Shown: positions 1 to 64,000 of the stretch, one piece after another
How the letters are laid out: every line of letters starts with the position of its first letter
How positions within the stretch are numbered: the stretch's first letter is position 1
Origin: an uncultured Kiritimatiellota bacterium
GTDB taxonomy: Bacteria > Verrucomicrobiota > Kiritimatiellia > RFP12 > UBA1067
Direction of reading: 5' to 3'
Length of the DNA stretch: 64,000 nt
NCBI GenBank assembly: GCA_934635385.1
Contig: CAKTZI010000011.1
Coordinates: 20,488 to 84,487, forward strand
Translations under genes and position numbers: made by a program
Notes under the pieces: model-generated
Database searches by the model: none
What the model was told of the DNA's origin: nothing
The model's input: only the letters and a program-made list of their open reading frames with translations

Positions 1-456
1 CAGCGCCTCGATCGCGGCGGGCGGCGCGTAGAGCGACGTGTCGAGGCACGTGTGAAGCCCCGCCGCCTTGAACCGCCCGAACAGCTCCGCCGCCCACTCC
101 CAGAAGAACAGCGGCTCGCCGCCCGACAGCGTGACGCCGCCGCCCGTGCGGTCGTAGAACGGCCTGTCCTCCAGCGCCCGGACGACGAGCGCGTCCTGCG
201 TCCACGGCCTCCCGTAGAGCCTGAACGCCCGCGTCGGACACGTCGCCTCGTCATGCGTGCAGTGCGCACAACGGCGGCAGAGGTGCCGGAAGCGCGCCTC
301 CTGCGGCCTCGGGTCGATGGACTCCGGGTTGTGGCACCAGACGCAGCGGAGCGGACACCCCTTCACGAAGAACGTCGTGCGCAGCCCCGGCCCGTCGTAG
401 ACGGCCATGCGCTTGACGTCCAGCATCAGCGGCGTCCGATACGGCACTTCACTCAT
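1..456 (-). CDS. Glycyl-radical enzyme activating protein (radical SAM, PFL-AE family). Only the N-terminal 152 codons are present; the 3' end lies outside the window.
   Basis: Absent from the ORF track because it is open at the window edge. Translation from the ATG at 456-454 gives MSEVPYRTPLMLDVKRMAVYDGPGLRTTFFVKGCPLRCVWCHNPES. This contains the CxxxCxxC radical-SAM motif, followed by a Cys-rich ferredoxin-like stretch (CRRCAHCTHDEATCP) and GGGVTLSGGEP. The start overlaps the stop of the upstream gene (ATGA). Confidence 0.85.
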   Translation of the reverse strand, partial: MSEVPYRTPLMLDVKRMAVYDGPGLRTTFFVKGCPLRCVWCHNPESIDPRPQEARFRHLCRRCAHCTHDEATCPTRAFRLYGRPWTQDALVVRALEDRPFYDRTGGGVTLSGGEPLFFWEWAAELFGRFKAAGLHTCLDTSLYAPPAAIEAL

Positions 457-3400
457 TCCGCATGCCTCCAAGTCGAGAACCAGCGCCGCTTCGTCGGGCG
501 CTTCGAGAGGCCGCCGTCAAACCAGTCAGGGTAGGCTTTCAGCACGGCCCCGCCCAGCGGCGCGGCCTCGTATGCGAGATCGTCCGGCCCGGCGGCATCC
601 GCCTTCAGCAGCTCCGCCCACGTCGCCTCCGGCTCGAAGCGCGCGGCGTCGTAAGGCTCCGGGTCGGGCAGCCCCGCCCCGTCGCCGGGGATCAGGAAGC
701 CGGACTGCGTCGGCGCGAGGCGCTCCGGCGCGCGCGTCACGCGCCCCGTCGCCGGGTCGAGCCACTTGCCGTCCGCCGCCAGGGGCCTGGCCGTCCCGGA
801 CGCGTTGACGAGGAAGAAGACCGTCGTCCTCCCGTCCGTCCGCGCGACCTGCCCGAACGGGACGTCGAGCCGCGCCTCCGAGGGATCGCCCCACTGCAGG
901 ACGGCCTGGCACCGGTGGCAGTAGCCGAACCAGGCCTCCTCCGCCCTGCCCCAGACCTGGTTGCGCCCGAAGTGGACGCCCCACCGGCCCATCGTGACGC
1001 CGGGCTTCACGTCGTCGCCCCACGGCTGGTGGACGACCGAGTGGAGGACGAGCCGGTTGACGCCGCCGAGGTACGCGCCGTCCCCGCACCGCTTCAGCTG
1101 GGCCGGCGTCTCCGTGAAGGCGGTCGTCTCCGGCGCGCCCGTGAACGCCTCGGCCTCGATGACGTTGTGGCGCGTCCCGTCCAGGCGCCTCCAGCGCGCC
1201 CACGCGCGGCGGTCGACCTTCGCGGGCCTGTCCGGCGTGAACCAGAACTCGGTCATCAGCCGGTCGACGTGGGGCGCGGCCTCTGCCGTCTCGAACGGCC
1301 CCCCGTACGGCTCGCAGGAGAGCTCCAGCCCCTCCGCGCGCACGCGCCGCCCCACCTCGGCGAAGAGGACGTCTCGGTAGAGGTCCTTCACCGTCCGGTC
1401 GAAGTCGCGCCGGAACCTCGCCGCCTCGGCGGCCGTGTAGAGGTTCGTGTAGCCGCCGAGGACCGGCAGGTACGGCATCGGGTCGTAGCCGCGCCGGCGG
1501 CGGAACTCCTCCGGCATCTCCGGCGTCCACGTCGGCGTCCCGGCCTCGTAGCTGTCGAGGAGGATGTGCGTCAGGCCCGCCGCCCGCAGGTCGGGGCCGA
1601 GCCGCCGGTGCAGCTCGCCGAAGACGGCATCGAGATGGAATCGCACGGCCTCGCGGCTCATCTTGTCGCACTCGAGGCCCCGGTTCGCCCAGTCGCAGGG
1701 CTGCGTGAACGCGCCCATGGGGACGTGCCCGACGGGCACGCCGCGCACCGTGCCGAGGGGCACGTAGTCCGTCCGCCGCGCCGCGCAGTCCGGCTTCTCG
1801 TACCGGCCCGCGTCCTCGTTGTAGACGGGGAAGAGCGCGTTCGCCGCCAGCGGGATCTCGCCGACGTCGCGGACGCCGAAGACGAGCTCGCGCATCGCGA
1901 GGCGCGGGGGGATCCACGTGCCGCCCGTGTGCGTGTAGCCCGGGCAGTTGTGGAGCCCGATCCCGATGCCGCGCCGTTTCCCCTCGGCGCAGGCCCGCCT
2001 CACGCACGTCCACCAGGCGTCCGAGTAGGGCTGCCCGATTCCCGTCGGGACGTTCGCGATGCGCTTGGCCCACGGCACCGTCGCGTCCGCCAGCCCGAAG
2101 ATCGTCGCCGACGTCACGCCCCTGCTCGCCATCCAGTCGAGGTCCTTGACGATGCCCTCCTCGGTGACCTGCCGCCCCATCCAGTGCCACCAGACGCCAA
2201 CGTGCGCCTGCGGGGGTGGATTCGCGAACACCTCCTCCGGCGAGGGACGCTTCTCCGCCGCCGCGCGCACGGGCGCGAGGGACAGGTACCCGGAGACGGG
2301 ACAGGCCACGCGCCGGAGGCCATGTGCGAGGGCGACCGTGCCGGTCGCGCGCCCGAACACGTCATGCGCCGTCGCCTCGGCCGCCGCCGCGAGGTCGAGC
2401 GTGAGCGTCGCCTGCCGCGTCGCGTTGAGGACAAGGGTCGCGCGGTCGCCCGCACACGGCACGACCTGCCCCTCGGCGTAGACGGCCACGACGCGCTCCG
2501 TCGCGTCGGCGGACTCGACGAGCGGATACATCAGCTCCGGATGGTGCGCACGGAACGTCCCCTTGAGCAGCGCCGACCGGTGGCGCTTCGCAAAGCCGAT
2601 CCAGTGGCGAATGACGGCACAATGGCTCTCGGGCAGCGTCGCCAGCCGCATCGAGTACTGCACGACGCCGAAGATCGCGTTCAGGATGACGCGTCCCGCG
2701 TCTTCGGGCGTGTCGTCCGGGCTCCAGACGAGCATGTCGGAATGGACGGCCGTCTCGCCGGACGTCAGGCGCAGGTCCGCGATGCGGCGGCGGTTCCCGA
2801 CCAGGTCCGACGGGCAGTCGGTCGCGCGCAGGATGTTGCCGTACGGGCGGATGCCGGGGCCGATGTACTTCTGCCGGAACTCGACCAGCACGTCCGGCTT
2901 GACCGCGACAAGCGCCGCGCGCACGTCCGTCATCAGGCGCTCCACGCCCTCGGAGACCGTCCTGCAGTCGCGCCCCTTCCAGCCCTCGGCAAATGCAGGG
3001 TCGTTCGCATCCACGGAAAAGGCGTCGATGAAGTCGAGCTTGAGCCCGTCGAAGTCCCAGTCGCGTACGCAGCGGACATACGTGTCGACCAGGTACCGGC
3101 GCACCTCCGGGAAGCGCGGGTCGAGGACGCCGACGGTCTTGCCGCAGCGGAGGAACTTTCCCTCGAACCGCCTGTACGCGGCCGATTCCACGCCGACAAA
3201 CGGCACGGACAGCCAGAGAAGATACTTCTCGATGCCCGCCGCGTGGACGGCGTCGACGTGCGCGCGGAAGTCGGGGAAGCGGCCCTTCGCCGGCAGCCAG
3301 TCGCCCGTCGCGGAGTAGACGTCGCGCGACGTCTCCTTCTGCCAGCCGTCGTCGAGGATCATCGACTTCATGCCGAGTTCCGCCGCGAGGCGCGCCTCGC

Positions 3401-4094
3401 GTTCGAGATCGGCGGCGTGGACGTCCTGCCAGAACGCATACCAGCTCGAATAGAGCGGCTCGAACGCCGCCTCCGGCACGCGGCAGGGGGTCAGCCCCGC
3501 CGTCCGCTCGATCCAGCGCGTCGCCTCGGCGACGGCTTCGCCGAACGGCACGGGCCGGCGATCGACGAGGATCTTCACCTCGTAGGACGAACGCGGCGCC
3601 TCCGGCTGCGTGAAGAAGCGGAAGCGCCCTTCCAGCCGCGCGTCCGTCGAATGGCAGGTGATGGCGAACTTCACCGTCCGCCGGCACTCGGACGCGGCAA
3701 TCAGCAGATGGTTCTCGTCGCTTTCGTTGAAGACGCAGCTGATCGGCGGCATCTGCGCCAGCGCGGCGACGTGGCGCACCGTGCCCCATTCCGACGCGAA
3801 CAGGCGGCTGCGCTCGCTCTCCTCGGAGATGGGCACCCAGCAGTTGTGCGCATCCGCCCCGCTCGTCGTCAGGTAGGCGTCGAACACGGGCGGCGCCGCC
3901 GGGACGGGCGACGTCAGCGAGACGGTGAACACCTCGCGACCGACGGCGTCTTCGCCGCGCGTGACGTCAAACGTCCAGTCTCCCGGCTTCTCGCAGCTCG
4001 TCAGAAGCTCGACGGCCAGCGCCGCGCGGCAGGCGACGGCCGCAACCGCCGCCAGCGCAACCGCCCCTCTTCCCCCGGAAGCGGCGCGCGTCAT
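453..4094 (-). CDS. Two-module secreted glycoside hydrolase. The N-terminal half is GH36/GH27-like (alpha-galactosidase type); the C-terminal ~600 aa is an uncharacterised glycosidase-like module.
   Basis: 1213-aa ORF. It contains MILDDGWQ and DGLKLDFIDAF (KxD), motifs typical of the alpha-galactosidase clan. The C-terminal half begins VGVWWHWMGRQVTEEGIVKDLDWMASRGV, which resembles large Bacteroidota/PVC glycosidases. The N-terminus is hydrophobic and Ala-rich. There are ATGA overlaps at both ends. Confidence 0.7.
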   Translation of the reverse strand: MTRAASGGRGAVALAAVAAVACRAALAVELLTSCEKPGDWTFDVTRGEDAVGREVFTVSLTSPVPAAPPVFDAYLTTSGADAHNCWVPISEESERSRLFASEWGTVRHVAALAQMPPISCVFNESDENHLLIAASECRRTVKFAITCHSTDARLEGRFRFFTQPEAPRSSYEVKILVDRRPVPFGEAVAEATRWIERTAGLTPCRVPEAAFEPLYSSWYAFWQDVHAADLEREARLAAELGMKSMILDDGWQKETSRDVYSATGDWLPAKGRFPDFRAHVDAVHAAGIEKYLLWLSVPFVGVESAAYRRFEGKFLRCGKTVGVLDPRFPEVRRYLVDTYVRCVRDWDFDGLKLDFIDAFSVDANDPAFAEGWKGRDCRTVSEGVERLMTDVRAALVAVKPDVLVEFRQKYIGPGIRPYGNILRATDCPSDLVGNRRRIADLRLTSGETAVHSDMLVWSPDDTPEDAGRVILNAIFGVVQYSMRLATLPESHCAVIRHWIGFAKRHRSALLKGTFRAHHPELMYPLVESADATERVVAVYAEGQVVPCAGDRATLVLNATRQATLTLDLAAAAEATAHDVFGRATGTVALAHGLRRVACPVSGYLSLAPVRAAAEKRPSPEEVFANPPPQAHVGVWWHWMGRQVTEEGIVKDLDWMASRGVTSATIFGLADATVPWAKRIANVPTGIGQPYSDAWWTCVRRACAEGKRRGIGIGLHNCPGYTHTGGTWIPPRLAMRELVFGVRDVGEIPLAANALFPVYNEDAGRYEKPDCAARRTDYVPLGTVRGVPVGHVPMGAFTQPCDWANRGLECDKMSREAVRFHLDAVFGELHRRLGPDLRAAGLTHILLDSYEAGTPTWTPEMPEEFRRRRGYDPMPYLPVLGGYTNLYTAAEAARFRRDFDRTVKDLYRDVLFAEVGRRVRAEGLELSCEPYGGPFETAEAAPHVDRLMTEFWFTPDRPAKVDRRAWARWRRLDGTRHNVIEAEAFTGAPETTAFTETPAQLKRCGDGAYLGGVNRLVLHSVVHQPWGDDVKPGVTMGRWGVHFGRNQVWGRAEEAWFGYCHRCQAVLQWGDPSEARLDVPFGQVARTDGRTTVFFLVNASGTARPLAADGKWLDPATGRVTRAPERLAPTQSGFLIPGDGAGLPDPEPYDAARFEPEATWAELLKADAAGPDDLAYEAAPLGGAVLKAYPDWFDGGLSKRPTKRRWFSTWRHAE

Positions 4095-5284
4095 TTCCCG
4101 TCTCCCCGTCCGACCACACGCCTGACGGCATCGAGGTACGCACGGCCGTTGCGCGTGTCAGGCATGAGCCACGAGCCCTCGGTGTACTCGTTCCAGGCGT
4201 TGATGAGAATCGCGCCCGGCTTCTTGGGGTCTTCCGCCGCGCGCCGCAGCGCCGTGCGCAGCGCCCCCGCGAACTTCTCCGGCGTGGCGTTCGCGAAGAT
4301 GCCCATGTAGGGATAGTGGGACGCCCGCCAGGGGAACGGCTCCGCCGGATCGCAGCGCGCCGTGCAGTCCCATCCGCGCGGAACGATCGGGATGTGCATC
4401 GGCGACACCTCCGCGAGCCCGCAGTTCACCGCGTCAGCCGATTCCACGAGATCGTCGTATTCCATCACGAACTGGCGGCTCCGCTCCATGGCCGAGCCTT
4501 TCTTGGAATGGAAGCCGTTGATGGAGTAGACGGACGTCGAGTCGAAGCCCGCCTCGACCGCAGGGCCGGCGTTCCCCGCGTTGAAGACCATCGCGTTGAA
4601 GTGGACGGGCGGAAGTCCCTTCGCCCGCACGAGCGCCTGCGCCTTCGCCAACGTCTCCCGCGTCTTCGCAGGGCCGCCCATGTCCTTCACGAACCGGTCG
4701 CTCGAATACATCGAGAAGAAGATCTTCCCGTCCTTCCGGTAGTAGCCGGGATCGGCGAAATAGGTCTGCGCGCAGTAGGCGAACGCGGCGAGGAAGTCTT
4801 CCTCGGTGCGCGCGAGCTTCCAGAGCCAGTGCTTCTTCTCCTCGCCGAACTTCGACTGGAACGGCACGTCGCGATCATGGTAGGCCCACATCAGGGCGAA
4901 CTTCATGCGGCTGCGGTTCGCCGCCTTCATGAAGCCCCGCTCCAGACCCTCGTGCTGAATGGGCTTTCCGTTCGCCCAGTACCAGTCGTAGAGGAAGACG
5001 TCGATGCCGGCGTCCGCCGCGAGGTCGATCTCCTGCGCGGCGACCTTCGGGTCGCTTTCGTCGTAGAAGCCCATGAGGGGAATGACCGGCTGGTGGTGGC
5101 CGGGGAACTTCGCCACGGTGTTCGAGACGCACATCCATTCGGTCGTCCCCTTCCCGTAATACGCCTCCCATTCGGGGTAGACGTGCCATTCGGGGTAGTA
5201 GATGCACAGGACGTCGATCTTGTCGGGTTCGCCGCCCAGCGCCGTCAGGGCCAGCAGCGACAGCATCGGAATCAGTTTCTTCAT
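4091..5284 (-). CDS. WbsX-family (PF14307-like) glycosidase/glycosyltransferase-fold protein with a Sec signal peptide.
   Basis: MKKLIPMLSLLALTALGG signal. IYYPEWHVYPEWEAYYGKGTTEW...FPGHHQPVIPLMGFYDESDP...GIDVFLYDWYW matches the conserved WbsX N-terminal block. An AAGGAG Shine-Dalgarno sequence lies upstream. Confidence 0.75.
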   Translation of the reverse strand: MKKLIPMLSLLALTALGGEPDKIDVLCIYYPEWHVYPEWEAYYGKGTTEWMCVSNTVAKFPGHHQPVIPLMGFYDESDPKVAAQEIDLAADAGIDVFLYDWYWANGKPIQHEGLERGFMKAANRSRMKFALMWAYHDRDVPFQSKFGEEKKHWLWKLARTEEDFLAAFAYCAQTYFADPGYYRKDGKIFFSMYSSDRFVKDMGGPAKTRETLAKAQALVRAKGLPPVHFNAMVFNAGNAGPAVEAGFDSTSVYSINGFHSKKGSAMERSRQFVMEYDDLVESADAVNCGLAEVSPMHIPIVPRGWDCTARCDPAEPFPWRASHYPYMGIFANATPEKFAGALRTALRRAAEDPKKPGAILINAWNEYTEGSWLMPDTRNGRAYLDAVRRVVGRGDGK

Positions 5285-5329
5285 GTCTTTTCTCCTTTGT
5301 AGTTTCTCTTGTGAGGTTCGCCCGCGAAA

Positions 5330-7549
5330 TCACAGGCCTTCCTGCGCCTCGGCGGTCGCGAGGAAGTGCAGCTGCTCGGCGCGGGAGAGGTCGACCCAGC
5401 GCACGTTCCAGCCGCAGACGCGCACCTGCAGGTCGGGGTAGCGCTCCGGGTGCGCCATCGCGTCGCGCAGCGTCGCCGCGCGGAAGCAGTTGAAGTGGAT
5501 GCACTGCCCGCCCCGTTCGGCATACGCCGTGAGGAGCGCGACGAGATGCGCCGCCGCCTCCGGGTTCTCCGCGAGCGTCATCGGCACGATGACGTCCGAG
5601 ATGAACCCGTCCGCCGCCTCGGCCTGGTCGAGCTTCGTCTGCGAGAGGATGAGCGCGGTCGGGCCGCCCGTGCCGCAGCCCGCCGTCGCGGAATTGTTCC
5701 GCGAGAGCGTCTCGCCCGCCTTGCGGCCGTCCGGCGTCGCCGCCGTCTGCCGTCCGAGCAGGAGGTCGTTGTCGATCGACCAGAGCCCCATCTGGAACGT
5801 TCCGCCATGCCCGTTCGGCTCGCGGTTGAGGCGGCGCGCGAGAGCGTCGGACACCTGCCGCGCAAAGGCGTCCGCGCGGTCGTCGTTGTTGCCCCACTTG
5901 GGCGGCACGCGGCGCGCCCGGAGGCGCAGCGTCTCGTGTCCCGCCCAGTCGGCCTTCAGGATGTCGCGCAGTTCGGCCATCGTGACGGCCTTCGCCTCGT
6001 CGACGAGATACCGCACGGCGGCGAGCGCATCGACGACGGTCGCGAGCCCCGCGCACATGACGCCGGACTGGTTGTACTTGAGGCCGCCCGCACAGGCGTC
6101 GCGCGCGTTCGCCACCGCGTCGCGGAACGCGCCCGACATGAGCGGCGAGGGGTTGAGATCCGTCCAGCTCTCGGCGTAGACGCGCGCCGCCGCGCACGCC
6201 CGCGCCGCCACTGCGTCGAGCTGGCGCAGATAGGCGTCCAGAAAGCCGGCGGCGTCCGCCGGGAGCGGCAGGTCGGGGCCGAGTCGGAAGCCGTCGAACG
6301 TGCAGCCGGCGTTGAGCGCAAGCTCAAGCGGCTTGGCGAGGTTGATCCACGCGGTCATCGACGCAATGATCTCGCGGCCCTGGATGCCCGGCTCGTAGCA
6401 GCCGATCAGCACGGCGTCCGCCGCGTCGGCGGGATCCTTTCCGCGCCGCACGAACATCTCCTGCGCCACGTCGTCGTTGAGAAAGACGATCGAGCTGCGT
6501 CCGCGCGCGATGAGGCGGCAGACCTTCTGCAGCTGCTCCGGCGGCGTGCGGCGGCCGAAGCGGAACGTCAGCTTCGGGTTCACGCGGTTGAGTTCATCGT
6601 GCAGCTCAAAGGCGATCTCCGTCAGCTCGTTCCAGACGGGCGCGCCGTCGCGGTCGCAGCCGCCGAGGCCGACGTTCTTGTTGTTGACGAAGTTCTGGAT
6701 CCAGTACTTGTCGAAGGTCGCCCGCACGAGCGCCTTCGCGTCCGCGCGCGTCAGGCGTCCCGCCGCGAGGTCGTCGCGGTAGAAGCGGATGAAGAGGCGG
6801 TCGAAGAGCCCCTGCGTGCGCACGTACTCGCCCTCGGCCTCCTGGCAGCGGTCGTAGAGGAGCCACAGCTGCAGCGCCTCGCGGAACGTGCGTGGCGGAT
6901 GGGCCGCGATCTCGCGCAGCGTCGCCGCACAGGCCGTCGCGCCCCGCGCGTCGGCGACGTCCGCCCAGCGGCGGGCGAACGCGGACATCGCGTCGTAGAC
7001 TTCGGCGACGCAGTCGAGGAACAGGCGTTCCGCATCCGTCGCCGCCGTCTCGCGCCGCGTCCGCGCACGCGCGGCCAGTCCCGTCGGGCCGAGCGTCAGC
7101 ACCGACTCCCAGTCGGGACAGGTGTGGCTCGTGTCGAGACAAGCGTGGTAGGCGCCGTGCGTGTCGCCGCGCCGAACGTCCGTGCCGCCGCCCGTCGCGG
7201 CGAACTCGGGGCGTCCCCGCGCGAACGCCGCGACGCGCACGTCGCGCAGCTCCATCAGGAGCGTGTCGTCGGGACACCAATCGACGAACGTGTCGTCCGC
7301 GCGCACGGCGAGACGCGCGTGCGCAAAGAAGGCGACGAGCTGCTTCGTGCGCGTGACGACGAAGGGACAGCCCTTCGTCTCCTCGGCGATGCGCAGGAGA
7401 AGCGCGCGCAGGTCGGCGCGCGACAGCCCCGAACCGTCCACGATCTCGGCGGTGCGGTCAAAGGGGTTTGGCTTCTTCGCGGCCACCAGATTCGGCGGCA
7501 GGGCGGCAAGCGCCGCCGTGCCCACGACAAATTCCCGCCGGCTCATCAT
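5330..7549 (-). CDS. Glycyl-radical enzyme (PFL2 / dehydratase-lyase clade, divergent and short at 739 aa) with an N-terminal twin-arginine signal.
   Basis: The C-terminus HFNCFRAATLRDAMAHPERYPDLQVRVCGWNVRWVDL is the glycyl-radical fingerprint. LIGCYEPGIQGRE is the Cys-x-Glu thiyl loop. The N-terminus is MMSRREFVVGTAALAALPPNLVAAKK. A GGGGGAAGGA Shine-Dalgarno sequence precedes the start. Confidence 0.9.
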   Translation of the reverse strand: MMSRREFVVGTAALAALPPNLVAAKKPNPFDRTAEIVDGSGLSRADLRALLLRIAEETKGCPFVVTRTKQLVAFFAHARLAVRADDTFVDWCPDDTLLMELRDVRVAAFARGRPEFAATGGGTDVRRGDTHGAYHACLDTSHTCPDWESVLTLGPTGLAARARTRRETAATDAERLFLDCVAEVYDAMSAFARRWADVADARGATACAATLREIAAHPPRTFREALQLWLLYDRCQEAEGEYVRTQGLFDRLFIRFYRDDLAAGRLTRADAKALVRATFDKYWIQNFVNNKNVGLGGCDRDGAPVWNELTEIAFELHDELNRVNPKLTFRFGRRTPPEQLQKVCRLIARGRSSIVFLNDDVAQEMFVRRGKDPADAADAVLIGCYEPGIQGREIIASMTAWINLAKPLELALNAGCTFDGFRLGPDLPLPADAAGFLDAYLRQLDAVAARACAAARVYAESWTDLNPSPLMSGAFRDAVANARDACAGGLKYNQSGVMCAGLATVVDALAAVRYLVDEAKAVTMAELRDILKADWAGHETLRLRARRVPPKWGNNDDRADAFARQVSDALARRLNREPNGHGGTFQMGLWSIDNDLLLGRQTAATPDGRKAGETLSRNNSATAGCGTGGPTALILSQTKLDQAEAADGFISDVIVPMTLAENPEAAAHLVALLTAYAERGGQCIHFNCFRAATLRDAMAHPERYPDLQVRVCGWNVRWVDLSRAEQLHFLATAEAQEGL

Positions 7550-7565
7550 CGTCCGTCCTTCCCCC

Positions 7566-10500
7566 TTACCGGATGATGAGCAGCGCGCCGCCGCAGCGCA
7601 CCGTCAGCACGAGCGCCGTGTCCGTCCGCGTCAGGGAGAACATGCGCGAACCGGCCTTGTCCCGCGCGAGCGTGAACGTCGTCTGCGCGAGGCCGCTTCC
7701 GCAGGTGATGAGCGGATAGTCACCGGCCTTCAGCTTGTTCGGCTTGCCCGTCAGGTCGATTTCGCACGTGGCGGGCAGCGTGAGCGCGGACGCCTTGAGG
7801 TCGATCGCGTCAGCCACGCCGTCCGCCGAGCAGGCGAACGCCAGCGTCGTCTCGTCCGAAATCTCGACCGCGAGCGACGCACCGTCCGCAATCTGCGGCA
7901 GGCGGCGGAGCGACGACGCCCGCACCGTCCCTGCGCCCGTGAGCGTCGCCCCGTTCAGCGCCACGTAGCCGCTCGGCAACAGCCCCAGCCACTTCCAGGA
8001 GAGGTAGGCTTCGGCCGTCTTCAGCTCGGCTTCATCCAGCCGCCGGTTCCACATGAGGATCTCGCCCTGAACGGCCGCGCGCGTGTCCGCGCCGTAAAGG
8101 CGCTCGCTGTTGTAAAGGTACTCGAAGCAGACGGGCCCGTACGCGCCGTCCGGCTGGACGGTCAGGATCTCCGGACGACCGCGAAAGCCCTGCGCCGAGC
8201 CGTCCACCGTCTCGCCGTCGAGGCGCGTCACGCCCTTCGTCAGCACGTCCGCCGTGCCGGCCGGGTAGATGGGCGACGCGGCAGACTGCCCTTCGCGCAC
8301 CTTGTAAAGCGTCTGCGCCGCACCCGGCAGGACGCTGTTGCCGTCCACGAACGGCTGGCCGCCGCCGTACTTGGAGTCCTGTGCCATGACGAGCGTCTGG
8401 AATGCGTTCGTGACGACGTTCCCGGTCCAGGCGCCGTTCGCGGCGACGCGGAAGCGCAGCGTGTTGCCGTCGCTGGCCTGCGTCACGCCCTTCCAGTCGC
8501 TCGTCGTGACGTTCGAGTAGTCGAGCCACGCGCGCGCCGGGCCGAACCCGTGCGCCGACACGTCCTTCCACGGTGCGCGGTCGGTGGTCGTCGCCGTCAG
8601 GGCGAACGCGCCGTCCGTCGCCGTCGCGCCGAAGCGGCGGTCATGGAGCCACGTCACGCGCGACGCGGGCGACTTCGGCTTGGCCGTCGACGTGGTGTCC
8701 TGCTCGACAAGCGCACCTTCCGCGTCGGGGTCGAACCAGCCCGTCATGTCCTTCGTGTCAAGGGCGGTCGCGTCGGGCGGCGGCAGCGCGCCGTCGATCG
8801 TGAGCGTCGCCCCGTCGAGGTGGATCGTCCCCGAAAACGCGCCGGCGATCGCGGCGTCGGCCCGGACGTTCACCGTGCCGGTGCCGTAAAGGGCCGCGCG
8901 CGTCGTCGTGCCCGTCGGGCCTTTGTACTGCGCCGTCAGCCCCCACTTCGTCGCGAGATGCCACTCGATCTGCTGACGCTGCGCGTCCGTGAGTTCCCGG
9001 TCGAAGAGCAGCACTTCGGCATAGGCCTGTCCGCCGTTGTCCACGTTGTTCTTCGCCCCATAGCCCAACCCGGAGAAGCTGTTCGTCGTCGAGCCGAAGT
9101 CAATGGCGATGACCTGCCAGCCGCCGTTCAGCCCCGTCGTCGTCGGCTCGACCGCCTCGCCATCGACCCAGACGCGCGCACCGATCTCGTTGGCCTTCAG
9201 AATCGCGTCCTCCTTCGTGTGCGCGCCGACCTCGCCGCCGCGCAGGAAGTTCGCGTTGCCGCCGAGAAGCGCACCGCCGCCGCCCTGCTGCGATCCGTAG
9301 ACGAGAATCGCCGCGCGCGGCTTCAGGACGACATCCGCCGACACATCGTCTGCCGAGGACGTCTTGGTGAAGAAGATGCGCGGCAGGACCTGGTTGAGCG
9401 GTTCGCAGTCCCGCGCCTCCGTCTCGTCCGCGAAGGTCGCCCGGAAGCTGAGGCTGGGACGGTCGAACGACAGGTAGTCGTGTCCGTTCAGCCCGCCGCG
9501 CACACGGCGCGGATGGCAGAAGGTCATCACGTTGTGGTTCTCGTTGTAAAGCGCGTCGTAGCGACTGTTCCAGAGCCGCACGTCGCACGGCGTGGCGCGG
9601 CAGTCCGACCAGCCCTTGACGAAGGGATTGCCGTCCCTGTCGGAGATTGTCTGCCCGACCTGAAGCGGATTCACGCTCGCGTAGTTGGTGTAGGAGTTCT
9701 CGTAGGTGACGACCAGGTTGGAGATCGTCTCGCCCGCCGCCGCGTCCACCCACAGGAGCGGAAGCGCCGCCCATTCGGCCTGTCGTTCCAGCAGGTTGAT
9801 GGTCGAGCCGTCTTCGCCGCGAATCGGCATCTGCGCACCGTTGTCCGTCGCCGGCGCATAGTCGAGCGTCGCCCCGTTCCGCACGGTGATCTGCACGCGC
9901 GCGTTCACCGACGTCACGCACGCCGTCTCGCGCACGTCCATCGCCGCGCCGAGGCCCGGCGCCGTCGGTGTGCCGTCCGTCACGCGCAACGTCTTCGTGC
10001 CGTCGCCGTTGTCCGCAAACGACGCCGTCGCGAAATCCAGCGCCGCGCCGTCCGCCGCGTCGAGGCACACGAAGTCCGCCGCCGTCAGGGTGCAGGACGT
10101 GGGCACCGTCAGGATCGCCCGGTCGAAGCCGGACTTGGACGGCAGCAGAATGCGCACCGCCCCCGCCGTCTTCAGCGTGTCCGTCACGCGCGCCGTCCCG
10201 CAATCGGCATCCGTCGCGTCGAGAAAGCCGCCCGCGCGCACGTCGAGCGTGCCGATGACCGTCTGCGTACCCGCCGCGAGCTTCAGCGCGCCGCCTGCGT
10301 TCAGCTGGAGGGTGCCAAAGGTCGCCGTTTCGGACGCCGCCCACGCCGCGTTCCCCTTGCCGACCTCGACGATGCCCGCATACGGCGCGAAAAGCGCGAA
10401 TTCGGAAGCCGCTTTCGCGCCCGCCGCGAGGACAAGCCGTGCCGCGCTTTTCGAGCCGTCGCCCCGTCCGTTCCAGACGACACGCGCCGCCGCGTCGTTC

Positions 10501-11180
10501 CGCAGCGTGACGGTCGCGGACGCAGGAGCGTTCAGCGTCCAGTCGAGGCCGTAGACCGTCCGTGCGCCACTGGCCGTGCCGGCCTTGACCAGGAGTTCGG
10601 CGCCCTCCGCAAGCGTCAGCGTGCCGACCGTCTGCGGATCGGCCGAGCTGCGCGCGGCGAAGCTGTACTGATTGCCCGTGCCGACCACGCGCACGTCCGT
10701 TCCGAGATCGACGACGCTCGTGCCCTTCGAGCAGTGGGTGATCGTGCCGGACGAGAGCGTGAGCGACTTGCCGGGGAACGTGTAGCGCTCCGTCGCGCCC
10801 TCTTCGTTCGGCGTCGCCAGCGGCAGGTCTTTCCCCGACACCCAGTAGTCGTAGGAGGCGTTCGGCGGAAAGAAGCCCGTGGCCGTCGTGTCGGCCGCAC
10901 CGTTGCGGTAGAGCGTCCAGCGGTTGACCTTCGAGGAGGCCGTGAGCGAACTGCCGAAGAACCCTTTCCCGTAGTCCGCGTCAGACATGACGGTCGTCTT
11001 CGCGTCGCCGTTCAGCGTGTTCGCGTAGAGGCTGTCCGCATTGTAGTCCGACTTCGTCAGGACGGCATACGTCCCGTCGGACGGCAGGGCCGCAAAGCCC
11101 GCCAGCGACACAAGCCCCGCCGCAACGGCGACAAGTCCGTGACGGCACGTCTTTTTCTTTTGCGTGATTATCTTTTTCAT
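7566..11180 (-). CDS. Giant secreted surface protein with beta-helical/autotransporter-type repeats and at least two LamG (concanavalin-like) domains.
   Basis: 1204 aa with a signal peptide. Repeated GTLTLAEGAELLV- and TLQLNAGGALKLAAG-type strands. LamG domain ends are AEVLLFDRELTDAQRQQIEWHLATKWGL and GEILMWNRRLDEAELKTAEAYLSWKWLGL. An AAGGAG Shine-Dalgarno sequence is present. Only 16 nt separate it from the GRE gene. Confidence 0.85.
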   Translation of the reverse strand: MKKIITQKKKTCRHGLVAVAAGLVSLAGFAALPSDGTYAVLTKSDYNADSLYANTLNGDAKTTVMSDADYGKGFFGSSLTASSKVNRWTLYRNGAADTTATGFFPPNASYDYWVSGKDLPLATPNEEGATERYTFPGKSLTLSSGTITHCSKGTSVVDLGTDVRVVGTGNQYSFAARSSADPQTVGTLTLAEGAELLVKAGTASGARTVYGLDWTLNAPASATVTLRNDAAARVVWNGRGDGSKSAARLVLAAGAKAASEFALFAPYAGIVEVGKGNAAWAASETATFGTLQLNAGGALKLAAGTQTVIGTLDVRAGGFLDATDADCGTARVTDTLKTAGAVRILLPSKSGFDRAILTVPTSCTLTAADFVCLDAADGAALDFATASFADNGDGTKTLRVTDGTPTAPGLGAAMDVRETACVTSVNARVQITVRNGATLDYAPATDNGAQMPIRGEDGSTINLLERQAEWAALPLLWVDAAAGETISNLVVTYENSYTNYASVNPLQVGQTISDRDGNPFVKGWSDCRATPCDVRLWNSRYDALYNENHNVMTFCHPRRVRGGLNGHDYLSFDRPSLSFRATFADETEARDCEPLNQVLPRIFFTKTSSADDVSADVVLKPRAAILVYGSQQGGGGALLGGNANFLRGGEVGAHTKEDAILKANEIGARVWVDGEAVEPTTTGLNGGWQVIAIDFGSTTNSFSGLGYGAKNNVDNGGQAYAEVLLFDRELTDAQRQQIEWHLATKWGLTAQYKGPTGTTTRAALYGTGTVNVRADAAIAGAFSGTIHLDGATLTIDGALPPPDATALDTKDMTGWFDPDAEGALVEQDTTSTAKPKSPASRVTWLHDRRFGATATDGAFALTATTTDRAPWKDVSAHGFGPARAWLDYSNVTTSDWKGVTQASDGNTLRFRVAANGAWTGNVVTNAFQTLVMAQDSKYGGGQPFVDGNSVLPGAAQTLYKVREGQSAASPIYPAGTADVLTKGVTRLDGETVDGSAQGFRGRPEILTVQPDGAYGPVCFEYLYNSERLYGADTRAAVQGEILMWNRRLDEAELKTAEAYLSWKWLGLLPSGYVALNGATLTGAGTVRASSLRRLPQIADGASLAVEISDETTLAFACSADGVADAIDLKASALTLPATCEIDLTGKPNKLKAGDYPLITCGSGLAQTTFTLARDKAGSRMFSLTRTDTALVLTVRCGGALLIIR

Positions 11181-11213
11181 GTGTACTCCTTGTTAGCCGT
11201 TTTCAATTGTGAG

Positions 11214-11320
11214 CGTATTATCGCATAAATCTCCAGCGAATACTTGCACGATTGGGCTAAAAATGTGTATTATCAGACCATCACATTCAAATCGGGGATA
11301 CAATGTCCGCGTGGAGGCGC
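11214..11320 (-). promoter_or_regulatory. Conserved ~107-bp upstream module, copy 1. It contains the extended -10 TGCGATAAT (11217-11225, minus strand) and an upstream conserved block.
   Basis: Near-identical to 20691-20798. The shared core is gcgtattatcgcataa...cttgcacgattgggctaaaaa.gtgtat.atc. It lies directly upstream of the LamG gene. Confidence 0.55.
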
Positions 11321-11460
11321 GATAAGAACAAAGCTTCGCCTCCTCCTCGCTACTCAACACGGATGACGACGAATCCCCACGAGCCGAAGTCGAATGATCA
11401 AAAGCCGTGACGACGATGACGCCCTTGCAGCCGCTTGGCTTGACGGCGCGGTAGATGGTC

Positions 11461-12156
11461 TTAAAGGAGTGTCAGCATCTCGTCTGACGTCTTTCGCTCC
11501 CGCCTGTCTTGCAGTACTTCTTCCCTTGTCCGCATCGGTCGTCCCAAGAACGCTTCCACAAGAGCCTTTGCCCGTGTACGCTCCGCGTCTGTGGCATTGT
11601 AACGCTTGCAGTCGGAATCGAATATCCTTTCAAACGACGCCACATACGTCTCATATCGTCCCAGACAATATCGATAGGCGCGACGCCACGACTCGAATTT
11701 CTGGGGGTTATTCTTTCTCAACCGAACGGATTCGCCATTTGAGGCCATCGCTTTCCATCGGTCGAGTTCCCGTCTCATCCATCCGAATTGCCGAATTTTG
11801 GCTTTGCATTCGTCCTCAATCGTCCATCGCCCCGTCTCGCTCCACCGATAGGGCATCAGCCAACTCCAAACGTTTACGAACACACGGCATTGCCGTTCGT
11901 AGTCTTCGCCTTGAAGCTTGACGTCACACAATTTGTCGTCCAAAATCCGATAACAGGCCGCGCGAACGGCTCGGTTCGTCTCCGACAGGATCAGATCGCC
12001 CACGCGGTCGAGCGGGTCTCGCACATTCGGTTCGCCCAGCCGCCGAATGGCCCTGTCTGCCTTTTTCTCGACTTTGCGAAGGAAAGGGTCTTTTCCTCCG
12101 TCGCAGCCCACGACCGTCAGTGCTATCAGAATGCCGAATAAGATATGCCTTACCAT
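11461..12156 (-). CDS. Hypothetical lipoprotein.
   Basis: 231 aa. MVRHILFGILIALTVVGCDGG contains a lipobox. It overlaps the upstream gene by 7 nt (ATGGTAA). No recognisable family. Confidence 0.6.
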   Translation of the reverse strand: MVRHILFGILIALTVVGCDGGKDPFLRKVEKKADRAIRRLGEPNVRDPLDRVGDLILSETNRAVRAACYRILDDKLCDVKLQGEDYERQCRVFVNVWSWLMPYRWSETGRWTIEDECKAKIRQFGWMRRELDRWKAMASNGESVRLRKNNPQKFESWRRAYRYCLGRYETYVASFERIFDSDCKRYNATDAERTRAKALVEAFLGRPMRTREEVLQDRRERKTSDEMLTLL

Positions 12157-15100
12157 AGTTTCACCCCATCAAGATAAACAGATCCCAGCACCTCGCGGAC
12201 GGCCTCATGCCGCAGCTTGCGCACGCCCGCCGTGCCGAATTCGTCAATTGTGAACGTCTGCGTCTCGTCCGCCGCAAAGCACTTCCAAGGTTCCGCGCCG
12301 TCAGTCGTTTGGGGGACATTCCAGCCCAAGGGAATGCACCAGACGTTCTCCCCTGCAATCCATCCCACGGACAGGGATTCGGAGAGCTGTCCGCCCGGCG
12401 TCATGCGCGGATACGGTTGCGTACACGCCGCCGTGTCACGCGCATCAATGATGTTCTCGTCCAGGACGCGAAACCAGACTCCAGCACCATTCTCACGTGA
12501 GTGGCAGCGGTCTCCGTCAAAGTAGGAATGCGTGAAATAGCCGGTCTGAACGCCCATCGTCGATGGCACTTCCTCGACCCAGATCTCCTGGAACGAGACG
12601 TCCAGAGGAAGAACCTGTATGTCCAGCTGAAGTCCGATTCCGCCCGCGCTAAGCGACGAAAGCCCGTATGTGACTACGCCGGGATTGAGCGCGCGGACGC
12701 CTGACGGCTCCACGACCAGGATCGAGGGCGTATAGGAGACTCCGCCGCAAACGACTTCCAGCGGATTCGACTCGGCGTCAAGCGGGCATCGGTATGTTTT
12801 GTCCTTCTGCATCCTGCCACCGCCTTTCACATTCCACGAAACGTTCGCGACTTCTGGTTCAAAACCGCAGTCGATCAATTCATAAACGCCAAACTTATGT
12901 CGTCCTTCGCTTCCGTTTCCGCCTTCAATCTGAATCGGTCTAATTGTGACCTTGACCGCCGTCAGCGTCGCCTCGGACGTGATCTTCTCCCCGCTCTCCT
13001 CCTCGGTGAAGGTCGCGACGGCCTTGACGTCGCCCGCGCCGCCGCTCGCCGACTGCGCCCGGTACCTCACCTTGATCTTGAACGACTCGCCCGCCTCGAC
13101 CGTCCCCTCGCGCGGCAGGAACGAGCCGCCCACACGTTCGAGCCGTCCGCCGTCGCGCAGCTCGAAGGAATACGAGCCGCCCTTCGTCCCGCCGTAGACG
13201 CTGAACTCGGCTTCGGTCTCCGTCGAGCGCCGCGCGACCGTCTCGCCCGGCGCGTTCTCGTACTCGTCCTCGAAGATGATCGCGGACTCGGAGAACGTCG
13301 CCGAGACGGACAGCCCCTGCGGCTCGTGGTCAGGCTCGTCCTCATCGGGATACGTCGGCCTGTCGGGCGGCGACTCGTGCGAGCAGCCGCAGGGCCAGTC
13401 CGCGAACGACAGCTCGAAGCCCTCGAAGCGGCACGTGTACGTCCCGACCGCGCAGCCTCCGCAGCCGCAGTTCCCGTCGCAGCTGAACAGGGGCACGGTG
13501 AACGGCGGTGGCGGCGGCTCAAGGCAGCAGTAGTTGCCGTTCCACGACACGTCGGCGCCGTCGGGCGCGGGCGTGAAGCGCACGCGCCGTCCGCCTGACG
13601 CGGCGCGGGGCGCGACGGCGGACGCACGGAACGCGGCGACGGGCGAACCGTCCACGATCTCGCACCGGACAGGGCGGCAGACCGTCAGGTGTCCGTCCGC
13701 GTCTACGCCAATTTCGATGTCGGGATGGGATGCGCCGACGCAGACGAGCGTCAGCCGGCAATCGGCGGTGTAGGACTTGCCGAGCAGAAGGACGACGCGG
13801 TTCGTCTCGCCGGCCTTCGCGACGAACGATGGATCGGGCAGGTTCGACGCGCCGCTGCCCGTGAACGTCACGAGGGCGTTCGCGGCAGGGGCGACGAGAT
13901 CGACCCAGTAGTAGTTGTTGGAATGCGCGATGGAGGACAGGTCTTGGCGCGGGCCGAACTGCGGCTCGTCCGCCGCGACAAGCGGCGCGCCGTCCACGTC
14001 ATTCGGGATGCCGTCGTCGTCCCAGTCGTCAGGGTTGACGCGGCGATAGACGCGCTCGATGTCATTGGAGCGCGCGATGAAGTCGCCGTTCGGGAAGAGC
14101 TCGAGCTGCGCGTTGACGGCTGGATGGTCAACAACCTGTCTCTTGACCACGGAAGACACGGAAGCCACATTCGTGGACACAGAAAGGATTAGCGAAGAAT
14201 GCCCTTCGGGGTTCTCCAATCCGTTTTCTCCCAACATGTTCCCAGAAGTTGGGAGAACAGGGGTTGAGGAATCCCGAAGGGCTCCTTTCTCTAACCCATT
14301 CCGTGTCACCGGAGGCGTTTCATCTCTTTCCGTGGTTTGAGAAGAAGAAACGGACACTTCCGCTCTCTCATACGGGTTGCCGAGGAAGAAGTTCTCCCAC
14401 GTCAGCACGACCGAGCCGTTCGTGGTCGCCGCCGTCCAAAGATAGGACTGTCCGTGTCGCGCGAACATCGGCGCGCCGATGACGGCGATCTCGTTCGAGG
14501 CGTTCCGCAGCTGCGGGCGCACCTTGCCCCACGTGTGCGCCCAGAGCGACGTCACGACGTGGCGACCCAAAGGGAAAAGGAAGATGGAAGAAGGAAGAAG
14601 TGCGGAACGGTCCGCTTTCCTGTGCTGTCCGACGGCCTCGGATTCCGCAACAGAGGAGTTGTCCTCCGCACTTCTTCCTTTTCCCTTCTTCCCTTTTCCT
14701 TCCTCCCCCAACATCACCCATACACGCCCCCTGTAGGCGTCGGTGAGATGCCACGTGCTGACGAGCCGTGCGTTCGTCGGTCGCGTGTAGGAAACGGCCT
14801 TGTTCGTCCGCACCGCTTCGAGGCGGTAGCCCCGCACGACGTCGTTGGATGAGAGAGTGGGGTTGCTGTCGCCTAACGCGGAGTTGTAGGAGGAGGGGAG
14901 GCACGGAGTTTCTTTACTGTCTGTCGAAGTTTTGTCCACGGATTGACACGGATTATCACGGATTTGGATTTGTGTCGCTTCGTGTTGATTCGTGGATGAT
15001 CCTTCTCCCGATCCGTGTGAATCCGTGAAATCCGTGGATGCCTCTCCGTGCCTCCGCATCTCCTCATCCTCCGCATTAAGCGTCGCAGACCCCTCTGCGG

Positions 15101-15368
15101 ATGCCGCAGGCATCACTTCCTCAATTCGTGCCGATTCGTGAAGATTCGTGGCTACATTCGCCGGTTTCTGCGCGAAGACCGTCGCGACGACGACCGCCGT
15201 CACGAGGTCGGCCTTGCTGGACGGCGGCAGCCTAACGAACTGCTCCAACAACCCAAGCAGAAACTTTCGTGCGCACACAGCGGTCGCCGCCGCGAGGCAT
15301 CCGCCCGCAAGAGCCACGCAAGCCCACACGAAGTACGGTGTACGAAAGATTTCCGCAACTGTTCTCAT
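12150..15368 (-). CDS. Large membrane-anchored hypothetical protein (1072 aa) carrying several in-frame repeat-element insertions in its N-terminal third.
   Basis: Long ORF with an N-terminal TM helix (YFVWACVALAGGCLAAATAV) and the start preceded by TGATATAAT. The C-terminal two thirds have ordinary protein-like composition. No family recognised. Confidence 0.7.
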   Translation of the reverse strand: MRTVAEIFRTPYFVWACVALAGGCLAAATAVCARKFLLGLLEQFVRLPPSSKADLVTAVVVATVFAQKPANVATNLHESARIEEVMPAASAEGSATLNAEDEEMRRHGEASTDFTDSHGSGEGSSTNQHEATQIQIRDNPCQSVDKTSTDSKETPCLPSSYNSALGDSNPTLSSNDVVRGYRLEAVRTNKAVSYTRPTNARLVSTWHLTDAYRGRVWVMLGEEGKGKKGKGRSAEDNSSVAESEAVGQHRKADRSALLPSSIFLFPLGRHVVTSLWAHTWGKVRPQLRNASNEIAVIGAPMFARHGQSYLWTAATTNGSVVLTWENFFLGNPYERAEVSVSSSQTTERDETPPVTRNGLEKGALRDSSTPVLPTSGNMLGENGLENPEGHSSLILSVSTNVASVSSVVKRQVVDHPAVNAQLELFPNGDFIARSNDIERVYRRVNPDDWDDDGIPNDVDGAPLVAADEPQFGPRQDLSSIAHSNNYYWVDLVAPAANALVTFTGSGASNLPDPSFVAKAGETNRVVLLLGKSYTADCRLTLVCVGASHPDIEIGVDADGHLTVCRPVRCEIVDGSPVAAFRASAVAPRAASGGRRVRFTPAPDGADVSWNGNYCCLEPPPPPFTVPLFSCDGNCGCGGCAVGTYTCRFEGFELSFADWPCGCSHESPPDRPTYPDEDEPDHEPQGLSVSATFSESAIIFEDEYENAPGETVARRSTETEAEFSVYGGTKGGSYSFELRDGGRLERVGGSFLPREGTVEAGESFKIKVRYRAQSASGGAGDVKAVATFTEEESGEKITSEATLTAVKVTIRPIQIEGGNGSEGRHKFGVYELIDCGFEPEVANVSWNVKGGGRMQKDKTYRCPLDAESNPLEVVCGGVSYTPSILVVEPSGVRALNPGVVTYGLSSLSAGGIGLQLDIQVLPLDVSFQEIWVEEVPSTMGVQTGYFTHSYFDGDRCHSRENGAGVWFRVLDENIIDARDTAACTQPYPRMTPGGQLSESLSVGWIAGENVWCIPLGWNVPQTTDGAEPWKCFAADETQTFTIDEFGTAGVRKLRHEAVREVLGSVYLDGVKLW
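14197..14282. repeat. Imperfect inverted repeat (about 35-bp arms) inside a CDS.
   Basis: gcccttcggggttctccaatccgttttctcccaac pairs with gttgggagaacaggggttgaggaatcccgaagggc. Confidence 0.7.
14572..14707. repeat. Purine-rich/pyrimidine-rich inverted repeat element inside a CDS.
   Basis: gggaaaaggaagatggaagaaggaagaagtgcgga pairs with tccgcacttcttccttttcccttcttcccttttccttcctccc. Confidence 0.75.
14870..15152. repeat. Nested palindromic elements. The outer element is CGGAG-type (14870-15082), the inner is CACGGAT-type (14936-15037), and a CACGAAT-type tail follows.
   Basis: Outer arms are cgcctaacgcggagttgtaggaggaggggaggcacggag and ctccgtgcctccgcatctcctcatcctccgcattaagcg. Inner arms are ccacggattgacacggattatcacggattt and atccgtgtgaatccgtgaaatccgtgg. 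Confidence 0.8.
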
Positions 15369-15376
15369 TGGCTGGA

Positions 15377-15385
15377 ATTATATCA
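15377..15385 (-). promoter_or_regulatory. Extended -10 promoter TGATATAAT, 8 nt upstream of the ATG at 15368 (leaderless-type).
   Basis: The reverse complement of attatatca is tgatataat. The spacer to the ATG is tccagcca. Confidence 0.55.
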
Positions 15386-15468
15386 TGTTGGTGAGGATTC
15401 CCGCAAATGCTCACCTGTCCGAGACTTGTCGCGAAAAGAGGGAATCGTACGGGCTTTCTAAAGAAAGC

Positions 15469-15500
15469 GCATTCTCACTTTTTTAAAAAAGTGAGAATGC
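15469..15500. terminator. Perfect 32-bp palindrome, a putative bidirectional transcription terminator downstream of the LRR gene.
   Basis: gcattctcacttttttaaaaaagtgagaatgc lies 25 nt after the stop at 15525. Confidence 0.5.
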
Positions 15501-15524
15501 GATGCCCTGCTTTTTGCCCAGCGG

Positions 15525-18458
15525 CTACTTGCTGACGCGGATCAAATAGAAGCCGCTCGCGCCGCCCTTCACCGTCACCTTCGGCATCCACGGCGCGCCG
15601 TCGCCGACGGTCGAGGCCCCGGCCTTGAGCTCGCCCAGAGACGCTCCCTCGTAAAGCCGGTAGACGAGGCCGGGCCTCGTCTTGACGGTCTTCAGCACCG
15701 GGTCTTCCGCCGTCAGCCTGACTTCCGCGCCATTCGCCGTGTCGAGCGCTTCGTTCGCGTACTTCGCCTTCACCGTCGCCGCGCCGAGATCGATGACGCC
15801 ATTGACCGCCGCCGGGATGTCGAGATAGTCCGTGATGTCCGCCGCGTCGCGCACGATCCGCACCTTCGCGCCGTTCGGCGCGACCGACTTCACGTCGGGC
15901 GAAACTCTCACCGTCGCCACGTCCACACCGTCCGGAATCGTCACCTCCGCGACGGCTGCGGAGAACGAGAAGTCCGTCAAGGCGACGCATCCCCCGAAGA
16001 ACCCGTCGGGAATCTCCGTCACGTCCTCGCCCAACGCGACATGGGTCAGTTGTGCGTATGCCGACGGGAACAGGTCCTTCAGCGTGGTCGACTTTACGAC
16101 CGCCCCCGAATTCAACGCAACGCGAGCGAGGCTGCTGCAACCGTCGAACGCCTCGTCGCCGATGTTCGTCACGCCAGCGGGCAACGTCAACGACGTGAGA
16201 CTGCTGCATCCGTAGAATGCATAACTACCGATGCTCGCCACGCCATCGGGTATCGTCATCGACGTGAGGCCACTGCAGCCGCAGAACGCAAAGTTGCCGA
16301 TGCTCGTCACACTGTCGGGCATCGTCACCGACGTAAGGCCGCTGCATTCGAAGAACACGCTGCCGCTGATGTTCGTCACGCCGGCGGGTATCGTCGCCGA
16401 GGTATCGTCTCCAACATAGTCGTACAGAACTCCCCGTATGACAACAAACCCTTCGAGATCCGCAAGCCCGTCACAACACTTGAACGCGCTGTCGCCGATG
16501 CTCGTCACGCTATTGGGTAACCTTATCGACCTTAGGCCGCTGCAACCTCTAAACGCATCGTCGCCGATGCTCGTCACGCCGTCGGGTATCATCACCGAGG
16601 TGAGGCCTTTTCGATAGAAGAACACGCCGCCGCCGATGCTCGCCACGCCGGCGGGTATCGTCACCGAGGTATTGTCTCCGACATAGTCGCATAGAACCCC
16701 CTTTATGATAACAAAACCTTCGGAGTCCGCAAGCCCGTCACAGCCGGAGAACGCATAATCACCAATATTCGTCACGCTATCGGGTATCGTCACCGACGTG
16801 AGGCCGCTGCAGCCGGAGAACGCCCAGTCGCCGATCTCGAGCTTCGCTTCCGTCACGCCGTCGGTCTCGTAGACCTTGACGAACGCCACGCGCTGAAGCG
16901 TCTTGACGCCATGAAACGCGCTCTCGCCGATCATCTTGCAGTATTTCGCGAGTTTCAGCGTCGTCATGCCGCACGTCGAGTTCCCGAACGCGTCCTCCTT
17001 GATCTCCGTCACCGGGATGCCGTCGATCGTCTCCGGGATCACGAGTTCGGTCGATCCGAGCGCCTCGCCGCCGAGTCCGTCGATTCGCATCGTGCCGTCG
17101 GCCTTGACGGTCGCCCGGTAGTTGTGGACGAGCAGCGTGCCGTAGACCTGCGTGACGGCGTAGTTCGACGCGACCGTGCCCGCCGTGAACGCATAGGCGA
17201 AGGTGTTCTCGTAGGATCCGGGGGCGGTCACGGACGCGAAGTCCGAGAACGTCACGCCGTCCGCGCCGACGAACCCGTTGCCCGAAATGACAGGCGCCGT
17301 CTCGCGGGAATGCGCCGCGCCGTCCCACGCCCATTCGGCGTCCGCGCTCGTGAAGGTCAGTTCGCGCGGCGCGATCGCGAAGGTCGCCTCGACCGTGCCC
17401 CCGTAGTTGCCGACGCCCGTGACGGTGACCTTCGCCGTGCCCGCGTTCACGTTGGCGGCGTAGGCGATGGTGTAGTCGGACGACGAGAAGCTCGCGAGCG
17501 TGTCCGTGACGGAAACCGTCGGCGTCTTTGCCGTGCCGTCGTACTTGTAGCCCGCTTCGGGGATTCCGAGAAGCGTGAGCGTCGCGTTCGAGATTTGGCG
17601 CGGATTCACCGTGACGGTCGCCGCGTTCGTCACGCCCGCATAGCCGTCCGCGAGCGCACGATACCAGACTTTCGTTGCCGTGCAGACGTTCGTGAAGAGA
17701 ATCGCGTCCGCCTGCCAGGGGCCGTCCTTGGCGCGTGCGTATTCGACCGTCGCGCCGCTCGCCGGCGTCGTGACGGAAACGGAGATGCCGTGCCCCTCGC
17801 CGTCATAGCCGACATTCACGACCGCTGCCGTCGCACGGACGGTCGGATTCTCCGGGTCGGTTACGTCAACTTTCGTCAATGTTCCCTCCACGGTGTCGTC
17901 GCCATCTCTCAATTGCATCCTGAATGAGGACTTTCCGTCGTTGCAAGTGCATATAGTGTCTCGGAAGACGTAGGTCGCGTCAAACTCGTCGTCCTCCTCG
18001 TCATTCCAGCACCAGCACGTTGCGATGACGTGGCAGTCGCGACTCTCGATGATCTTCCATCCCTTGTTGTCGCTGTCGCTTTCGTCGGTCTCCCCGTCGT
18101 CGAAGATGTATTTCTCGTGTGACCCGATGGAGGTCAGCGTCAACTCATAGTTCCCCTTGTAGACTTCGGATGAGCCATCGTGCTCATATACGACATTCAC
18201 GACCGCTCCCGTCCACGTCCCCAAGACCCAACTCGGCCAGCCCTCGGTTGGAACCAAGTTGTCCGCATCAATCGTCGCCTGAAGCGTCTTCTTGGCGGAA
18301 GATGCCTCAAGGCCGGAATTCCCATTCCCTCCAGATGTTCCATTCTCGTACCATGTCGCCGTCCAGGCGTTGGCGGCGACGAGCAACGTGCCCACGAACA
18401 CGTAGGATCGTTTTACCACATGTCTAATCTTCAGTTGTTTCATGACTTTCCGATTCAT
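15525..18458 (-). CDS. BspA-type leucine-rich-repeat (LRR_5) cell-surface protein with Ig-like/MBG-type domains.
   Basis: Repeated IPDSVTNIGDYAFSGCDGL, IPDGVTSIGDDAFRGCSGL and LPNSVTSIGDSAFKCCDGL units. YDGTAKTPTVSVTD-type Ig modules. Signal peptide present. The track start at 18491 is a GTG; the first ATG (MNRKVMKQL) is at 18458. Confidence 0.85.
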   Translation of the reverse strand: MNRKVMKQLKIRHVVKRSYVFVGTLLVAANAWTATWYENGTSGGNGNSGLEASSAKKTLQATIDADNLVPTEGWPSWVLGTWTGAVVNVVYEHDGSSEVYKGNYELTLTSIGSHEKYIFDDGETDESDSDNKGWKIIESRDCHVIATCWCWNDEEDDEFDATYVFRDTICTCNDGKSSFRMQLRDGDDTVEGTLTKVDVTDPENPTVRATAAVVNVGYDGEGHGISVSVTTPASGATVEYARAKDGPWQADAILFTNVCTATKVWYRALADGYAGVTNAATVTVNPRQISNATLTLLGIPEAGYKYDGTAKTPTVSVTDTLASFSSSDYTIAYAANVNAGTAKVTVTGVGNYGGTVEATFAIAPRELTFTSADAEWAWDGAAHSRETAPVISGNGFVGADGVTFSDFASVTAPGSYENTFAYAFTAGTVASNYAVTQVYGTLLVHNYRATVKADGTMRIDGLGGEALGSTELVIPETIDGIPVTEIKEDAFGNSTCGMTTLKLAKYCKMIGESAFHGVKTLQRVAFVKVYETDGVTEAKLEIGDWAFSGCSGLTSVTIPDSVTNIGDYAFSGCDGLADSEGFVIIKGVLCDYVGDNTSVTIPAGVASIGGGVFFYRKGLTSVMIPDGVTSIGDDAFRGCSGLRSIRLPNSVTSIGDSAFKCCDGLADLEGFVVIRGVLYDYVGDDTSATIPAGVTNISGSVFFECSGLTSVTMPDSVTSIGNFAFCGCSGLTSMTIPDGVASIGSYAFYGCSSLTSLTLPAGVTNIGDEAFDGCSSLARVALNSGAVVKSTTLKDLFPSAYAQLTHVALGEDVTEIPDGFFGGCVALTDFSFSAAVAEVTIPDGVDVATVRVSPDVKSVAPNGAKVRIVRDAADITDYLDIPAAVNGVIDLGAATVKAKYANEALDTANGAEVRLTAEDPVLKTVKTRPGLVYRLYEGASLGELKAGASTVGDGAPWMPKVTVKGGASGFYLIRVSK

Positions 18459-18769
18459 AGGGTTCCGCACCCCAAGTTTTACGGAAGGCACAGTCGCCGG
18501 GCGCAGAAAAAGGAACGGCGTGCCTTCACATCATGTTCCACCTGAGGCACGACCAAGCGCCTTATCAAAAACACGGAATAGAAGACACGCCGCGTGTGAC
18601 CGACACGCGACGCATCTTACATATTCGGCTCTTGATTGAAGATTTGGTCGGTTTTCAGATGGAGCCAAATACGCAAGAATGCGTACGCCTCGCGGGCCTC
18701 GGATGGGTTTCCGCGAGTCCTTCTCCTTTCGGCCCCATTGGGCAACCGTAGGTAAAAGGTTTTGCCGCC

Positions 18770-18810
18770 CGAGTTTACAAAATCAGGTCAGACCTAAATT
18801 TGTAAACTCG
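18770..18810. promoter_or_regulatory. 41-bp near-perfect palindrome (12-bp perfect arms) in the long leader of the LRR gene. It could be an operator or an RNA hairpin.
   Basis: cgagtttacaaa-atcaggtcagacctaaa-tttgtaaactcg. Confidence 0.4.
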
Positions 18811-18915
18811 TTCAGCCGAGGGCTGACGTCGGTGCCCGTCAGCCGTTTCAAAGAGCCATCACGGTTTTGGCCGTGCGCCGGGCGAGGCACCTCCCGCCCG
18901 ACGAAACCTGCGCGA

Positions 18916-18924
18916 ATTATACCA
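18916..18924 (-). promoter_or_regulatory. Extended -10 promoter TGGTATAAT, about 455 nt upstream of the LRR gene ATG at 18458.
   Basis: The reverse complement of attatacca is tggtataat. The track shows no minus-strand ORF of 60 aa or more between it and 18491. Confidence 0.45.
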
Positions 18925-19158
18925 CGTTCCGCCAAACGCCGTCAAATCGGCAAGTCGCATGATCTTTTCCTGTGGTTTTGCGCTCGAACGGCAGTGCTTT
19001 TCTTTTCATATCACGCAAGCAGGGACAAGTACTTCTTGAACAGTGAAAACGGAGGATTCGTCACGACGATGTCGGCCTCCTTCAGCAGTTCGAGGCATTC
19101 GGGGCTTCAACGGTGGAGGCACCTTCCGAGCGCGCGGCAGGCATCGGAGCTTCCTCTT

Positions 19159-20685
19159 TCAGTACCGCTGCAGCAGCTCCAGCATCTTGCGGTCGATCCG
19201 ATGGCCCTGGAACGCCTCATAGTCCACGTCCGCGCGATTGCTGTCCAGCAGCCCGAACCCGCCGCGGAAGTTCCAGAACGCCCAGCCGATGTTGCGCGCC
19301 TTCAGCTCCTTCAGCAGGCTTTCGAGATAGGCGAGCGACACGTCGTGCGGCGTCCGGTTGAAGACGCCCGTCTCGCCGACCATGACGAACCGCCCCGCCG
19401 CGAGCGCGTCCTCCCAGGGGGCGAAGACGTTGTCGCGCAGGAAGTCCGCGCCCGTGTAGGCCGCTCCGTCCCGGTTCACGAGCGGCTGCGGCGCGTCCCA
19501 GCCCGCGAAGCGCACGGGCGTCCGCGCGGGCATCCACGGCAGCCGCCAGCGGTAGGACGGGACGACGCGCGCCGACCGCCCGTCCGCCGCGAACACGAGG
19601 GCGTCCACCTCCATCCAGTCGCCCTGACCCAAGCCGATCTCCAGCCGCGCGCACGCCGGCACGTCCACCGCAAACGGCGCCACGGGTACACCCGCCCACT
19701 CCTCGTTGGAGCGCGCCACAAGGTTCGTGTAGCCGTCCGCCCCCTTCTCCTGCGGGAAGAAACGCCGGCGACCGACTTCGCGGCCGTCGGCCTTCACGAC
19801 GAGTTCCGCGAGGCGGTTGACGCGACCCGGCACGACCGTCAGCCGGCAGGCGGGTACCCGCTCGATGACGATCGGCTCGTCCACCCCCTTCTTGCGCGAG
19901 CCGTAGAGCGGACTCGTCACGGGGACGGGCGGCCACTGCGGCGTCGGCCACGCGCCGTCGCGCCTGCACCAGGGCGCCTCGTAGTGCGTGATCTCCATCG
20001 GGTCGTACACGTGAAGGCTCAGGCCGACGGACGCGGGAATCTCGCCGCGCGGCGGCATCCGCGCCATCTGGAGGCCGTCCGCCACGACGAACCGCGCGGG
20101 CGACTCAGCGTGGATCGCCTGCTCGCAGGCGGCGATGAACGCCGCGTAGGCCGCCGCGTCGCAGTCGGCGCTCGGCTCGTTGAAGAGGTTGAAGGAGAGG
20201 GCGTCGCCCGGAACGTCGCGGTAGCGGCGCGCGAAGAACGTCCAGCAGGCGACGTTCGCGCGGATGAGCGCAGGGGCTTCGAGAATCGCCTTCTTCGAGC
20301 GGCTGACCGCATAGTCCACGCCCGGCGGAATCGAGAAGCAGAACTGGATGTGGATGTTGTGCTTCCGGCCCCAGCCAAGCATCTCGTCGATGGGCGGGAA
20401 GAGCGCGGGGTCCGGCTCGAACGTGCCGGGACGGCAGAAGTAGCGGTGGTCGATCATGACGCGCGCGAAGTTGAAGCCCCAGTCGCGCATGAGGATGAGG
20501 TCGCGCTCGTCCCACGTCCCGGAGAACATGCCCTTGATGGCCTTGCCGTCGATGTTGAAGCCGCGCCAGCGCACGGCGGGACGTCCCGGCGCGCCAGCGG
20601 GCGTCGCGTCCGCCGCGCACGCACCACCGAAGCAGACGCCGAAGCCGAGAATGAACAGGAGAGCAATCTGTGAGCCGTTTTTCAT
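19159..20685 (-). CDS. Glycoside hydrolase family 5 (cellulase/mannanase-type), secreted.
   Basis: MRDWGFNFARVMIDHRYF. FNLFNEPS carries the NEP acid/base Glu and MVGETGVFN the nucleophile Glu. Signal peptide MKNGSQIALLFILGFGVCFGGACAA. The true ATG is at 20685; the track ORF is extended to 20781. Confidence 0.85.
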   Translation of the reverse strand: MKNGSQIALLFILGFGVCFGGACAADATPAGAPGRPAVRWRGFNIDGKAIKGMFSGTWDERDLILMRDWGFNFARVMIDHRYFCRPGTFEPDPALFPPIDEMLGWGRKHNIHIQFCFSIPPGVDYAVSRSKKAILEAPALIRANVACWTFFARRYRDVPGDALSFNLFNEPSADCDAAAYAAFIAACEQAIHAESPARFVVADGLQMARMPPRGEIPASVGLSLHVYDPMEITHYEAPWCRRDGAWPTPQWPPVPVTSPLYGSRKKGVDEPIVIERVPACRLTVVPGRVNRLAELVVKADGREVGRRRFFPQEKGADGYTNLVARSNEEWAGVPVAPFAVDVPACARLEIGLGQGDWMEVDALVFAADGRSARVVPSYRWRLPWMPARTPVRFAGWDAPQPLVNRDGAAYTGADFLRDNVFAPWEDALAAGRFVMVGETGVFNRTPHDVSLAYLESLLKELKARNIGWAFWNFRGGFGLLDSNRADVDYEAFQGHRIDRKMLELLQRY

Positions 20686-20690
20686 GGTGT

Positions 20691-20798
20691 GCGTATTATC
20701 GCATAATCCGCCAGCAAATGCTTGCACGATTGGGCTAAAAAAGTGTATGATCGGCTCATCCCCTTCAAGGCGGGAATACAAGGGCGCGACAGGCGGAG
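20691..20798 (-). promoter_or_regulatory. Conserved ~107-bp upstream module, copy 2. Its extended -10 TGCGATAAT (20695-20703) lies 9 nt from the GH5 ATG.
   Basis: Aligns with 11214-11320. It lies between GH5 and the divergent AraC gene. Confidence 0.55.
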
Positions 20799-20855
20799 AC
20801 GCCTTGGCGCCGACCGTCCGGGCCGACGGCCCTCATCGCCGCGCGCCCCTGATTT

Positions 20856-20864
20856 TGCTATAAT
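20856..20864 (+). promoter_or_regulatory. Extended -10 promoter TGCTATAAT, 6 nt upstream of the AraC ATG (leaderless-type).
   Basis: gattttgctataattcccgcATG. Confidence 0.55.
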
Positions 20865-20870
20865 TCCCGC

Positions 20871-21812
20871 ATGACGAGATCTGACAAGACACAGGGGCAG
20901 GGCCGAAAGAACAGGACGCACAAGACGCAGAGGACGCACAAGACAGGCTTGGCGAACCCTGCGGCCTGTTCGCCTTGCGGGTCTTCTGCTTCAGCGTCCC
21001 CTGCGTCCTGTTCGTCCCGTGCGTCCTGTTTGCCCCCAGCCGGCACCACCGCCCTGACCGACCCGGAGAAGGAGGCTCTGCGCGCGGCATTCTTCGCCGC
21101 GCTCGGGCCGAACGCCGCCGTCTTCAAGGAACTGCTGGAGCGCGCCCCCGAGCTGTGCTTCTACATGAAGGACCGCGAGGGCCGCATCATGGCCCTGAAC
21201 CGCCGCAACTGCGAAGTCTGCAACATCCGCAGCGAATGGGACGCGATCGGCCGCACGTCACGCGACCTCTTTCCGCCGACGCTCGCCGACGACTACATGG
21301 AGCTGGATCACGAGGTCCTGAAGACGGGGCGCCCCGTCCTCCAGCGCGTCACCGCCCACCCCGCCGACTACTCCAACCGCCTGATGATCTCCGACGTCTA
21401 TCCGCTGCGCGACCGGCGCGGACGCCTCATCGGCACGGCCCGCGCCTACCGGCTCACGAGCCGCGACTCGTCCGAGGCGCGCAACTACAACGCCCTGCGC
21501 GCCGTCGCGACCGAGATCGACCGGCGCTATGCCGAACCCCTTTCGCTCGACGCCCTGGCCCAGCGGGCGGGCATGTCGAAGAGCACGTTCAAGCGCACGT
21601 TCACCCGGCTTTTCGAGGTCTCGCCCGGCCAGTACCTGCTGCGCGTGCGGCTCAACGCCGCGCGGCGGCTGCTGGAGACGACGGACAAGCTCATCTCCGA
21701 CGTCGCGCTCGACTGCGGCTTCTACGACCAAAGCCACTTCAGCCGCCTCTTCCGCCGCGCGCGCGGCCTCACGCCCGGCGCCTATCGCCGCGCCCACGCG
21801 CAGACGGGATAG
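20871..21812 (+). CDS. PAS-domain AraC/XylS-family transcriptional regulator.
   Basis: The C-terminus LSLDALAQRAGMSKSTFKRTFTRLFEVSPGQYLLRVRLNAARRLLETTDKLISDVALDCGFYDQSHFSRLFRRARGLTPGAYRR is the AraC HTH. A PAS-like block (FYMKDREGRIMALNRRNCEV) precedes it. The first ~55 codons are encoded by a palindromic repeat element. Confidence 0.8.
   Translation: MTRSDKTQGQGRKNRTHKTQRTHKTGLANPAACSPCGSSASASPASCSSRASCLPPAGTTALTDPEKEALRAAFFAALGPNAAVFKELLERAPELCFYMKDREGRIMALNRRNCEVCNIRSEWDAIGRTSRDLFPPTLADDYMELDHEVLKTGRPVLQRVTAHPADYSNRLMISDVYPLRDRRGRLIGTARAYRLTSRDSSEARNYNALRAVATEIDRRYAEPLSLDALAQRAGMSKSTFKRTFTRLFEVSPGQYLLRVRLNAARRLLETTDKLISDVALDCGFYDQSHFSRLFRRARGLTPGAYRRAHAQTG
20909..21031. repeat. 123-bp inverted-repeat element (GGACGCA-type) within the 5' end of the AraC ORF.
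   Basis: Arms are gaacaggacgcacaagacgcagaggacgcacaagacagg and cctgcgtcctgttcgtcccgtgcgtcctgttt. The centre contains a small hairpin, ggcgaac...gttcgcc. Confidence 0.75.
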
Positions 21813-21882
21813 GTCGCCTCGTCCTCGTTCCACCAGACGCCTGACAGGACTGGCTTCACGACGCTTCGCGCCCTGCAAGCCC

Positions 21883-22623
21883 TCAGACCCCCATCAGAAC
21901 AAAGGAGTAGTTGTCGGGGGCGCCGTGGCGGACGACATCCGCCGCGATGCGCGCCGCCGCTGCGTCCAGCGTCGGCGCGGCGGACACGAAAGCGGCGAGG
22001 CGTCCGGCCGAGACGACATCGTGCACGCCGTCCGTGCAAAGGAGAAACCGCGAGGAATCCGTCGACTCGAGTTCCGTCCATTCGACGCGCACCGTCTCCG
22101 CCGCGCCGATCGCGCGCGTGAGCGCATGGCTGCCGCCGCCGAGGCGGTGGTCATGCGTCAGCAGTTCCGGCATGCCGCGCCGGAAGCGGTAGATGCGGCT
22201 GTCGCCGACATTGCAGATCGCCGCATGGCGCGGATTCGCCGGATCGAGCACAAGCGCGGCGACCGTCGAGGCCACGAGCGGCACGCCCTTCTCGCGGGCG
22301 TAGGCGTACAGGGCCGCGTTCGCGTCCTCAATGGCCTTCTGCACCGCCGACGTGCGGGCCTTGAACGTGTCCGCCGCCGCATAGACGACCATCTTCAGGT
22401 TCGCGCACACGATCTCGCTCGCCCGCGCGCCTTCCGCGCCGCCGCCCACGCCGTCCGCGACGCAGTAGACGAGCCGTTCGTCATCGACAAAGAGGTGATC
22501 CTGGTTGTCGGCGCGCGCCAGCCCCGTTTCGCTCATCGCGGCGGAGCGGATCCGCGATGCCTCGGACGACGGCGCGGCATCCGCCGAGGACCTTTCCCTT
22601 TTGCGAAACCCGAAGAGAATCAT
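21883..22623 (-). CDS. PP2C-family Ser/Thr protein phosphatase.
   Basis: GLARADNQDH...VYCVADGVGGGAEGARASE...ICNVGDSRIY...LLCTDGVHDVV. The ATG is at 22623. The 639-aa track ORF (to 23802) is an artefactual extension running antisense to the next gene. Confidence 0.8.
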   Translation of the reverse strand: MILFGFRKRERSSADAAPSSEASRIRSAAMSETGLARADNQDHLFVDDERLVYCVADGVGGGAEGARASEIVCANLKMVVYAAADTFKARTSAVQKAIEDANAALYAYAREKGVPLVASTVAALVLDPANPRHAAICNVGDSRIYRFRRGMPELLTHDHRLGGGSHALTRAIGAAETVRVEWTELESTDSSRFLLCTDGVHDVVSAGRLAAFVSAAPTLDAAAARIAADVVRHGAPDNYSFVLMGV

Positions 22624-22634
22624 CGTCTCACGCC

Positions 22635-24416
22635 TTACTTGTCCAGCAGGGCCCAGTCCTGTGCCGCGACCGTCGCGCCGCCGACGCGGACGGGCGCGTC
22701 CGTGAAGTTGACGACGACCGACTCGCCGTTGGCGTAGCTCGTCTTGAACACGCCCGGCGCGACTTCCGCATGGTCGTCGATGAACTCCAGCTGCAGGTGC
22801 TTGAGCTTCTGGTAGACGTCGTAGCCTTCCTTGATCTTCGCGACCGACTGCCGCAGCTCCTCGTCCGTCGCACAGCCGAGGTCCTCGTTGCCCATCCAGT
22901 TGTTCCCGACCGTCAGGAACTTCGCGTAGAAGTAGAAGCACGGACGCGCCGCGAACTCGACGGCCTTGATCTGCGTGAGACGATCCTTGAGCGGCGCATT
23001 CATCGTCGTCGTGAACGGGTTGTTTGCGATGATGCCGTTGTAGACGACCTGCCAGATCGGCACGACGCGCTTCGCGAGGCCCTTGCCCGCCGCATAGTCG
23101 CGCGCAATCGCCTGCGGGTCGCCGAAATAGGCGTAGAGCGCGTAGTCGAGGTTGCCGGCGAACCAGTCGCCGCCGCTCTCGCTCGCGAAGCCGCCGAGGT
23201 CGCGCTGCGAGATCGCCGCGCACGCGCCCCAGAACTTCGCGCCGTCCGCCGGCGAGCAGGGATGCCGCCTGTCCGTGCAGGCGAGCGGCTCGCAGATGGA
23301 CACGACGTCGAAGTAGCCGAGGCCCGTGAAGCCGAACGCCGCCATGCGCGGGATGTCGCGCGTGCAGAACTTCTCGTAGGCGCGCTGCGGGCACATGTAG
23401 TAGGGGCGGCCGCCGCCCCACGTCACCTTCCCGTTGCGCGTCGGCCGCAGGAAGCCGTCCGCGTCCTTCAGCACCCACTCGCCGTCCCAGTCGGCGGAGA
23501 CAGTGTAGCCCTCGTAGAAGTTGCCGTGCGGCACGATGAGGTAGCCGGCGTCGCGCGCATGGCGGATCGCCGCCTTCAGCTTCGCGTCGCCGCCGAGCTT
23601 CGGCTCGGACGGGAAGACCTGCGGCCAGCGGCCGTCGTGCCCGCCGATGTTCCAGCCGACAAGGCAGAGCTCGGCGTCGCCCACGCCCTGCCGCTTGAGC
23701 TCGTCCACGATGTCGCGGACGCGGTCGAAGGTGACCATGGCCTTCACCTCCGGCTCGCTCTCCGGCGACTGGTGCGGCACGGGGCTCGGCACGGGCTTCC
23801 ACGCCTGGCGGATGCGGATCTCCGGCGCGAGAATCGCCTTCTCCAGCGTCGGGTTCGACGCGAAGCGCGTACGGAACGGCTTCACCGCGCCGCGCGCGAG
23901 CTGGTAGTCCCGGTAGATCTTCGCGAGCGCCGCATACGGCGTGCCCGGCGCGCGGCGGTGGTAGACGATCACGAGGTCTTCATAGGGGTCGCGGCAAAGC
24001 CCTTCCTCCAACGTCGCGGCGACCGTGTAAGCGCCCTTCTCCGCGCGCACCGTCTCGCGCACGAACCACTTGAGCGACGTCACGACCGCGAGACAGGCGC
24101 CGCGCGGATTCGACCATCCGAACATCGGCATCGACATGCGCTCCTCGCCGGCGAAGAACGTGCCGTCGTCACGGTCGTATTCGCCATAGACGCCGTAGGG
24201 CGTGAACCAGTAGCCCGCCTCGCCCCTCGTCGCGTGCGCGAAGTCGGGCACGACGTCCAGCCGCTTCGCCTTCATCGCGCGGATCCTCTCGCGGCTCACG
24301 GTCAGCGTCTCGCCGCCTTCGGTCGGCACGAGATCGACCGTCTCCGTCACGACGCGCCCGTCGCTCATCGTCCAGTTCAGCGCCGCCGTCGCGGCCAGCA
24401 CCAGCATCATCTGCAT
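22635..24416 (-). CDS. Hypothetical protein of 593 aa, possibly glycosidase-like with a TIM-barrel fold; function unknown.
   Basis: Long ORF with protein-like composition. It lies 11 nt upstream of the PP2C gene. A candidate TTGACG-18-TAGACT promoter is upstream. No confident family assignment. Confidence 0.65.
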   Translation of the reverse strand: MQMMLVLAATAALNWTMSDGRVVTETVDLVPTEGGETLTVSRERIRAMKAKRLDVVPDFAHATRGEAGYWFTPYGVYGEYDRDDGTFFAGEERMSMPMFGWSNPRGACLAVVTSLKWFVRETVRAEKGAYTVAATLEEGLCRDPYEDLVIVYHRRAPGTPYAALAKIYRDYQLARGAVKPFRTRFASNPTLEKAILAPEIRIRQAWKPVPSPVPHQSPESEPEVKAMVTFDRVRDIVDELKRQGVGDAELCLVGWNIGGHDGRWPQVFPSEPKLGGDAKLKAAIRHARDAGYLIVPHGNFYEGYTVSADWDGEWVLKDADGFLRPTRNGKVTWGGGRPYYMCPQRAYEKFCTRDIPRMAAFGFTGLGYFDVVSICEPLACTDRRHPCSPADGAKFWGACAAISQRDLGGFASESGGDWFAGNLDYALYAYFGDPQAIARDYAAGKGLAKRVVPIWQVVYNGIIANNPFTTTMNAPLKDRLTQIKAVEFAARPCFYFYAKFLTVGNNWMGNEDLGCATDEELRQSVAKIKEGYDVYQKLKHLQLEFIDDHAEVAPGVFKTSYANGESVVVNFTDAPVRVGGATVAAQDWALLDK

Positions 24417-24505
24417 ATCCGATTTGTCCTTTCTGTCTGTCTTGACTGCGTATGATTAGTTTCCTGTAGTCTATCAAACTTCCGTCCCGCACGTCAACGC
24501 CACGC

Positions 24506-24916
24506 CTAGTCGACGTCTGGCGGCGTCACCTTTCGCCGCAGGGCCTTGATCTCGGAATGGGCGTGCTTGGCGTCGAGCATCTTCTGCTTCTGACGGCGCG
24601 AACGGCGGCGTTTCTGGCGGCGGATCTTCTCGCGCTTCTGCCGCGCGTCGCTCTTGCGCTTGTGTTCGCGTTCGAGAATCGTCTCCGCCAGCGTCCGCCG
24701 CGCGAGCCAGCGGTTCGTCTCGCGGCTGCGCGTCTCGCCGCAGCGGACGGCCAGTCCGCTCGGCTCGTGTTCGAGGCGGACGACGTTCGACGTCTTGTTC
24801 GTCTTCTGTCCGCCCGGCCCGCCGCCGAGGATGAAACTCTCCTCCAGGTCCTCCTCGAAGACGGACGCCTCGGCCATCAGGGCCTTGATCTTCTCGATCG
24901 TCTCCGGCGAGATCAT
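24506..24916 (-). CDS. Class-I release-factor-domain (GGQ) protein, an ArfB/ICT1-like peptidyl-tRNA hydrolase.
   Basis: GGGPGGQKTNKTSNVVRLEH carries the GGQ motif, followed by a highly basic C-terminal tail. ATGA overlap with the upstream gene. Confidence 0.75.
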   Translation of the reverse strand: MISPETIEKIKALMAEASVFEEDLEESFILGGGPGGQKTNKTSNVVRLEHEPSGLAVRCGETRSRETNRWLARRTLAETILEREHKRKSDARQKREKIRRQKRRRSRRQKQKMLDAKHAHSEIKALRRKVTPPDVD

Positions 24917-25554
24917 TCGTCCTCCTTCAGATAGCGCAGAAGCTCATCGAACCGGCTGATGCGAACCGTGTAGCGGGTGTCGCCGAGCGAGCCGAAGCCG
25001 TAGGCGCAGAACGCGCTCTTCACGCCCGCGTTCGCCGCGCAGTCGAGATCCGTCCAGCTGTCGCCGACCATCCAGTCGCGGGACGAGAGGCGGTGTCCGC
25101 CGAGGCGCGCCGCACAGTCGCGGAGCGGCAAGGCGGACGGCTTCATTTCCGCGCAGTCGCCGCCCGCCACCACGGCCGAACCGAAGAGGCGGTCGAGGCC
25201 GAACTTCTCGAGGATCATCCGCGTCGCGAAATTCGGCTTGTTCGTGTTGACGCCCAGACGCCAGCCGCGCCGCGCGAGTTCCGTCAGCGTCTCGCGCACG
25301 CCGGGATAGAGCGTGACCGACTCGCAGCAGTGCTCGGCGTAGTGGCTGCGGAAGATCGCCGCAACGTCTTCGCCCGTCCGTTCGGGTATCGCGTGGTCGA
25401 GCAGGTAGCGCGCGCCACGTCCGACGAAGCCGATGACCGTCTCGACCGGCAGCTCCGCAAGCCCCAGGTCGCGCCGCGTGTGGTTGACCGTCGCCGCCAA
25501 GTCGGCCTTCGAGTCGATCAGCGTACCGTCCATGTCAAAGAAAACCGCATTCAT
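24913..25554 (-). CDS. HAD-superfamily hydrolase (phosphoglycolate phosphatase-like).
   Basis: MNAVFFDMDGTLIDS carries the DxDGT motif. NTNKP and a GDSWTDLDCA motif IV are present. Confidence 0.8.
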   Translation of the reverse strand: MNAVFFDMDGTLIDSKADLAATVNHTRRDLGLAELPVETVIGFVGRGARYLLDHAIPERTGEDVAAIFRSHYAEHCCESVTLYPGVRETLTELARRGWRLGVNTNKPNFATRMILEKFGLDRLFGSAVVAGGDCAEMKPSALPLRDCAARLGGHRLSSRDWMVGDSWTDLDCAANAGVKSAFCAYGFGSLGDTRYTVRISRFDELLRYLKEDE

Positions 25555-26111
25555 GCCCGTGTCTCCCGTTTCGAGAACTCGCAGCCGCAGTACGACTGCC
25601 GATAAAGCCCCAGTTCCGCCGCGCGGCGGACGGACAGCTTGAAGCCCTCCTTCTTCTTGAAATCAATCGTCAGGAACTGCGGCGCGCCCGGGCCGGACGC
25701 CACATCGGACATCGCCGCCTGCCCCGCCGCGAAGACGACGGCGCTCACCTTGTGCGGCGAGACGGTCAGCGACGTCGAGAACGTGTCGAGTCCGTTCGCC
25801 GCCGCGAACGCCGCCGCCTTCGCAAGGCTGTAGCGGAAGCACCGCGCACACCGCGCGCCCTTCTCCGGCGCGTCCTCGTAGCCGGCGGCGACTTCGCGCA
25901 GCCACTCGGCATGGTCATAGGGAAGCGCGGCGAAGGGGACGCCCTCGACACGCGCCAACCGCTCGGCGGCGACCCTGCGCCGCTCGAATTCCTCCGCCGT
26001 GTCGATGTTCGAGTTCGCGAAGAGCAGCGTGACGTCATACCCGACGTCCCGCAGACGCGGCACGCAGGCAGACGCGCACGGCCCGCAGCACGCATGAAGG
26101 ACAGCCGTCAT
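25551..26111 (-). CDS. queH: Epoxyqueuosine reductase QueH (DUF208).
   Basis: MTAVLHACCGPCASACVPRL...LLFANSNIDTAEEFERR...CGCEFS. The ATG at 26111 overlaps the murI stop (ATGA). The track start at 26144 is probably too far upstream. Confidence 0.8.
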   Translation of the reverse strand: MTAVLHACCGPCASACVPRLRDVGYDVTLLFANSNIDTAEEFERRRVAAERLARVEGVPFAALPYDHAEWLREVAAGYEDAPEKGARCARCFRYSLAKAAAFAAANGLDTFSTSLTVSPHKVSAVVFAAGQAAMSDVASGPGAPQFLTIDFKKKEGFKLSVRRAAELGLYRQSYCGCEFSKRETRA

Positions 26112-26788
26112 TTCATTCCTTTCAGGACACGCCGGATCTGCCACGCGACGGCGTCCGACGGATCAATCACCTCGGCGCGTCCCGCGCAGACCTTTTCGAT
26201 CACGGGCTTCAGGTGCGGAAAGTGCGTGCAGCCGAGGACGATGCGGTCGGCCCCCGCCTTCAGAAGCGGCTCGATCTTCGCACGGACGATCCGCTCGACC
26301 TCCAAACCATCCAAACCTCCCAAACCTTCCAAACCAGCCTTCTCAACTATCTCAACGAACTCGTCGGCGACGACGGCGAGCACCGTCACGTCCTGCGCAA
26401 ACCGCGCCTTCGTCTCGTTGTAAAGGCGACCGTGGAACGTGCCCGCCGTCGCGAGGACGCCGACGATGCCCGTCGCCGACTTGAGTGCGGCGGGCTTCAG
26501 CGCGGGCTCGATGCCGACGAACGGCACGTGCGGATAGTGCGCGCGCAGGTAATCGATCGCGGCGGCCGTCGCCGTGTTGCAGGCGACGACGACGAGGCCG
26601 CAGCCACGCCGCAGAAGCTCTTCGGTGTTCGCGACCGAGAGCCGGATGATATCCTCCGGCGGCCTGTTGCCGTAGGGACAGTTCTTCGAGTCGGCGAGGT
26701 ATTCCGTCGCGACGTCCGGGCAGAGCTTCTGAAACGCGCGCAGGATGCACGTGCCGCCGATGCCGCTGTCGAAAAAGCCGACCTTCAA
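26108..26788 (-). CDS. murI: Glutamate racemase.
   Basis: KVGFFDSGIGGTCIL, VVACNTATAAAIDYLR and LGCTHFPHLK. The start codon is TTG. It contains an in-frame CCAAACC repeat insertion. Confidence 0.85.
   Translation of the reverse strand: MKVGFFDSGIGGTCILRAFQKLCPDVATEYLADSKNCPYGNRPPEDIIRLSVANTEELLRRGCGLVVVACNTATAAAIDYLRAHYPHVPFVGIEPALKPAALKSATGIVGVLATAGTFHGRLYNETKARFAQDVTVLAVVADEFVEIVEKAGLEGLGGLDGLEVERIVRAKIEPLLKAGADRIVLGCTHFPHLKPVIEKVCAGRAEVIDPSDAVAWQIRRVLKGMK
26299..26339. repeat. Four tandem ~10-bp CCAAACC units inside murI.
   Basis: ctccaaaccatccaaacctcccaaaccttccaaaccagcc encodes GLEGLGGLDGLEV on the coding strand. Confidence 0.8.
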
Positions 26789-26792
26789 GACG

Positions 26793-27782
26793 TCAATTCT
26801 CGTCGCCCTTGTCGACGAGCGAATAGGTCGAGCCGTCGAAGCCGACGTCCACGCCCGCGCAGAGGAGCGCCGTCAGCTGCTCGTCCGAAAGTCCGCCGGA
26901 CGTGCGCGGCGCCAGCAGCTTCTCCGCATGCCCGTCGGCAAAGACGACGTGCGCGCACCAGCGCTTGCCGCTCTTGTGGTTGAAGGCAATCGCTTCCGCC
27001 TCGCCGCTCCAGTCGGAGTTGTAGCCCTTGCCGTTGACGTTTGCCTTGTACTGCAGCACACAGTCCGTCAGCGGATTTCCGTCGCCAACCGAATAGGAGT
27101 CCTGCTGCTTAGCGCTCATCTCGGTCGAAGGCACAGGCTCGCCGCTGATCGGCAGCTCGGCAAACAGGAGGCGGCGGTCAAGGCGCGAACTGCTGAAATG
27201 GATGCCTTCGCTGCCATCGCTCGTGCCGACGGCATCGCTTCCCTTCGTGAAGTCATAGCCAAAGGCGGCGTTCATCACATAGCTCCAACGCACCCGCACA
27301 TTCTTCTTGCCGGCGCGAAGGACATGCTCCGGGCACGTGTAGACCGCGCGTTCGCGACCAACAGCCGTCCACATCTTGCCGTTCGAGAGCGCGAAGTCTC
27401 CGTCTTCGTCCTGTCCGTTCGGACTGCAATAGGCACCGGGATTGTCGCAGTTGACGAAACTCGTCGGCTTCGAGCGCCCGCGCGTCCGCGTCCCATACTC
27501 GTCGTTCTTCGACAGCCAGCTGATCCAGCCGACCCTTTCGGTGTAGACGGTCTTTCCCTCGCTGTTGGCGCCGACCGTCGCATGGCTGCCGGCGTAAGGG
27601 AAGTAGCTTGTCTTCGATGCGACGCTGATCGCGCCCTGCGCCAGGTTGCGCATGTTCGAGAGGCATTTCGCCGCACGCGCCGATTCGGTCCCGCCGGAGA
27701 AGCTCGTGAGCAGAACGCCGGACAAGACGCCGATGATGGCAATGACGATGAGAAGTTCAATCAAGGAGAACGCTTTTTTCAT
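26793..27782 (-). CDS. Prepilin-type N-terminal cleavage/methylation protein, DUF1559 / H-X9-DG-like.
   Basis: MKKAFSLIELLIVIAIIGVLSGVLL. The C-terminus HVVFADGHAEKL is the DG-motif region. Confidence 0.8.
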   Translation of the reverse strand: MKKAFSLIELLIVIAIIGVLSGVLLTSFSGGTESARAAKCLSNMRNLAQGAISVASKTSYFPYAGSHATVGANSEGKTVYTERVGWISWLSKNDEYGTRTRGRSKPTSFVNCDNPGAYCSPNGQDEDGDFALSNGKMWTAVGRERAVYTCPEHVLRAGKKNVRVRWSYVMNAAFGYDFTKGSDAVGTSDGSEGIHFSSSRLDRRLLFAELPISGEPVPSTEMSAKQQDSYSVGDGNPLTDCVLQYKANVNGKGYNSDWSGEAEAIAFNHKSGKRWCAHVVFADGHAEKLLAPRTSGGLSDEQLTALLCAGVDVGFDGSTYSLVDKGDEN

Positions 27783-27791
27783 GTCTGGTCC

Positions 27792-30700
27792 TTATTCCTC
27801 AAACTGGTGGTAGAAGAGGACGCGGGTGCGATGGGGTGGACAGTTTTCCCTGACGTCCTTGATGTCCGAACGAACCGAGTCGCCCGTGCCGTCCGCGAGC
27901 GCCTGCCGCGTCTTGCGCTCACCCGACTGATAGCTCGGCACGGCCGGATCGCGCCAGACCAGCGCCACGGCCCGTCCGCCGAGCTGCGAGGACGGCATGG
28001 CCTTGCCGACGCTGCCGCCCGACGTCGACATCGGCTCGGCGCGCACGAACACGAGGAATAGCTGCTGGCGGTTCTCGAAGCATTCGCGCCAAAACGAGTA
28101 GAGGAACTTGCGGTCAACCTGATGGAGCGGGCTTTCACTCGCCGCCTCAAGGGGGTTGATACCCATGAACGCCTTGTTCTCGTCGTTCTTCTGGTTCGAG
28201 TCCAGCAGCTGCCATTCCATCTGGTCGAAGCCGCCCACCCAGTCGGCGACGACCGTCGCGTCCGAACTCTTCGCCCGCTCGCCGAAGACGCTGCGGAACT
28301 TATCCATGATCGACAGGAGGTCTTCCGCGCTCATCTTCGCGAGCGGGGCCTCGCCGAACGAGCATTGGCTGAGGCTCTTGCCCAGGTCCAGAGAATCGAT
28401 GAACTCGTTTTTCTTTCCGCCGTCCTGCCGCTGATTGCCGTTCGTCGAGGCGACATAGTAGTCGAACGGCGTCCCCACAAGCGCGGCGGAGAGGACGCGA
28501 TCATCGTCCGAATACGGGTTCACCTTGAAGTCGCCGACGCCCGCCTGGAAGCGAATCTCCCGCCCCTGATACGGCATGGCATAGATCGGATCCGTGCCGT
28601 CTCCGTTGTCATAGGCCGTATACGTGCGCCAGAAGCGGCCACCGTTGGCAAAGCTGCCGCCACTCGCGCTCGTCCTGTTCGCGAAACTGCCCCCGTTGAA
28701 ATCCGGCGAATAGTCGCCGCTCAAAAAGTTTTCGTTCCCTTCCATCAGGCCCATGACCGGCAGGAACTGGAGTTCGCCGATTGCCTGCAGATACTCCTGG
28801 TCGGAAACGAACATGAAGATGTCGCGATCGCGCCCGTTCTGTCCGAGAAGCGGGAAAATCTCACCCGTCCATTCGCTCTTCGACACCGCCGTGTTGGCGT
28901 TCTTCGCGAACCAGTCCTCCGGCGCAAAGTTGTAGCGCGGATCGACGGCATAGAGCGTCTTCCACAGGGAGTAAGACGCCGGAGCCTTCAAGTCGTCGGC
29001 AATCTTCTCCGTGAAAGTGACGTCGTAGTCGGCGCAAAAGCTGAGCAGCGGCGTCCCGTCGCCGCACTTGCGTGCCATGACGCCCTGCGGCACCGATCCG
29101 CTTGCATTCAAAAACTCCATGTCGTCCTTGTACGAAGCCGGCGCCATGTCCACGACGTTCCCATTTCCATCCATGACCTGCAGCCAAACAGCCGCATAGA
29201 GCTTATACGTGCCCGTGAAACCTGCAAACGAGTCGGAAAGGGCGGCCGCGCCGAGGTTCGCCGTATCCGTCATGAAATCAGCCTGAGGCTTCGCCGTAAG
29301 CTTATTCCACGTTCCATCGACGTTTCCGTCAGCCGTCAACGGACGGAACGTCGCGTCGTTCAGCTTGAGACCATCCAGCGTGAGGTAGGTCTTGTTGTTC
29401 TCGAAGCCATCCGGGCCCTTGCCGTTCGTGCATTCCTCGGTCACGACATACATGATCGGCATGTCAATCTCATTGCAGTCGAACGTCAGTTTCACCGAGT
29501 CGTCAATCGCGTCCTGGGTCTTCTCGATGTCCTTGTTGAAGGCGGATCCGGGGCTCGGTGACGCCGCCTCGCAAAAGAACGAGGCCACGCCATTCCGTAC
29601 GCGGCTCCCGCTCTGCCAGGCGTTTTGTTCCTGCTGCGACGGGTAGAGGTTGTTATTGCTGTCCGCCGGACGACAGCCCATGTTCGCCGGCGCAGCGAAG
29701 ACGCGCAGAACACCGCGCAACTTGAAATTCGAGTCGAATCGATCTGTTGTCTTCATGCGCTTGAAGGGATACGCCATCAGCACCTGCGTCTGCACGCGGT
29801 TGCCAAAGCCCGTAAACGTCAGCTTCGACCACGAACGCTTGATCTTCCATTTCTCTGGCTGAGAAGGGTCTTCCGGATCATAGTTCGGGTTGGGGATTTC
29901 AATGTCCAGGCTACCATTGTCGCGTGACTCGATTTCGGGCTGAAGCTGCGCCGGACAGCTGACGCCCGTAACCATCGGCACGGCCTCCACCGTCGGCAAG
30001 GCGAGGGAGATTGGCTTCTGGTCGCTGTCGAGGTAATCGTAGAGCGCGACCAGTCCAAGGCCGAGGTTCTTCTCGAAGATGTCACCGACATTGTCCTGCG
30101 TGTTGCGGCTCGTCAGCACCTGAGACCAATCCCTCGCGTCAAAATTCAGGAACGGCTGATGCGCACCGGCAAGATCGTAGGTGACGGATGCCGCAGACGT
30201 GCCCGACGAGCCAGAGGTGGAGGCGACCGACGTCGCGGCCGGGAACCACGTGTCGGTGATGAACAGCGCGTTCGCGGCATTGGCATCGCCGTTCTTCAGC
30301 AGTTTCGTCGATGTCTTGCCGATGTAGTTCATGAACGGCGTAAAGCCCGACGTTCCCGCGAGCAGATTGAAGTCGGCCAGCGACACGAACGGCGTATCGT
30401 AGCCGCTTGACGACCACTTCTGCTGCAGCGTGTCGAGCGTCGTCGCCATCCCCGTGTTGATGTCAAACGGGTCGCCCGCCGTCTGCGAACAGAGCGGCGC
30501 AAGCGTGATGCGGTTCGGGCCGGAGTCGCGCGGAGCGTCCGCGCGCAGGCGGTTCACGTCGAAGAGGTCGGAGACGTTGACCGCCGTGTAGGCATAGCGC
30601 CCCGCCTCATAGGGCAGCGAACGCCAGGCCGCCGTGCGCGTATAGCGGGAGAACTTGCGCACGTCGTCGATGAGCGCAGGCGGCAGGTAGGCGAGCGCCT

Positions 30701-31097
30701 CCAGCGTCAGCGTCGGCACCGTCGCCTCGGCATACTTCGTCGGGCCGAATGGCATGAACACGCGGCGGAACCAGAAGTCGCCGTCCGTATTGGCTTGGTC
30801 GTCACGCTTGTAGCCGCAGCCCGGATACGGATCGTCGTAGATGCCGTAGAAGCCCTTGCGGACATCCGTCTCGGACATCTCGTACTTGCCCCAGTTCTCG
30901 TCGTCGTTGTAGGCGCCGTCCAGCTCGTCGATCGCCCGCGCCAGCGCGGCACGCACCAGGTAGCGCGCCGCGATGTTGCGCCGGAGATAGCTCGACGGCA
31001 GTCGGCTCTGGCGCATGTAAATCGAGAAACTCACGGCGGAAACCACCATGAACGACAGAAGACCAAGCACGATCAACAGTGCAGAACCTTTTCTCAT
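27792..31097 (-). CDS. Giant GspK-like minor pseudopilin (1101 aa), comparable to Verru_Chthon cassette protein A-type proteins.
   Basis: MRKGSALLIVLGLLSFMVVSAVSFSIYMRQSRLPSSYLRRNIAARYLVRAALARAIDELDG is a GspK-type N-terminus. The ATG at 31097 overlaps the stop of the gspG-like gene (ATGA). The track ORF is extended to 31343. Confidence 0.7.
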   Translation of the reverse strand: MRKGSALLIVLGLLSFMVVSAVSFSIYMRQSRLPSSYLRRNIAARYLVRAALARAIDELDGAYNDDENWGKYEMSETDVRKGFYGIYDDPYPGCGYKRDDQANTDGDFWFRRVFMPFGPTKYAEATVPTLTLEALAYLPPALIDDVRKFSRYTRTAAWRSLPYEAGRYAYTAVNVSDLFDVNRLRADAPRDSGPNRITLAPLCSQTAGDPFDINTGMATTLDTLQQKWSSSGYDTPFVSLADFNLLAGTSGFTPFMNYIGKTSTKLLKNGDANAANALFITDTWFPAATSVASTSGSSGTSAASVTYDLAGAHQPFLNFDARDWSQVLTSRNTQDNVGDIFEKNLGLGLVALYDYLDSDQKPISLALPTVEAVPMVTGVSCPAQLQPEIESRDNGSLDIEIPNPNYDPEDPSQPEKWKIKRSWSKLTFTGFGNRVQTQVLMAYPFKRMKTTDRFDSNFKLRGVLRVFAAPANMGCRPADSNNNLYPSQQEQNAWQSGSRVRNGVASFFCEAASPSPGSAFNKDIEKTQDAIDDSVKLTFDCNEIDMPIMYVVTEECTNGKGPDGFENNKTYLTLDGLKLNDATFRPLTADGNVDGTWNKLTAKPQADFMTDTANLGAAALSDSFAGFTGTYKLYAAVWLQVMDGNGNVVDMAPASYKDDMEFLNASGSVPQGVMARKCGDGTPLLSFCADYDVTFTEKIADDLKAPASYSLWKTLYAVDPRYNFAPEDWFAKNANTAVSKSEWTGEIFPLLGQNGRDRDIFMFVSDQEYLQAIGELQFLPVMGLMEGNENFLSGDYSPDFNGGSFANRTSASGGSFANGGRFWRTYTAYDNGDGTDPIYAMPYQGREIRFQAGVGDFKVNPYSDDDRVLSAALVGTPFDYYVASTNGNQRQDGGKKNEFIDSLDLGKSLSQCSFGEAPLAKMSAEDLLSIMDKFRSVFGERAKSSDATVVADWVGGFDQMEWQLLDSNQKNDENKAFMGINPLEAASESPLHQVDRKFLYSFWRECFENRQQLFLVFVRAEPMSTSGGSVGKAMPSSQLGGRAVALVWRDPAVPSYQSGERKTRQALADGTGDSVRSDIKDVRENCPPHRTRVLFYHQFEE

Positions 31098-31552
31098 TGA
31101 CGCTCCTCGTCCGTCAGCCGGTAGAAGTTTGGCAGGTTGGGGGCGCGCGTGAACGTGGTCGATCCCGACGTCTCGCTCTCGCCATTCAACTTGCGGATGC
31201 AAAACCTGTACGTCTGTCCCCACGGATCGACGACCTGTCCGCCGCGCAGCTGGGCGTTGTAGAGAACCGGCACGTCGTCGCCGCTTTCGGACTTCTCGTT
31301 GCCGAGAATCATGCCGAGGTTGCCCTCGGTCGCGTCTTTCCATCCGCCGGTGTCATAGTCCACCAGCGAACGGTTCTTGGCATAGTTGCGGAAGCCAAGA
31401 ATCGCGTTCGTGATCTCCTTCGCGTCCTGCGTCGCCTTGGCGATCTTCGCGCGCCGCCGCGCCTGGCCCATGCTCGACCCGACAGCTCCGACGAGAACCG
31501 CGATCATCCCGATCACGACAAGAAGCTCCAACAGCGTAAAGGCCCGTCTCAT
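31094..31552 (-). CDS. GspG-like (major-type) pseudopilin.
   Basis: MRRAFTLLELLVVIGMIAVLVG, plus a DPWGQTYRF motif (DPWGxxY, typical of GspG). Confidence 0.75.
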   Translation of the reverse strand: MRRAFTLLELLVVIGMIAVLVGAVGSSMGQARRRAKIAKATQDAKEITNAILGFRNYAKNRSLVDYDTGGWKDATEGNLGMILGNEKSESGDDVPVLYNAQLRGGQVVDPWGQTYRFCIRKLNGESETSGSTTFTRAPNLPNFYRLTDEERQ

Positions 31553-32064
31553 CAGTTCACCTCCTCCGGGAACGTGTTGACGTCATCCGACGTGCCCCAC
31601 TTCCGGTCCGGGCCGGCGCTCCACACGCCGACCACGACCCCGCCTTCGCGGTTCGGGTGGCGCGCGCTCGACCCCGACGTCTGCGCCGTGCCGTTCAGCG
31701 CGCTCCTGATGTCCGTCACCTTCGTGGACACCTGCCCCCAGTTCACGGTGTCGAACGCGCGCTTGCCCTGGCGCAGCGTGTTGACCGAGCCTTTCTGCCA
31801 GATCGAGACCGTGCGGTACTGAAGGTCGCGATTGTCCGAACTGCCGCCGTGCGCGTTCTTCTGGGTGATGCCGGGCAGAAGGTCGTCCTCCACGTCATGG
31901 TAGGTGCCGAGCGACATCCGCTCCTCGCTCAGGTCCGAAACGCTCGCCAGCCCCGACGTCCAGGCGACGGACGACTGGTTGAAGAGCATCGTCAGGATCG
32001 TCACGAGCATCGACAAGAGCAGCGACGCCACGAGAAGCTCAAGTATGGTAAAGCCGCGTTTCAC
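31552..32064 (-). CDS. Pseudopilin, GspJ-like.
   Basis: KRGFTILELLVASLLLSMLVTILTMLF. GTG start overlapping the upstream stop (GTGA). Confidence 0.65.
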   Translation of the reverse strand: MKRGFTILELLVASLLLSMLVTILTMLFNQSSVAWTSGLASVSDLSEERMSLGTYHDVEDDLLPGITQKNAHGGSSDNRDLQYRTVSIWQKGSVNTLRQGKRAFDTVNWGQVSTKVTDIRSALNGTAQTSGSSARHPNREGGVVVGVWSAGPDRKWGTSDDVNTFPEEVN

Positions 32065-32651
32065 TTGTCATCCCTCCCCTGATAGCGGACCTCCGTATAG
32101 TAGACGGGCTGGCTCATCAGGGCGTCCCGCCGACGCGCAGCCCGGAACGCGAGCGAAATGGTCGCCCCCTTGCGCGTCGCCACCAGTCCGTAGAAATACT
32201 CGCTCGGCAAGGCCGACGGCCACGTGATCGACAGGCTCGGGCTGCCGTCCATCTGGGCCCCGGCAATTTCCTGAAACGCCTGCTTGGCCTTCGCCGTGCA
32301 GCCGGAATCGACACGGTAAAGCCCGGAGGCGTCGGAGCCGACCTTCTGGACGTAATCCGCCCAGCCCTTGCCGCTTTGCGTGATGCCGTCGCAGACCTTG
32401 GAACCTTCGCCCTGCGGTTCGCTGCCGATCGACGTCCAGCCCTGCCACGTCAGGTTGGTCGCCGACAGCTTCGCGACAAGCGGCGCGAAGACCGCATCCG
32501 CATAGCCGGCGACGGCCACGTCCTCCGTCGACTGGCGGCTTTCGCGCATGCCAAGCGAATAGAGGGACACCATCGCGAGGACGCCCGTCGCCATGATGAA
32601 GATGGCGAGGTTGACCTCGATGAGCGTAAAGCCCTTTTTCACAGCCGTCAT
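32061..32651 (-). CDS. Pseudopilin, GspI-like.
   Basis: MTAVKKGFTLIEVNLAIFIMATGVLAMVSLY. ATGA overlap. Confidence 0.65.
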   Translation of the reverse strand: MTAVKKGFTLIEVNLAIFIMATGVLAMVSLYSLGMRESRQSTEDVAVAGYADAVFAPLVAKLSATNLTWQGWTSIGSEPQGEGSKVCDGITQSGKGWADYVQKVGSDASGLYRVDSGCTAKAKQAFQEIAGAQMDGSPSLSITWPSALPSEYFYGLVATRKGATISLAFRAARRRDALMSQPVYYTEVRYQGRDDK

Positions 32652-33559
32652 ATCGTCGCATCCTCCTTGCTCGTCGCCGTGCCGGCCTTGTGGTCAGGCT
32701 TGGGGTTGCCGCCGGAATCCGGGCGGCAGAAATACACGTCGATCGATTTGTCGCTATCCGGCGAATCCGGGTCGAAATAAAGCGCCTTGACGAAGCTGAC
32801 GTCGCCGACTTGGCTCGGCACGTTCCCGCTGCCGAACGTGAAGTCGTTCGGCAGAGAGACGGTCGCGAACTCGAAGCCATAGCCGTCGCCGACCGTCCAC
32901 TGGGACGGTTCGTACGCGCTCGTCCCCTTGTTGACGAACGCATAGACCCGGATGTTCAGCTCGCCCTCCCCGGACTCGGATCGCGCAAACTTGAAGTCCT
33001 GCATATCCTCCGGGCCGGAGATGGTCTGGCCGGAAGCCGTCTGGCTCGACTCGTCCGCATTGTTGGCCCACCCGCGATACGTCGTGCCGTTGACGTCGAG
33101 CATCAGCACCGCATCGGCGACGACCGAATACTTCATGGCGCTGATCTGATTGTCGTCAAAGCGCCAGAGCTTCATGCCCTTGCCCTCCTTGGCCTCGTTC
33201 TCGTCCGTCACCACGTCGTAGCTGTTGGCGAGGTCGGCGAACTCGTCGGCGATGAGGTCGCCCTGTGCCCTCGTCACGCGCCCCGCGCGGCGCACCGCGA
33301 CCGCCTCGCCGACGACGATGGCGTTCTCGTCATCCGTCGCCGCGCGCACGAGCCGGTTGTAGCAATAGACCACGGTCGGCGAGCGGTCGATCATCGCCCG
33401 TTCCTTTGCCGCCTGGAGGAGGGATGTCACGACCGCCGTCGCGCCGCGCTCCGACATGCCGCGCTGCAGCGCGTTATAGCCGCTGACCGCCGCGACGCCG
33501 AGGAACGACATGATCCCCACGACGACCATCAGCTCCATCAATGTGAACGCTTTTCTCAT
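32648..33559 (-). CDS. Pseudopilin, GspH/FimT-like.
   Basis: MRKAFTLMELMVVVGIMSFLGVAAVSGYNALQRG...LLQAAKERAMIDRSPTVV. Confidence 0.65.
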   Translation of the reverse strand: MRKAFTLMELMVVVGIMSFLGVAAVSGYNALQRGMSERGATAVVTSLLQAAKERAMIDRSPTVVYCYNRLVRAATDDENAIVVGEAVAVRRAGRVTRAQGDLIADEFADLANSYDVVTDENEAKEGKGMKLWRFDDNQISAMKYSVVADAVLMLDVNGTTYRGWANNADESSQTASGQTISGPEDMQDFKFARSESGEGELNIRVYAFVNKGTSAYEPSQWTVGDGYGFEFATVSLPNDFTFGSGNVPSQVGDVSFVKALYFDPDSPDSDKSIDVYFCRPDSGGNPKPDHKAGTATSKEDATI

Positions 33560-33562
33560 CGC

Positions 33563-34195
33563 TCATTCCCAGTCTTCGGGATACTGCCTGCCCGGATTCT
33601 GCCGCGACACGCTTACGGAATCGGTGCGCCCGTTGTAGGTGATCCAGAACCGGCAGAACTTGCCGGCCCGCGTGCCCTGATAGCCGAACGCCATGTCGTT
33701 GACCGAGAGGCGGTTCTTCGCCCCCGCGCGCGTCGCCGACGCGAAGTCCTGACCGTTGACGCAGTGCTTGTCGCCGCAGTAGGAGTCGTACGTCTTGTCG
33801 TCGTGGTTGTCGTAGCATCCCTCGTTGTTGTTCTTCACCTTGTTCGCCTCCGCGACGAACAGCGCCTGCGCGTCCACGAGCTGCATCGTCGCGCCCGAAC
33901 CGACCGACTTCTTGACAATCTCGCGGAACACGCTGTCGGCTTCGCTGGCCGTCAGCGTGACCGTCTCCTTCTCGCCCATGTTCTGCGCATGGGCCTCGAT
34001 CGCCGACGGCCATTCGCCCTTCTGCGCATAGTAGGACGAAATCGCCTGGCTGAGGACGCTGGCCATCGCGGACGCGCGCTTGGCGCGCCCGTTGCGGATG
34101 GAGCCGACCGTCGCCGTCGAGACAATGCCCAGCAGGATGCCGATGATGGCCACGACGACCAGCAGCTCGACAATCGTAAAACCCTTCTTCATCAT
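33563..34195 (-). CDS. Prepilin-type N-terminal protein (pseudopilin).
   Basis: MMKKGFTIVELLVVVAIIGILLGIV. A GGGAGG Shine-Dalgarno sequence is upstream. The track ORF is extended to 34291. Confidence 0.7.
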   Translation of the reverse strand: MMKKGFTIVELLVVVAIIGILLGIVSTATVGSIRNGRAKRASAMASVLSQAISSYYAQKGEWPSAIEAHAQNMGEKETVTLTASEADSVFREIVKKSVGSGATMQLVDAQALFVAEANKVKNNNEGCYDNHDDKTYDSYCGDKHCVNGQDFASATRAGAKNRLSVNDMAFGYQGTRAGKFCRFWITYNGRTDSVSVSRQNPGRQYPEDWE

Positions 34196-34208
34196 TTCGC
34201 CTCCCTGA

Positions 34209-34829
34209 TTATTCCTTGACCTGTTCACGGCCCCAGCTGTAGATGTCGTCCTTGCGAAGGCCAACCTTGTACTTCTCGAACTTGCCGTCATAGCCGGCGC
34301 ACCAGACCGCGACCGACCCGCGAATCGTGACGGACTCGCCCTCGACGTTCGCCGTCACGAAGCCGCGCCCGTCCGTATCGACGGCGTAGCGCAGGCGATG
34401 CGTCTTGATCGTGCCGCCGGACGGGACTTTCGTTCCCTCGCTCACGCCCTGCCCCTTCATGCGGCGAATCACGTCCTGCGCCCACGGCGAGACGACGCCG
34501 CACTGGTCAAGGGCCGTCGTCTCCTTCTTCGTGTCGTCATACGAAAGCGAAAGACCGTTGTGCTTGGCGATCGTGTAGGCGATCTTCTCGTCGATGCCGT
34601 TTTCGTTGTTGCTGCCGGTGAGAATTCGGCGTGGCCACGAACCCTCTTCCTGGTAGATCTTCTCAAGGGCGGTGGCCACGTTGTGCACGAGTTCCTGTCC
34701 TTTCGCCTTCTGCGCCTTCTTCGTCGATGACGTGAACGCCGCCAGGCTGGCGCCGATCAGCACCGCGAGAATGCCGAGAACCACCAGCATTTCAATGAGG
34801 GTAAAGCCCTTTCTCCCGTTGTTCATCAT
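34209..34829 (-). CDS. Prepilin-type N-terminal protein (pseudopilin).
   Basis: MMNNGRKGFTLIEMLVVLGILAVLIGASLAAF. Confidence 0.7.
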   Translation of the reverse strand: MMNNGRKGFTLIEMLVVLGILAVLIGASLAAFTSSTKKAQKAKGQELVHNVATALEKIYQEEGSWPRRILTGSNNENGIDEKIAYTIAKHNGLSLSYDDTKKETTALDQCGVVSPWAQDVIRRMKGQGVSEGTKVPSGGTIKTHRLRYAVDTDGRGFVTANVEGESVTIRGSVAVWCAGYDGKFEKYKVGLRKDDIYSWGREQVKE

Positions 34830-34842
34830 TCTTCTGCCTTTC

Positions 34843-36033
34843 TCAATGGCTCATCTTGACGATGTCGTCGCCTTTCCATTCCATCACCGTCGCCTGGTCG
34901 GCGGTGTTGAGCTTGCGGATTTCCTCGTCCGACACCCACTGGGGGAAGGACTTTCCGTTCTTGCCCGCGCTCCAGAGGATGTAGCTCTGATGCGGCGGCG
35001 GCGAATAGTAGTAGAACTCGTTTCCCCAGCCGTCCACGACCGTCAGGTCATCCAGGACGTACTGGTCGCCGCTGTTGCTGTCCTTGCCGCCCTGCGACTC
35101 GGTCGAATACAGCACCGGATGCGGATTGTTGGCCGAGATGTTCGAGAATGCCTCGTCAGAATCCTGCAGCTGGACGCCATAGATCTCAAGGGGATACTGC
35201 ATGCGAAGCGTCCGTTCGAGATTCGGCAGCCAACGCGCGCAGACGGCCTGCGACGACAGGGCGGCGATCTTCCACTTGTAGCGGCGCACGTCTTCGTTCA
35301 CATCACTCCATTCCTCATACTGCACGCCGTCTTCGAAACGGCAGGGCAGTCGGTTGTTGGCCGTCCACGACTTCTGGTTCTGGTAGAGCGTGTCCATGTT
35401 CGACCCGCCGCCCAGCATGATGAGGTAGCGCGGCAGCAGATAGCTGAGGACGCCGAACTTGAAGATCTGCACGTCCGTCCAGTCTTCGTCGTCTCGCTTC
35501 GACGACAGCATGCCCTCGTCCGTAATCGCGCGAAAGCCCTTGGCCAACACCGGATTGTTCTTGAACTCCTTGTCTTTCGGATCGTCCGACTGCGACCGCT
35601 TGATCAGCATGTCCGAAACCTTCTTGATATAGTCCGCAATGCCCGGCTTCGTAAACGGGTAGGCCATGCCGATTGGCTGTGACTTGCAGGCCGCCTCCAC
35701 CCGTTCCCAGCTGATTTCCGTCGCCCGCGACGCGCTGCCCGCCGACGCACTGTCGCCCTTCAGGCCCGGATTTTTCTTGCCGACCTGCTGGATGCCATGC
35801 CCATCGACGTCGACCATGTAGTCGCGGCTGCCGTGAAGGCGAACGGGCGGATAGCACCCGTAGGCCGCGTAGTAGCCGGAGAGGCAGTTTTCCAGTCGCT
35901 GCATACGGTTGACAGTCTTGTTGCGCGCCGAGGAATCGCCCCCCGCTCCCGTGATGCGAAACGAAATCGTCATCAGCGTGACGATCACGACGACGACAAT
36001 CAACAGTTCGACGAGTGTAAAGCCCTTTTTCAT
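34843..36033 (-). CDS. Prepilin-type N-terminal protein with a large C-terminal domain; first gene of the pseudopilin operon.
   Basis: MKKGFTLVELLIVVVVIVTLMTISF. The ATG at 36033 lies 9 nt after TGGTATAAT. Confidence 0.7.
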   Translation of the reverse strand: MKKGFTLVELLIVVVVIVTLMTISFRITGAGGDSSARNKTVNRMQRLENCLSGYYAAYGCYPPVRLHGSRDYMVDVDGHGIQQVGKKNPGLKGDSASAGSASRATEISWERVEAACKSQPIGMAYPFTKPGIADYIKKVSDMLIKRSQSDDPKDKEFKNNPVLAKGFRAITDEGMLSSKRDDEDWTDVQIFKFGVLSYLLPRYLIMLGGGSNMDTLYQNQKSWTANNRLPCRFEDGVQYEEWSDVNEDVRRYKWKIAALSSQAVCARWLPNLERTLRMQYPLEIYGVQLQDSDEAFSNISANNPHPVLYSTESQGGKDSNSGDQYVLDDLTVVDGWGNEFYYYSPPPHQSYILWSAGKNGKSFPQWVSDEEIRKLNTADQATVMEWKGDDIVKMSH

Positions 36034-36042
36034 TCTTGGAGA

Positions 36043-36051
36043 ATTATACCA
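36043..36051 (-). promoter_or_regulatory. Extended -10 promoter TGGTATAAT, 9 nt upstream of the ATG at 36033 (leaderless-type).
   Basis: The reverse complement of attatacca is tggtataat. Confidence 0.55.
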
Positions 36052-36087
36052 CATCCCCTCAGAATCCCGCAAGCGGTCACGTGAAAT

Positions 36088-37506
36088 TCACTTGCCGACG
36101 CAGAAGCGCGAAAAGAGGCTGTCGAGCAGGTCGGACGAGTAGGTCGCGCCGACGAGCGCGCCAAGCGATTCGGCGGCCGCACGCACCGCGTTCCCCGCCA
36201 AAACAAGGTCAAGCGGCACATTTTGCAGGAGGGGCGTGAGGTGCGCGCGCGCCGCACACAGGGCCGACAACGCCCGGTCGTCAGGGGCGTCGGACGCCCC
36301 CTCCGACGCGGCGGACGCCGCCCGCCGTTCGAGCGCGGCCACAATCGCCCGCCTGAGTTCGCCCAGCCCCTCGCCCGTCTTCGCCGAGACGTTCAGCCCT
36401 TCGCCGCGCCCCAAATCGCACTTGGGATGGATGGGGAGGAGAGTGGGAGAAGCAGTCTCGGACGTGAGTGATGTGAGGGACGCGGGGGACGTGAGAGCCG
36501 AAAGAGACGCGAGGGACGCAGTGGAGCGAACGCTCGGTTCGCCTGACAAGTCAATCACAATGTCGGCTTCGGCGATCAACTTTTCGGCACGCTTCACGCC
36601 GGCGGCTTCGAGCGCGTCCTCCGTCTCGCGCAGCCCCGCCGTGTCAACGAGCCGAATCGGCCAGCCGTCCAAGTCCAGCCACGCCTCGACCGAGTCGCGC
36701 GTCGTGCCCGGCACATCGCTCACGAGCGCGCGGTTCTCCTCCAAGAGCGCATTCAGGAGCGAACTCTTGCCGGCGTTCGGCGGCCCCGCGAGAACGACCC
36801 GCGCGCCGTCGCGCAGGATGCGTCCCGCACGGACGCGCGTCGCCGCCGTGCCGAGCGCCGCGTCGAGCGCGGCGAGCGACGTGCGTAGCGACGCGAAGAA
36901 GCTGTCGGGCAGTTCGCCCTCGTCGATGTCGAGCGCGTGCTCCAGTTCGGACGACAGGTCGAGCGCGCGGTCATAGAGCGCGCGGTGCGCACGCGCGCGG
37001 CGTCCGGCCAGGCCGTCCAGCGCGGCGTCCGCCGCGCGCGCGGTCTTCGCCTGAATGAGGTCAAGAACGCTTTCCGCCTGGTCATAGTCGAGCTTGCCGT
37101 TCAGAAACGCGCGCTCGGTGAACTCGCCGCGCCGCGCGAGCCGCGCCCCGGCGGCGAAGCAGGCCTCCAGCACACGGCGCGGCGTGACCGCCCCGCCGTG
37201 GCACTGGAACTCGACGACGTCTTCGCCCGTGTAGGAATGGGGCGCGCGAAAGGCGAGAACGACGGCGGTGTCGAGGGGGGGGAGGTTTGGGAGGTTTGGG
37301 GGTTTGGAAAGTTTGGGGGGTTGGGAGGTTGGAAACAGGGCGCAGACGCGCGCGCACGGCAAGCCACCGGACGGAGGCGCGAAGCGGCCGCGCGTCAGGC
37401 GCGTGGCGACGGCGAACGCCTCAGGCCCCGAAACGCGCACGACCGCGACCCCGGCAGGGCCGGGCGCGGTCGCAATCGCTGCGATGGTCTCATTCTGATT
37501 CAGCAT
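36088..37506 (-). CDS. mnmE: tRNA modification GTPase MnmE (TrmE).
   Basis: TIAAIATAPGPAGVAVVRVSG, YTGEDVVEFQCHGG, GPPNAGKSSLLNAL, and the C-terminal FCVGK. It carries two low-complexity in-frame insertions. Confidence 0.9.
   Translation of the reverse strand: MLNQNETIAAIATAPGPAGVAVVRVSGPEAFAVATRLTRGRFAPPSGGLPCARVCALFPTSQPPKLSKPPNLPNLPPLDTAVVLAFRAPHSYTGEDVVEFQCHGGAVTPRRVLEACFAAGARLARRGEFTERAFLNGKLDYDQAESVLDLIQAKTARAADAALDGLAGRRARAHRALYDRALDLSSELEHALDIDEGELPDSFFASLRTSLAALDAALGTAATRVRAGRILRDGARVVLAGPPNAGKSSLLNALLEENRALVSDVPGTTRDSVEAWLDLDGWPIRLVDTAGLRETEDALEAAGVKRAEKLIAEADIVIDLSGEPSVRSTASLASLSALTSPASLTSLTSETASPTLLPIHPKCDLGRGEGLNVSAKTGEGLGELRRAIVAALERRAASAASEGASDAPDDRALSALCAARAHLTPLLQNVPLDLVLAGNAVRAAAESLGALVGATYSSDLLDSLFSRFCVGK
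36459..36525. repeat. GGGACGYGAG-type short tandem repeats inside mnmE.
   Basis: gacgtgagtgatgtgagggacgcgggggacgtgagagccgaaagagacgcgagggacgc encodes SLASLSALTSPASLTSLTS. Confidence 0.65.
37281..37336. repeat. GGTTTGG (CCAAACC) ~10-bp tandem units inside mnmE, in the opposite orientation to the murI copy relative to the coding strand.
   Basis: ggaggtttgggaggtttgggggtttggaaagtttggggggttgggaggttggaaac encodes QPPKLSKPPNLPNLPP. Confidence 0.8.
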
Positions 37507-37520
37507 CGCCGCACGTGATT

Positions 37521-37548
37521 TCTCCGTGCCTCCGTGTCTCCGTGTGAG
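37521..37548. repeat. Solo half-arm of the CGGAG-type element in the mnmE/antiporter intergenic spacer.
   Basis: tctccgtgcctccgtgtctccgtgtgag is nearly identical to 52546-52573. Confidence 0.7.
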
Positions 37549-37554
37549 AACGCC

Positions 37555-39858
37555 CTACTTGACGCTCTTGAAGAACTTGCGCATCTCCTCCGCCGTCGTG
37601 CACTGCGCGAGCTTCTCGTAGCCGTTGTCGCCACGCAGGGCCTTCGAGATGAAGCTCATCAGCTGCAGGTACGGCGTCTGCGTCGAGTCGTTCGCGATCG
37701 TGAGGACGATGATCGACAGCGGCGAGTTGTCGATCGTCTCGTAGTCCGGGATGCAGCCGTTCGCCGTGCCCGAATTGTCGAGAATCGCGACCGCGCCGAC
37801 GATGCCCTCCACCTCGGCGCACCGGCCGTGCGGCACGGCGATGCCGTGGTCGAGGCCGGTCGGCATCGACGCCTCGCGCCGGAGAACCGCCGCCGTCGCC
37901 TCCTTGACGTCCTTCACGTGCGACGGACACGCCGCCGCGATCTCGGCGACCATCTTCTCGATCGCCTCCTTCTTCGACGCCGCCTTGAACTTCGGCAGCA
38001 TCACGAAATGCTGGAGATGGCGGCCGACGTTCGTGTGGCGCGGCTTCGCGGCGGACGGCCCGTCCGCCAGCATCCGGTCGACGTCCTCGCGGCGGATGGG
38101 CTTCGCGATCTGGCGCGCGAGGTCGTTCATCTCGGAGGCGACCTCCATCCACGCCGTCATGACGATCGCCTCCTCCGCCGGCGTGCACGAGACCTTGATC
38201 ACGTTCCCCGAACGCTCGACCGACAGCTCCATGTTGTCCATCGCGATCTCCCAGATGCTGTCCTCCTTCGACAGGAGCGACGTGAAGAAGCCCTCCTCGC
38301 GGAACTCCGCGACGAGCTTCTCCAGGACGAGCGAGGCGACTTCTGGCGTCGAGAGCTCGAAGACGACGGGACGCGAGTTGTCGTGGCTCTGCTTCGGATG
38401 CCGCACGCCCCGGCGCTTCGGCGCGAACAGCCCGACGAGCGCGGGCGGCGCGACGACCGTCGTGACGAGCGTCATCAGGATGCCGATGCCGAAGATCTCC
38501 TGCGTGAGGAAGCCGCTCGACAGGCCGAGACCCGCGATGATGAGCGCGACCTCGCCGCGCGGCACCATGCCCGCGCCGATGCGGAGGCCGCCCAGCAGGT
38601 TGAAGCCGCAGCAGAGCGACGGCAGCATGCAGCCGATCACCTTCGCCGCGACGGCGAGCGCCGTGTAGATGCCGCCGAAGATCAGCACCGGCTTCGAGCA
38701 GAGCGCCGTGACGTCGACCATCATGCCCATCGAGCAGAAGAAGACGGGCACGAGGAACGTGTAGACGGGCGTCAGCATCTCCTGGATCGGATGCTTCAGG
38801 TCGGTGCGCGAGAGCGCGAGGCCCATCACGTACGCGCCGATGATCATCGCAAGACCCATGAACTCGAAGAAGCCCGCGAGGACAAGCGCGAGGCCGAAGG
38901 CCATCGTCGCGATGACAACGGGGCTCTTGAACGCCGCCTTCAGGAACTTCGCGATGTAGCGCGCCGCCAGGAGGCCGATCGCCGTCGCGCCGAGCCAGAC
39001 GCCGAACGCCTTCAGGGCGACGAGGCCGATCGCGCCCCAGTCCATCGCGCCCGCCGCGCCGCCAGCCTTCGCCGCCGCATGGTTCGCAACGATGATGCCG
39101 TTGCCGATCGCCAGCACGATGAGACCCAGGACGTCGTCGATCACGGCGCCCGCCATGATCGTCACACCCTCCTCGGAATCCATCTGCTTCTTCTCGGAGA
39201 GGATGCGCGCCGTGATGCCAACCGACGTCGCCGTGGACATGATGCCCATGTAAAGCGGCGCCTCCTTCGTCATCGCCTCCGCAAGCGGCACACCCTTCAG
39301 GTAGGCGAAGTGCTCGAAGAACTCCGGCAGCAGGTAGACCGCGCAGAGGTCGCCGAACAGGAACGAGACGATCACGCCGCCGAGGCCGACCATGAGACCG
39401 ACGAACGAGTAACGCAGGAAGAGCTTCAGGTTCGTCTCGAGGCCCGACAGGAACAGGAGAATCACCGAGGCCAGCGTCGCGATGCCGTAGAGCGCAGGCG
39501 ACGTCGCGTCGAACATGTGGCCCGTCTCCTTCGCGATCGCGCGCAGCTCCGCGCCATGGAAAAGGCCGGACGCGAACAGACCGTCGCCGAAGCCGATGCC
39601 GCCGAGGGCCCACGGGCCGATAACGATGCCGGCCGCGAGTTCGCCGAGAATGGACGGCAGCTTCAGGCAGGAGGCCAACGCGCCGCCCACGCGCGCCGCG
39701 AAGATGATGAGGCCGATCTGCAGGACGAGGAACATCATCTCTTCCACGCGGGGCAGGCCGAAGTTCGGATAGGGCGGGGGTCCGCCCTCATGCGCCGCAA
39801 AAACACCCGCCGCACACATCACTGTGGCGGCCACCAAAAACATTTTCTTGTTTTTCAT
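37555..39858 (-). CDS. CPA2-family cation:proton antiporter fused to a C-terminal PTS EIIA type-2 (PtsN-like) domain.
   Basis: The N-terminus is a multi-TM Na_H_exchanger-type domain (LPSILGELAAGIVIGP). The C-terminus REASMPTGLDHGIAVPHGRCAEVEGIVGAVAIL is the EIIA-2 active-site region. Confidence 0.85.
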   Translation of the reverse strand: MKNKKMFLVAATVMCAAGVFAAHEGGPPPYPNFGLPRVEEMMFLVLQIGLIIFAARVGGALASCLKLPSILGELAAGIVIGPWALGGIGFGDGLFASGLFHGAELRAIAKETGHMFDATSPALYGIATLASVILLFLSGLETNLKLFLRYSFVGLMVGLGGVIVSFLFGDLCAVYLLPEFFEHFAYLKGVPLAEAMTKEAPLYMGIMSTATSVGITARILSEKKQMDSEEGVTIMAGAVIDDVLGLIVLAIGNGIIVANHAAAKAGGAAGAMDWGAIGLVALKAFGVWLGATAIGLLAARYIAKFLKAAFKSPVVIATMAFGLALVLAGFFEFMGLAMIIGAYVMGLALSRTDLKHPIQEMLTPVYTFLVPVFFCSMGMMVDVTALCSKPVLIFGGIYTALAVAAKVIGCMLPSLCCGFNLLGGLRIGAGMVPRGEVALIIAGLGLSSGFLTQEIFGIGILMTLVTTVVAPPALVGLFAPKRRGVRHPKQSHDNSRPVVFELSTPEVASLVLEKLVAEFREEGFFTSLLSKEDSIWEIAMDNMELSVERSGNVIKVSCTPAEEAIVMTAWMEVASEMNDLARQIAKPIRREDVDRMLADGPSAAKPRHTNVGRHLQHFVMLPKFKAASKKEAIEKMVAEIAAACPSHVKDVKEATAAVLRREASMPTGLDHGIAVPHGRCAEVEGIVGAVAILDNSGTANGCIPDYETIDNSPLSIIVLTIANDSTQTPYLQLMSFISKALRGDNGYEKLAQCTTAEEMRKFFKSVK

Positions 39859-39868
39859 ATGGGTGTGT

Positions 39869-39877
39869 AGTATATCA
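39869..39877 (-). promoter_or_regulatory. Extended -10 promoter TGATATACT, 10 nt upstream of the antiporter ATG.
   Basis: The reverse complement of agtatatca is tgatatact. Confidence 0.5.
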
Positions 39878-39921
39878 CAAATCGCCGCTCGGCTGTAATA
39901 TACCCGTCACTGGACGACTGG

Positions 39922-40401
39922 TCACTGGACAACGACTGTCCGCTGCTCATAGTGTCCGGGCTGCCAAATGCGGACGACCGTGCCGTTCGCCTGAACCTGG
40001 TCGACGTAACGGCCCTCCACCCAGAAGTTCTGAACCTGCGTGACAGGCGTGACAACCGTCGGCTGAACGACCACGGGCGTCGTGACGACGGCCGGCGTCG
40101 TCACCACCGTCGGTGTCGTGACGACCACGGGCGCAGGTTCGACAACCGCACGGGAAACCACGCCACCAACCACGCCACCGACGAATCCCGGCCAGAAGTT
40201 GCGCCCGCCACGGCCCCAGAAGCCGTCGTTCGGACGATGATGCGGGGCACCATGACGCGGAGGAGGCGGCTGACGGACACCCGGACCGCCCGGACGGCCA
40301 CCTCCATGACCACCGGGGCCCGGACCGCCTGGACGCGCCAAGCAGACGCCTGTGCAGAGAATCGCCGCAACGGCGACAACGACTGTATTCTTGATGTTCA
40401 T
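39922..40401 (-). CDS. Small secreted Gly/Pro-rich protein with VVTTP repeats (hypothetical).
   Basis: MNIKNTVVVAVAAILCTGVCLA signal. AAGGAAAGGAAAAG lies upstream. The track ORF is extended to 40482. Confidence 0.55.
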   Translation of the reverse strand: MNIKNTVVVAVAAILCTGVCLARPGGPGPGGHGGGRPGGPGVRQPPPPRHGAPHHRPNDGFWGRGGRNFWPGFVGGVVGGVVSRAVVEPAPVVVTTPTVVTTPAVVTTPVVVQPTVVTPVTQVQNFWVEGRYVDQVQANGTVVRIWQPGHYEQRTVVVQ

Positions 40402-40488
40402 CTTTCTTTTCCTTTCCTTTGTTTTTTCAGGCTGATCTGCCTGACAAGAGAGACAGGAGACCAACCTTTTGCTTTCTGACAAAAAAAA

Positions 40489-41856
40489 TCAGTTTTTGAA
40501 CGAGTGGATCGGCGCGGGGATGCGGCCCGTGCGGGCGATGAACTTGTCGCACGCGAACGGCGAGACGCGCATCACCGGCGCGTGGCCGAGGAGTCCGCCG
40601 AACTCAACCGTGTCGCCGACCGTCTTGTCCGCGACGGGAATGACCCTGACGGCCGTCGTCTTCTGGTTGACCATGCCGATCGCCGCCTCGTCCGCGATGA
40701 TGCCCGAAATCGAACTCGCCGGCGTGTCGCCGGGAATCGCGATCATGTCGAGGCCGACCGAGCAGACGCACGTCATCGCCTCCAGCTTCTCGATCGTGAG
40801 CGCGCCCGCGTTCACCGCGTCGATCATGCCCTGGTCTTCAGAGACGGGGATGAACGCGCCGGAGAGTCCGCCGACGTAGGAGCTCGCCATGACGCCGCCC
40901 TTCTTCACCTGGTCGTTCAGGAGCGCGAGCGCGGCGGTCGTCCCCGGCGCGCCCGGATGCTCCAGGCCGATCTCCTTCAGGATGTCCGCCACCGAGTCGC
41001 CGACGGCCGGCGTCGGCGCGAGCGACAGGTCGATGATGCCGAACGGCACGCCGAGCCGCTTCGACGCCTCCTGCGCGACGAGCTGGCCAACGCGCGTGAT
41101 CTTGAACGCCGTGCGCTTGATCGTCTCGCACAGTGTCTCGAACGACGCGCCGCGACACGTGTGCTTCAGGACGTGGTTGACGACGCCCGGCCCGGACACG
41201 CCGACGTTGATGACCGCGTCCCCTTCCGTCACGCCGTGGAACGCGCCGGCCATGAACGGATTGTCGTCCGGCGCGTTGCAGAGCACGACGAGCTTCGCGC
41301 AACCGAGCGAATCGCGCGCCTTCGTCTTCGCCGCCGTCTCCTTGATGATCTCGCCCATAAGCCGCACGGCGTCCATGTCGAGGCCCGTCTTCGTCGAGCC
41401 GACGTTGACGGACGCGCAGATGTGGTCGGTCACGGCCAGCGCCTCCGGAATCGAGCGGATCAGCAACTCGTCCGCCCGCGTCATGCCCTTCGAGACGACC
41501 GCCGAATAGCCGCCGATGAAATTGACGCCGAGCTTCTTCGCCGCGCGGTCAAGCGTCTTCGCGAGACGCACGAAGTCCTTCGGCTTCCGGCAGCACGCCG
41601 CGCCCACAAGCGCGATCGGCGTGATGGAAATGCGCTTGTTGACGATCGGCACGCCGAATTCGCGCCCGATCTCGTCGCCCGTCTTCACGAGATCCTTCGC
41701 GTAGCGGAGCAGCTTCGCGTACACGTTGTCGCACGTCTTCGCGAGCGAGGCGTCCGCGCAGTCCAAGAGCGAGAGGCCCATCGTGATGGTCCGAACGTCG
41801 AGATTCTCCTCGAGAATCATCTTGTTCGTCTCAAGAACTTCCGAAAGGTTGATCAT
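40489..41856 (-). CDS. UPF0210 / DUF711 (PFL-like fold) protein.
   Basis: [35 protein letters not shown] matches the conserved UPF0210 N-terminus. It has the typical partner gene (ACT) upstream. The track ORF runs on through the intergenic repeats to 42069. Confidence 0.85.
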
Positions 41857-41860
41857 GGGA

Positions 41861-41944
41861 AAATAATCGAATAATCGAATTGGAGAATAATCGAATAATC
41901 GAATAATCGAATTGAAGAATTGGAGAATTGGAGAATTGGAGAAT
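41861..41944. repeat. Two adjacent 9-bp tandem arrays: AATAATCGA (about 5 units) and GAATTGGAG (about 4 units).
   Basis: aaataatcgaataatcgaattggagaataatcgaataatcgaataatcgaattgaagaattggagaattggagaattggagaatt fills the ACT-UPF0210 spacer. Confidence 0.85.
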
Positions 41945-42217
41945 TTAGATGCGGTGCATCTTCTCGAAGATCTCGGACTTCTGGCAGCGGATGTGCAGCC
42001 CCAGTTCGAGGCCGAGCTTCGAGAGTTCCGCACCCACCTTGTCGAAGGTCTTCCGGCACTTCGCGCCATCGACGATCATCATCATGTTGAAGTAGCCGCC
42101 CACGACGGTCTGCGAAATGTCGAGAATGTTGATTTCGTTCTTGGCGAGGTAGGCGCTCGTCTTCGCGATGATGCCAACGGTATCCTTGCCGACGACGGTG
42201 ATGATGACTTTTTTCAC
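41945..42217 (-). CDS. ACT-domain protein (UPF0237).
   Basis: [39 protein letters not shown] start with a strong AAGGAG Shine-Dalgarno sequence. Confidence 0.85.
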
Positions 42218-42226
42218 GTTTTCTCC

Positions 42227-42721
42227 TTATGAAACGACAGTCGCAACGTAGGGGTCGCCGCAGAGCGAGCAGATCGCGCCGTCGTGTACGGGCGCGCCGC
42301 AGTTCGGGCAACGCTTCTCCAGAACCTCGCCGCAGAACGCACAGAACTTGCCGCCCACGGGATCGGCCTTCGTGCGGTCGGGCAGAAGATACGACCGACC
42401 CTCGACTTCATACGGACGGTTCGACGGACAGTGCGGATTCGGACAGAACCCGCGCGGCGCGTGTTCCATCTGCGGCGAAAAGGCGAAAGACGACGCAAGC
42501 GGACGCATCGGCGGTTCGCTCTTCGCCGTCAAGTCAACGCCGAACTTCTGCGCGAGCTTCTTAATGACCTCGTCGTTCAGCTTCGTCCCGTCCCCCTGCT
42601 CGAACATCGACAGGGCGGACTGCTTGCAGCCGACTTCAAGCGCCACGACGCTCTGCGAAAGTTTCGCGGCGCGTCGTGCCTCCTTGATCTTCAGGCAAAT
42701 CTCTGGACTAAGTTCCGTCAC
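42227..42721 (-). CDS. XRE-family HTH regulator with a C-terminal zinc-ribbon.
   Basis: LSQSVVALEVGCKQSALSMFEQG is the HTH. CPNCGAPVHDGAICSLCGDP is the zinc-ribbon. GTG start. Confidence 0.7.
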   Translation of the reverse strand: MTELSPEICLKIKEARRAAKLSQSVVALEVGCKQSALSMFEQGDGTKLNDEVIKKLAQKFGVDLTAKSEPPMRPLASSFAFSPQMEHAPRGFCPNPHCPSNRPYEVEGRSYLLPDRTKADPVGGKFCAFCGEVLEKRCPNCGAPVHDGAICSLCGDPYVATVVS

Positions 42722-42744
42722 GGGTGGATATTATGGACTTTATT

Positions 42745-42849
42745 TTATCAACTGACAAGGGGGCTGTTATCAACACTATCAACAAGAATATCAACTTATC
42801 TACAAAATTATAAACTTATGAATGTTGATTTGTTGATAATTTATCAATA
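42745..42849. promoter_or_regulatory. Cluster of at least seven DnaA-box-like 9-mers (TTATCAACA variant) in an AT-rich spacer; a candidate oriC element or DnaA-controlled site.
   Basis: ttatcaact 42745, ttatcaaca 42767, ctatcaaca 42776, atatcaact 42788, ttatctaca 42796, tgttgataa 42831, ttatcaata 42841. Confidence 0.5.
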
Positions 42850-43494
42850 AACGCGCGCGACGATTTCGGACGGCAGAAGGTATTCTTCGCCCTTTTTATG
42901 CGAAATGCCGCGTTTTTCGAGTTCTTTGATCACAATACCGTTGATGAGGTTCGCGTTGTCCGCAAACAGCTTCTCCAGCTCGGCGCGACGTTTCGCCAGT
43001 TCTCCGTGCGGCTCGTTGGCAACCAGCACACTTTCCAGAATCTGCGCCCGACGGATGCGCCCGGCCTTCTCGGCGGTGTCCCGCGCCTCGCGCAGCACTT
43101 CGATCACGTGATCGCGCGTCTCGCCTTCAAAGCGGTCGTCCAACTCGATGTTGCGCTCCAGGAGCGCCACCTTGTTCGACAGCATGCCTTCCGCATTCTT
43201 CGCGAGAACGTCGCCGACCCTGTCGAGTTCGAGCTGAAGCTGCTGCACTTTCCGGCGAAGCGTATTCGCTTCGGACTGCAGCGCGGCGTTATTCGCGCGC
43301 AGGGAGCCGATCTTGATCTCCTGTTCGGCCTTGCTTTGCTTCAGGAACGAAATCATCTCGTCCTGCTCAGCCTTGTCGGCCGCCAGCGATTCGACGACGG
43401 CTTTCTGGACGTCGATTTCCTCCGGCTCTTCCTCGACCAACTCCTCTTCCGGCTCCTCGACGGGCGCGCGGTTGAGAAACTCACTGATGTCCAT
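42844..43494 (-). CDS. Coiled-coil hypothetical protein.
   Basis: 216 aa, Glu/Leu/Lys-rich with a heptad-like sequence. It overlaps the downstream methyltransferase gene by 14 nt. Confidence 0.6.
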   Translation of the reverse strand: MDISEFLNRAPVEEPEEELVEEEPEEIDVQKAVVESLAADKAEQDEMISFLKQSKAEQEIKIGSLRANNAALQSEANTLRRKVQQLQLELDRVGDVLAKNAEGMLSNKVALLERNIELDDRFEGETRDHVIEVLREARDTAEKAGRIRRAQILESVLVANEPHGELAKRRAELEKLFADNANLINGIVIKELEKRGISHKKGEEYLLPSEIVARVY

Positions 43495-44722
43495 TGACGT
43501 GTTCTCCTTTCAGTTCGCACCCCTCGTAGAGAAAGAGGCGGCAGTCAATCGGCCCGTTGAAAAACGGAATCCGCGTACGATAGTAAAGATTCACAAGATG
43601 GGAAAGCTCCGGATTGCCCGTGATGAGACCGCCCATATAGCCACGGCACTTCTCGTGCAGGAACGTGCCGATGCGCTCATAGACGGGCGCAAGCTCCTTC
43701 GGGTCGCCGAGACGGATGCCGTATTCGGGATTGAAAAAGATGCAGCCCTTCTGCTCAGGAATCGGCGTGTCGGCGAAGTCACACGCCTTGAACGTGATGT
43801 AGGGCGCGACACCGGCCGCAATCGCGTTTGAGTGCGCGTTCTCGATGGCTTCGGGCGAAATGTCCGTTGCGATGATCGGCGGCAGGTTTTCCGTCGTCTC
43901 CTTCGACTTCGCTTCCAGAATCATTTCCTTCCACAGCTGCTCCGGCGTGGCGCCGGCACGTTGGCGCGGCGCAATGTTCGGGGCCGATTCGCCGGGGATG
44001 ATGCGGTCGTAGCCCTTGATGGACTGAAACGCGAAGTGCCCCTTCAGCGAACCGGGCGCCTTGTTCATCGTCATCATCGCGGCCTCGATGGCGGGCGTTC
44101 CGCTGCCGCACATCGGCGAGAGGAACGGCGTGTTCGTCTTCCAGCCGAGCGCCATGATGCAGGCCGCCGCAAGCGTTTCCTGCATGGGGGCCGACCCCGG
44201 AATCTTGCGGTAGCCGCGCTTGGACAGTGGTTCGCCGGACGTGTCGAGATAGATGATCACCTCGTCCTGTTCCCAGTAGACGAACACCGCCGCGCCGATG
44301 TTCTCGCCGCCAGAATCGGGACGCCGCTGGCACTTGTCGCGCATGCGGTCGGCAATCGCGTCCTTCGTGTAGAGGGACGGAATGCGCGTGTCGCGAATCG
44401 TGTAGTTGTGGACAATCGACGAAACGGAAAAATAGCCGTCCGCGTCGAGCAGGTTCTCCCAGTCGATCGAATACGCCGCCTGGTAGAGGTCGCGGATGCT
44501 GCGGCAGGTCGTGCGCAGCAGCGGCACGAGAACGCGGTGCGCCGTCCGCAACTGTAGGTTGAGGCGCATGACGTCGCGCATCGCGCCGCGCACGACGACG
44601 GTATTTTCCGTCACTTCAATGGGCTTGTAGCCCATGTCGCGAACCTCGATCTCCGTCCAGCACGAAAGTTCCTTCGCGCAGGAGATGATGATCGGATAGT
44701 TCTTGTCCGTCCAGATTTTCAT
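43481..44722 (-). CDS. THUMP-domain class I SAM-dependent RNA methyltransferase (RlmL/UPF0020-like).
   Basis: SPMCGSGTPAIEAAMM is the SAM motif I. FFNPEYGIRLG is an NPPY-like motif IV. The N-terminal region is THUMP-like. Confidence 0.75.
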   Translation of the reverse strand: MKIWTDKNYPIIISCAKELSCWTEIEVRDMGYKPIEVTENTVVVRGAMRDVMRLNLQLRTAHRVLVPLLRTTCRSIRDLYQAAYSIDWENLLDADGYFSVSSIVHNYTIRDTRIPSLYTKDAIADRMRDKCQRRPDSGGENIGAAVFVYWEQDEVIIYLDTSGEPLSKRGYRKIPGSAPMQETLAAACIMALGWKTNTPFLSPMCGSGTPAIEAAMMTMNKAPGSLKGHFAFQSIKGYDRIIPGESAPNIAPRQRAGATPEQLWKEMILEAKSKETTENLPPIIATDISPEAIENAHSNAIAAGVAPYITFKACDFADTPIPEQKGCIFFNPEYGIRLGDPKELAPVYERIGTFLHEKCRGYMGGLITGNPELSHLVNLYYRTRIPFFNGPIDCRLFLYEGCELKGEHVNGHQ

Positions 44723-44764
44723 TTCGGTTTACCCTTTGACCTTAAAACGTGCCTCGCGGTTTGC

Positions 44765-45859
44765 TCAGCTGATGCGGAGCGGCATCAGGACGTAGAGGAA
44801 CGGAATCGAGCACTTGATCACCGCCGGCGAATGTCCGTCGGAGAGGTTCATAATCACCTCATCGTCGTCAATCGACTTCAGGCAGTCCATCACATACGAT
44901 GGATTGAACATGATCTCGATCTTCTCGCCCGCGTACTTGATCGGAACCTCGTCCTTCGCCTCGCCGATGTCGGACGCGGCAGACGTCACGGTCAGCTTGC
45001 CCTCGGAGAAGATGAGCTTCGTCGAGTGAGCCTCGTCCATCGTCATGACGCTCGCGCGGTCAAGCGCGTCCAGAAGCAGCTGGCGATCGACCTCAATGTG
45101 CTCCTTCGTGTCGACGGGAATCACCTGACGGTAGTTCGGGTAGGCATCGTCCATCAGCTTCGAGTAAATCATCAGGTTGTCGAGCTTGAAGCAGATCTGC
45201 GACTTCTGAACCATCATCGAGAGTTCCGTGTCGCCGTTCAGCGAACGCTGAAGTTCGCCCACGGCCTTGGACGGCAGAACGATGTCCTTCTCGGCATCCT
45301 TCGGGAACTCGACTTCCTGCTCGACGAGCGCGAGACGGCGACCGTCCGTCGCGACCATCGTGAGCTTCGCGTCCTTGAAGCTCAGGAGAACGCCCTTCAG
45401 CGTCCGGCGCGTGTCGTCCTGGCTCGCCGCGTAGGAGACCTTGCGCAGCATGTCGCGGAACGTCGCCTGCTGAATCGCGTAGGCGAACGCCTCCTCGTCC
45501 TTCGGCAGCTTCGGAAACTCGGATTCAGGCAGCCCGGCGAACTTGAACTTCGCGTTGCCCGCGCAGATCGTCGCGCGGTCTTTCGCGTCCGTCTCGACTT
45601 CGACCTCACCTTCGGCGACCTTCGAGATCGCGTTGAAGAGAAGCTTCACGGGAATCGTCGTCGCCCCTTCTTCCGCAACTTCGCACGGACAGACCGCCTT
45701 GATGGAAATGTCGAGGTCTGTCGTCGTCATGGTGAGCTCTGCGCCGCGCGCCTCCAAAAGGACGTTCTGGAGAATCGGCAACGAGCCCTTGCCGGCGACG
45801 ATGTTCTGGACGGACTTCAGTCCTTCGAGAAACTTGGAGCGGACGATCTTGAATTTCAT
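44765..45859 (-). CDS. dnaN: DNA polymerase III beta sliding clamp.
   Basis: MKFKIVRSKFLEGLKSVQNIVAGKGSLPILQNVLLEA...LMPLRIS. 364 aa, located immediately downstream of dnaA. Confidence 0.92.
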   Translation of the reverse strand: MKFKIVRSKFLEGLKSVQNIVAGKGSLPILQNVLLEARGAELTMTTTDLDISIKAVCPCEVAEEGATTIPVKLLFNAISKVAEGEVEVETDAKDRATICAGNAKFKFAGLPESEFPKLPKDEEAFAYAIQQATFRDMLRKVSYAASQDDTRRTLKGVLLSFKDAKLTMVATDGRRLALVEQEVEFPKDAEKDIVLPSKAVGELQRSLNGDTELSMMVQKSQICFKLDNLMIYSKLMDDAYPNYRQVIPVDTKEHIEVDRQLLLDALDRASVMTMDEAHSTKLIFSEGKLTVTSAASDIGEAKDEVPIKYAGEKIEIMFNPSYVMDCLKSIDDDEVIMNLSDGHSPAVIKCSIPFLYVLMPLRIS

Positions 45860-45892
45860 GGTTTGTTCCTTCTTAAATGTGCGTGTACGTGA

Positions 45893-45901
45893 ATTGTATC
45901 A
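45893..45901 (-). promoter_or_regulatory. Extended -10 TGATACAAT upstream of dnaN.
   Basis: The reverse complement of attgtatca is tgatacaat. An AAGGAA Shine-Dalgarno sequence follows. Confidence 0.4.
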
Positions 45902-45955
45902 AATAATACTAATTGAGGATAGAGTGTTTTCTATTTCTAATAGTTTTGTCGATAA

Positions 45956-45964
45956 TGTGGATAA
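45956..45964 (-). promoter_or_regulatory. Perfect consensus DnaA box TTATCCACA in the dnaA-dnaN spacer.
   Basis: tgtggataa on the plus strand, within an AT-rich 266-bp spacer. A second, weaker box (tgttgattg) is at 46009. Confidence 0.6.
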
Positions 45965-46125
45965 CTCGTCGAAAGCCTTGTTTTATTGGTGTTCATGCTC
46001 TTTTGCCCTGTTGATTGAAAATTTGACAAGGTGAAGAGCGAAGTTGACTGTGCTGCGCCGCTGTTCATGTCTGTTCATATTCCGCCGAGTTGTCTTCAGC
46101 CTGTCGTCAGTTCCTCTTCGGCTTG

Positions 46126-47544
46126 TCAATTGAAGTTGTCCTTGATGGAACAGCCGAATTCGGCAAGGATTTCGTTCAGTTCGGATTTGAGTTCGGGTTC
46201 GACATCGAACCGTTTTTCGATGTTCCGTACGCCATGGAGGATTGTGGCATGCGTTTTCTTGAAGGACTGCGCAATCTCCGGCAGGCTCTTCGTCGTGTAC
46301 TTGCGCGAGATGTACATGGCCATCTGGCGTGGCGTCACGAGCGACTGCGTCCGCTCGGCAGACAGGATCTGCTCGATCGAGACGTCGTATTTTTTCGCGA
46401 CGGACTGCTGGATTTCCTTGATCGTCAGGCTTCGAAGCGATTTCTCCTTCTCGATGTATTCCTTGAGAATGTGCGTCAGAACATCGTTCGTCAGCGGTGT
46501 CGTCGGTTCGACCTGGCGGAAGATGTGGATTCTGTTCAAGGCCCCTTCCATCGCGCGCACGTGGCTCTTGATCGTGTCGGCGATGAACTCTAGTGCGTTG
46601 TCGGGGATGCTCGGCACCATCGACTCGGACTTCTTCTTCAGAATCGCGAGACGCGTCTCGTAGTTTGGCGACTCGATTTCCTGCACCATGCCGCCCTCGA
46701 AGCGCGAAATGAGGCGCGCCTCGATGGAAGGCAGGTTCTTCGGCGCGACGTCGGACGTCATGACGATCTGGCTGTGCGCCTGCTGAAGGACGTTGAACGT
46801 GTTGAAGAACTCCTCCTGGCATTGCTTGCCCTTTTGAAGGAACTGCACGTCATCGACCATCAGCAGATCCATCTTTCGGTAGCGGTTGCGGAAACTCTCC
46901 ATGGTTCCGTTCTGCAAGGAGTTTACGTATTCGTTCAGGAATGTCGCGGCCGTCAGGTAGCAGATGTTGAGCGACGGGTTCTTCTTTTTCAGCTCGTTGC
47001 CGATCGCCTGCATGAGATGCGTCTTTCCGAGCCCGGTGCCGCCATGGATGAACAGCGGATTGTAGACGCTCTTGCCGGGATTCGCGACGACGCCCTGCGC
47101 GGCGGCAAGTGCCCAGCTGTTCGACGAGCCGCGCACGAAATTGTCGAACGTGTAGTCTTCGTTGAGCGGCATCGTCGAGATCAGTGCCGCTTTTGGATGG
47201 GCTTTCGGGACTGATTCTGTGCTGGACACCGCCGGTTCTGTCGGGATGACGACTGGCGGCTTGGCCCTTTCGCTGGAGCGGAATTCAATGCCGACTGGGG
47301 TGTCTGATGAAACGAGTTCAAGGCATTTCTTCAGCTTGTCCGAATACTTGTCGCGCAGGAAGTCCGCCGTGTAGGCGTTCGTGAGCGTGATGACGAAGAG
47401 GCCGTTTTCGCGCGTGACGGACGTAATCGTGGAAAAGTAGCGTTCGACTTGGCCGCGCTCTTCGGCAGAAAACAACGTGGAAAGGTAAGTCTGCTTGGCC
47501 CTTTCCCATGTCTCTTTCGATTTGATGTCAATCGTTTCGTTCAT
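46126..47544 (-). CDS. dnaA: Chromosomal replication initiator DnaA.
   Basis: FIHGGTGLGKTHLMQAIGN carries the Walker A motif. Also MVDDVQFL, and the C-terminal HTH domain ARQMAMYISRKYTTKSLPEIAQSFKKTHATILHGV. Confidence 0.95.
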   Translation of the reverse strand: MNETIDIKSKETWERAKQTYLSTLFSAEERGQVERYFSTITSVTRENGLFVITLTNAYTADFLRDKYSDKLKKCLELVSSDTPVGIEFRSSERAKPPVVIPTEPAVSSTESVPKAHPKAALISTMPLNEDYTFDNFVRGSSNSWALAAAQGVVANPGKSVYNPLFIHGGTGLGKTHLMQAIGNELKKKNPSLNICYLTAATFLNEYVNSLQNGTMESFRNRYRKMDLLMVDDVQFLQKGKQCQEEFFNTFNVLQQAHSQIVMTSDVAPKNLPSIEARLISRFEGGMVQEIESPNYETRLAILKKKSESMVPSIPDNALEFIADTIKSHVRAMEGALNRIHIFRQVEPTTPLTNDVLTHILKEYIEKEKSLRSLTIKEIQQSVAKKYDVSIEQILSAERTQSLVTPRQMAMYISRKYTTKSLPEIAQSFKKTHATILHGVRNIEKRFDVEPELKSELNEILAEFGCSIKDNFN

Positions 47545-47573
47545 CTCTTTTTCTCTTCGACTTCAAGTTGCTC

Positions 47574-47582
47574 ATAATACCA
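47574..47582 (-). promoter_or_regulatory. Extended -10 TGGTATTAT upstream of dnaA.
   Basis: The reverse complement of ataatacca is tggtattat, about 30 nt upstream of the ATG. Confidence 0.45.
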
Positions 47583-47630
47583 TAAAAATGGCGAAGTGTG
47601 GGAAAATAGAAATCAACGCGTGTCTTCAAG

Positions 47631-47653
47631 TTATCAACATTTTGTGTTGATAA
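47631..47653. promoter_or_regulatory. Inverted pair of TTATCAACA DnaA-box variants upstream of the dnaA promoter.
   Basis: ttatcaaca-ttttg-tgttgataa. Confidence 0.55.
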
Positions 47654-47674
47654 GTGTTGTGGTGAAATGAAAAG

Positions 47675-47702
47675 CCCCGGTCCGGAACGTCCGGAACCGG
47701 GG
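47675..47702 (-). terminator. Intrinsic terminator of the outer-membrane protein gene.
   Basis: GC-rich hairpin ccccggtccggaacgtccggaaccgggg, followed on the minus strand by cttttcattt. Confidence 0.65.
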
Positions 47703-47763
47703 ACCCGCTGTAACCACCAACAGGATTTTTCCCTCGGATCATGTGTGCGTGTGACCGAGAAAA

Positions 47764-48678
47764 TCAGAACGCGATGGCAATCGAGACGCCTGTGACGAAG
47801 TTATAGCTCTCCGAATAGGCTTCCGTGCCTTCATAAGCCGACGCGGCATCACGTGCCGACGAATCGAAGAGGTAGTCGTAGTAGGCGAGATAGGCGCCGA
47901 GCGAAACGCCGTCCGTGATGTTCCACGTCAGTTCGCCCTTGAGGCAGGTGTCCATCAGGCACGCCTCGTCGTAGCCGTCGCCGGCCTCGCCGAGGTAGGC
48001 CGTCACGCGGCGCTGGTCGCCCCAGCCCTGCGCGAGGGAGACGCGGAACGAGAGAATGTCGTCATCGCCCTCTTCCTTTCCTTCGACAACCGAGAACGTG
48101 TGGCCGATTTCGAGGTTGAGGTAGGTGCCCTCGTCGCGGTCGATGTCGCGCTCGTAGGAGAACGTCGGCTCGAACCAGAGGTCAGGCAGTCCGATCGAGA
48201 ACGTGAGGAACTGCGTGTCGTCATCGACGATCCTAGGATGCTGCTCATACGTGTAGCCGAGCTCGAACTCGATCGTCGTCGGCAGCCCTTCGTCCGGCCC
48301 GAACGCATGGCCGATCGCCACGCCAGGGTCGAGTTCCTGATAGCGGAAGGCATGATCGCGGTAGCCGGCCTTTTCGCCGTAGCGCGTGGTGTCGAAGATC
48401 GACTCGACGCTGAACGTCACCCAGTCGAAGAACGTGAGCGCCGCCGAGGGGGTGAGGATCGGGTCGTTGTTGTCCACGAGACCGTAGCTCATGAACTTCG
48501 AGTCGAACGCGAGGCCGACTTCCGCCGAGACGATTGAGGTCTCGCCGAACGTCACCCCTTCGCCCATGGCCCAGCTGAGGCCCTGCTCTTCGTTTTCCTT
48601 CGCTTCCGTTTCCGCCCGAACGCTGCCGCAGAACGCGGCTGCACAGGCGATCGTTGTCATGATGTGCTTTGAGTTCAT
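47764..48678 (-). CDS. Outer-membrane beta-barrel protein (putative porin).
   Basis: Signal peptide MNSKHIMTTIACAAAFCGSVRA. Alternating amphipathic strands. C-terminal ...GVSIAIAF with a terminal Phe. Confidence 0.7.
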   Translation of the reverse strand: MNSKHIMTTIACAAAFCGSVRAETEAKENEEQGLSWAMGEGVTFGETSIVSAEVGLAFDSKFMSYGLVDNNDPILTPSAALTFFDWVTFSVESIFDTTRYGEKAGYRDHAFRYQELDPGVAIGHAFGPDEGLPTTIEFELGYTYEQHPRIVDDDTQFLTFSIGLPDLWFEPTFSYERDIDRDEGTYLNLEIGHTFSVVEGKEEGDDDILSFRVSLAQGWGDQRRVTAYLGEAGDGYDEACLMDTCLKGELTWNITDGVSLGAYLAYYDYLFDSSARDAASAYEGTEAYSESYNFVTGVSIAIAF

Positions 48679-48763
48679 TGTTAGTTTTGACTTATTTTAT
48701 TAGTCTTATCTTAGTTTTTGTTTGTTTTTTGGCTTTGCCAAATCGAAGATTTTTATTGCTTCC

Positions 48764-48919
48764 CTACTTCTTGCCCTTGTCCTTGCAGTGGCAGTGGCCG
48801 CCGCAGAGCTTTCGGCTGCCGCCGCACTCGCACGGCGCCCCCTTCTTCCACGCCCGCCAGACGGCGAGCGCGGCAAGGGCGAGGACAAGCGCGAGGACGG
48901 CGACGGAGCCCGCGTTCAT
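48764..48919 (-). CDS. FeoB-associated Cys-rich membrane protein.
   Basis: MNAGSVAVLALVLALAALAVWRAWKKGAPCECGGSRKLCGGHCHCKDKGKK. The ATG overlaps the feoB stop (ATGA). Confidence 0.75.
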   Translation of the reverse strand: MNAGSVAVLALVLALAALAVWRAWKKGAPCECGGSRKLCGGHCHCKDKGKK

Positions 48920-51333
48920 GCCAACGCCTCCTTGGGAGCCGGACGGAAGATCGCCCAGAGAACGGCGGCATCGACCGCCAGCGTCACGGCTGTCCAGAAT
49001 CCGAAGCCGCCGCCGCAGGCCAAGATGCCGATCTGGTAGGCCGAGAGCGCGATCACGTAGCCGACCGCGAGCTGGAAGGCCATCGCGAACCAGCCCCACT
49101 TCTGCGAGCCCATCTCGCGGAAGGTCGTCGCGATCGCCACCATGCACGGCGGGACGAACAGGTTGAACACCATGAAGGAGAAAGCCGCAAGCTTCGGGAA
49201 GTCGCTCATCGAGCCGAAGAGGGCCGCAATGTTCGAGGCCGTCGTCGCGCCGTCAAAGCCGGAGGACACGAGGCCCAGCGTCGCCGTCGCCTGCTCCTTG
49301 GCGATCTCCGCCGAGACCGTTGCCGCCGCGCCCTGCCACGTGCCGAAGCCGAGCGGCGCGAAGATCCAGGCGATCCAGCTGCCGAGGTCATGCAGGATCG
49401 AACGCTCGATCTCCTCGTCCGCCAGCAGGTTCAGAGACCAGTCGAAGTGCATGATGAACCAAAGGAACACGCACGCCGGGAAGATGATCACGCCCGCCTT
49501 GAGCATGTAGCCCTTCACGCGCTGCCACGTGTGGATGAGGATGCCGCGCACGGTCGGCAGGTGGTAGGCCGGAAGCTCCATCACGAACGGGGCCGCTTCG
49601 CCCGCGAACGCCTTGGACTTCTTGAGCGCGATGCCGCCCAGCACGATGATGGCGATGCCGATGACGTCCATGAGCGGCGCCACGTACCACATCTCGCGGA
49701 AGAAGATCGCCGTGAACATCGCGATGATCACCGTCTTCGCGCCGCACGGGATGAACGTCGCGAGGATGATCGTCATGCGGCGGTCACGCTCGTTCTCGAT
49801 CGTCCGCGCCGCCATGACGGCCGGTACGCCGCAGCCCTTGCCGACGATCATCGGGATGAACGACTTGCCCGACAGGCCGAACTTTCGGAAGAGCCGGTCC
49901 ATGATGAACGCGACGCGCGCCATGTACCCGCAGTCCTCCAGGAACGCGAGGAACAGGAACACGATCGTGATCACCGGCACGAAGCCGAGCACCGTCGCGA
50001 CGCCGCCCCACGCGCCGTCGTTGACGAGCGAGGAAACCATGTCGGACGCCCCGACCTTCTCCAGCGCCTCGGAAATGAGCGCGCCGATGCCCGGAATCCA
50101 CACGCCGTAGTCGGACGGGTTCGGCTCCTCGACCTCCTTGGCGGCGTTGTAGGCCGCCTCGTCGATCGGCCATTCCTCCGCCGTCTCGCCGGTCTCCTCG
50201 TCCTCGATGGACGCCTCCTTCTCGCCGGCCTCCCACGCCGCGACCGTCGCCTCCGCCTTCGCGAAGTCTTCGCAGGCCGTGTCGTAGTCCTTGCCGTTGA
50301 CCTCGTGCATCGTAAACGGCAGGTGCCAGCCGTCGCCGAGGAACCCGTCGTTCGCCCAGTCGGTGAGCTTCGTGCCGGGGCCGCAGTCCGAAACCGCGAG
50401 GAACCACATCACGCAGAGCGAGACGATGAAGATCGGCAGCGCGAGGATCTTGTTCGTGACGATCTTGTCGATCTTGTCCGACAGCGTCAGCGTCTTCGCG
50501 CCGCGCTTCTTCGCCACAGCCTTGCCGACCAGTGTCTTGATGAAGTCGTAGCGCTGGTTCGTGATGATCGACTCGGCGTCGTCGTCAAGTTCCTTCTCGC
50601 AGTCGCGGACGTGCGCGTCGAGGTGCTGGCGCGTCTTCTCGTCGAGGCCGAGCATGTCGATGATCTCGGTGTCGCGCTCGAAGACCTTGACGGCGAACCA
50701 GCGGATGGCGCGCGCATCGACCTTGCCCTGGATCGTCTCCTCGATGTGGGCAATCGCGTGCTCGACGGGGCCGGTGAAGACGTGAGGGACTTCGCCCTTC
50801 TTGCCTTCACGCGCGAGCTTCGCGGCCAGCTCCGCCGCCTCGACGCCACCCTCGTTGTGCTGGGCGCTGATGCCGACGACCTCGCAGCCGAGCGACTCGG
50901 CGATGCGCTTCATGTCGATCTTGTCGCCGTTCTTGCGCACGAGATCCATCATGTTGACCGCGACCACCATCGGCAGGCCCAGCTCGGCGAGCTGCGTCGT
51001 CAGGTAGAGGTTGCGCTCGATGTTCGTGCCGTCCACGATGTTCAGGATCGCCGACGGCGAGTCCTCGACGAGATACCGCCGCGAGACCTTCTCCTCCAGC
51101 GAATAGGGCGAGAGCGAGTAGATGCCCGGCAGGTCCTGAATGACGACCGACTTGTCGCCCTTGAGGAGGCCGTCCTTCTTCTCGACCGTGACGCCCGGCC
51201 AGTTGCCGACGTACTGGTTCGAGCCCGTGAGCGCGTTGAAGAGCGTCGTCTTGCCGCAGTTCGGGTTGCCCGCGAGCGCGATCTTCACCGCACCCGACGC
51301 CGGCACTTTCCCTTCGTTAACTTTATTAGACAT
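48916..51333 (-). CDS. feoB: Ferrous iron transporter FeoB.
   Basis: IALAGNPNCGKTTLFNALTG is the G1 motif. A multi-TM C-terminal domain follows. A GAGGGAAG Shine-Dalgarno sequence precedes the ATG at 51333. Confidence 0.9.
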   Translation of the reverse strand: MSNKVNEGKVPASGAVKIALAGNPNCGKTTLFNALTGSNQYVGNWPGVTVEKKDGLLKGDKSVVIQDLPGIYSLSPYSLEEKVSRRYLVEDSPSAILNIVDGTNIERNLYLTTQLAELGLPMVVAVNMMDLVRKNGDKIDMKRIAESLGCEVVGISAQHNEGGVEAAELAAKLAREGKKGEVPHVFTGPVEHAIAHIEETIQGKVDARAIRWFAVKVFERDTEIIDMLGLDEKTRQHLDAHVRDCEKELDDDAESIITNQRYDFIKTLVGKAVAKKRGAKTLTLSDKIDKIVTNKILALPIFIVSLCVMWFLAVSDCGPGTKLTDWANDGFLGDGWHLPFTMHEVNGKDYDTACEDFAKAEATVAAWEAGEKEASIEDEETGETAEEWPIDEAAYNAAKEVEEPNPSDYGVWIPGIGALISEALEKVGASDMVSSLVNDGAWGGVATVLGFVPVITIVFLFLAFLEDCGYMARVAFIMDRLFRKFGLSGKSFIPMIVGKGCGVPAVMAARTIENERDRRMTIILATFIPCGAKTVIIAMFTAIFFREMWYVAPLMDVIGIAIIVLGGIALKKSKAFAGEAAPFVMELPAYHLPTVRGILIHTWQRVKGYMLKAGVIIFPACVFLWFIMHFDWSLNLLADEEIERSILHDLGSWIAWIFAPLGFGTWQGAAATVSAEIAKEQATATLGLVSSGFDGATTASNIAALFGSMSDFPKLAAFSFMVFNLFVPPCMVAIATTFREMGSQKWGWFAMAFQLAVGYVIALSAYQIGILACGGGFGFWTAVTLAVDAAVLWAIFRPAPKEALA

Positions 51334-51360
51334 AACTAATTCTTCCCTCAAAAAAAAATT

Positions 51361-51582
51361 TCACTCGACCTCGATCAGCGCCGCCTCGCCCTTGCGGATC
51401 GAGAGCTCGTAGCCGCGCACGGTCAGCTCGATGGGATCGCCGAGCGGCGCGACCTTGCGCACGGAGACCTCGGCCCCCTTCGTGATGCCCATGTCCATGA
51501 TGCGCCGCTTGACGGCGCCTTCCCCGTGAAGACGGACGACGCGCGTCGTCGCCCCGACGGGAATGTCATTCAATGTCTTCAT
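51361..51582 (-). CDS. feoA: FeoA-domain protein.
   Basis: MKTLNDIPVGATTRVVRLHGEGAVKRRIMDMGITKGAEVSVRKVAPLGDPIEL. Confidence 0.8.
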   Translation of the reverse strand: MKTLNDIPVGATTRVVRLHGEGAVKRRIMDMGITKGAEVSVRKVAPLGDPIELTVRGYELSIRKGEAALIEVE

Positions 51583-51693
51583 TCGTATTTTTCCTTGTTC
51601 GTGGTTGCAGACTTCTCTTTCAGATGTTCTGCCTGACAAATTTTTCAGCGCCTCGCTCTTCTCAACCTCTCACCTTCTCAACCTCACAACCCC

Positions 51694-51912
51694 TCATACC
51701 GGCGCGCATTCGATGCGCCGCGCGAGCTCGTCGTTGAGGGCGAGGCGGCTGTCGTGGATGCCGACGATCTTGCCGCCCTCCGTGTCTTCGATGACGCGGA
51801 CGACCGTCCCGGCCGAGAAGCCGAGACTCCCCAGATGCTTGCGCGTGGCGTCTGCCCCGCCCACGCGCATCACGCGCGCCGACTCACCGGCCTTGAAGAA
51901 CGACAATGGCAT
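51694..51912 (-). CDS. feoA: FeoA-domain protein (second copy).
   Basis: MPLSFFKAGESARVMRVGGADATRKHLGSLGFSAGTVVRVIEDTEGGKIVGIHDSRLAL. Confidence 0.75.
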   Translation of the reverse strand: MPLSFFKAGESARVMRVGGADATRKHLGSLGFSAGTVVRVIEDTEGGKIVGIHDSRLALNDELARRIECAPV

Positions 51913-51972
51913 TCAGAATTCCTTTCTCAGTTCCGCCCCCTGTTAGAGGGCACTAACTTCCAACAGGCGCGA

Positions 51973-52002
51973 AGTTTACCAAATCTAACTCGCGGCTGTC
52001 AA
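51973..52002 (-). promoter_or_regulatory. Candidate sigma-70 promoter of the feo operon: TTGACA, 18-nt spacer, TGgTAAACT.
   Basis: Minus strand reads ccTTGACAgccgcgagttagatttggTAAACT. Confidence 0.45.
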
Positions 52003-52050
52003 GGGGATGCCCGACACAGGTCCAGGGCTTCAGCATGAAAAGAGAATCCT

Positions 52051-52069
52051 CTCACTGTCACGCAGTGAG
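52051..52069 (-). terminator. Putative terminator hairpin after mnmG.
   Basis: ctcactg-cgtga-cagtgag, followed by a T-rich tract on the minus strand (aggattctctttt). Confidence 0.45.
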
Positions 52070-52084
52070 CAAAGGACAAGAGAA

Positions 52085-54592
52085 TCACTTGTTCAATGTC
52101 GTGTGGCTGCCGCGTTTGATCAAGACGGCGAGGACGGCGATGTCGGCTGGGTTCACGCCGGGTATGCGGCTTGCCTGTGCGAGCGTTTCGGGACGGAATT
52201 TCTTCAGTTTCTCACGGCTCTCATAGCGCACAGCCAAGCACTTGTCATAGTCGAGCCATTTCGGAATGACGAGTGCTTCGTCCTTCTTGGCTCGTTCAGC
52301 CGCTTTCTCCTCCTGCTCAATGTACGGTGCATAATGACGCATAATCATAACTTCTCGGTCAATTCGAGAAAGGCCGTTGAGATTGGTTGGCGTGAAAGGA
52401 GTTGTAATGGGATGGCTCACACGGAGGCACGGAGACACGGAGGTTTTTAACATTGAAGACACGAAAACGTCACTTGCGGGCACGAATTTCGTGTCTGAAT
52501 GTCCGTTTCTTCTATTTTCGTGTTTATCACATTCTCTTACAAAATTCTCCGTGCCTCCGTGCCTCCGTGTGAGGCTTTCATTTTTATTGAGCCTTGTCAA
52601 AATCTCCTGATACTCTTCTTCTATCGCATCAAGCGTTTCCTTCGACAGAATGCCAATGCGCTTGGCCGCAGACAGCAATCGATAGTAGGCATTGTCCTGA
52701 CGCAGGATGAGACGTCGTTCGGCACGGCTCGTGAACATACGGTACGGCTCGTCCGTGCCCTTCGTGACAAGATCGTCAATCATGACGCCAATGTAGGCAT
52801 CCTGTCGGCTGAGAACGAGCGGCTCTTCGCCTTTGACCTTCAATGCGGCATTGATGCCCGCCATGAGGCCCTGCGCGGCCGCTTCTTCGTAGCCCGTCGT
52901 GCCGTTGATCTGTCCGGCGAAGAAAAGACTGGGAATGCGCTTCGATTCGAGCGTGTGTGTCAGCTCGCGTGCATCGATGCTGTCGTATTCGATGGCATAG
53001 GCGTAGGCGAGAAAATCGGCATGTTCAAGTCCGGCAATCGAATGCACCATCTCTTCCTGTACCTTTTCGGGTAGCGAACAGCTCAAGCCGTTCGGATAGA
53101 TGACCGTGCCGTCCTTGTCCTCAGGTTCGAGAATGACGTGGTGCTGATGGGCTTCGGCGAAGCGTACGATCTTGTCCTCAATGCTCGGACAGTACCGAAC
53201 ACCCGTTCCGACGATTTTTCCGCTATAGAGAGCCGAAACCGCGAGGTGGTCACGGATGATTTGGTGTGTCTTGTCGTTTGTATGTGTCATCCAACACGGC
53301 AACTCCGGCAAATTGTTCCACGTGGAACAACTTGGGAATGCCTGCGGCGCTGAACGCGGAGAAGACGGAGAGGCGGAGACGCGGAGTTTCAGTTCAGATA
53401 CACTCTCCAAATCATCTCCGTGTCTCTCATTCTCCATTCCCTCCGCGTTAAGCGACAGCAACCCGGTCGAACAGGGAGAAGCCTGCGGCGCTGAACACGG
53501 AGAAAACGAAGAGGCAGAGGTGCGGAGTCTCGGATCTGGTGCTTCATCCTTTAAAGAAACTTCATCTCTTCCATTCTCCTTTATCTTCGTGTTAAGCGTC
53601 GCAGACCTCTCTCGCTCTCCCTCGCTCCGTGTCAATCCGTGATAATCCGTGGCCAACTCACACGGAGGCACGGAGGCACGGAGGTTTGTCGGGTTGTCTA
53701 CAGTTTCTCCGTGCCTTCCATTCTCCCTCACCTCCGTGTTCAGCGTCGCAGACATCTCTCCCTCGCTCTCAATCCGTGCCAATCCGTGATAATCCGTGGC
53801 TAAAAAAGTGTGTTCCACGTGGAACAATGGGCGAGGGGTGGCGCCATCTTGTCGCTGGCAGACGCTGAAATCACAGCTTGAAGCCTTGAGACGCGGTGGC
53901 GTACCTGTCTTCAGGCGAATCAGCTCGAAACCAAGAGCTGAAAGGCTCTCTGAAAGCTGATTGACGGCGGGGCGTCCGTCGCCGCCGCTTTCGCGGCACT
54001 GGTCGCCGATCCAAACGCGGCCGCGCAGGGCCGTGCCGCTCGTAATGACGACGGTTCGCGCGGTGAGTGTGCCGTGACATTCCGTTTTCACGGAATGCAC
54101 GGGATAGAGAACTGGTGTTAAATCAGCGTTTAGTTTGGCTGACGATTGGCTGGTTTGAAATGAATCAGCGTTTTGTCTAATGAGTTTTGAAGGCTGCCCG
54201 ACTTCAATACCGATCACGGCATCTTCGAGAACGGTCAGGTTGGGTTGCGCGGCGATGACGGCTTGCATACGCGCGGCGTATTCCCTCTTTGCGCATTGGC
54301 AGCGCGTCGCCCAGACGGCGGGGCCTCGGCTCAGGTTGAGAATCTTCGCCTGAAGGGCGGTGGCATCCGCGTTCTTGCCCATTTCGCCGCCCAGCGCGTC
54401 GAGCTCGCAGACGAGGTGGCTCTTGGCCAAGCCGCCGATGGACGGGTTGCAGGGCATGCGCGCAATGGCATCTGCACGGGAGGTGACGAGAAGAGTCGAC
54501 ACGTTCATGCGCGCCGCCGCAAGGGCGGCTTCGGCGCCGGCATGTCCGCCGCCCACGACAATGACGTCAAACTGTGACTGTAAAAAAGACAT
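52085..54592 (-). CDS. mnmG: tRNA uridine-5-carboxymethylaminomethyl modification enzyme MnmG (GidA). At 835 aa it is enlarged by three in-frame insertions.
   Basis: [66 protein letters not shown] and [15 protein letters not shown]. Typical MnmG proteins are about 620-630 aa. The ATG at 54592 lies 6 nt after TGCTATAAT. Confidence 0.9.
52416..52573. repeat. CGGAG-type palindromic element with a nested CACGAA-type core, inside the mnmG 3' region.
   Basis: Arms are ctcacacggaggcacggagacacggagg and tctccgtgcctccgtgcctccgtgtgag. Confidence 0.85.
53313..53827. repeat. Composite of three palindromic repeat units inside mnmG, bracketed by two copies of the palindrome TTGTTCCACGTGGAACAA.
   Basis: Palindromes at 53313-53330 and 53811-53827. 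Units at 53340-53462, 53481-53652 and 53653-53800. The unit ends (gcctgcggcgctgaac... and ...gttaagcgacagcaac) are shared with 60042-60167 and 61047-61316. Confidence 0.85.
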
Positions 54593-54598
54593 GGTGAA

Positions 54599-54607
54599 AT
54601 TATAGCA
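54599..54607 (-). promoter_or_regulatory. Extended -10 TGCTATAAT, 6 nt upstream of the mnmG ATG (leaderless-type).
   Basis: The reverse complement of attatagca is tgctataat. The spacer is ttcacc. Confidence 0.55.
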
Positions 54608-54740
54608 CACTTGACGCTGATTTGTGAACAGAAAATATTTTAATGTTATGAGACGTTGAAAATTCATTTTTACGTGATTTTAGTTAAAAACATCAATTTT
54701 TGAAAGATAACCGTTTTGTCAAGAGGAAAGATGTAAAATC

Positions 54741-55679
54741 ATGTCTACACTTATTGAAAAGTTATCAACATTCACGACCAACTTGCCCATTTTCACCGAT
54801 TTATGCTATACTTCTTCACACTTGAAAGTCATCTTCCTATTTATTGATGGTGTCGGCCTCGCCCGACCTTCGCCGGAGAACCCGCTGAACGCAGAGGTTT
54901 GTCCGACGCTGTGGCGTTTGATCAAATGCCATGGCAAGCCGATTGACGCCTGTTTGGGCGTGGAAGGCGTGCCGCAGTCCGCGACGGGTCAGGCGACGAT
55001 GTTCACGGGTGTCAACTGCGCGCAGGCGATGGGACGGCACTGCGAGGGCTTTCCCGGTCTCGAGCTGCGAAAGATCGTCACGCGCGACAACCTCTTCCTC
55101 GAACTGGCGAAGCGCGGGCGGCGCGTGAAGTTCGCCGATGCCTATCTCGTCGATTCGGCGGACGAGCTGGCGGATCGCCGCTTCAAGTCGGTGACGACCG
55201 TGATGGCCCTCACGCGGTCGGAGTCGATCTCGACGGTCGGCGACCTCATGAACGACAACGCGGTGCTGCAGGACCTGACGCGCGAGACCATCCAGGATCG
55301 CTACCCCGACATCCCGGTCATTCCGCCGCAGCGCGCGGCCGAGCATCTGTTCCGCCTCGCGCGCGCGAACGACCTCACGCTCTACGAGTTCTTCCAGACG
55401 GACGTGTCGGGCCATTCGATGGACTACGCGCGCGCGTGTGCGGTGCTGCGTACCTACGACCGCTTCCTCGCCGCGCTCGTGCGCTGCACGGAGGCGGCGG
55501 GCCTCACGCTCGTGATGACGGCGGATCACGGGAACATCGAGGCCCTCGGCGAACGCGGCCACACGCGCAACCCCGTGCCGTTCATCGCCTACGGCCCGCG
55601 CGAGAAGTTTCTGCGCGACCGCGTCGCGTCGCTCATTGACGTGACCCCGGCCCTGCTTGCGGCCTTCGACAGTTTGTGA
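54741..55679 (+). CDS. Alkaline-phosphatase-superfamily metalloenzyme (cofactor-independent phosphoglycerate mutase / phosphopentomutase-like).
   Basis: IFLFIDGVGLA...ATGQATMFTG...LVMTADHGNIE. A GAGGA sequence lies 13 nt upstream. The first ~25 codons lie in AT-rich DNA, so the start is uncertain. Confidence 0.6.
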   Translation: MSTLIEKLSTFTTNLPIFTDLCYTSSHLKVIFLFIDGVGLARPSPENPLNAEVCPTLWRLIKCHGKPIDACLGVEGVPQSATGQATMFTGVNCAQAMGRHCEGFPGLELRKIVTRDNLFLELAKRGRRVKFADAYLVDSADELADRRFKSVTTVMALTRSESISTVGDLMNDNAVLQDLTRETIQDRYPDIPVIPPQRAAEHLFRLARANDLTLYEFFQTDVSGHSMDYARACAVLRTYDRFLAALVRCTEAAGLTLVMTADHGNIEALGERGHTRNPVPFIAYGPREKFLRDRVASLIDVTPALLAAFDSL

Positions 55680-55685
55680 TACAAT
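55677..55685 (+). promoter_or_regulatory. Extended -10 TGATACAAT upstream of the ROK gene.
   Basis: ttgTGATACAATgcc. It is followed by an ~80-nt A-rich leader with an AAGGAAAA Shine-Dalgarno sequence. Confidence 0.4.
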
Positions 55686-55767
55686 GCCGCTGATGTCCTT
55701 TTACCGTTTACGACTCGACAAGACAACCCAAAACAACAAAACACAAAGAAAGTAAGGAAAACTGAAT

Positions 55768-57201
55768 ATGGCCTGTTCCTGTGGCAAGAATCATTGCGGT
55801 GGCGAGGGCGGTTGCGCGTGCGACCACTCCGCGTTCCTGGCGCCGATGAGCGCGCTCTGGCAAATCTACGACGGCATTGACTCGAAGGCGAACGCCCAGG
55901 TCGTCGCCATCGCGTGGGAGCGCGAGGACGGCAAGGTGTTCCGCTACGACCTGCCGATCCCGAAGCGGCTCGACCCGCAGGCGACGCAGTTCGTCTCGCA
56001 TGTCGTCGAGCGCATCGCGAAGTTCATCGTCTGGTCGGCCGGCGGCTGGAAGCTCTACCTCGCCGGCCCCGACGCGATCGTGAAGCCCGTCGCGAAAGCC
56101 TACACGAAGAAGGGCGCGCGCGCGTTCGACTACGACTTCTTCACGTCCATCTACGGGCGTCCCGTCGAGGCGGTCATCGTGCCGCTCGCGAAGATGCCGG
56201 AGTTTCACGAGAAGACGTCCGTCGTCAAGACGGTGGCGGACGGTTGCCGCATTGGCTTTGACCTCGGCGCGTCCGACTTCAAGATCTCCGCGCTCAACAG
56301 GGGCAAGGTCGTCTTCTCGAAGGAGTTCCCGTGGGATCCGCGCAACAATGCCGACCCCGAATACCACTACGCGATGCTGACGAACGGCCTCAAGGAGGCG
56401 GCCGCGTCGCTGCCGCGCGTCGATGCGATCGGCGGCTCGACGGCCGGCGTCCTCGTCGGCCAGAAGCTCGGCATCTCCTCGCTCCTGCGCGCGGTCAAGG
56501 AGAAGAACCCGAAGAAGTTCTCGGAGGCGCAGAACCTGTTCTTCCGCATCGAGAAGGACTGGGGCGTGCCGTTCGCGATCTATAACGACGGCGACGTGAC
56601 CGCGCTCGCCGGCATGATCACGATGAACAGGAAGGGCATCCTCGGCGTCGCGATGGGCTCGTCGGAGGCCGTCGGCTACGTCGACCCGAAGGGCGCGATG
56701 ACGGGGCGCATCAGCGAGCTCGCGTTCGCGCCGGTCGACTTCAACCCATGCGCGCCGAGGGACGAGTGGTCGGGCGACGCGGGCGTCGGCGCGATGGCGT
56801 TCTCTCAGCAGGCCGTCAACGGACTCGCCGAGAAGCACGGCTTCAAGTTCCCGAAGGCGATGAAGCTGCCGGAGCGCCTGAAGGTCGTGCAGGCCGCGAT
56901 GGAGAAAGGCGACGCGAAGGCCCTCAAGGTCTACGTCCAGATCGGCCGCTTCCTCGCGCACGCGATTCCGTGGTACAACGAGTTCTACGACTACGAGAAC
57001 ATGATGATCCTCGGCCGCGTGACCTCCGGCCTCGGCGGCGAGATCATCCTCGAGACGGCGAAGGCGCTGCTGAAGGACGTCTACCCCGAATGGGACGAGA
57101 AGATCGACATCTTCATGCCCGACGAGAAGGCGCGCCGCCTCGGACAGTCCGTCGCCGCCGCGCAGATTCCCGTCATCAAGAAGGGCGGGAAGCGGAAGTG
57201 A
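55768..57201 (+). CDS. ROK-family sugar kinase/regulator-like protein with a Cys-rich N-terminal extension.
   Basis: IGFDLGASDFKISAL, AIGGSTAGVLV and IYNDGDVTALAG are ROK/ASKHA motifs. The N-terminus is MACSCGKNHCGGEGGCACDH. Confidence 0.75.
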   Translation: MACSCGKNHCGGEGGCACDHSAFLAPMSALWQIYDGIDSKANAQVVAIAWEREDGKVFRYDLPIPKRLDPQATQFVSHVVERIAKFIVWSAGGWKLYLAGPDAIVKPVAKAYTKKGARAFDYDFFTSIYGRPVEAVIVPLAKMPEFHEKTSVVKTVADGCRIGFDLGASDFKISALNRGKVVFSKEFPWDPRNNADPEYHYAMLTNGLKEAAASLPRVDAIGGSTAGVLVGQKLGISSLLRAVKEKNPKKFSEAQNLFFRIEKDWGVPFAIYNDGDVTALAGMITMNRKGILGVAMGSSEAVGYVDPKGAMTGRISELAFAPVDFNPCAPRDEWSGDAGVGAMAFSQQAVNGLAEKHGFKFPKAMKLPERLKVVQAAMEKGDAKALKVYVQIGRFLAHAIPWYNEFYDYENMMILGRVTSGLGGEIILETAKALLKDVYPEWDEKIDIFMPDEKARRLGQSVAAAQIPVIKKGGKRK

Positions 57202-57713
57202 GTCGCGGCGCGGCGAATGCGTGCCGCATTGAGCTCGCGGGATCCCTGCCGTGTGCGCTGGGCTTGGCAAAAGCCGATCTTCGGCGTGCGGCGGCGTTCT
57301 TCGCCGCGCGAAGCGCGTCGCGCCTCGGTGTGCCGTTTCGCGCGGTCACGGTGATTTTGCAGGACGATGCGTCTTCCGCCGAAGTCCACTTGGCGATCAA
57401 CGGCGTGGCGGGTGCGACGGACGTCGTCACGCAGCGCTACGATGCGCTGCCGGGCGAGGCGCCGGGCGTCTATGGCGAGCTTTACGTCAACGCCGACCAG
57501 GCCCTGCGCGCCGCGCCGCGCCGTCGCGGCTGGAGCGCGGCGAAGGAGCTGCTGCTCTACGTCGCGCACGGCATGGATCACCTGTCGGGCGCGGACGACG
57601 CGGAGCCGGCGGACTATGCGCGCATGCGCCGCCGCGAGCTGGCGTGGCTGAAGGCGATTCGCGTGACCGCTCCACGCTCGACTGCCACGCACAGCGGCGC
57701 GTTTTTGGTATAA
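57198..57713 (+). CDS. ybeY: rRNA maturation endoribonuclease YbeY.
   Basis: GATDVVTQRYD resembles the conserved TDVLSF block. LLLYVAHGMDHLSGADD resembles the HGxLHLxGxDH zinc motif. GTG start overlapping the ROK stop (GTGA). Confidence 0.65.
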   Translation: MSRGAANACRIELAGSLPCALGLAKADLRRAAAFFAARSASRLGVPFRAVTVILQDDASSAEVHLAINGVAGATDVVTQRYDALPGEAPGVYGELYVNADQALRAAPRRRGWSAAKELLLYVAHGMDHLSGADDAEPADYARMRRRELAWLKAIRVTAPRSTATHSGAFLV

Positions 57714-57714
57714 T
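57706..57714 (+). promoter_or_regulatory. Extended -10 TGGTATAAT driving the glycine riboswitch and symporter transcript.
   Basis: gtttttGGTATAATatgc overlaps the ybeY stop codon. Confidence 0.55.
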
Positions 57715-57733
57715 ATGCAGAATTATCGCGCAA

Positions 57734-57823
57734 GCGGGTCCGGAGAAGCTTCGCAACGGTGCGAAGTGCCGAAGGTGTAACTCCCCGAAAGGGTCGGGGA
57801 CGATCTCTCAGGCAAAAGGACGG
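57734..57823 (+). ncRNA. Glycine riboswitch (single aptamer).
   Basis: cGGAGAAg, P2 hairpin gcttcgca/tgcgaagt, GCCGAAGGTGTAA, P3 hairpin tcccc/gggga, then CTCTCAGGCAAAAGGAC. This matches the conserved glycine-aptamer core. It lies upstream of an AGCS symporter, a known genomic context for this riboswitch. Confidence 0.8.
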
Positions 57824-57840
57824 AAAGGCAAGACAAAACA

Positions 57841-59376
57841 ATGATGCAGGCGGCCACATGGCTGGATACGTTCACGGACTACGTGAACTTGGTTGACGAC
57901 AAGGTCTGGGGAACTTCGTTCGAGATCGGCGGGTTTCCGGTTCCCCTCCTGATTATCCTGATCCTCTTCGGCGGAATCTGGCTCACGGTCCGCCTCGGCG
58001 GCATGCAGTTCGTCCAGCTGCCGCGCGCGCTCAAGTACATGTTCCGGAACGAGAAGGTCGAGCATGGCGCGAAGGGCGAGGTCACGAGCTTCGGCGCGCT
58101 CTGCACCGCGCTCTCGGCGACGATCGGCACGGGCAACATCGTCGGCGTCGCGACGGCCTACGTCGCGGGCGGACCCGGCGCGATCTTCTGGATGTGGCTC
58201 GCTGCGCTCTTCGGCATGGCGACGAAGTACTCCGAGGGCCTCCTGGCCGTCAAGTACCGCGAGCACGACGAGGCGACCGGCCACGTGCTCGGCGGGCCGT
58301 TCTACTACATCGAGCGCGGCATGGGCCCGAAGTGGAAGTGGCTCGCGTGCGTGTTCGCGTTCTTCGGCTGCTGCGTCGGCCTCTTCGGCATCGGCACGTT
58401 CTCGCAGGTGAACTCGATCTGCGGCTCGTTCAACACGTTCTTCAAGAGCTACATCGACACGGCGGACGTCCATAACTTCACGGTGTTCGGCAACAGCTAC
58501 TCGTGTGCGACGATATTCGGCTCGATCCTGCTGGCGTTCATGGTCGGCATGGTCGTGATCGGGGGCCTGAAGCGCATCGCGAAGGTGAGCGAGAAGGTGA
58601 TTCCGCTCATGGTCATCCTCTACGTCGCGTTCTCGCTCCTCCTCGTCTTCTGCAACCTCGGCAAGATCCCGTCGGCGATCGCGACGATCGTGCAGTCGGC
58701 GTTCGGCCTTCAGGCGGCGGCGGGCGGCGCGCTCGGCGCGATCATCGCGGCGATGCAGAAGGGCATCGCGCGCGGCATCTTCTCGAACGAGGCGGGCCTC
58801 GGCTCCGCCCCGATCGCGGCGGCGGCCGCGCAGACGAAGGAACCCGTGCGCCAGGGCCTCGTCTCGATGACGGGAACCTTCCTCGACACGATCATCGTCT
58901 GCTCGATGACGGGCCTCGCCCTCACGATGACGAACCAGCCGATCTCGGCCGAGTCGTTCAAGGGCGTGTCCGAGCTCTACTGCGCGAGCGCCGCGACCGG
59001 CGCCGAGGCCACGATGAAGGCATTCGCCGTCGGCATCCCGTTCCTGCCGGCGATCGTGACGGACGCGCTCGTGATGGTCTCGCTCGTCCTCTTCGGCTTC
59101 ACGACGATCCTCGGCTGGGACTACTACTCGGAGCGCTGCCTCGAATACCTGACGAACGGCCGGATGGGCCCCGTCTACGTCTACCGCTGGCTCTACATCC
59201 TCGCCGTCTTCATCGGGCCGTACATGACGATCTCGGCGGTGTGGGGCATTGCGGACATCTTCAACGGCCTCATGGCCGTGCCGAACATGATCGCGCTGCT
59301 CGCGCTTTCGGGCGTCGTCGCGGCGGAGACGAAGATCTACTTCAAGCGGCTCAAGGCCGGCGAGATCACGGAATAG
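57841..59376 (+). CDS. Sodium:alanine/glycine symporter (AGCS family).
   Basis: GEVTSFGALCTALSATIGTGNIVGVATA and ARGIFSNEAGLGSAPIAAAAAQT are signature AGCS blocks. Confidence 0.9.
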   Translation: MMQAATWLDTFTDYVNLVDDKVWGTSFEIGGFPVPLLIILILFGGIWLTVRLGGMQFVQLPRALKYMFRNEKVEHGAKGEVTSFGALCTALSATIGTGNIVGVATAYVAGGPGAIFWMWLAALFGMATKYSEGLLAVKYREHDEATGHVLGGPFYYIERGMGPKWKWLACVFAFFGCCVGLFGIGTFSQVNSICGSFNTFFKSYIDTADVHNFTVFGNSYSCATIFGSILLAFMVGMVVIGGLKRIAKVSEKVIPLMVILYVAFSLLLVFCNLGKIPSAIATIVQSAFGLQAAAGGALGAIIAAMQKGIARGIFSNEAGLGSAPIAAAAAQTKEPVRQGLVSMTGTFLDTIIVCSMTGLALTMTNQPISAESFKGVSELYCASAATGAEATMKAFAVGIPFLPAIVTDALVMVSLVLFGFTTILGWDYYSERCLEYLTNGRMGPVYVYRWLYILAVFIGPYMTISAVWGIADIFNGLMAVPNMIALLALSGVVAAETKIYFKRLKAGEITE

Positions 59377-59388
59377 GCCCGGCAGGCG

Positions 59389-59859
59389 ATGACCGTTGCG
59401 GACAGACTGGTCGCGCTCCTGAAGGCGCAGGGACTGACGTGCGCGACGGCCGAAAGCTGCACAGGCGGCGGCGTGGGGGCGGCGATCACCGCCGTCCCCG
59501 GCTCCAGCGCGGTCTTCCTCGGCGGCGTCATCTCCTACGCGAACGCGGTCAAGCGGGACGTCCTCGGCGTGTCGCCGGCGACGCTGGAGACGGTCGGCGC
59601 GGTCTCGCCCGAAACGGCCGCGCAGATGGCGGACGGTGCGCGACGGCTCCTGAAGGCGGATCTCGCCGTTTCCGTGACGGGCATCGCCGGGCCGGACGGC
59701 GGGAGCGCGGCGAAGCCGGTCGGCCTCGTCTGGTTCGGCCTCGCGACGAGGGACGGCGTGCGCACGGAGAAGGCGATCTTCGCGGGCGACCGCGCGGCCG
59801 TGCGCGTTCAGTCCGTCACGCACGCGCTCGGCATGCTGACGGTGGGAGCGTCCGCATGA
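59389..59859 (+). CDS. CinA C-terminal domain / nicotinamide-nucleotide amidohydrolase PncC-like.
   Basis: TCATAESCTGGGVGAAITAVPGSSAVFLGGVISYANAVKRDVLGV...GIAGPDGG. Confidence 0.85.
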   Translation: MTVADRLVALLKAQGLTCATAESCTGGGVGAAITAVPGSSAVFLGGVISYANAVKRDVLGVSPATLETVGAVSPETAAQMADGARRLLKADLAVSVTGIAGPDGGSAAKPVGLVWFGLATRDGVRTEKAIFAGDRAAVRVQSVTHALGMLTVGASA

Positions 59860-61355
59860 TGAGGCGCACCGTCATTCTCGCGGCGGGGGATTTTCCGCCG
59901 CGCGGCTCGGAGCCCGAACGGCTCCTGCTGTCGGCGGCGCGTGTCGTCGCCTGCGATTCGGCGGCAGCGACGTATCGGCAGCGCTTCGGCCGATGGCCGG
60001 ATGTCATCATCGGGGATCTGGACAGTTTCTTGCCAAAAGACGCCTGCGGCGCTGAACACGGAGGAGACGGAGAGGCGGAGACGCGGAGAGTCGAGCCACA
60101 CGCCCTATCCTTCCAAAGAACTCCGTGCCTCCCTTCCTCCATCACCTCCGTGTTAAGCGAAAGCAACAAAGACGCCTGCGGCGCTGAACACGGAGAAACG
60201 GAGGCACGGCGGAGGGTTGTGCGGATTGATGATGATGAGACGAACGACCTGGACAAGGCGATTGCCTATTGCCGGACGCAGGGGTGGGCGGATTTGGTCA
60301 TCGTCGGCGCGACGGGCAGGCGCACGGATCACGCGATCGGCAACGTCTATCGTGCGCTCGCGGCGGAAGTCCCGATCGTCGAGGCCGAGGGCGCTTTCCT
60401 GCCCGTGCGCGGCAAGCTGACGTTTCGGACGTGGAAGGACGCGGGCGTGTCCGTCTTCGCGCCTGATCCGGCGACGCGGATGACGTCGCGTGGCTTGCGC
60501 TGGAAGCTGGACGGCGTGCGGTTCGCGAACCCGTACTGCGCGACGCTGAACCGCGCATCATCCGAAACGGTGACGGTCACGAGTACGCATCCGGCGTTCG
60601 TCTACGCGGCGCGCAATCCCGCCGCCGTGCGGGCGGTTGTCGCGCTCGGCTCGAACGTCGGTGCGCGCGCGACGTATCTGAAGCGGGCGCTCGCGGCGCT
60701 CGCGGCGCTGCCCGAGACGCGGCTGCTGGACGTGAGCGCGGTGCGCGAAACGGAGCCGGTGGACGTCCCGGCGGAATTTGCCGCGCAGAAGTTCCTCAAC
60801 CAGGCGGCGGTCTTCGAGACGACGCTTGCGCCACTTGCCTTCTCGCGCGCGATGCACGCGGTCGAGGATCGGCTGGGGCGTGTCCGCACGGTGCGGAATG
60901 GCCCGCGCACGATTGATCTCGACCTGATTCTCTTCGGCGACGTGCGCCTGGACACGTCGGAACTGACCCTGCCCCATCCGCGTGCGCAGGAACGCGCCTT
61001 TGTCCTCGATCCTCTCAACGAACTCGGCATCAGACTTCCTCTTGTGGCCTGCGGCGCTGAACGCGGAGGTGACGGAGCGTCGGAGACGCGGAGCCCCGTA
61101 CCGAGTGTCCCATCCCCCACAGAACCTCCGTGTCTCCCATCCTCCGCTATCTCCGTGTTAAGCGAAAGCAACTCGGTCGTGCGGGAAGAGGCCTATGGCG
61201 TTCAACGCGGAGGAGGCGGAGAGTCGGAGACGCGGAGTTCCGTGTCGGGCGCCCCATCTCCAAAACAACCTCCGTGTCTCCCCTCCTCCATCACCTCCGT
61301 GTTAAGCGACAGCAACCCGGTCGGACAGGAAGATGCCTACGGCGTTCAACGGTAA
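59856..61355 (+). CDS. Fusion of thiamine pyrophosphokinase (N-terminal) and HPPK/FolK (C-terminal), interrupted and extended by in-frame repeat elements.
   Basis: TPK part: IIGDLDS, DDDETNDLDKAI and GATGRRTDHAIGN. HPPK part: VVALGSNVG, RNGPRTIDLDLILFG and LTLPHPRAQERAFVLDPL. No stop separates the two halves. The ATG overlaps the upstream stop (ATGA). Confidence 0.8.
   Translation: MMRRTVILAAGDFPPRGSEPERLLLSAARVVACDSAAATYRQRFGRWPDVIIGDLDSFLPKDACGAEHGGDGEAETRRVEPHALSFQRTPCLPSSITSVLSESNKDACGAEHGETEARRRVVRIDDDETNDLDKAIAYCRTQGWADLVIVGATGRRTDHAIGNVYRALAAEVPIVEAEGAFLPVRGKLTFRTWKDAGVSVFAPDPATRMTSRGLRWKLDGVRFANPYCATLNRASSETVTVTSTHPAFVYAARNPAAVRAVVALGSNVGARATYLKRALAALAALPETRLLDVSAVRETEPVDVPAEFAAQKFLNQAAVFETTLAPLAFSRAMHAVEDRLGRVRTVRNGPRTIDLDLILFGDVRLDTSELTLPHPRAQERAFVLDPLNELGIRLPLVACGAERGGDGASETRSPVPSVPSPTEPPCLPSSAISVLSESNSVVREEAYGVQRGGGGESETRSSVSGAPSPKQPPCLPSSITSVLSDSNPVGQEDAYGVQR
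60042..60216. repeat. One complete 126-bp CGGAG-type unit plus a truncated second unit inside the TPK domain.
   Basis: gcctgcggcgctgaacacggag...ctccgtgcctcccttcctccatcacctccgtgttaagcgaaagcaac. The direct repeat aaagacgcctgcggcgctgaacacggag occurs at both ends. Confidence 0.85.
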
Positions 61356-61366
61356 GCGAAAGCAAC
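61047..61366. repeat. Two tandem 144-bp units (126-bp palindromic element plus 18-bp linker) and a collapsed unit in which the two termini are joined directly. Together they form the 3' tail of the TPK-HPPK ORF.
   Basis: Units start at 61047, 61191 and 61335. The third is gcctacggcgttcaacgg|taagcgaaagcaac and contains the stop codon. Confidence 0.85.
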
Positions 61367-61395
61367 CTAGAAAACGGCAAATAAGGAACGAAACG

Positions 61396-61965
61396 ATGAA
61401 TGACTATGCGAAGACAATTGCGGCGCTGAAGCGCCGCGGATACGAGGCGACGGCGGTCGCGACCAAGGAGGAGGCCTCCACCCTCATCCTGAAAGAGGCC
61501 GAGGCGGCTCAGTCCGTCGGCTGGGGCGGGTCGGAGAGCGTGAAGGCGCTCGGCGTGCGCGAGGCGCTCGCGGCGGCGGGCAAGGAGATCCGCGACCACC
61601 AGACGCAGATGGATCTCTTTCTCCTCTCGGCGAACGCGCTGACCGAGGACGGCGTGATCGTCAACATCGACGGCACGGGCAACCGCATCGCGGCGTCCAT
61701 CTACGGGCCGAAGCGCGTCGTCTACGTCATCGGGCGAAACAAGCTCGTCGCGGGCGGCGTGCTGGAGGCGATCGCGCGTGCGAAGAAATTCGCCTGCGGG
61801 CCGAACTGCCGCCGGCTCGGCAAGAAGACGCCGTGCGCCGAGAAGAACCTCTGCGCCGACTGCGACTCGCCCGACCGCATCTGCAAGGTGACGGCTGTCT
61901 TCGACCGCTGTCCGTCGCACACCTCGACCCTCGTCATCCTCGTCGACGAGCCCCTCGGCTACTGA
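61396..61965 (+). CDS. LUD-domain (lactate-utilisation YkgG/DUF162-like) protein with a C-terminal Cys cluster.
   Basis: DLFLLSANALTEDGVIVNIDGTGNRIAASIYGPKRVVYVIGRNKL. An AAGGAA Shine-Dalgarno sequence precedes the ATG at 61396. The track ORF starts inside the repeat, at 61333. Confidence 0.7.
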   Translation: MNDYAKTIAALKRRGYEATAVATKEEASTLILKEAEAAQSVGWGGSESVKALGVREALAAAGKEIRDHQTQMDLFLLSANALTEDGVIVNIDGTGNRIAASIYGPKRVVYVIGRNKLVAGGVLEAIARAKKFACGPNCRRLGKKTPCAEKNLCADCDSPDRICKVTAVFDRCPSHTSTLVILVDEPLGY

Positions 61966-61987
61966 GAAAAATTTCTCAATGCCCCCC

Positions 61988-62017
61988 TTGACACCCAAAT
62001 GGGTAATATGGTATAGT
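61988..62017 (+). promoter_or_regulatory. Strong sigma-70 promoter: TTGACA, 18-nt spacer, TGgTATAGT.
   Basis: cTTGACAcccaaatgggtaatatggTATAGT, about 70 nt upstream of the ATG at 62087. Confidence 0.6.
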
Positions 62018-62086
62018 TCGCATCGTGAGGCCGAAAAGACACCCGAACGGGTGACAATTTGCCAACAACCAAAAAGGAAAACACAC

Positions 62087-64000
62087 ATGAAAAAACTACT
62101 GACAATGCTTTCCGCAGCTGCGACGGCCCTTGGCCTTCAGGCGGCGGATCTGTATCCGAGCGGCACGTCGTTCGACGGCGATTATTGGGGTGAATCGGAA
62201 CAGGCGCTGTGGTCTTCGTTGGAAGGTCTCAGCATTTCGGAAACGCCGTTTGACTATTCTGGTGATCTCCCCGTTCAGTTTCAAGACGACGATAACGGCA
62301 ATAACCTTCATATCGAGCGGAAGTTGACGGATGCGACTTTCCGTGCAATCGTGGCGGGAGGGGCCAAGCAGACTATTCCGAGCAACGGTCTTTGCGTCGA
62401 TACGCTGATTAAGTTCACGGCGTTCGACCAGGAGGACGTGGCGAGCATTGATGGCATGGATGCCAAGTTTGCGGTCTGGGTCAAGGAGATTGAGGGTGCT
62501 GAAGGTGAAGCCTCGACTTTTCAGTTGATGGTGACGGCTGGTCAGTGGGACAGCGATCAGGATACGCTTGTTCGTAAAGACTATGCGTGTTCGAGTGTGA
62601 TTACGGACATGGATAAATGGTATCGCTTGACAGTCAAGGTCATCTCGGACATCACGAACGGCAGCAATATTCCGGGCTATGTCGTGTGTGTCAATGGCGA
62701 GGTCGTGACATCGGGTGAGGCGCAGAGGGATGTCGCGAAGCTTTCGCTTTCATCAGAGGGTTCTGGCTGGAACGCGAATGGCGCGGTCTTCCCTGCCCTC
62801 GTCACCGATGACTTGACGATGAGCCATGTTGGCTTTGCGGGTACGGGCTGGATTGACGACCTTTCCATCACAGACAAGATTCCTGATTTTGTTGAGGCAA
62901 AGGAAGTTTTCACGGTTAGAGGAAGCGATTTTGTCAAGAGCTTCAAGTACAATGGCCAAATCTGGAATGCGGGCGATGCGGCGTTGATTGTCGCTTCGTC
63001 GAATGAGGCTGCTGAGTCGGCGACGGACATTGTGTACATTGATGGTTACTTTGGCCCGATGGTGCAGACCGTGAATCGTGAGGCAAATTCCGAGAACATC
63101 ATTGGTGCGGATGCCAAGGTTGAAGTGGCGACTGTCACGATTGACGGCGTGAAGACCTCGTATGCGACAGGCGATGGCGCACTTACCGCTGTCAATGCGG
63201 CGGTGTCTGCTGTGACCCTGAAGCTTGGCGCGGATTGCTCAACCGAACTTCTGTTTGAGAATGCGAATGGTGCAGAAATCACGCTTGATCTCGCGGGCAA
63301 GACCGTGTCGCACAATATTTACGCGGCGACCAAGGTGATCATTATTGACACGGTCGGCAAAGGAAAGGTCGATGGCAAGGTCGAATTTGAGTCCGAATGC
63401 CTTGAAATCAGGGGCGGAAAGTTCCTTGTCTCGAAGAACGCGAATGGCATCGACGCCACTCTGCTGGACGGCATGAAGTGGGGCAAGGATGAAGATGGTG
63501 CGTATTGGATGCTCGTCGAAAAGGGTGAAGGCGTGACCTTCGCGGTGGCGGCTGGTGCACATACAACCGTGACGGTTGAGATTGACGGCGAAGTTTTGGA
63601 GACGATTCCTGAAACGCTGATTGCGGGCCAGACGTACAGGGTGACGTTTACTGCGGCTAATGGCTATGCATTCGCCGAGGATGCCCAGACGGTCTTTGAA
63701 GGCACGGTGGCTGATGCTGACGTGACCATTGAAGGTCCGGCTGTCACGGCGATCGCGTATGCGATTACGTATAAGTGGACGGGCGTGGAAGAGGCGGATC
63801 TTGAAAACATCCAGAACATCAATCCGGAGACTTACACGATTGAGTCCGAGACGATTACGTTTGCCGCTCCGACCTGCGAAGGCTACACTTTCAAGAGCTT
63901 TGACCCGGCGGAGATTGCGATGGGTTCCACGGGTGACGTGACGGTCACGGGCACGTTTGAAAAGAGCGGCTCGACCAAGCCCACGACGTGGGACGAGGTG
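62087..64000 (+). CDS. Large secreted surface protein; only the N-terminal 638 codons are present and the 3' end is outside the window.
   Basis: Absent from the ORF track because there is no stop before the window edge. I translated the frame by hand and found it open from the ATG at 62087 to 64000. Signal peptide MKKLLTMLSAAATALGLQAADL. AAAAGGAAAA Shine-Dalgarno sequence. The C-terminal part, EGYTFKSFDPAEIAMGSTGDVTVTGTFE, resembles Listeria-Bacteroides (Flg_new) repeats. Confidence 0.8.
   Translation, partial: MKKLLTMLSAAATALGLQAADLYPSGTSFDGDYWGESEQALWSSLEGLSISETPFDYSGDLPVQFQDDDNGNNLHIERKLTDATFRAIVAGGAKQTIPSNGLCVDTLIKFTAFDQEDVASIDGMDAKFAVWVKEIEGAEGEASTFQLMVTAGQWDSDQDTLVRKDYACSSVITDMDKWYRLTVKVISDITNGSNIPGYVVCVNGEVVTSGEAQRDVAKLSLSSEGSGWNANGAVFPALVTDDLTMSHVGFAGTGWIDDLSITDKIPDFVEAKEVFTVRGSDFVKSFKYNGQIWNAGDAALIVASSNEAAESATDIVYIDGYFGPMVQTVNREANSENIIGADAKVEVATVTIDGVKTSYATGDGALTAVNAAVSAVTLKLGADCSTELLFENANGAEITLDLAGKTVSHNIYAATKVIIIDTVGKGKVDGKVEFESECLEIRGGKFLVSKNANGIDATLLDGMKWGKDEDGAYWMLVEKGEGVTFAVAAGAHTTVTVEIDGEVLETIPETLIAGQTYRVTFTAANGYAFAEDAQTVFEGTVADADVTIEGPAVTAIAYAITYKWTGVEEADLENIQNINPETYTIESETITFAAPTCEGYTFKSFDPAEIAMGSTGDVTVTGTFEKSGSTKPTTWDEV

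Follow-up and report, generated by a model that had tools for sequence, protein, structure and literature searches.

The window analysed here, a stretch of 64,000 nucleotides from an uncultured Kiritimatiellota bacterium, harbours an mnmG (gidA) gene (Table 1) whose product matches the Pfam families GIDA (E = 6e-142) and SAM_GIDA_C, as well as MnmG chains in the PDB (E about 1e-147). The open reading frame (ORF), in which Met26 is the likely true start, exceeds the usual MnmG length of about 620–630 amino acids. A sequence-only reading of this DNA had described a CGGAG-type palindromic element inserted in frame in the C-terminal linker of MnmG, and the translation that it quoted agrees with the minus-strand mnmG frame. 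This element (the B element) is a strong 158-nt palindrome encoding residues ~697–752. It occupies a poorly conserved segment between the catalytic part of the enzyme and the C-terminal helical bundle, with flanks that align to Aquifex MnmG residues 265–501 and 552–633, in keeping with the proposed location between conserved MnmG blocks.

Both 28-bp arms that had been claimed for the element are present, and the second differs from the exact complement of the first at two positions; an inverted-repeat search extends the arms to 33 nt with 91% complementarity, 92 nt apart. The core holds the CACGAA-type mini-hairpins also noticed in that reading, which are perfect over 10 nt and 9 nt and of the CACGAAA/TTTCGTG type, with an additional TTTTCGTGT at 52515–52523. 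The window has 12 occurrences of the two-unit arm motif where 0.77 are expected, and none of 100 shuffles reaches that number. In the mRNA sense the element is predicted to form a hairpin of 27 uninterrupted pairs at -81.5 kcal/mol (z = -10.2); for the DNA fold, z is -10.6. Outer arm 1 contains a single T and is free of stops in five of six reading frames; the sixth, on the minus strand, has a TGA that comes from the CTCA tag. The CACGGAGR array has no T and is open in all six, since the octamer repeats lack T on one strand and A on the other.

The length of the delimited palindrome is not divisible by three, and the net excess is about 40 codons, as judged from the interval between RQDNA and RIDREV (112 codons, vs 71–72 in orthologues without the element). 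None of the compared mnmG orthologues offered a clean empty site, because every one has other repeat-derived filler at that place, and no target-site duplication was visible at the B element or at arm pairs from other phyla. When 1.84 billion representative proteins were searched exhaustively with HMMER, the core had one match, a chance similarity to an unrelated RECDKH repeat protein, and the core is thus not a dispersed peptide. A word-indexed protein search gave no candidates for the 56-aa element peptide, Pfam and NCBIfam had no match for the inserted peptides, and Rfam 15 matched none of the elements at gathering score, returning only sub-threshold generic miRNA-precursor hairpins. Elsewhere in the window, Rfam identifies a glycine riboswitch.

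Mapping of the insertion on a structure had been proposed. The AlphaFold model of the mnmG product matches MnmG structures (target-normalised TM 0.76–0.81), with pLDDT below 50 at residues 285–449 and 707–752, and places the element in a coil between helices 676–703 and 760–765. The model suggests that the inserted peptide would be a disordered loop and that the MnmG fold is normal in other respects. Compared with L004, an orthologue with the same element, the conserved blocks of mnmG have a dN/dS of 0.05–0.07 at a dS of 0.34–0.63, and the B element has a dN/dS of about 1.7, six of its seven changes being non-synonymous. Three samples yielded the identical 860-aa protein, on at least 8 contigs. 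By this substitution pattern mnmG is functional here and under purifying selection.

Table 1. Coordinates of the mnmG gene and of repeat elements in the window
Feature	Position	Strand	Remarks
mnmG (gidA) ORF, 860 aa	52085..54667	-	Pfam and PDB matches
B element, outer arm 1	52416..52443		CTCACACGGAGGCACGGAGACACGGAGG; CTCA + (CACGGAGR)x3
B element, core	52444..52545		AT-richer, locus-specific; peptide in no other protein
Inner mini-hairpin of the core	52457..52496		AGACACGAAA / TTTCGTGTCT, 10 nt, 100% complementary
B element, outer arm 2	52546..52573		TCTCCGTGCCTCCGTGCCTCCGTGTGAG; (YCTCCGTG)x3 + TGAG
Perfect 16-nt palindrome TGTTCCACGTGGAACA	53314..53329		Read CSTWN; one side of the central mnmG block
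Second, larger mnmG insertion block	53335..53812	-	Residues ~286–446, about 160 aa
Second copy of TGTTCCACGTGGAACA	53811..53826		Other frame, read FHVEH; opposite side of the central block
Solo B-type arm	37521..37548		Intergenic, 14 nt upstream of the mnmE start codon (37506)
A-type hairpin with CACGGAT and ATTCGTG 10-nt repeat modules	14856..15150	-	Cluster
Family-A hairpin with extra left arm	60041..60215	+	In frame; splits the thiamine pyrophosphokinase catalytic domain
Two tandem 144-nt family-A hairpins	61046..61333	+	C-terminal tail of HPPK (folK)
Arm-less unit GCCTACGGCGTTCAACGGTAAGCGAAAGCAAC	61335–61366	+	After the folK tandem hairpins; contains the stop codon

Further elements in mnmG and neighbouring genes

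The sequence-only reading had recognised one insertion, but there are several, in mnmG and in neighbouring genes. The larger block in mnmG comprises two family-A hairpins, two ATCCGTG-repeat modules and one hybrid hairpin, which has a B-type left arm (53657–53684) and an A-type right arm (53706–53753). The window has B arms at three loci. One is the solo arm, which had been noticed before as nearly identical and is indeed a 96% match; no partner arm was found near it. Through the cluster at 14856..15150 the only open frame is that of a 1072-aa ORF, and in each of the window's five element clusters the host frame is free of stops, with 1–9 stops in most other frames. Host GC is 54–73%.

Turnover and exchange at the mnmG locus

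Comparison of orthologues brings out a feature that had gone unseen in the single sequence, namely that the mnmG locus is a hot spot of rapid element turnover. Among 101 orthologues, three mnmG loops vary over 7–63, 4–214 and 19–99 aa, and protein lengths range from ~590 to 909 aa because several elements stack in one gene. The lineages L004 and L005 are sisters (dS 0.16) and only L004 carries the element; 147-nt tandem units have expanded or contracted between the two. An 81-nt insert of L004, absent from the window, was considered as a strong hairpin and rejected (z = -1.4). The L009 copy has the same arms and a core that is not alignable with that of the window.

The window and L004 are separated by a dS of 0.52, and their elements are 95.6% identical and lie inside a mosaic tract of ~300 bp. 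Informative sites in the 5' flank are window-like at 17 positions vs L005-like at 2, and further upstream the counts are 11 vs 59. The distribution of these sites shows an exchange of the element-bearing linker allele between lineages by homologous recombination. The low divergence between the two elements might suggest nucleotide-level constraint, but the tract explains it instead; since recombination accounts for that divergence, it is uninformative on transposition.

The arm module outside the window

The arms are a module that occurs in many phyla, a point that the sequence-only reading had missed. A 23-mer arm was found in 35 stretches of viral contigs and in at least 120 stretches of genomes that represent many phyla, and arms of 23–30 bases are near-unchanged across many phyla, the carriers including Planctomycetota, Acidobacteriota, Verrucomicrobiota/Kiritimatiellia/Lentisphaeria, Myxococcota, Chloroflexota, Nitrospirota and others. 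One carrier that can be cultivated is Novipirellula rosea JCM 17759 (L029). Their consensus is TTCAC(CACGGAGR)2CACGGAG-AA. Paired arms enclose unrelated cores, with interiors of 6–390 nt, and no pair was seen to enclose a gene. In-frame copies in other phyla lie in Lhr, an MmeI/Eco57I-type methylase, a class I aminoacyl-tRNA synthetase, the DnaE PHP domain and HsdS. All-against-all BLAST of the ORFs at 155 loci revealed no transposase or other recurrent gene beside the arms; the neighbours belong to generic families only, with one orthologous Xer-type recombinase pair in two related Acidobacteriaceae. A search of annotated plasmids and phages gave one unannotated plasmid match and none in the phages. 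Literature searches on arm 15-mers, arm peptides, octamer repeats and repeats of Kiritimatiellota or Planctomycetes found no description of the arms.

Such sequences could have arisen in place and be immobile, if octamer microsatellites expanded by slippage in unconstrained loops and became palindromic via template switching or gene conversion; mutational bias or concerted evolution would then account for the likeness of the loci. The arms are indeed tandem 8-mers, the window has many other arrays of about three copies with 8–10-nt periods and differing sequences, the cyanobacterial matches are plain tandem arrays, the core of each B copy is locus-specific, and the 147-nt units grow and shrink between L004 and L005. 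We nevertheless regard a local origin as unlikely. The non-repeat tags (CTCA/TGAG here, TTCAC/GTGAA elsewhere, the latter within a flank consensus TTCAC...AA) are retained by copies at unlinked loci and in different phyla, and so is the length of exactly three units (173 of 186 arms). Partners face strictly inward: for 76 of 127 arms a partner in this orientation lies within 420 nt, and only one of 109 has a partner on the wrong side. Also against a local origin, the five full-length family-A copies, at three loci, are 69–81% identical over all 127–144 nt, loops included. We tentatively propose, rating it somewhat short of even, that the ~30-nt arm defines an undescribed multi-phylum superfamily of hairpin elements whose stop-free arrays allow in-frame colonisation of genes, which would make it a general source of new disordered protein segments; the extreme conservation of the arm would imply a conserved protein that recognises it.

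Nature of the element and comparison with known systems

We consider it probable that the segment in mnmG is a copy of a hairpin-forming, non-coding repeat, similar in kind to the Rickettsia palindromic elements (RPEs). The repeat would have settled in the poorly conserved, permissive linker of a working mnmG, where it would stay part of the transcript and most likely be translated into about 55 residues that form a disordered loop at the protein surface. It would consist of two parts, the conserved arms of ~28–30 nt (a tag, CTCA here and TTCAC elsewhere, plus three CACGGAGR units) and a variable, locus-specific core. With octamers free of stops, the arm could contribute a stop only via its short tag, in one frame, so that selection in an essential gene would need to remove only insertions with a stop in the core or a frame-breaking length. 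New copies may be made by a trans-acting, sequence-specific enzyme that recognises the arms, perhaps on single-stranded hairpins; no enzyme of this kind was found. We infer that the element is translated rather than removed, and that it is of no use to the host, being either selfish or neutral.

A helix of ~27 bp in a coding region is a strong obstacle to the ribosome and might be cleaved by RNase III, so it may carry a cost or influence regulation. That the host has co-opted the hairpin as a regulatory RNA or DNA structure in mnmG (an RNase III site, a translational pause or a determinant of mRNA stability) is improbable, however, since close orthologues lack the element or have unrelated fillers there, the same elements stand in unrelated genes and intergenic regions, and there is no corresponding Rfam family. 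These observations have to be set against the very stable mRNA-sense hairpin, the near-perfect arms beside diverging cores, the solo arm that precedes mnmE, the partner gene, in its 5' leader, and the complementarity at both variable R positions in 13 of 23 arm pairs vs about 6 expected, all of which would accord with co-option.

A strong hairpin within a coding sequence could also mean that the segment is left untranslated, being cut from the mRNA in the manner of an intron or bypassed by the ribosome as with the yeast mitochondrial bypass elements. We judge this very improbable: all alleles seen are in frame and free of stops over 40–290 extra codons in eight configurations, which would be needless if the segment were removed, and although the mnmG alleles came from a protein search that is biased to intact ORFs, only DNA was used to find the five clusters of the window, in every one of which the host frame is open. 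Signatures of an intron or ribozyme were not found.

Even less credible is an invertible segment within the gene, in which the 28-nt inverted repeats would be invertase sites and MnmG would switch between two linker sequences. Intragenic invertons are already known (bioRxiv 10.1101/2023.03.11.532203), and the flipped form would also be in frame and stop-free (element frame +0: 0 stops), with an ORF at 52377..52610 open through the element on the other strand. The chance of the core being open in that frame is, however, roughly 0.1 by our own estimate, which makes this weak evidence; the assemblies (three samples and the L004 lineage) contain one orientation only, and the arms are also found solo and in many unrelated contexts. 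A pseudogene, which the sequence-only reading had raised as a possibility, or an assembly artefact can practically be dismissed despite the unusual length (860 vs about 625 aa), given the conserved-block dN/dS of about 0.06 vs L004, the recurrence of the identical protein and the intact MnmG fold of the model.

For a translated hairpin repeat, the closest analogue appears to be the RPE, described by Ogata et al. 2000 and 2002 and summarised in PMC10969869, which is unrelated in sequence. Like RPEs, the elements here are palindromic repeats of ~100–150 bp in several families (B, 158 nt; A, 144 nt, five copies), they stand in frame in unrelated housekeeping genes whose products would remain functional (mnmG, thiamine pyrophosphokinase and the HPPK tail), and they are predicted to be read as an extra peptide in fold-compatible regions, as described for RPEs (PMC10969869). 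They differ in that the arms are built of three GC-rich, T-free octamer repeats, the B type conserves only the arms and not the interior, the arm module spans many phyla whereas RPEs belong to one genus, and several elements stack in one loop. RPEs are AT-rich, and homology of the GC-rich, T-free arms to them is therefore very unlikely.

REP/REPIN sequences and their RAYT (TnpA-REP) proteins provide a second comparison, these likewise being short dispersed hairpins, often in inverted pairs and occasionally intragenic, and lacking a target-site duplication (PMC3733652, PMC6006769), none of which was seen here either. However, their GTAG/CGTC tag (PMC3733652) is absent here, where arms start with CTCACA (window) or TTCAC-CACGGAG, and their unit is a 20–40-bp imperfect palindrome, whereas the arm is a direct octamer triplet that is not self-complementary; moreover, most copies in the window lie inside genes. 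No Y1 (RAYT) gene was found near the arms in the 155 loci, a search of loci and not of whole genomes. Class 3 HuH-Y1 proteins occur in Planctomycetes, Acidobacteria and Proteobacteria, a range that overlaps that of the arms (PMC3733652, PMC6006769); a direct, REPtron-like match was rejected, as the phyla fit but the listed structures, e.g. CAGAGCCGCGACCGTTAGGGAGCG, are unlike the arms (PMC6006769).

With the MITEs that fuse to ORFs (ERIC, Coxiella QMITE, Correia/NEMIS) the elements share terminal inverted repeats, small size, lack of coding capacity, hairpin transcripts and occasional in-frame fusions (PMC10969869, PMC5896051, PMC2759123). No target-site duplication was seen at the elements here, where no clean empty site was available for comparison, and no insertion sequence was found that shares their ends and could be the parent. 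Family A shares its interior, but that of the B type varies in length and sequence; because its core was found nowhere else and cannot be aligned with the L009 core, the B element is, by these comparisons, unlike a classical MITE family with a conserved interior. Finally, the mitochondrial coding palindromes of Nematomorpha are long inverted repeats in protein-coding genes with both arms translated, but they are organellar and are not described as a dispersed family with a conserved arm sequence (PMC6649704).

A 2024 review treated in-frame palindromic repeats in genes outside Rickettsia as only conceivable (PMC10969869), and the in-frame palindromic colonisation of housekeeping genes has so far been taken as a peculiarity of that genus. 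Here the same phenomenon is seen at high density in a high-GC, probably gut-dwelling bacterium of the PVC group. It has consequences in these lineages for gene calling, orthologue length filters and protein-family alignments, and it provides a natural experiment on how much disordered insertion an essential enzyme can bear. If the arm represents a real undescribed family, it would point to an activity that recognises DNA or RNA and is shared by many bacteria of soil, water and gut.

The B element and its host gene

The CGGAG-type palindrome that the sequence-only reading had described within mnmG (the B element) was recovered at the same position, with outer arms CTCACACGGAGGCACGGAGACACGGAGG and TCTCCGTGCCTCCGTGCCTCCGTGTGAG. 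A repeat search extended the arms to 33 nt (91% complementarity, 92 nt between) and bore out the claimed mini-hairpins, perfect 9-10-nt repeats of the CACGAAA/TTTCGTG type, inside the core. The solo arm reported by the same reading is real as well; it is found in the mnmE 5' leader, 14 nt ahead of the start. The window has 12 copies of the two-unit octamer motif, where 0.77 would be expected, and the mRNA-sense fold of the element contains a 27-bp continuous helix (-81.5 kcal/mol, z = -10.2; DNA fold, z = -10.6), a structure far beyond chance. The palindrome, at 158 nt, is no multiple of three; the net excess of this allele over the shortest linker alleles is about 40 codons.

The host ORF is MnmG (Pfam GIDA, E = 6e-142, plus SAM_GIDA_C), which MnmG structures match at E about 1e-147. 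PDB chains of MnmG are ~630-650 residues as deposited, and the extra length of our protein arises at three places: residues 157-192, a ~160-residue block at 286-446 between FHVEH and CSTWNN, and the B-element segment at residues ~697-752, which falls, as had been claimed, between conserved blocks, here those aligned to Aquifex MnmG 265-501 and 552-633. An AlphaFold model from 101 orthologues gave pLDDT below 50 at 285-449, 707-752 and 170-184; the remainder folds (pTM 0.70), and the model reaches a target-normalised TM of 0.76-0.81 against solved MnmG structures. None of the inserted peptides matched any Pfam or NCBIfam family. The host gene is constrained, the loop in which the hairpin repeat lies is permissive, and the repeat is compatible with the frame. 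Two copies of the palindrome TGTTCCACGTGGAACA flank the central insertion block; one is translated as CSTWN and the other, in another frame, as FHVEH. Since these motifs are conserved even in orthologues without insertions, the central elements lie between the two halves of a possible older hairpin.

Between the window and L004, an orthologous locus carrying the same element, conserved mnmG blocks showed dS of 0.34-0.63 and dN/dS of 0.05-0.07, whereas inserted blocks showed dN/dS of 0.57-0.67 and the B element itself 1 synonymous and 6 non-synonymous changes. This contrast shows strong purifying selection on the enzyme but not on the sequence of the inserted peptide; the element is probably neutral. 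The rival readings weighed were that the repeat arose locally by slippage, that the hairpin was co-opted for regulation, that the segment is removed or bypassed ahead of translation, that it is an intragenic inverton, and that mnmG is a pseudogene. Against removal, we infer that translation runs through the B element: every allele stays in frame and open, and a segment that was taken out would have no need of this. A pseudogene or artefact is ruled out by the dN/dS of the conserved blocks, together with recovery of the identical 860-aa protein from three samples, on at least eight assembled contigs.

Turnover and exchange at the mnmG loops

The closest MnmG orthologues are 73-85% identical in alignment and 600-909 aa long, and differ almost only at the three loops named above, which among 101 orthologues span 7-63, 4-214 and 19-99 residues. 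At the DNA level, every orthologue compared has repeat-derived filler of some kind in the linker: the same B element in the window and L004; the same arms (27/28 and 28/28 identical) around an unalignable core in L009; an ATTCGTG-repeat arm plus the B right arm in L006; a solo (GCACAGAG)x3 arm in L010; short CACGGxTTAT or other small palindromes in L008 and L011; and an unrelated insert in L005. No clean empty site for the B element was therefore found among these orthologues.

Of the two sister lineages L004 and L005 (dS 0.16), L004 alone has the B element. The window is more distant from L004 (dS 0.52), and the two B elements are nonetheless 95.6% identical. We counted three-way informative sites along mnmG in the window, L004 and L005. 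L004 resembles L005 upstream (59 sites vs 11 window-like) and downstream (29 vs 10), and is window-like across a ~300-bp tract including the B element, where the 75-nt 5' flank alone has 17 window-like vs 2 L005-like sites. This mosaic indicates that the element-bearing linker allele was exchanged and spread between lineages through homologous recombination, which also accounts for the low divergence of the B element with no need for nucleotide-level constraint.

Related elements and other features in the window

Related elements make up a dispersed family. The hairpins of family A are 144 nt long, with ~46-nt arms (GCCTGCGGCGCTGAAC + (NNNCGGAG)x4); the five full-length copies are 69-81% identical, even in their loops. 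The host frame is stop-free in 5/5 element clusters and most other frames have 1-9 stops. The arms account for part of this openness: the CACGGAGR strand lacks T and its complement lacks A, such that octamer repeats encode no stop, whichever frame is read.

There is nesting among the elements, and they turn over fast. L004 has an extra 81-nt element within an A-type arm, at CAC(A/G)^GAGG, where L005 is empty; a second L004 copy is likewise placed within an A-type arm, in a unit absent from L005. L004 has, too, three tandem ~147-nt units where L005 has one. The 81-nt element forms no strong hairpin, does not occur in the window, and shows no visible target-site duplication at either L004 copy.

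Coordinates of elements and neighbouring features (window positions unless marked L004)
Feature	Position	Strand	Details
mnmG ORF	52085..54667	minus	860 aa; contains B element
B element	52416-52573		
Solo B arm	37521-37548		intergenic
TGTTCCACGTGGAACA copies	53314-53329; 53811-53826		perfect 16-nt palindrome
Two family-A copies	mnmG central block		
One family-A copy	thiamine pyrophosphokinase		splits catalytic domain
Two family-A copies	HPPK C-terminal tail		in tandem
Element cluster	14856-15150		in 1072-aa ORF
81-nt element, two copies	L004 5915-5995; 6266-6346 (approximate)		27 codons, encoding CAAETRSVSEGRSHSDSERSELPARAR
Thiamine pyrophosphokinase-HPPK ORF	59862-61355		
Arm-less A unit	61335-61366		
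mnmE	36088-37506		partner of mnmG
mnmE 9-nt tandem arrays	especially 37280-37330 and 36460-36519		GGGAGGTTT x5.9 and GGACGCGAG x6.7; PPKLSKPPNLPNLPP-like and SLASLSALTSPASLTSLTS-like peptides
AT-rich octamer arrays	41858-41945		AATAATCG x6.4 then GAATTGGA x4.6
GGACGCA-type palindrome	20910-21030		9-mers; 29-nt arms, 63 nt apart
GGAAGAA-type palindrome	14570-14701		37-nt arms, 58 nt apart; in 1072-aa ORF
Tandem repeats	16138-16840		69-nt and 267-nt periods, 75-79% matches
Prepilin-type genes	27733-36034	minus	at least 5
Glycine riboswitch aptamer	57730-57833	+	Rfam RF00504; 47.6 bits, above gathering score

The thiamine pyrophosphokinase and HPPK domains share one open frame; the lack of a stop between them suggests a possible fusion protein. 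This ORF ends within the arm-less A unit, which resembles a site that is unoccupied or has lost its hairpin. The tandem arrays of mnmE are its own and are translated. The long AT-rich arrays share the 8-nt periodicity of the CGGAG arms and differ from them in sequence; both further palindromes have arms made of short tandem repeats, and the longer-period tandem repeats fall in a probable coding repeat domain. The prepilin-type genes start with the N-terminal methylation motif (M-K/R-K-x-F-T-L-I/M-E-L-L-V-V), and such genes are typical of the PVC superphylum.

Arms across phyla and known systems

Rickettsia palindromic elements are closest to the B element in behaviour. By the defining tests it is no REP element: REP elements carry a GTAG or CGTC tag and self-palindromic units, whereas the arms here have neither tag and are not self-palindromic. 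The resemblance to a MITE is partial. A putative trans-acting factor would recognise the arm; REPtron-like class 3 HuH-Y1 proteins were rejected as a direct match, as their phyletic range fits but the structures listed for them differ.

An exact scan for the 23-mer CACGGAGRCACGGAGRCACGGAG, with one genome per species, found it in at least 120 genome stretches (L012-L131; ~0.07 expected by chance, a rough estimate) and in 35 viral-contig stretches (L132-L166). Matches fall in Planctomycetota, Acidobacteriota, Verrucomicrobiota, Kiritimatiellia, Lentisphaeria, Myxococcota and Geobacteraceae, with more in Chloroflexota, Nitrospirota, Gemmatimonadota, Acidimicrobiia, several Proteobacteria and candidate phyla; among the sources are long-read assemblies and an isolate, Novipirellula rosea JCM 17759. 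In the arm consensus the octamers are preceded by (a/t)TTCAC and followed by AA, with exactly three octamer units in 173/186 arms. Purines fill 439/447 spacer positions, most of them by construction of the search pattern. An inward-facing partner lies 6-390 nt away for 76/127 arms and a wrong-side partner for 1/109, and the enclosed cores are unrelated between genomes and related within one (e.g. L090). The window's CTCA...TGAG variant was found again in a Kiritimatiellaeota genome from the human gut (L113); taken with the window's many prepilin-type genes, themselves a weak taxonomic hint, this is suggestive, though no proof, of the source lineage. In other phyla, arms lie in frame in Lhr helicase, an MmeI/Eco57I-type methylase, a class I aminoacyl-tRNA synthetase, the DnaE PHP domain and HsdS. 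We found no gene recurring beside the arms among 155 loci, no Rfam family matching them and, in a literature of which our coverage is incomplete and which may hold an earlier description, no account of the arm sequence or its peptides. What may be new in kind is the cross-phylum arm family.

Follow-up and report, generated by a model that had tools for sequence, protein, structure and literature searches.

The Rickettsia palindromic elements (RPE), reportedly described by Ogata et al. in 2000 and 2002, are one known system with which the locus considered here can be compared. Another is parS, a centromere-like sequence onto which ParB loads in the segregation of the origin region. In P. aeruginosa, for example, nine of the ten parS sites are intragenic (PMC4368675). 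PVC genomes, that of Opitutus terrae among them, are reported to contain palindromes of the REP type, part of which lie inside genes; a REP is defined as an imperfect palindrome of 20–40 bp with a terminal GTAG or CGTC tag (PMC3733652). Bacterial MITEs with in-frame copies include the QMITEs of Coxiella (PMC5896051) and also the Correia elements of Neisseria. Finally, PARCEL elements (palindromic amphipathic repeat coding elements) code for a structured amphipathic repeat in surface proteins of Mollicutes and protists (PMC2996958).

The stretch of DNA analyzed here (64,000 nucleotides, hereafter the window) comes from an uncultured Kiritimatiellota bacterium. Its mnmG gene and the nearby origin genes are arranged as follows.

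52085 to 54592, minus strand: mnmG (gidA) coding sequence, a single uninterrupted ORF of 835 aa starting MSFLQ, with three lineage-specific inserts
53314 to 53329, no strand assigned: putative parS, promoter-distal copy, exact 16-mer TGTTCCACGTGGAACA, read CSTWNN in the mnmG frame
53811 to 53826, no strand assigned: putative parS, promoter-proximal (first) copy, exact 16-mer TGTTCCACGTGGAACA, read LFHVEH in the mnmG frame
44765 to 47544, minus strand: dnaN and dnaA, with Pfam DnaA and beta-clamp domains, which mark the replication-origin region

Two superimposed things probably account for the unusual structure of this gene: an ancient parS pair in a loop of MnmG, and hairpin repeats that behave like RPE and lie in frame. 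Within this explanation we infer ParB binding, translation of the insert and the manner in which the modules spread; the data show the identity with parS, the conservation of the pair and its closeness to the origin, the dispersal of the repeats, the maintained frame and the relaxed constraint on the inserts.

The 64 kb contain exactly two copies of the palindrome TGTTCCACGTGGAACA, both inside mnmG, against 0.19 expected by chance, and two matches were reached in none of 100 shuffles of the window. It is identical to parS2 and parS3 of P. aeruginosa and to the P. putida consensus, being a GC-rich variant of the chromosomal parS consensus TGTTNCACGTGAAACA. The pair lies close to the origin region, about 6 kb from dnaA (46126–47544) and dnaN (44765–45859), and the synteny of dnaA-dnaN and mnmG is alike in two relatives (L119 and L120). 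Among 36 Kiritimatiellia mnmG genes, 35 have TGTTCCACGTGGAACA at the same loop. These 36 genes together hold 72 copies of the 14-mer, 71 of them with the full 16-mer, all at this loop and none in the flanks. The 36th gene, that of relative L003, carries a co-varying variant, GTTTCCACGTGGAAAC, five times in the same loop; each half-site of it is one base pair longer. In 32 of 35 genes the first copy stands in phase 2, and the later copies fall 16/14/7 into phases 2, 1 and 0 (FHVE, CSTW and VPRG). With later copies in every one of the three frames, it is the DNA and not the protein on which selection acts, and the conservation is thus independent of coding.

Outside this loop, TGTTCCACGTGGAACA was absent from 283 kb of other Kiritimatiellia loci, save two loci that overlap mnmG contigs, and from the inside of 42 Bacillota-type mnmG genes. 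No ParA or ParB domain was detected among the 30 window ORFs scanned, and the searchable literature yielded nothing on parS inside mnmG. Judged by their sequence, the 16-bp palindromes of mnmG are parS sites, at which ParB would bind. The pair would have been built into a structurally dispensable loop of MnmG and would have stayed there since before Kiritimatiellia diversified.

The preliminary description of this DNA had seen in the duplicated palindrome a possible target-site or recombination signature of the block between its copies. Two identical 17-bp copies do flank the block exactly. However, the pair is present in nearly all Kiritimatiellia mnmG genes, including some where only 28–50 bp and no repeat units separate the copies; the number of copies ranges from one to five, some genes having three or four; and the sequence is that of a known parS. 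Moreover, the 497 bp of spacing are not divisible by three and put the second copy in another frame (CSTWN instead of FHVE), so deletion of one copy plus the interval would break the frame, and excision between the copies would cause a frameshift. Insert-free relatives keep both copies. This refutes the scar reading, to which we give practically no credence: the pair predates the insert.

If the pair is ancient, then we can ask: What lies between its copies, and where else does the same material occur? The repeat units of the window are listed below.

53340 to 53462, plus strand: A-family unit A1, 123 bp, termini GCCTGCGGCGCTGAAC... and ...GTTAAGCGACAGCAAC; mnmG reads the reverse complement
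53463 to 53480, plus strand: linker of 18 bp, pattern YCGGTCGNNCRGGRAGAN, recurring at 61173–61190 and 61317–61334
53481 to 53606, plus strand: A-family unit A2, 126 bp, with the right-end variant ...GTTAAGCGTCGCAGAC
53625 to 53652, plus strand: solo C-type arm after A2, ATCCGTG three times with a period of about 10
53657 to 53753, plus strand: hybrid unit of a B-type left arm (CACGGAGG)x3, a centre and an A-type right arm
53771 to 53799, plus strand: solo C-type arm after the hybrid unit, second copy of the 89-nt direct repeat D1
52416 to 52573, no strand assigned: B-type hairpin element in the MnmG C-terminal domain, arms CTCACACGGAGG... and ...CCTCCGTGTGAG, 91% complementary
37520 to 37548, no strand assigned: B-type arm standing alone between genes, upstream of mnmE
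14856 to 15154, no strand assigned: nested composite of outer A arms, an inner C-type hairpin and a further ATTCGTG-type arm
59856 to 61355, plus strand: TPK-HPPK fusion gene, carrying A units read in forward orientation
60042 to 60215, plus strand: A unit (complete, 60042–60167) and solo A left arm (partial copy, 60174–60203) in a loop of the TPK catalytic domain
61047 to 61366, plus strand: two A units (61047–61172 and 61191–61316), linkers and a termini-only remnant (61335–61366)

In family A, terminal inverted repeats of about 22 bp, perfect in the CCGCAGGC tail variant, surround CGGAG-periodic arms. The arms of family B are (CACGGAGG)3 and those of family C (CACGGATTNN)3, and the outer flanks of B-type hairpins are palindromic themselves. 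The centres are unrelated to each other and measure from about 10 to 190 nt. Most of what the preliminary description had reported about these units was borne out. The block of about 480 bp (53340–53799) is in frame within one ORF of 835 aa; its three proposed units correspond to A1, to A2 with its C arm and to the hybrid unit with its C arm; the quoted termini and linker pattern are correct; and units measure 123 or 126 bp, or 141 or 144 bp with the linker. The same A unit was likewise confirmed in opposite orientation in the TPK-HPPK gene. Genes of essential type do carry in-frame repeats in both orientations, and the dispersed units behave, as had been suggested, like RPE.

The position of the repeats, exactly between two parS sites, raises the question of whether they contribute to centromere function, for example as a cruciform or hairpin that spaces the sites, loads ParB or blocks its sliding. 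The RNA or DNA fold of the repeats between the sites is far more stable than that of shuffles (z = -8.5), and the arms are better conserved than the centres. In an alignment of 24 A copies there was almost no compensatory change (covariation term 0.14, two pairs), and a selected hairpin structure is for this reason neither supported nor opposed. Against a centromeric function, most Kiritimatiellia have the parS pair without repeats, the modules are also found where no parS is near, both in unrelated genes and between genes, and the content between the sites turns over fast among congeners. Such a function is very unlikely.

The protein was compared at the level of domains and structures. Pfam GIDA matches MnmG in two stretches with the insert between them, and SAM_GIDA_C is also matched; insert-free relatives have an MnmG of 578–605 aa as against 835 aa in the window. 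Besides the repeat block, the gene has two more inserts, the B-type hairpin at 52416–52573 and a variable loop at about 54100–54200. The loop with parS and repeats sits between the conserved blocks PRPLF and LPELPCW. Mapping on matched PDB structures of MnmG, which the preliminary description had proposed, placed the insert sites between the aligned blocks. In an AlphaFold model of moderate overall quality (mean pLDDT 59), residues 250–431 and 678–734 have pLDDT of about 30–44 and no secondary structure, and are flanked by modelled strands and helices; the insert peptides are accordingly predicted to be disordered.

Core mnmG is under strong purifying selection (dN/dS 0.068, window versus relative L119), and its inserts are near neutral (about 0.67, range 0.57–0.79). 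The identical protein was found on eight contigs from independent samples. From its sequence the gene is not a decaying pseudogene, the low core dN/dS excluding this. A tract of low divergence at 52314–52670 was considered as a sign of DNA-level constraint on the B element, but this was rejected: since the tract runs on for about 100 bp beyond each end of the element, recombination would account for it equally well.

How is the reading frame kept through this block? The parS-to-parS spacings of 497, 653, 410, 203, 128 and 416 bp are all 2 modulo 3, and thus the frame is kept in all six lineage variants of the loop. The block of about 481 bp is open in only one of the six frames, that of mnmG, and was open in that frame in one of 5000 shuffles. 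Single units have two of six frames open, against 0.8–1.9 expected by chance, and are not more stop-free than chance; the lengths of intergenic copies fall into each of the three residue classes modulo 3. Because single units are not inherently frame-friendly and intergenic lengths take any value modulo 3, frame preservation is a survivorship filter and not a property of the element.

These data also bear on the possibility that the mature protein lacks the insert, through excision of an intron-like RNA, translational bypass or an intein, or that mnmG is a pseudogene. In the mRNA, a very stable stem formed by the two parS copies and the long arms could enclose the insert. Removal would, however, relieve selection on frame and stop codons, and the block is open in the mnmG frame alone and in frame in every lineage variant. 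At gathering thresholds Rfam found only a glycine riboswitch in the window, with no match to an intron or ribozyme; at permissive thresholds the hairpins matched only generic miRNA-precursor models, far below the cut-offs. MnmG has no intein motifs, Pfam finding only GIDA-type domains, and the core dN/dS speaks against a pseudogene. We regard this alternative as extremely improbable.

The repeats are dispersed beyond mnmG, in at least nine related MAG genomes. The exact 22-mer A terminus occurs at 39 loci in nine related MAG genomes. The scan with a model of the unit, envisaged in the preliminary description for the whole genome, was made with nhmmer on these 39 loci, the mnmG loci and the window, and gave 65 A-family stretches, or 59 sites after adjacent matches were merged and two duplicate loci dropped. 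Roughly 20–25 sites lie in spanning ORFs (about 40%, an approximate fraction) and at least 30 fall between genes or at their ends. Calling of intragenic copies from GC3 is unreliable, because mnmG and relatives have modest GC3, and the spread over host proteins rests on about 20 loci only. MnmG reads the units in reverse, TPK-HPPK in forward orientation, and the gene at 12150–15368, whose N-terminal region contains the nested composite, in both. Further host ORFs of A units were found at loci L085, L086/L097, L093 and L106.

The repeats at 61047–61366 form a C-terminal tail of about 100 aa on HPPK; its A units are absent from L119 and present as one copy in L106. Orthologous variants of the TPK site occur in L087, L106 and L119, and genomes about 93% identical differ at this site and in the HPPK tail by in-frame indels or by presence and absence. 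In mnmG, orthologs of the B element are present in L001 and L119, L004 and L005 have variants of it, and the centre of the hybrid unit is orthologous to the single unit of L002. Nested and duplicated architectures were seen in L001, L004, L002, L005 and L119.

Signs of a mobilizing system were sought without success. The 40-nt flanks of 25 full-length A copies, whose boundaries are somewhat uncertain (linker, extension), have no direct repeat, so the target duplication proposed earlier did not emerge from flank comparison. No transposase or RAYT-like gene was found in the window, nor did the suggested enzyme of RAYT or IS200/IS605 type appear as a recurrent neighbour: when 2304 ORFs taken from 120 B-type loci were clustered, the recurrent families were kinases and ABC ATPases alone, in 6–7 loci. 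The A terminus is absent from a viral contig collection. The insert peptide (158 aa) gave 223 word candidates in a collection of 5.8 billion proteins, none of which scored, probably because of low complexity, and no homologue was found. Arm and terminus strings appear in no paper of the searchable literature. The preliminary description knew of no precedent in PVC bacteria; this holds for the family itself within the searchable literature, whereas REP palindromes had been reported there (PMC3733652).

The modules could instead be the product of a local mutational process, in which slippage, unequal recombination or templated 3′-end addition at repaired breaks builds palindromes with periodic arms in tolerant DNA. 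Consistent with this are the missing target duplication, the unrelated centres of very different length, the arms made of 8–10-nt periods and the absence of any gene associated with the loci. In addition, the differences between L001 and L004 and between the window and L002 begin and end within shared arm motifs, and orientation is strict, CACGGAGG...CCTCCGTG being found 36 times and the reverse once. Local repeat structures are explained equally well by unequal recombination. Such a process is nevertheless unlikely as the whole explanation. The A units at unlinked loci, and in nine genomes, have the same specific 22-bp termini and 18-bp linker, the outer flanks of B hairpins are themselves palindromic, and a control octamer with shuffled letters gives tandem arrays and no inverted pairs at all. 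A purely local process fails to explain the dispersal of one specific sequence. Spread by a non-autonomous, trans-mobilized element together with homologous exchange seems most likely.

Under the preferred explanation, that of an old parS pair joined by RPE-like repeats, the history of the locus may have been as follows. The MnmG loop tolerates almost any sequence and so would have become a safe harbour, which in the genus of the window was filled by modular hairpin repeats of families A, B and C. The modules are spread over the genome, in intergenic as well as coding DNA, and nest in each other's centres; locally they would have multiplied through recombination or slippage between shared arms. 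Inside genes, the surviving copies would be those that keep the frame and have no stop codons, and these may be translated into disordered, nearly unconstrained peptide loops, as in RPE.

The (CACGGAGG)3 arm forms hairpins in at least ten bacterial phyla, which points to a widespread element. B-type arms contain Shine-Dalgarno-like GGAGG and anti-Shine-Dalgarno-like CCUCC, and the (CACGGAGG)n hairpin is described in no family library or searchable paper. A bolder proposal, which we put forward tentatively and consider somewhat doubtful, is that (CACGGAGG)n...(CCTCCGTG)n is an undescribed multi-phylum element of which the mnmG modules are local members, its arms kept by a shared mechanism (a universal host factor or templated process) rather than being a lineage-specific selfish repeat; and, separately, that the whole chromosomal centromere array of Kiritimatiellia has come to lie within the mnmG coding sequence.

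The locus offers a well-documented case, outside Rickettsia, of palindromic repeats colonizing housekeeping ORFs in frame, with direct evidence for a frame maintained by selection as the encoded peptides drift. The locus also indicates that a conspicuous duplicated palindrome in a gene can be a conserved cis-acting chromosome element. The putative parS cluster of a whole class would sit in a single protein loop, with its copies read in three frames. It would be a clean natural case in which constraints on DNA and on protein share the same bases, and could serve as a ready origin-region marker for Kiritimatiellia MAGs.

With chromosomal parS of the Pseudomonas/Myxococcus variant (ParABS), the mnmG sites share the same 16-bp palindrome, proximity to the origin, clustering and intragenic position. 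Unlike known parS, the Kiritimatiellia cluster lies wholly in one loop of a housekeeping gene throughout the class, its one to five copies are read in three frames, and the L003 variant has longer half-sites. The repeats resemble REP and BIME sequences, which are mobilized by RAYT, in being dispersed palindromes, mostly intergenic and partly in ORFs, of a kind known in PVC genomes. However, Kiritimatiellia units are 3–5 times longer (90–190 bp), their arms consist of tandem octamers, their termini (GCCTGCGGCGCTGAAC and CTCACACGGAGG) have no GTAG or CGTC tag, and no RAYT gene was found in the window or recurring beside 120 B-type loci. Terminal inverted repeats, small size, many dispersed copies and occasional in-frame insertion adding peptide segments are shared with MITEs, from which the modules differ in that neither target-site duplication nor a parent insertion sequence was identified, and in centres that are hypervariable instead of conserved. 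PARCEL is likewise a palindromic coding repeat readable in both orientations inside genes, but the Kiritimatiellia peptides are of low complexity, near neutral and predicted to be disordered.

The likeness to RPE is one of behaviour only: dispersed palindromes of about 100–150 bp, a large minority of them in frame in unrelated and often essential ORFs, in both orientations, and presumably translated here too into tolerated surface peptides. RPE are AT-rich and belong to an obligate intracellular alphaproteobacterium, whereas the modules of this free-living gut Kiritimatiellia bacterium are GC-rich and modular, with periodic arm motifs of 8–10 nt, nest in each other and form tandem arrays with an 18-bp linker. 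Given these differences in composition and host, homology with RPE is implausible.

The window derives from around the replication origin of a gut Kiritimatiellia, and the loci closest to it belong to human-gut MAGs from Hadza and Nepal. Its mnmG gene encodes a product on which the Pfam GIDA match falls into two stretches with the insert between them; MnmG proteins of relatives without the insert have 578-605 aa. Repeat finding and self-BLAST of the window confirmed the repeat units claimed for this gene in the preliminary description, as well as the presence of the A unit in the opposite orientation in the TPK-HPPK gene. TPK-HPPK translates it in its forward frame (ACGAEHGGDGE...PCLPSSITSVLSESN), while in mnmG the reverse complement is the strand translated. 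We use A, B and C for families of hairpin modules, of which A has terminal inverted repeats and CGGAG-periodic arms.

Genes and repeat modules in the window
14856-15154, nested composite inside gene 12150-15368
44765-45859, minus strand, dnaN (Pfam)
46126-47544, minus strand, dnaA (Pfam)
52085-54592, minus strand, mnmG, one uninterrupted ORF, 835 aa, start MSFLQ
52416-52573, B-type hairpin, a further mnmG insert
53340-53462, A1 unit, 123 bp, mnmG insert
53463-53480, 18-bp linker between A1 and A2
53481-53606, A2 unit, mnmG insert
53625-53652, solo C-type arm after A2
53657-53753, hybrid unit, left arm (CACGGAGG)3, right arm A-type
53771-53799, C-type arm after the hybrid unit
about 54100-54200, variable loop, third MnmG insert (aa 132-167)
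59856-61355, plus strand, TPK-HPPK gene, host of A units
60042-60167, 61047-61172 and 61191-61316, A-unit copies in TPK-HPPK, besides partial copies

Other repeats lie nearby. The 1072-aa, secreted-type product of gene 12150-15368 has 400 N-terminal aa resembling a dump of palindromic modules, and the gene carries two more long hairpins (14176-14307 and 14570-14701), one with 60-nt arms of 77% complementarity and a 12-nt loop, the other with purine-rich GGAAG-periodic arms (86%). The hairpin at 20909-21030, at the 5′ end or in the leader of ORF 20871-21812, has B/C-module architecture with a different motif (GGACGCA arms, 8-9-nt period, 86% complementary); the C-terminal sequence of this ORF presumably resembles an AraC-type regulator. 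The gene of the MnmG partner, mnmE (36088-37506), has a solo B arm just upstream (37520-37548) and encodes low-complexity segments PTSQPPKLSKPPNLPNLPPL and STASLASLSALTSPASLTSLTSETASPT, which look like lineage-specific inserts. The TPK-HPPK ORF fuses the catalytic and substrate-binding domains of thiamin pyrophosphokinase (TPK) to the folate-pathway pyrophosphokinase HPPK, and the fusion is kept in the related loci L119 and L120. Between cinA and TPK-HPPK, L119 has an additional 476-aa ATPase_2/AAA_16 gene (3134-4564) that the window lacks. A glycine riboswitch aptamer (57730-57833; 47.6 bits, E = 1.2e-6) adjoins, upstream, a Na+/alanine-type symporter gene (57841-59376).

How is such a block tolerated in mnmG? 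In single units two of six frames are open, where shuffles predict 0.8-1.9, and therefore the element is not intrinsically ORF-friendly. The whole 481-bp block has one open frame of six, that of mnmG, which is open in 1 of 5000 shuffles. Between the window and L119, dN/dS was 0.068 in the conserved core (549 codons, dS 0.46), 0.67 in the three insert regions pooled (277 codons) and 0.57-0.79 in each region alone (35-164 codons). The frame of mnmG is thus kept by selection, and the insert peptides are nearly neutral. Since the identical MnmG protein is found on eight contigs from independent samples and assemblers, and core dN/dS is so low, the gene must be functional and the insert read through. 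Removal of the insert from RNA or protein, or a pseudogene, conflicts with the maintained frame and with the core dN/dS, and Rfam and Pfam searches found no intron, ribozyme or intein signal that would point to removal.

The insert sites lie between aligned blocks of the solved A. aeolicus and E. coli MnmG. In an AlphaFold model of moderate overall quality (62 homologues, mean pLDDT 59), pLDDT is about 30-44 in residues 250-431 and 678-734, which lack secondary structure and are placed between modelled core elements. The predicted mRNA fold of the block has much more structure than that of shuffled sequences (z = -8.5). The loop at 54100-54200 contains a 14-nt direct repeat (AATCAGCGTTTAGT/AATCAGCGTTTTGT) and ranges from 0 to about 80 aa depending on the relative. 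Around the B element, a tract of about 350 bp (52314-52670) has about 96% identity to L119, with about 87% in the remaining mnmG, and a local dS of 0.06 versus 0.46 in the core; either a recombination tract or constraint at the DNA level might account for this.

The block is bracketed by the palindrome TGTTCCACGTGGAACA (53314-53329 and 53811-53826), which occurs exactly twice in the 64 kb (chance expectation 0.19; two matches in 0 of 100 shuffles) and equals P. aeruginosa parS2/parS3 and the P. putida consensus in every letter. In P. aeruginosa, 9 of 10 parS sites are intragenic (PMC4368675, PMC7022226). We aligned MnmG from the window and 35 related loci, and nearly all of these 36 genes have at least two copies at the same loop. 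The first is translated as (L/M)FHVE(H/Q), later ones as FHVEQ, CSTWN or VPRGT. The 14-mer occurs 72 times in the 36 genes, with the full 16-mer kept in 71; first copies are in phase 2 in 32 of 35 genes, and later copies in phases 2, 1 and 0 number 16, 14 and 7. Because the 16 bases are kept while the frame varies, selection is on DNA and not on protein. The 14-mer is absent from the 3-kb flanks of 36 Kiritimatiellia mnmG genes and from the inside of Bacillota-type mnmG (n = 42), and other Kiritimatiellia loci (283 kb) have no parS match except two that overlap mnmG contigs. In L003, an mnmG (391-2661) from a divergent Kiritimatiellia MAG without canonical parS, the same loop carries five copies of GTTTCCACGTGGAAAC, one base pair longer per half-site and translated VSTWK, which may be a co-evolved parS/ParB variant.

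Sequence, position and conservation all place the pair in the parS class, and we infer that ParB would bind it; no parAB was found within the window. Confinement of parS to one mnmG loop, in three frames and class-wide, is apparently not described in the searchable literature. The duplicated palindrome had been considered a possible target-site or recombination signature. This is refuted by the many Kiritimatiellia mnmG genes whose copies are just 28-50 bp apart and enclose no repeat units; therefore, the pair is older than the insert and not its target-site duplication. Intervals between the copies in six lineage variants (497, 653, 410, 203, 128 and 416 bp) all equal 2 modulo 3, in keeping with a maintained frame. 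With the 497-bp interval of the window, deletion between the copies would frameshift mnmG. A centromere function of the repeats themselves is unlikely, since most Kiritimatiellia have parS without repeats and the same modules occur elsewhere without parS.

The exact 22-nt A terminus was found at 39 loci in nine MAG genomes, among them the four congeners, a goat-rumen Kiritimatiellae and bins labelled Lentisphaerae. An nhmmer profile gave 65 A-family stretches, or 59 sites after adjacent hits were merged and two duplicate loci removed. About 20-25 of these are inside ORFs (reaching at least 50-60 codons either side), and 30 or more occupy intergenic DNA or gene ends. This intragenic share resembles that of RPE-1 in Rickettsia conorii. 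Three variants follow CTCCGTGTTMAGCG at the right end: AMAGCAAC, TCGCAGAC and CCGCAGGC, of which CCGCAGGC gives a perfect terminal inverted repeat. Centres measure between 0 and about 90 nt, and a nested C-type hairpin is present in several.

Congeners with flanking genes 87-95% identical reveal rapid repeat turnover. Between the parS sites, L004 has one B element, L001 the same element plus 282 bp starting at a shared CTCACACGGAG motif, L002 a single unit whose centre is orthologous to that of the window's third unit, and L119 653 bp, where two copies of another palindrome sit inside an A arm. A further palindrome, about 90 bp long (CTCGCGGGCCCTTGCGGGCAGTTCGCTACGCTCACTGTC...GCGTTTCTGCGGCGCATGTG), is nested in the right arm of A units, twice in L119 (11077-11500, minus orientation) and once in L005 (3990-4100). 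At the TPK site, the window holds a full unit and a solo arm, L106 and L119 a right arm, linker and left arm, and L087 the left arm only; on the HPPK tail, the window has 2.3 units, L106 has one and L119 lacks them. Such differences agree with insertion and later recombination or slippage between the arms that units share, although they do not prove transposition. A local repeat-generating process without mobility is a serious rival, favoured by hypervariable centres and by the lack of an associated gene or of visible target duplication at A copies, but the specific 22-bp termini and 18-bp linker are common to unlinked loci in nine genomes.

A wider family, (CACGGAGG)n/(CCTCCGTG)n hairpins, found in at least 10 bacterial phyla, appears to include the A arms (TGAACACGGAG..., CGGAG repeating every 8-9 nt) as degenerate members. 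At least 120 stretches contain the exact (CACGGAGG)3 23-mer; hosts among the matches listed are Planctomycetota, Acidobacteriota, Myxococcota, Verrucomicrobiota, Lentisphaerota, Gemmatimonadota, Spirochaetota, Bacteroidota, Alpha- and Gammaproteobacteria, Desulfobacterota and Actinomycetota. The order CACGGAGG...CCTCCGTG within 250 nt was seen in 33 of 120 listed loci (strict 15-mer), and among the matches listed there were 36 such pairs and one in reverse order. A shuffled control octamer gave 109 loci, mostly long tandem arrays, and no inverted pair. Outer flanks are palindromic and lineage-specific, and centres are unrelated.

Examples of B-type hairpins
L139, 4844-4955
L139, 6182-6292
L149, 6628-6687

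With a slightly relaxed arm pattern, 27 of 43 pairs among the matches listed had no spanning long ORF, so most copies appear intergenic. Some have the look of bidirectional terminators, and a few are found inside long ORFs. No recurrent gene family was found near the loci listed, and the hairpin has no match in Rfam or the searchable literature.

Among known systems, the definition of REP fails here, as the GTAG/CGTC tag is missing and the size is wrong. The definition of a MITE fits only in part: the units are small, multicopy and end in inverted repeats, but the analysis found neither target duplication nor a parent insertion sequence. In behaviour the repeats match the Rickettsia palindromic elements, as the preliminary description proposed: they are dispersed, partly intragenic and frame-keeping, with near-neutral peptides, but they represent an unrelated, modular, GC-rich family in a new phylum.

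What the first reader, a model, noticed from the sequence alone, without database searches (positions are those of the whole stretch)
60042..60216. Repeat unit inserted between the catalytic motifs of the TPK domain, with a duplicated junction
A complete 126-bp unit (60042-60167) and a truncated second copy (60174-60216) lie between GDLDS and DDDETNDLDKAI. They add about 55 residues (ACGAEHGGDGEAETRRVEPHALSFQRTPCLPSSITSVLSESN...). The host-side sequence aaagac precedes both copies, so the junction looks like either a short target duplication or a slippage product.
Basis: seen in the sequence. Interest (0 to 1): 0.6.

Follow-up and report, generated by a model that had tools for sequence, protein, structure and literature searches.

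The report
Mobile palindromic repeat inside a kinase gene

Summary
There is a 126-bp unit at 60042-60167 and a truncated second left arm at 60174-~60214, each preceded by AAAGAC. Both lie between GDLDS and DDDETND of the TPK domain of a fused TPK-HPPK gene (59856-61355).

The unit belongs to a dispersed family with 74 loci (about 123 arms) in this MAG. Each unit has two inverted 48-nt arms with periodic CGGAG motifs around a variable centre.

In 109 TPK-HPPK homologues the linker between the two motifs is most often 12 aa. Here it is 67 aa, so about 55 residues are extra. All 23 congeneric genomes that have the gene lack the insert. The closest metagenomic relatives carry at least eight different repeat-derived alleles at the same site, all in frame.

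AlphaFold folds both enzyme domains confidently and leaves the insert disordered. The TPK core has dN/dS 0.15-0.26.

The family makes no target-site duplications: 43 of 44 two-arm elements have flank repeats of 0-2 nt. The second AAAGAC corresponds in position to the longer spacers of relatives and, through the closest one, to the array spacers elsewhere. The junction is therefore not a transposition footprint. Exchange between neighbouring arms explains it better.

At least 19 loci lie in frame inside ORFs, including mnmG and two MmeI enzymes. This is an RPE-like case in a new phylum: a new member of a known kind.

The parts
59856..61355 (+). Fused TPK-HPPK open reading frame (499 aa). The start overlaps the cinA stop.
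   Evidence: Pfam TPK_catalytic, Thi_PPkinase_C and HPPK. 328 fused homologues. Fold matches 2OMK for the TPK part and 8SK1/1F9H for the HPPK part.
60012..60041 (+). Host sequence GDLDS (catalytic motif) followed by FLPKD. The last six bases are the first AAAGAC.
   Evidence: 'GDxDS-LLPE' aligns in Bacteroides TPK 2OMK, so FLPK is host sequence.
60042..60089 (+). Left arm L1 of the repeat (48 nt, outer end GCCTGCGG).
   Evidence: Arm profile built from 123 arms.
60090..60119 (+). Centre of the unit. Its 3' half is conserved in other units and is orthologous in relatives P0002 and P0007.
60120..60167 (+). Right arm R (inverted copy of the arm, outer end ...AGCGAAAGCAAC).
60168..60173 (+). Spacer AAAGAC between R and the next arm. 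It occupies the place of the 6-, 18- and 24-nt spacers of relatives.
60174..60214 (+). Second left arm L2, lacking one 8-nt sub-repeat. It encodes [13 protein letters not shown]. Its inner part is shared with many relatives.
   Evidence: Residues 111-120 are predicted helical.
60216..60248 (+). Host sequence resumes: strand VVRI, then motif DDDETND.
61046..61366 (+). Array of 2.2 further units (period 144, 18-nt spacers). It replaces the normal HPPK stop and adds a tail of about 105 aa. The stop is at 61353-61355.
   Evidence: TRF, 2.1 copies, 81% matches; relatives end at ...ELGV.. without it, or with other variants.

Best explanation
The segment 60042-~60206 (about 165 bp, 55 codons) comes from a dispersed, non-autonomous palindromic repeat family. 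Each unit has two inverted 48-nt arms around a variable centre, and units sometimes form tandem arrays joined by short spacers. A piece of such an array (arm-centre-arm-spacer-arm) entered the short surface linker that follows the GDxDS motif of the TPK domain in an ancestor of this sub-clade of gut Kiritimatiellae. It survived because it is a multiple of three, free of stop codons in the frame used, and sits in a permissive loop. It is therefore translated as a disordered excursion while the enzyme core keeps working. Since then the site has been remodelled repeatedly by deletion, unequal exchange or conversion between the directly repeated arms and their CGGAG sub-repeats. That produced many in-frame length alleles. 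The 28-nt identity that includes AAAGAC in this genome is one product of this remodelling, not a transposition footprint. What is shown: family membership, absence of the insert from more distant relatives, allele diversity, open frame, purifying selection on the core, disorder in the model, and lack of target duplications in the family. What is inferred: that the insert is translated, that the enzyme is active, and the mechanisms of mobilisation and of the junction.
For: Family: 88 BLAST matches in the genome, and 123 arms in 74 loci with a sharply bounded 48-nt profile. The family is abundant in the three closest species genomes (21, 19 and 72 matches). It was found in only 3 of 40 other relatives searched.
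Insert: all 23 congeners that have the gene match residues ~3-58 and ~119-255 with only 5-8 codons between. The linker is most often 12 aa in 109 fused homologues; here it is 67 aa.
Age and dynamics: the 3' half of the centre plus the right arm are orthologous in P0002 and P0007 (77-83% nt identity). At least 8 structural alleles of 20-76 aa exist among proteins 73-89% identical, including cores that are identical or nearly so but have different inserts.
Tolerance: AF2 mean pLDDT is 88.5, with residues 58-110 at 42-57 and the rest mostly above 90. TPK dN/dS is 0.15-0.26, including pairs where both genes carry large inserts. Inside the insert dN is 3-4 times higher. TPK is single-copy in the genome.
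No TSD.
Generality: in-frame copies occur in mnmG, two MmeI enzymes, an RHS protein and about 10 large ORFs. Most are read in a different frame from the one used in TPK, so conservation is at the DNA level, not the peptide level.
Against: No autonomous partner or transposase was linked to the arms: 7 weak Y1_Tnp hits are not adjacent to repeats. No truly scar-free empty site exists among the closest relatives; the shortest alleles still look repeat-derived. The insert lies directly after catalytic aspartates, so an effect on activity cannot be excluded. A chance 6-nt flank identity is improbable but not impossible, because the flanks are purine-biased. The census of copies inside ORFs rests on open frames and GC3, not on a gene caller, and only 5 host genes were confirmed by Pfam.
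Confidence: 0.8

Rival explanations
1. Classical transposition with a 6-bp target duplication. One 126-bp unit inserted at AAAGAC, immediately upstream of a solo arm already present in the gene (a P0012-like allele).
For: AAAGAC flanks the unit exactly on both sides. A solo-arm allele exists in a relative, P0012.
Against: 43 of 44 two-arm elements have 0-2 nt flank repeats, the same as shuffled controls. The second AAAGAC occupies the place of the 6-24 nt spacers of relatives, and the 24-nt one is akin to the array spacers elsewhere. The centre and right arm are orthologous in lineages that lack L1.
Confidence: 0.08
2. Purely local origin: slippage or tandem duplication of host loop sequence, with no mobile element involved.
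For: 132-bp period and a 28-nt perfect direct repeat. CGGAG sub-repeats every 8-9 nt favour slippage.
Against: The same unit occurs at 74 loci on many contigs and in other genomes. L1 and L2 differ beyond the first 22 nt of the arm. The inner part of L2 is nearly identical to that of relative P0010, not to L1.
Confidence: 0.04
3. The TPK domain is inactivated, so the gene is a decaying remnant and only the HPPK part is kept.
For: The insert directly follows the catalytic GDxDS. The motif reads DDDETND where most relatives have DQETND.
Against: TPK dN/dS of 0.15-0.26 is similar to HPPK at 0.13-0.24. All invariant residues are kept. The frame is kept in every allele. The fold is confident. DDDETND also occurs in P0010, P0011 and P0029.
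Confidence: 0.06
4. The inserted peptide is a selected functional module, for example a regulatory or interaction loop, rather than tolerated selfish DNA.
For: The insert has persisted across several lineages. Residues 111-120 (from L2) are predicted helical, at the place where canonical TPKs have a helix (the canonical helix is from my own knowledge of TPK structures). Most in-ORF copies elsewhere share one reading frame.
Against: Low pLDDT. Raised dN and dN/dS of 0.5-1.7 in the insert. It is frequently lost or rearranged. TPK uses a different frame from most other host genes. No Pfam match.
Confidence: 0.07

Closest known systems
Rickettsia palindromic elements (RPEs; Ogata et al. 2000, 2002, as summarised in PMC10969869)
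   Same: Both are palindromic repeats of about 100-150 bp, present in dozens of copies. A sizeable share sit in frame inside unrelated genes, housekeeping genes included, and add peptide segments compatible with the host protein's fold.
   Different: Unrelated sequence. Here the genome is 64% GC and comes from gut Kiritimatiellae, not a reduced AT-rich intracellular alpha-proteobacterium. The arms are 48 nt with periodic CGGAG. Units form tandem arrays with spacers. The TPK copy is read in a different frame from most other copies. Length polymorphism at a single site is extreme.
Bacterial MITEs (Correia, ERIC, RUP, Nezha and others; review PMC10969869)
   Same: Small, non-coding, multicopy, with terminal inverted repeats. 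Occasional in-frame fusions with host ORFs are known.
   Different: No target-site duplication. No matching autonomous insertion sequence was found. The two arms of one element are less alike than arms of different elements.
REP/REPIN elements mobilised by RAYT (Y1) transposases
   Same: Inverted doublets that can form long hairpins. No target duplication. Clustering into arrays.
   Different: The arms are not themselves short palindromes. The elements are not confined to extragenic space. The 7 weak Y1_Tnp-like genes in the genome are not flanked by the repeats. Pairing in the stem is not preserved by compensatory changes.
Bacteroides thetaiotaomicron thiamin pyrophosphokinase, PDB 2OMK (closest solved host protein)
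   Same: Same fold (TM 0.81 by target) and the same motifs: GDxDS-LLPE ... I-x-DQETND ... GATGxRxDH.
   Different: 2OMK has about 12 residues between the motifs and is not fused to HPPK. The window protein has 67.

Membership tests
Thiamin pyrophosphokinase (host gene) | Pfam TPK_catalytic plus the thiamin-binding C-terminal domain, above the curated cut-offs | tested here: met
   PF04263 54.5 bits (cut-off 30.7), matched in two stretches split by the insert. PF21275 35.3 bits (cut-off 27)..
Thiamin pyrophosphokinase (host gene) | Conserved motifs GDxDS, D-x-x-T-N/D-D and GATGxRxDH, and the TPK fold | tested here: met
   The motifs are invariant in alignments A1 and A2. Foldseek match to 2OMK, E 1e-16.
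MITE | Small, multicopy, no transposase ORF, terminal inverted repeats | tested here: met
   Elements are 103-229 bp. There are 74 loci. The arms are 48 nt, about 69% identical within an element.
MITE | Target-site duplication of fixed length flanking each copy | tested here: not met
   Flank repeats of 0-2 nt in 43 of 44 elements, equal to the shuffled control.
MITE | A related autonomous IS with the same terminal repeats | tested here: inconclusive
   None was seen near clustered copies on contig C6. Only Y1_Tnp was searched genome-wide. The MAG is 88% complete.
REP/REPIN-RAYT | Short palindromic REP units that flank or are associated with a RAYT gene, largely extragenic | tested here: not met
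   The Y1_Tnp hits are weak (24-35 bits) and none is next to an arm. At least 19 of 74 loci are intragenic.
RPE-like protein-coding palindromic repeats (a functional class, not a sequence family) | Palindromic repeat copies inserted in frame in several unrelated genes whose relatives lack them | tested here: met
   TPK-HPPK. mnmG, about 155 aa relative to 2ZXH. Two MmeI enzymes, between the MTase and TRD domains, and an RHS protein.
RPE-like protein-coding palindromic repeats (a functional class, not a sequence family) | The insert is translated and lies on the protein surface without destroying function | not testable with these tools
   Only indirect evidence: low pLDDT for the loop with a confident core, and dN/dS of 0.15-0.26.
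Rickettsia RPE sequence families | Sequence homology to RPE-1 to RPE-10 | not tested
   No RPE sequences were available. Rfam gave only sub-threshold hairpin noise.

The most novel reading that the evidence does not exclude
This sub-clade of gut Kiritimatiellae carries an undescribed class of mobile palindromic element (48-nt arms with phased CGGAG motifs, no target duplication, array-forming). It persists unusually often inside coding sequence, with at least a quarter of loci intragenic, including mnmG, TPK-HPPK and restriction enzymes. It also turns single protein loops into hypervariable sites. That would be an independent, non-Rickettsia system for watching new peptide segments arise from selfish DNA, possibly driven by a new kind of transposase or recombinase.
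Probability: 0.3. Interest if true: 0.65.

Novelty: new member of a known kind. Interest (0 to 1): 0.5.

Why it matters
In-frame colonisation of genes by palindromic repeats has been regarded as a hallmark of Rickettsia. Here the same outcome appears in an unrelated, GC-rich, free-living gut lineage. Unusually, one site has a rich series of natural alleles: 20 to 76 residues in an otherwise conserved enzyme. This is a natural experiment on how much insertion a catalytic-domain loop tolerates and how repeat DNA becomes protein sequence.

There is also a practical point for annotation of these MAGs. Long or oddly split domain hits (TPK, MnmG, MmeI) and C-terminal tails are repeat-derived. They are not new domains or assembly errors.

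Tried and rejected
- Rfam scan of 59500-61700: only sub-threshold miRNA-like hairpin hits, no family.
- Earlier findings of this scan, looked up by place and by sequence: nothing held.
No read-level or expression check was possible.
- Y1 (RAYT-type) transposase as mobiliser: 7 weak hits, none adjacent to arms.
- Search for an autonomous element among the clustered copies on contig C6: the neighbours are MFS, GFO/IDH/MocA and Zn-ADH genes, no transposase.
- Hairpin kept by compensatory change: rejected. Arms within an element are 0.69 identical against 0.73 between elements. The RNA fold of the region is only modestly better than shuffles (z -2.3).
- First attempts with wrong frames or strands were corrected.
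- Literature searches for Kiritimatiellae repeats and for a described TPK-HPPK fusion found nothing specific.
- Assembly artefact: rejected. The exact 499-aa protein is on 6 contigs from three sources, and independent assemblies carry related alleles.

Full report
**1. What is in the sequence**

The region reads cinA (59389-59859), then an ORF that starts at ATG 59856 and runs to a stop at 61353-61355. Pfam finds TPK_catalytic, matched in two stretches, the TPK thiamin-binding domain, and HPPK in this one 499-aa product. It is a fused TPK-HPPK protein.

Between GDLDS (60012-60026) and DDDETND (60228-60248) lie, in order:
- host codons FLPKD, ending in AAAGAC (60036-60041);
- a 48-nt left arm (60042-60089);
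- a 30-nt centre;
- a 48-nt inverted right arm (60120-60167);
- AAAGAC again (60168-60173);
- a second left arm (60174-~60214) that lacks one 8-nt sub-repeat.

Host sequence then resumes as VVRI. The two stretches 60036-60063 and 60168-60195 are identical over 28 nt, and the period is 132 bp.

**2. The unit is a dispersed repeat, not local sequence**

The 126-bp unit gives 88 BLAST matches across many contigs of the 3.93-Mb, 102-contig MAG. A core-motif scan with filters gives 123 arms in 74 loci. Of these, 46 have two arms, 27 have one and one has four.

The arm profile is sharply bounded. It has 8 outer bases in four variants, most often GCCTGCGG. Then come CGCTNAACRCGGAG and about 26 bases with CGGAG recurring every 8-9 nt. 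Beyond the end there is only a weak purine bias. Elements are 103-229 bp long.

The two arms of one element are less alike (0.69) than arms taken from different elements (0.73). The stem is therefore not maintained by compensatory change. The RNA fold of the region is only modestly better than shuffles. No Rfam family matches.

The family is abundant in the three species genomes closest to this one (21, 19 and 72 matches). It is also abundant in one genome of another family of the same order (34 matches). Two other congeners gave 3 and 1 matches, and the remaining 37 relatives searched gave none.

Record titles identify the clade as uncultured Kiritimatiellaeota/Verrucomicrobia MAGs, several from human-gut studies.

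**3. It is an insertion relative to other TPKs**

In all 23 congeneric genomes that have the gene, the protein matches residues ~3-58 and ~119-255, with only a few codons between. Their linkers are 6-20 aa, for example GDCDS-VRGRFANVVRI.

Among 109 fused TPK-HPPK homologues, the stretch from GDxDS to the second motif is 12 aa in 46 of them. The window's 67 aa is the second longest. The solved Bacteroides TPK 2OMK aligns as GDGDS-LLPE ... ILQISDQETND, with about 12 residues between. FLPK is therefore host sequence, and about 55 residues (about 165 bp) are extra.

**4. The site is old and very unstable**

Proteins 73-89% identical to the window's carry different repeat-derived sequences at the same place:
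- only the inner part of an arm (..HGETEARRR-VVRI; P0010, P0015, P0123);
- a full solo arm (P0012);
- half-centre, right arm, spacer and arm, with spacers of 6, 18 or 24 nt (P0007, P0006, P0002; the 6- and 24-nt lengths were read in DNA, the 18-nt one for P0006 is inferred from its protein);
- partial arm, centre, right arm, spacer and arm (P0003, P0008);
- the same plus 15 more residues (P0005);
- a short scar (P0013).

The half-centre plus right arm of the window is 77-83% identical in DNA to those of P0002 and P0007, at the same junction. The insertion therefore predates these lineages.

On a tree of the enzyme core, the long alleles fall in three sub-lineages of one poorly resolved clade, beside short alleles. 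Cores that are identical or nearly so carry inserts of 45, 61 and 76 aa. One cluster at about 90% identity or more includes forms with and without the large insert.

All recovered alleles are in frame. That is partly a sampling effect, because only intact ORFs were retrieved.

**5. The duplicated junction**

Of 44 convergent two-arm elements in the genome, 43 have flank direct repeats of 0-2 nt, as do shuffled partner flanks. Only the TPK copy has 6 nt. The family therefore does not make target duplications.

The second AAAGAC occupies the position of the R-to-L spacer. This spacer is ACAGAT in P0007, 18 nt in P0008 and 24 nt in P0002. The 24-nt spacer of P0002 resembles the 18-nt spacers of arrays behind HPPK and inside mnmG. 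The second AAAGAC thus belongs to the inserted array.

The first AAAGAC is the host P-K-D, where relatives read P-N or P-D. The 22 arm bases of the 28-nt identity are simply the family consensus.

I infer that either conversion or unequal exchange between the two adjacent direct arms extended a few bases into the flank, or the match is helped by the purine-rich flank preference. I cannot decide between these. A deletion between the repeated ACGCC at 60039-60043 and the ACGCC just before the conserved half-centre would give exactly the junction seen in P0002, P0007 and P0013. This fits deletion-driven diversification, but it is an inference.

**6. Is the enzyme still working?**

AlphaFold2 with 109 sequences gives mean pLDDT 88.5 and pTM 0.87. 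Residues 58-110 score 42-57, residues 111-120 (encoded by L2) form a helix, and both domains are mostly above 90. The model matches TPK 2OMK and many HPPK structures. All invariant residues are present.

TPK-core dN/dS is 0.15-0.26, including pairs where both genes have large inserts (window-P0002 0.15; P0002-P0008 0.24). This is close to HPPK at 0.13-0.24. Within the insert dN is 0.20-0.23 and dN/dS is 0.5-1.7, on only 22 codons.

TPK is single-copy in this MAG. Together these results argue for a functional enzyme carrying a weakly constrained loop. Translation and activity remain untested.

**7. The same thing happens in other genes**

Sixteen loci lie in stop-free frames with strong coding GC3 on both sides in the same frame. 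Pfam confirms two MmeI-type restriction-modification enzymes, with the repeat exactly between the methyltransferase and target-recognition domains, and an RHS-repeat protein.

In this same window, mnmG/gidA (52085-54667, minus strand) is 860 aa. About 155 extra residues (window 53309-53818), read from a repeat array, lie between residues 249 and 265 of Aquifex MnmG. Relatives G041-G043 also have repeats inside mnmG.

The HPPK end is extended by about 105 aa from 2.2 units.

Most in-ORF copies are read as ..PAALNTEETE.., whereas TPK reads the same arm as ACGAEHGG. Conservation is therefore in the DNA, not the peptide. Counting TPK and the two mnmG clusters, at least 19 of 74 loci are intragenic. 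This is a rough count made without a gene caller.

**8. Comparison with what is known**

The behaviour matches Rickettsia palindromic elements. These are repeats of about 150 bp inserted in frame in many unrelated genes and compatible with the host proteins' folds (review PMC10969869, citing Ogata 2000 and 2002).

The element is not a textbook MITE, because it makes no target duplication and no autonomous partner was found. It is not a REP/RAYT system either, because its arms are not short palindromes, it has no RAYT association and it is often intragenic.

I found no paper on such repeats in Kiritimatiellae.

**9. Verdict**

The target-duplication reading is not supported. The finding is one visible instance of a lineage-specific, RPE-like repeat family. 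Novelty: a new member of a known kind. Interest is moderate (0.5), mainly for the allele series at one catalytic-domain loop and for extending the phenomenon to a new phylum.

Noticed in passing
window 52085-54667 (-), insert about 53309-53818: mnmG/gidA is 860 aa instead of about 630-650. An in-frame insertion of about 155 aa, read from an array of the same repeat family, lies between residues 249 and 265 of Aquifex MnmG 2ZXH. Close relatives also carry repeats inside mnmG.
   Followed up: partly
window 61046-61366: 2.2 further repeat units (period 144, 18-nt spacers) replace the usual HPPK stop and add a tail of about 105 aa. Relatives show tails of other lengths or none. The third unit is just the two outer ends joined.
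   Followed up: partly
window 59856-61040: TPK and HPPK, two pyrophosphokinases from different vitamin pathways, are fused in one ORF. 328 such fusions were found, mostly about 340 aa, in Kiritimatiellae-type MAGs. Some more distant congeners have a separate TPK. I found no paper describing this fusion.
   Followed up: partly
G000 C4:25580-29116 (L066) and C18:55795-59520 (L067): Two paralogous MmeI-family restriction-modification enzymes each carry the repeat in frame in the linker between the methyltransferase and target-recognition domains. The inserts differ in length (70 and 35 aa).
   Followed up: partly
window 14862-15090, inside ORF 12150-15368 (-): Another two-arm copy of the repeat lies inside a 1072-aa open frame with no Pfam match and weak coding signal. 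It is unclear whether this is a real gene.
   Followed up: no
G000 C6:98672-98825, C6:100449-100602, C8:71644-71797, C33:8095-8248: Four identical 154-bp copies with identical flanks, each within a repeated block of about 300 bp, lie between metabolic genes (MFS transporter, GFO/IDH/MocA oxidoreductase, Zn-ADH). This suggests recent spread or segmental duplication. No transposase is nearby.
   Followed up: partly
protein P0017 (relative), same TPK linker: A different short tandem repeat (SEMRPYxC twice) occupies the same linker in another lineage. The loop therefore accepts insertions of more than one origin.
   Followed up: no
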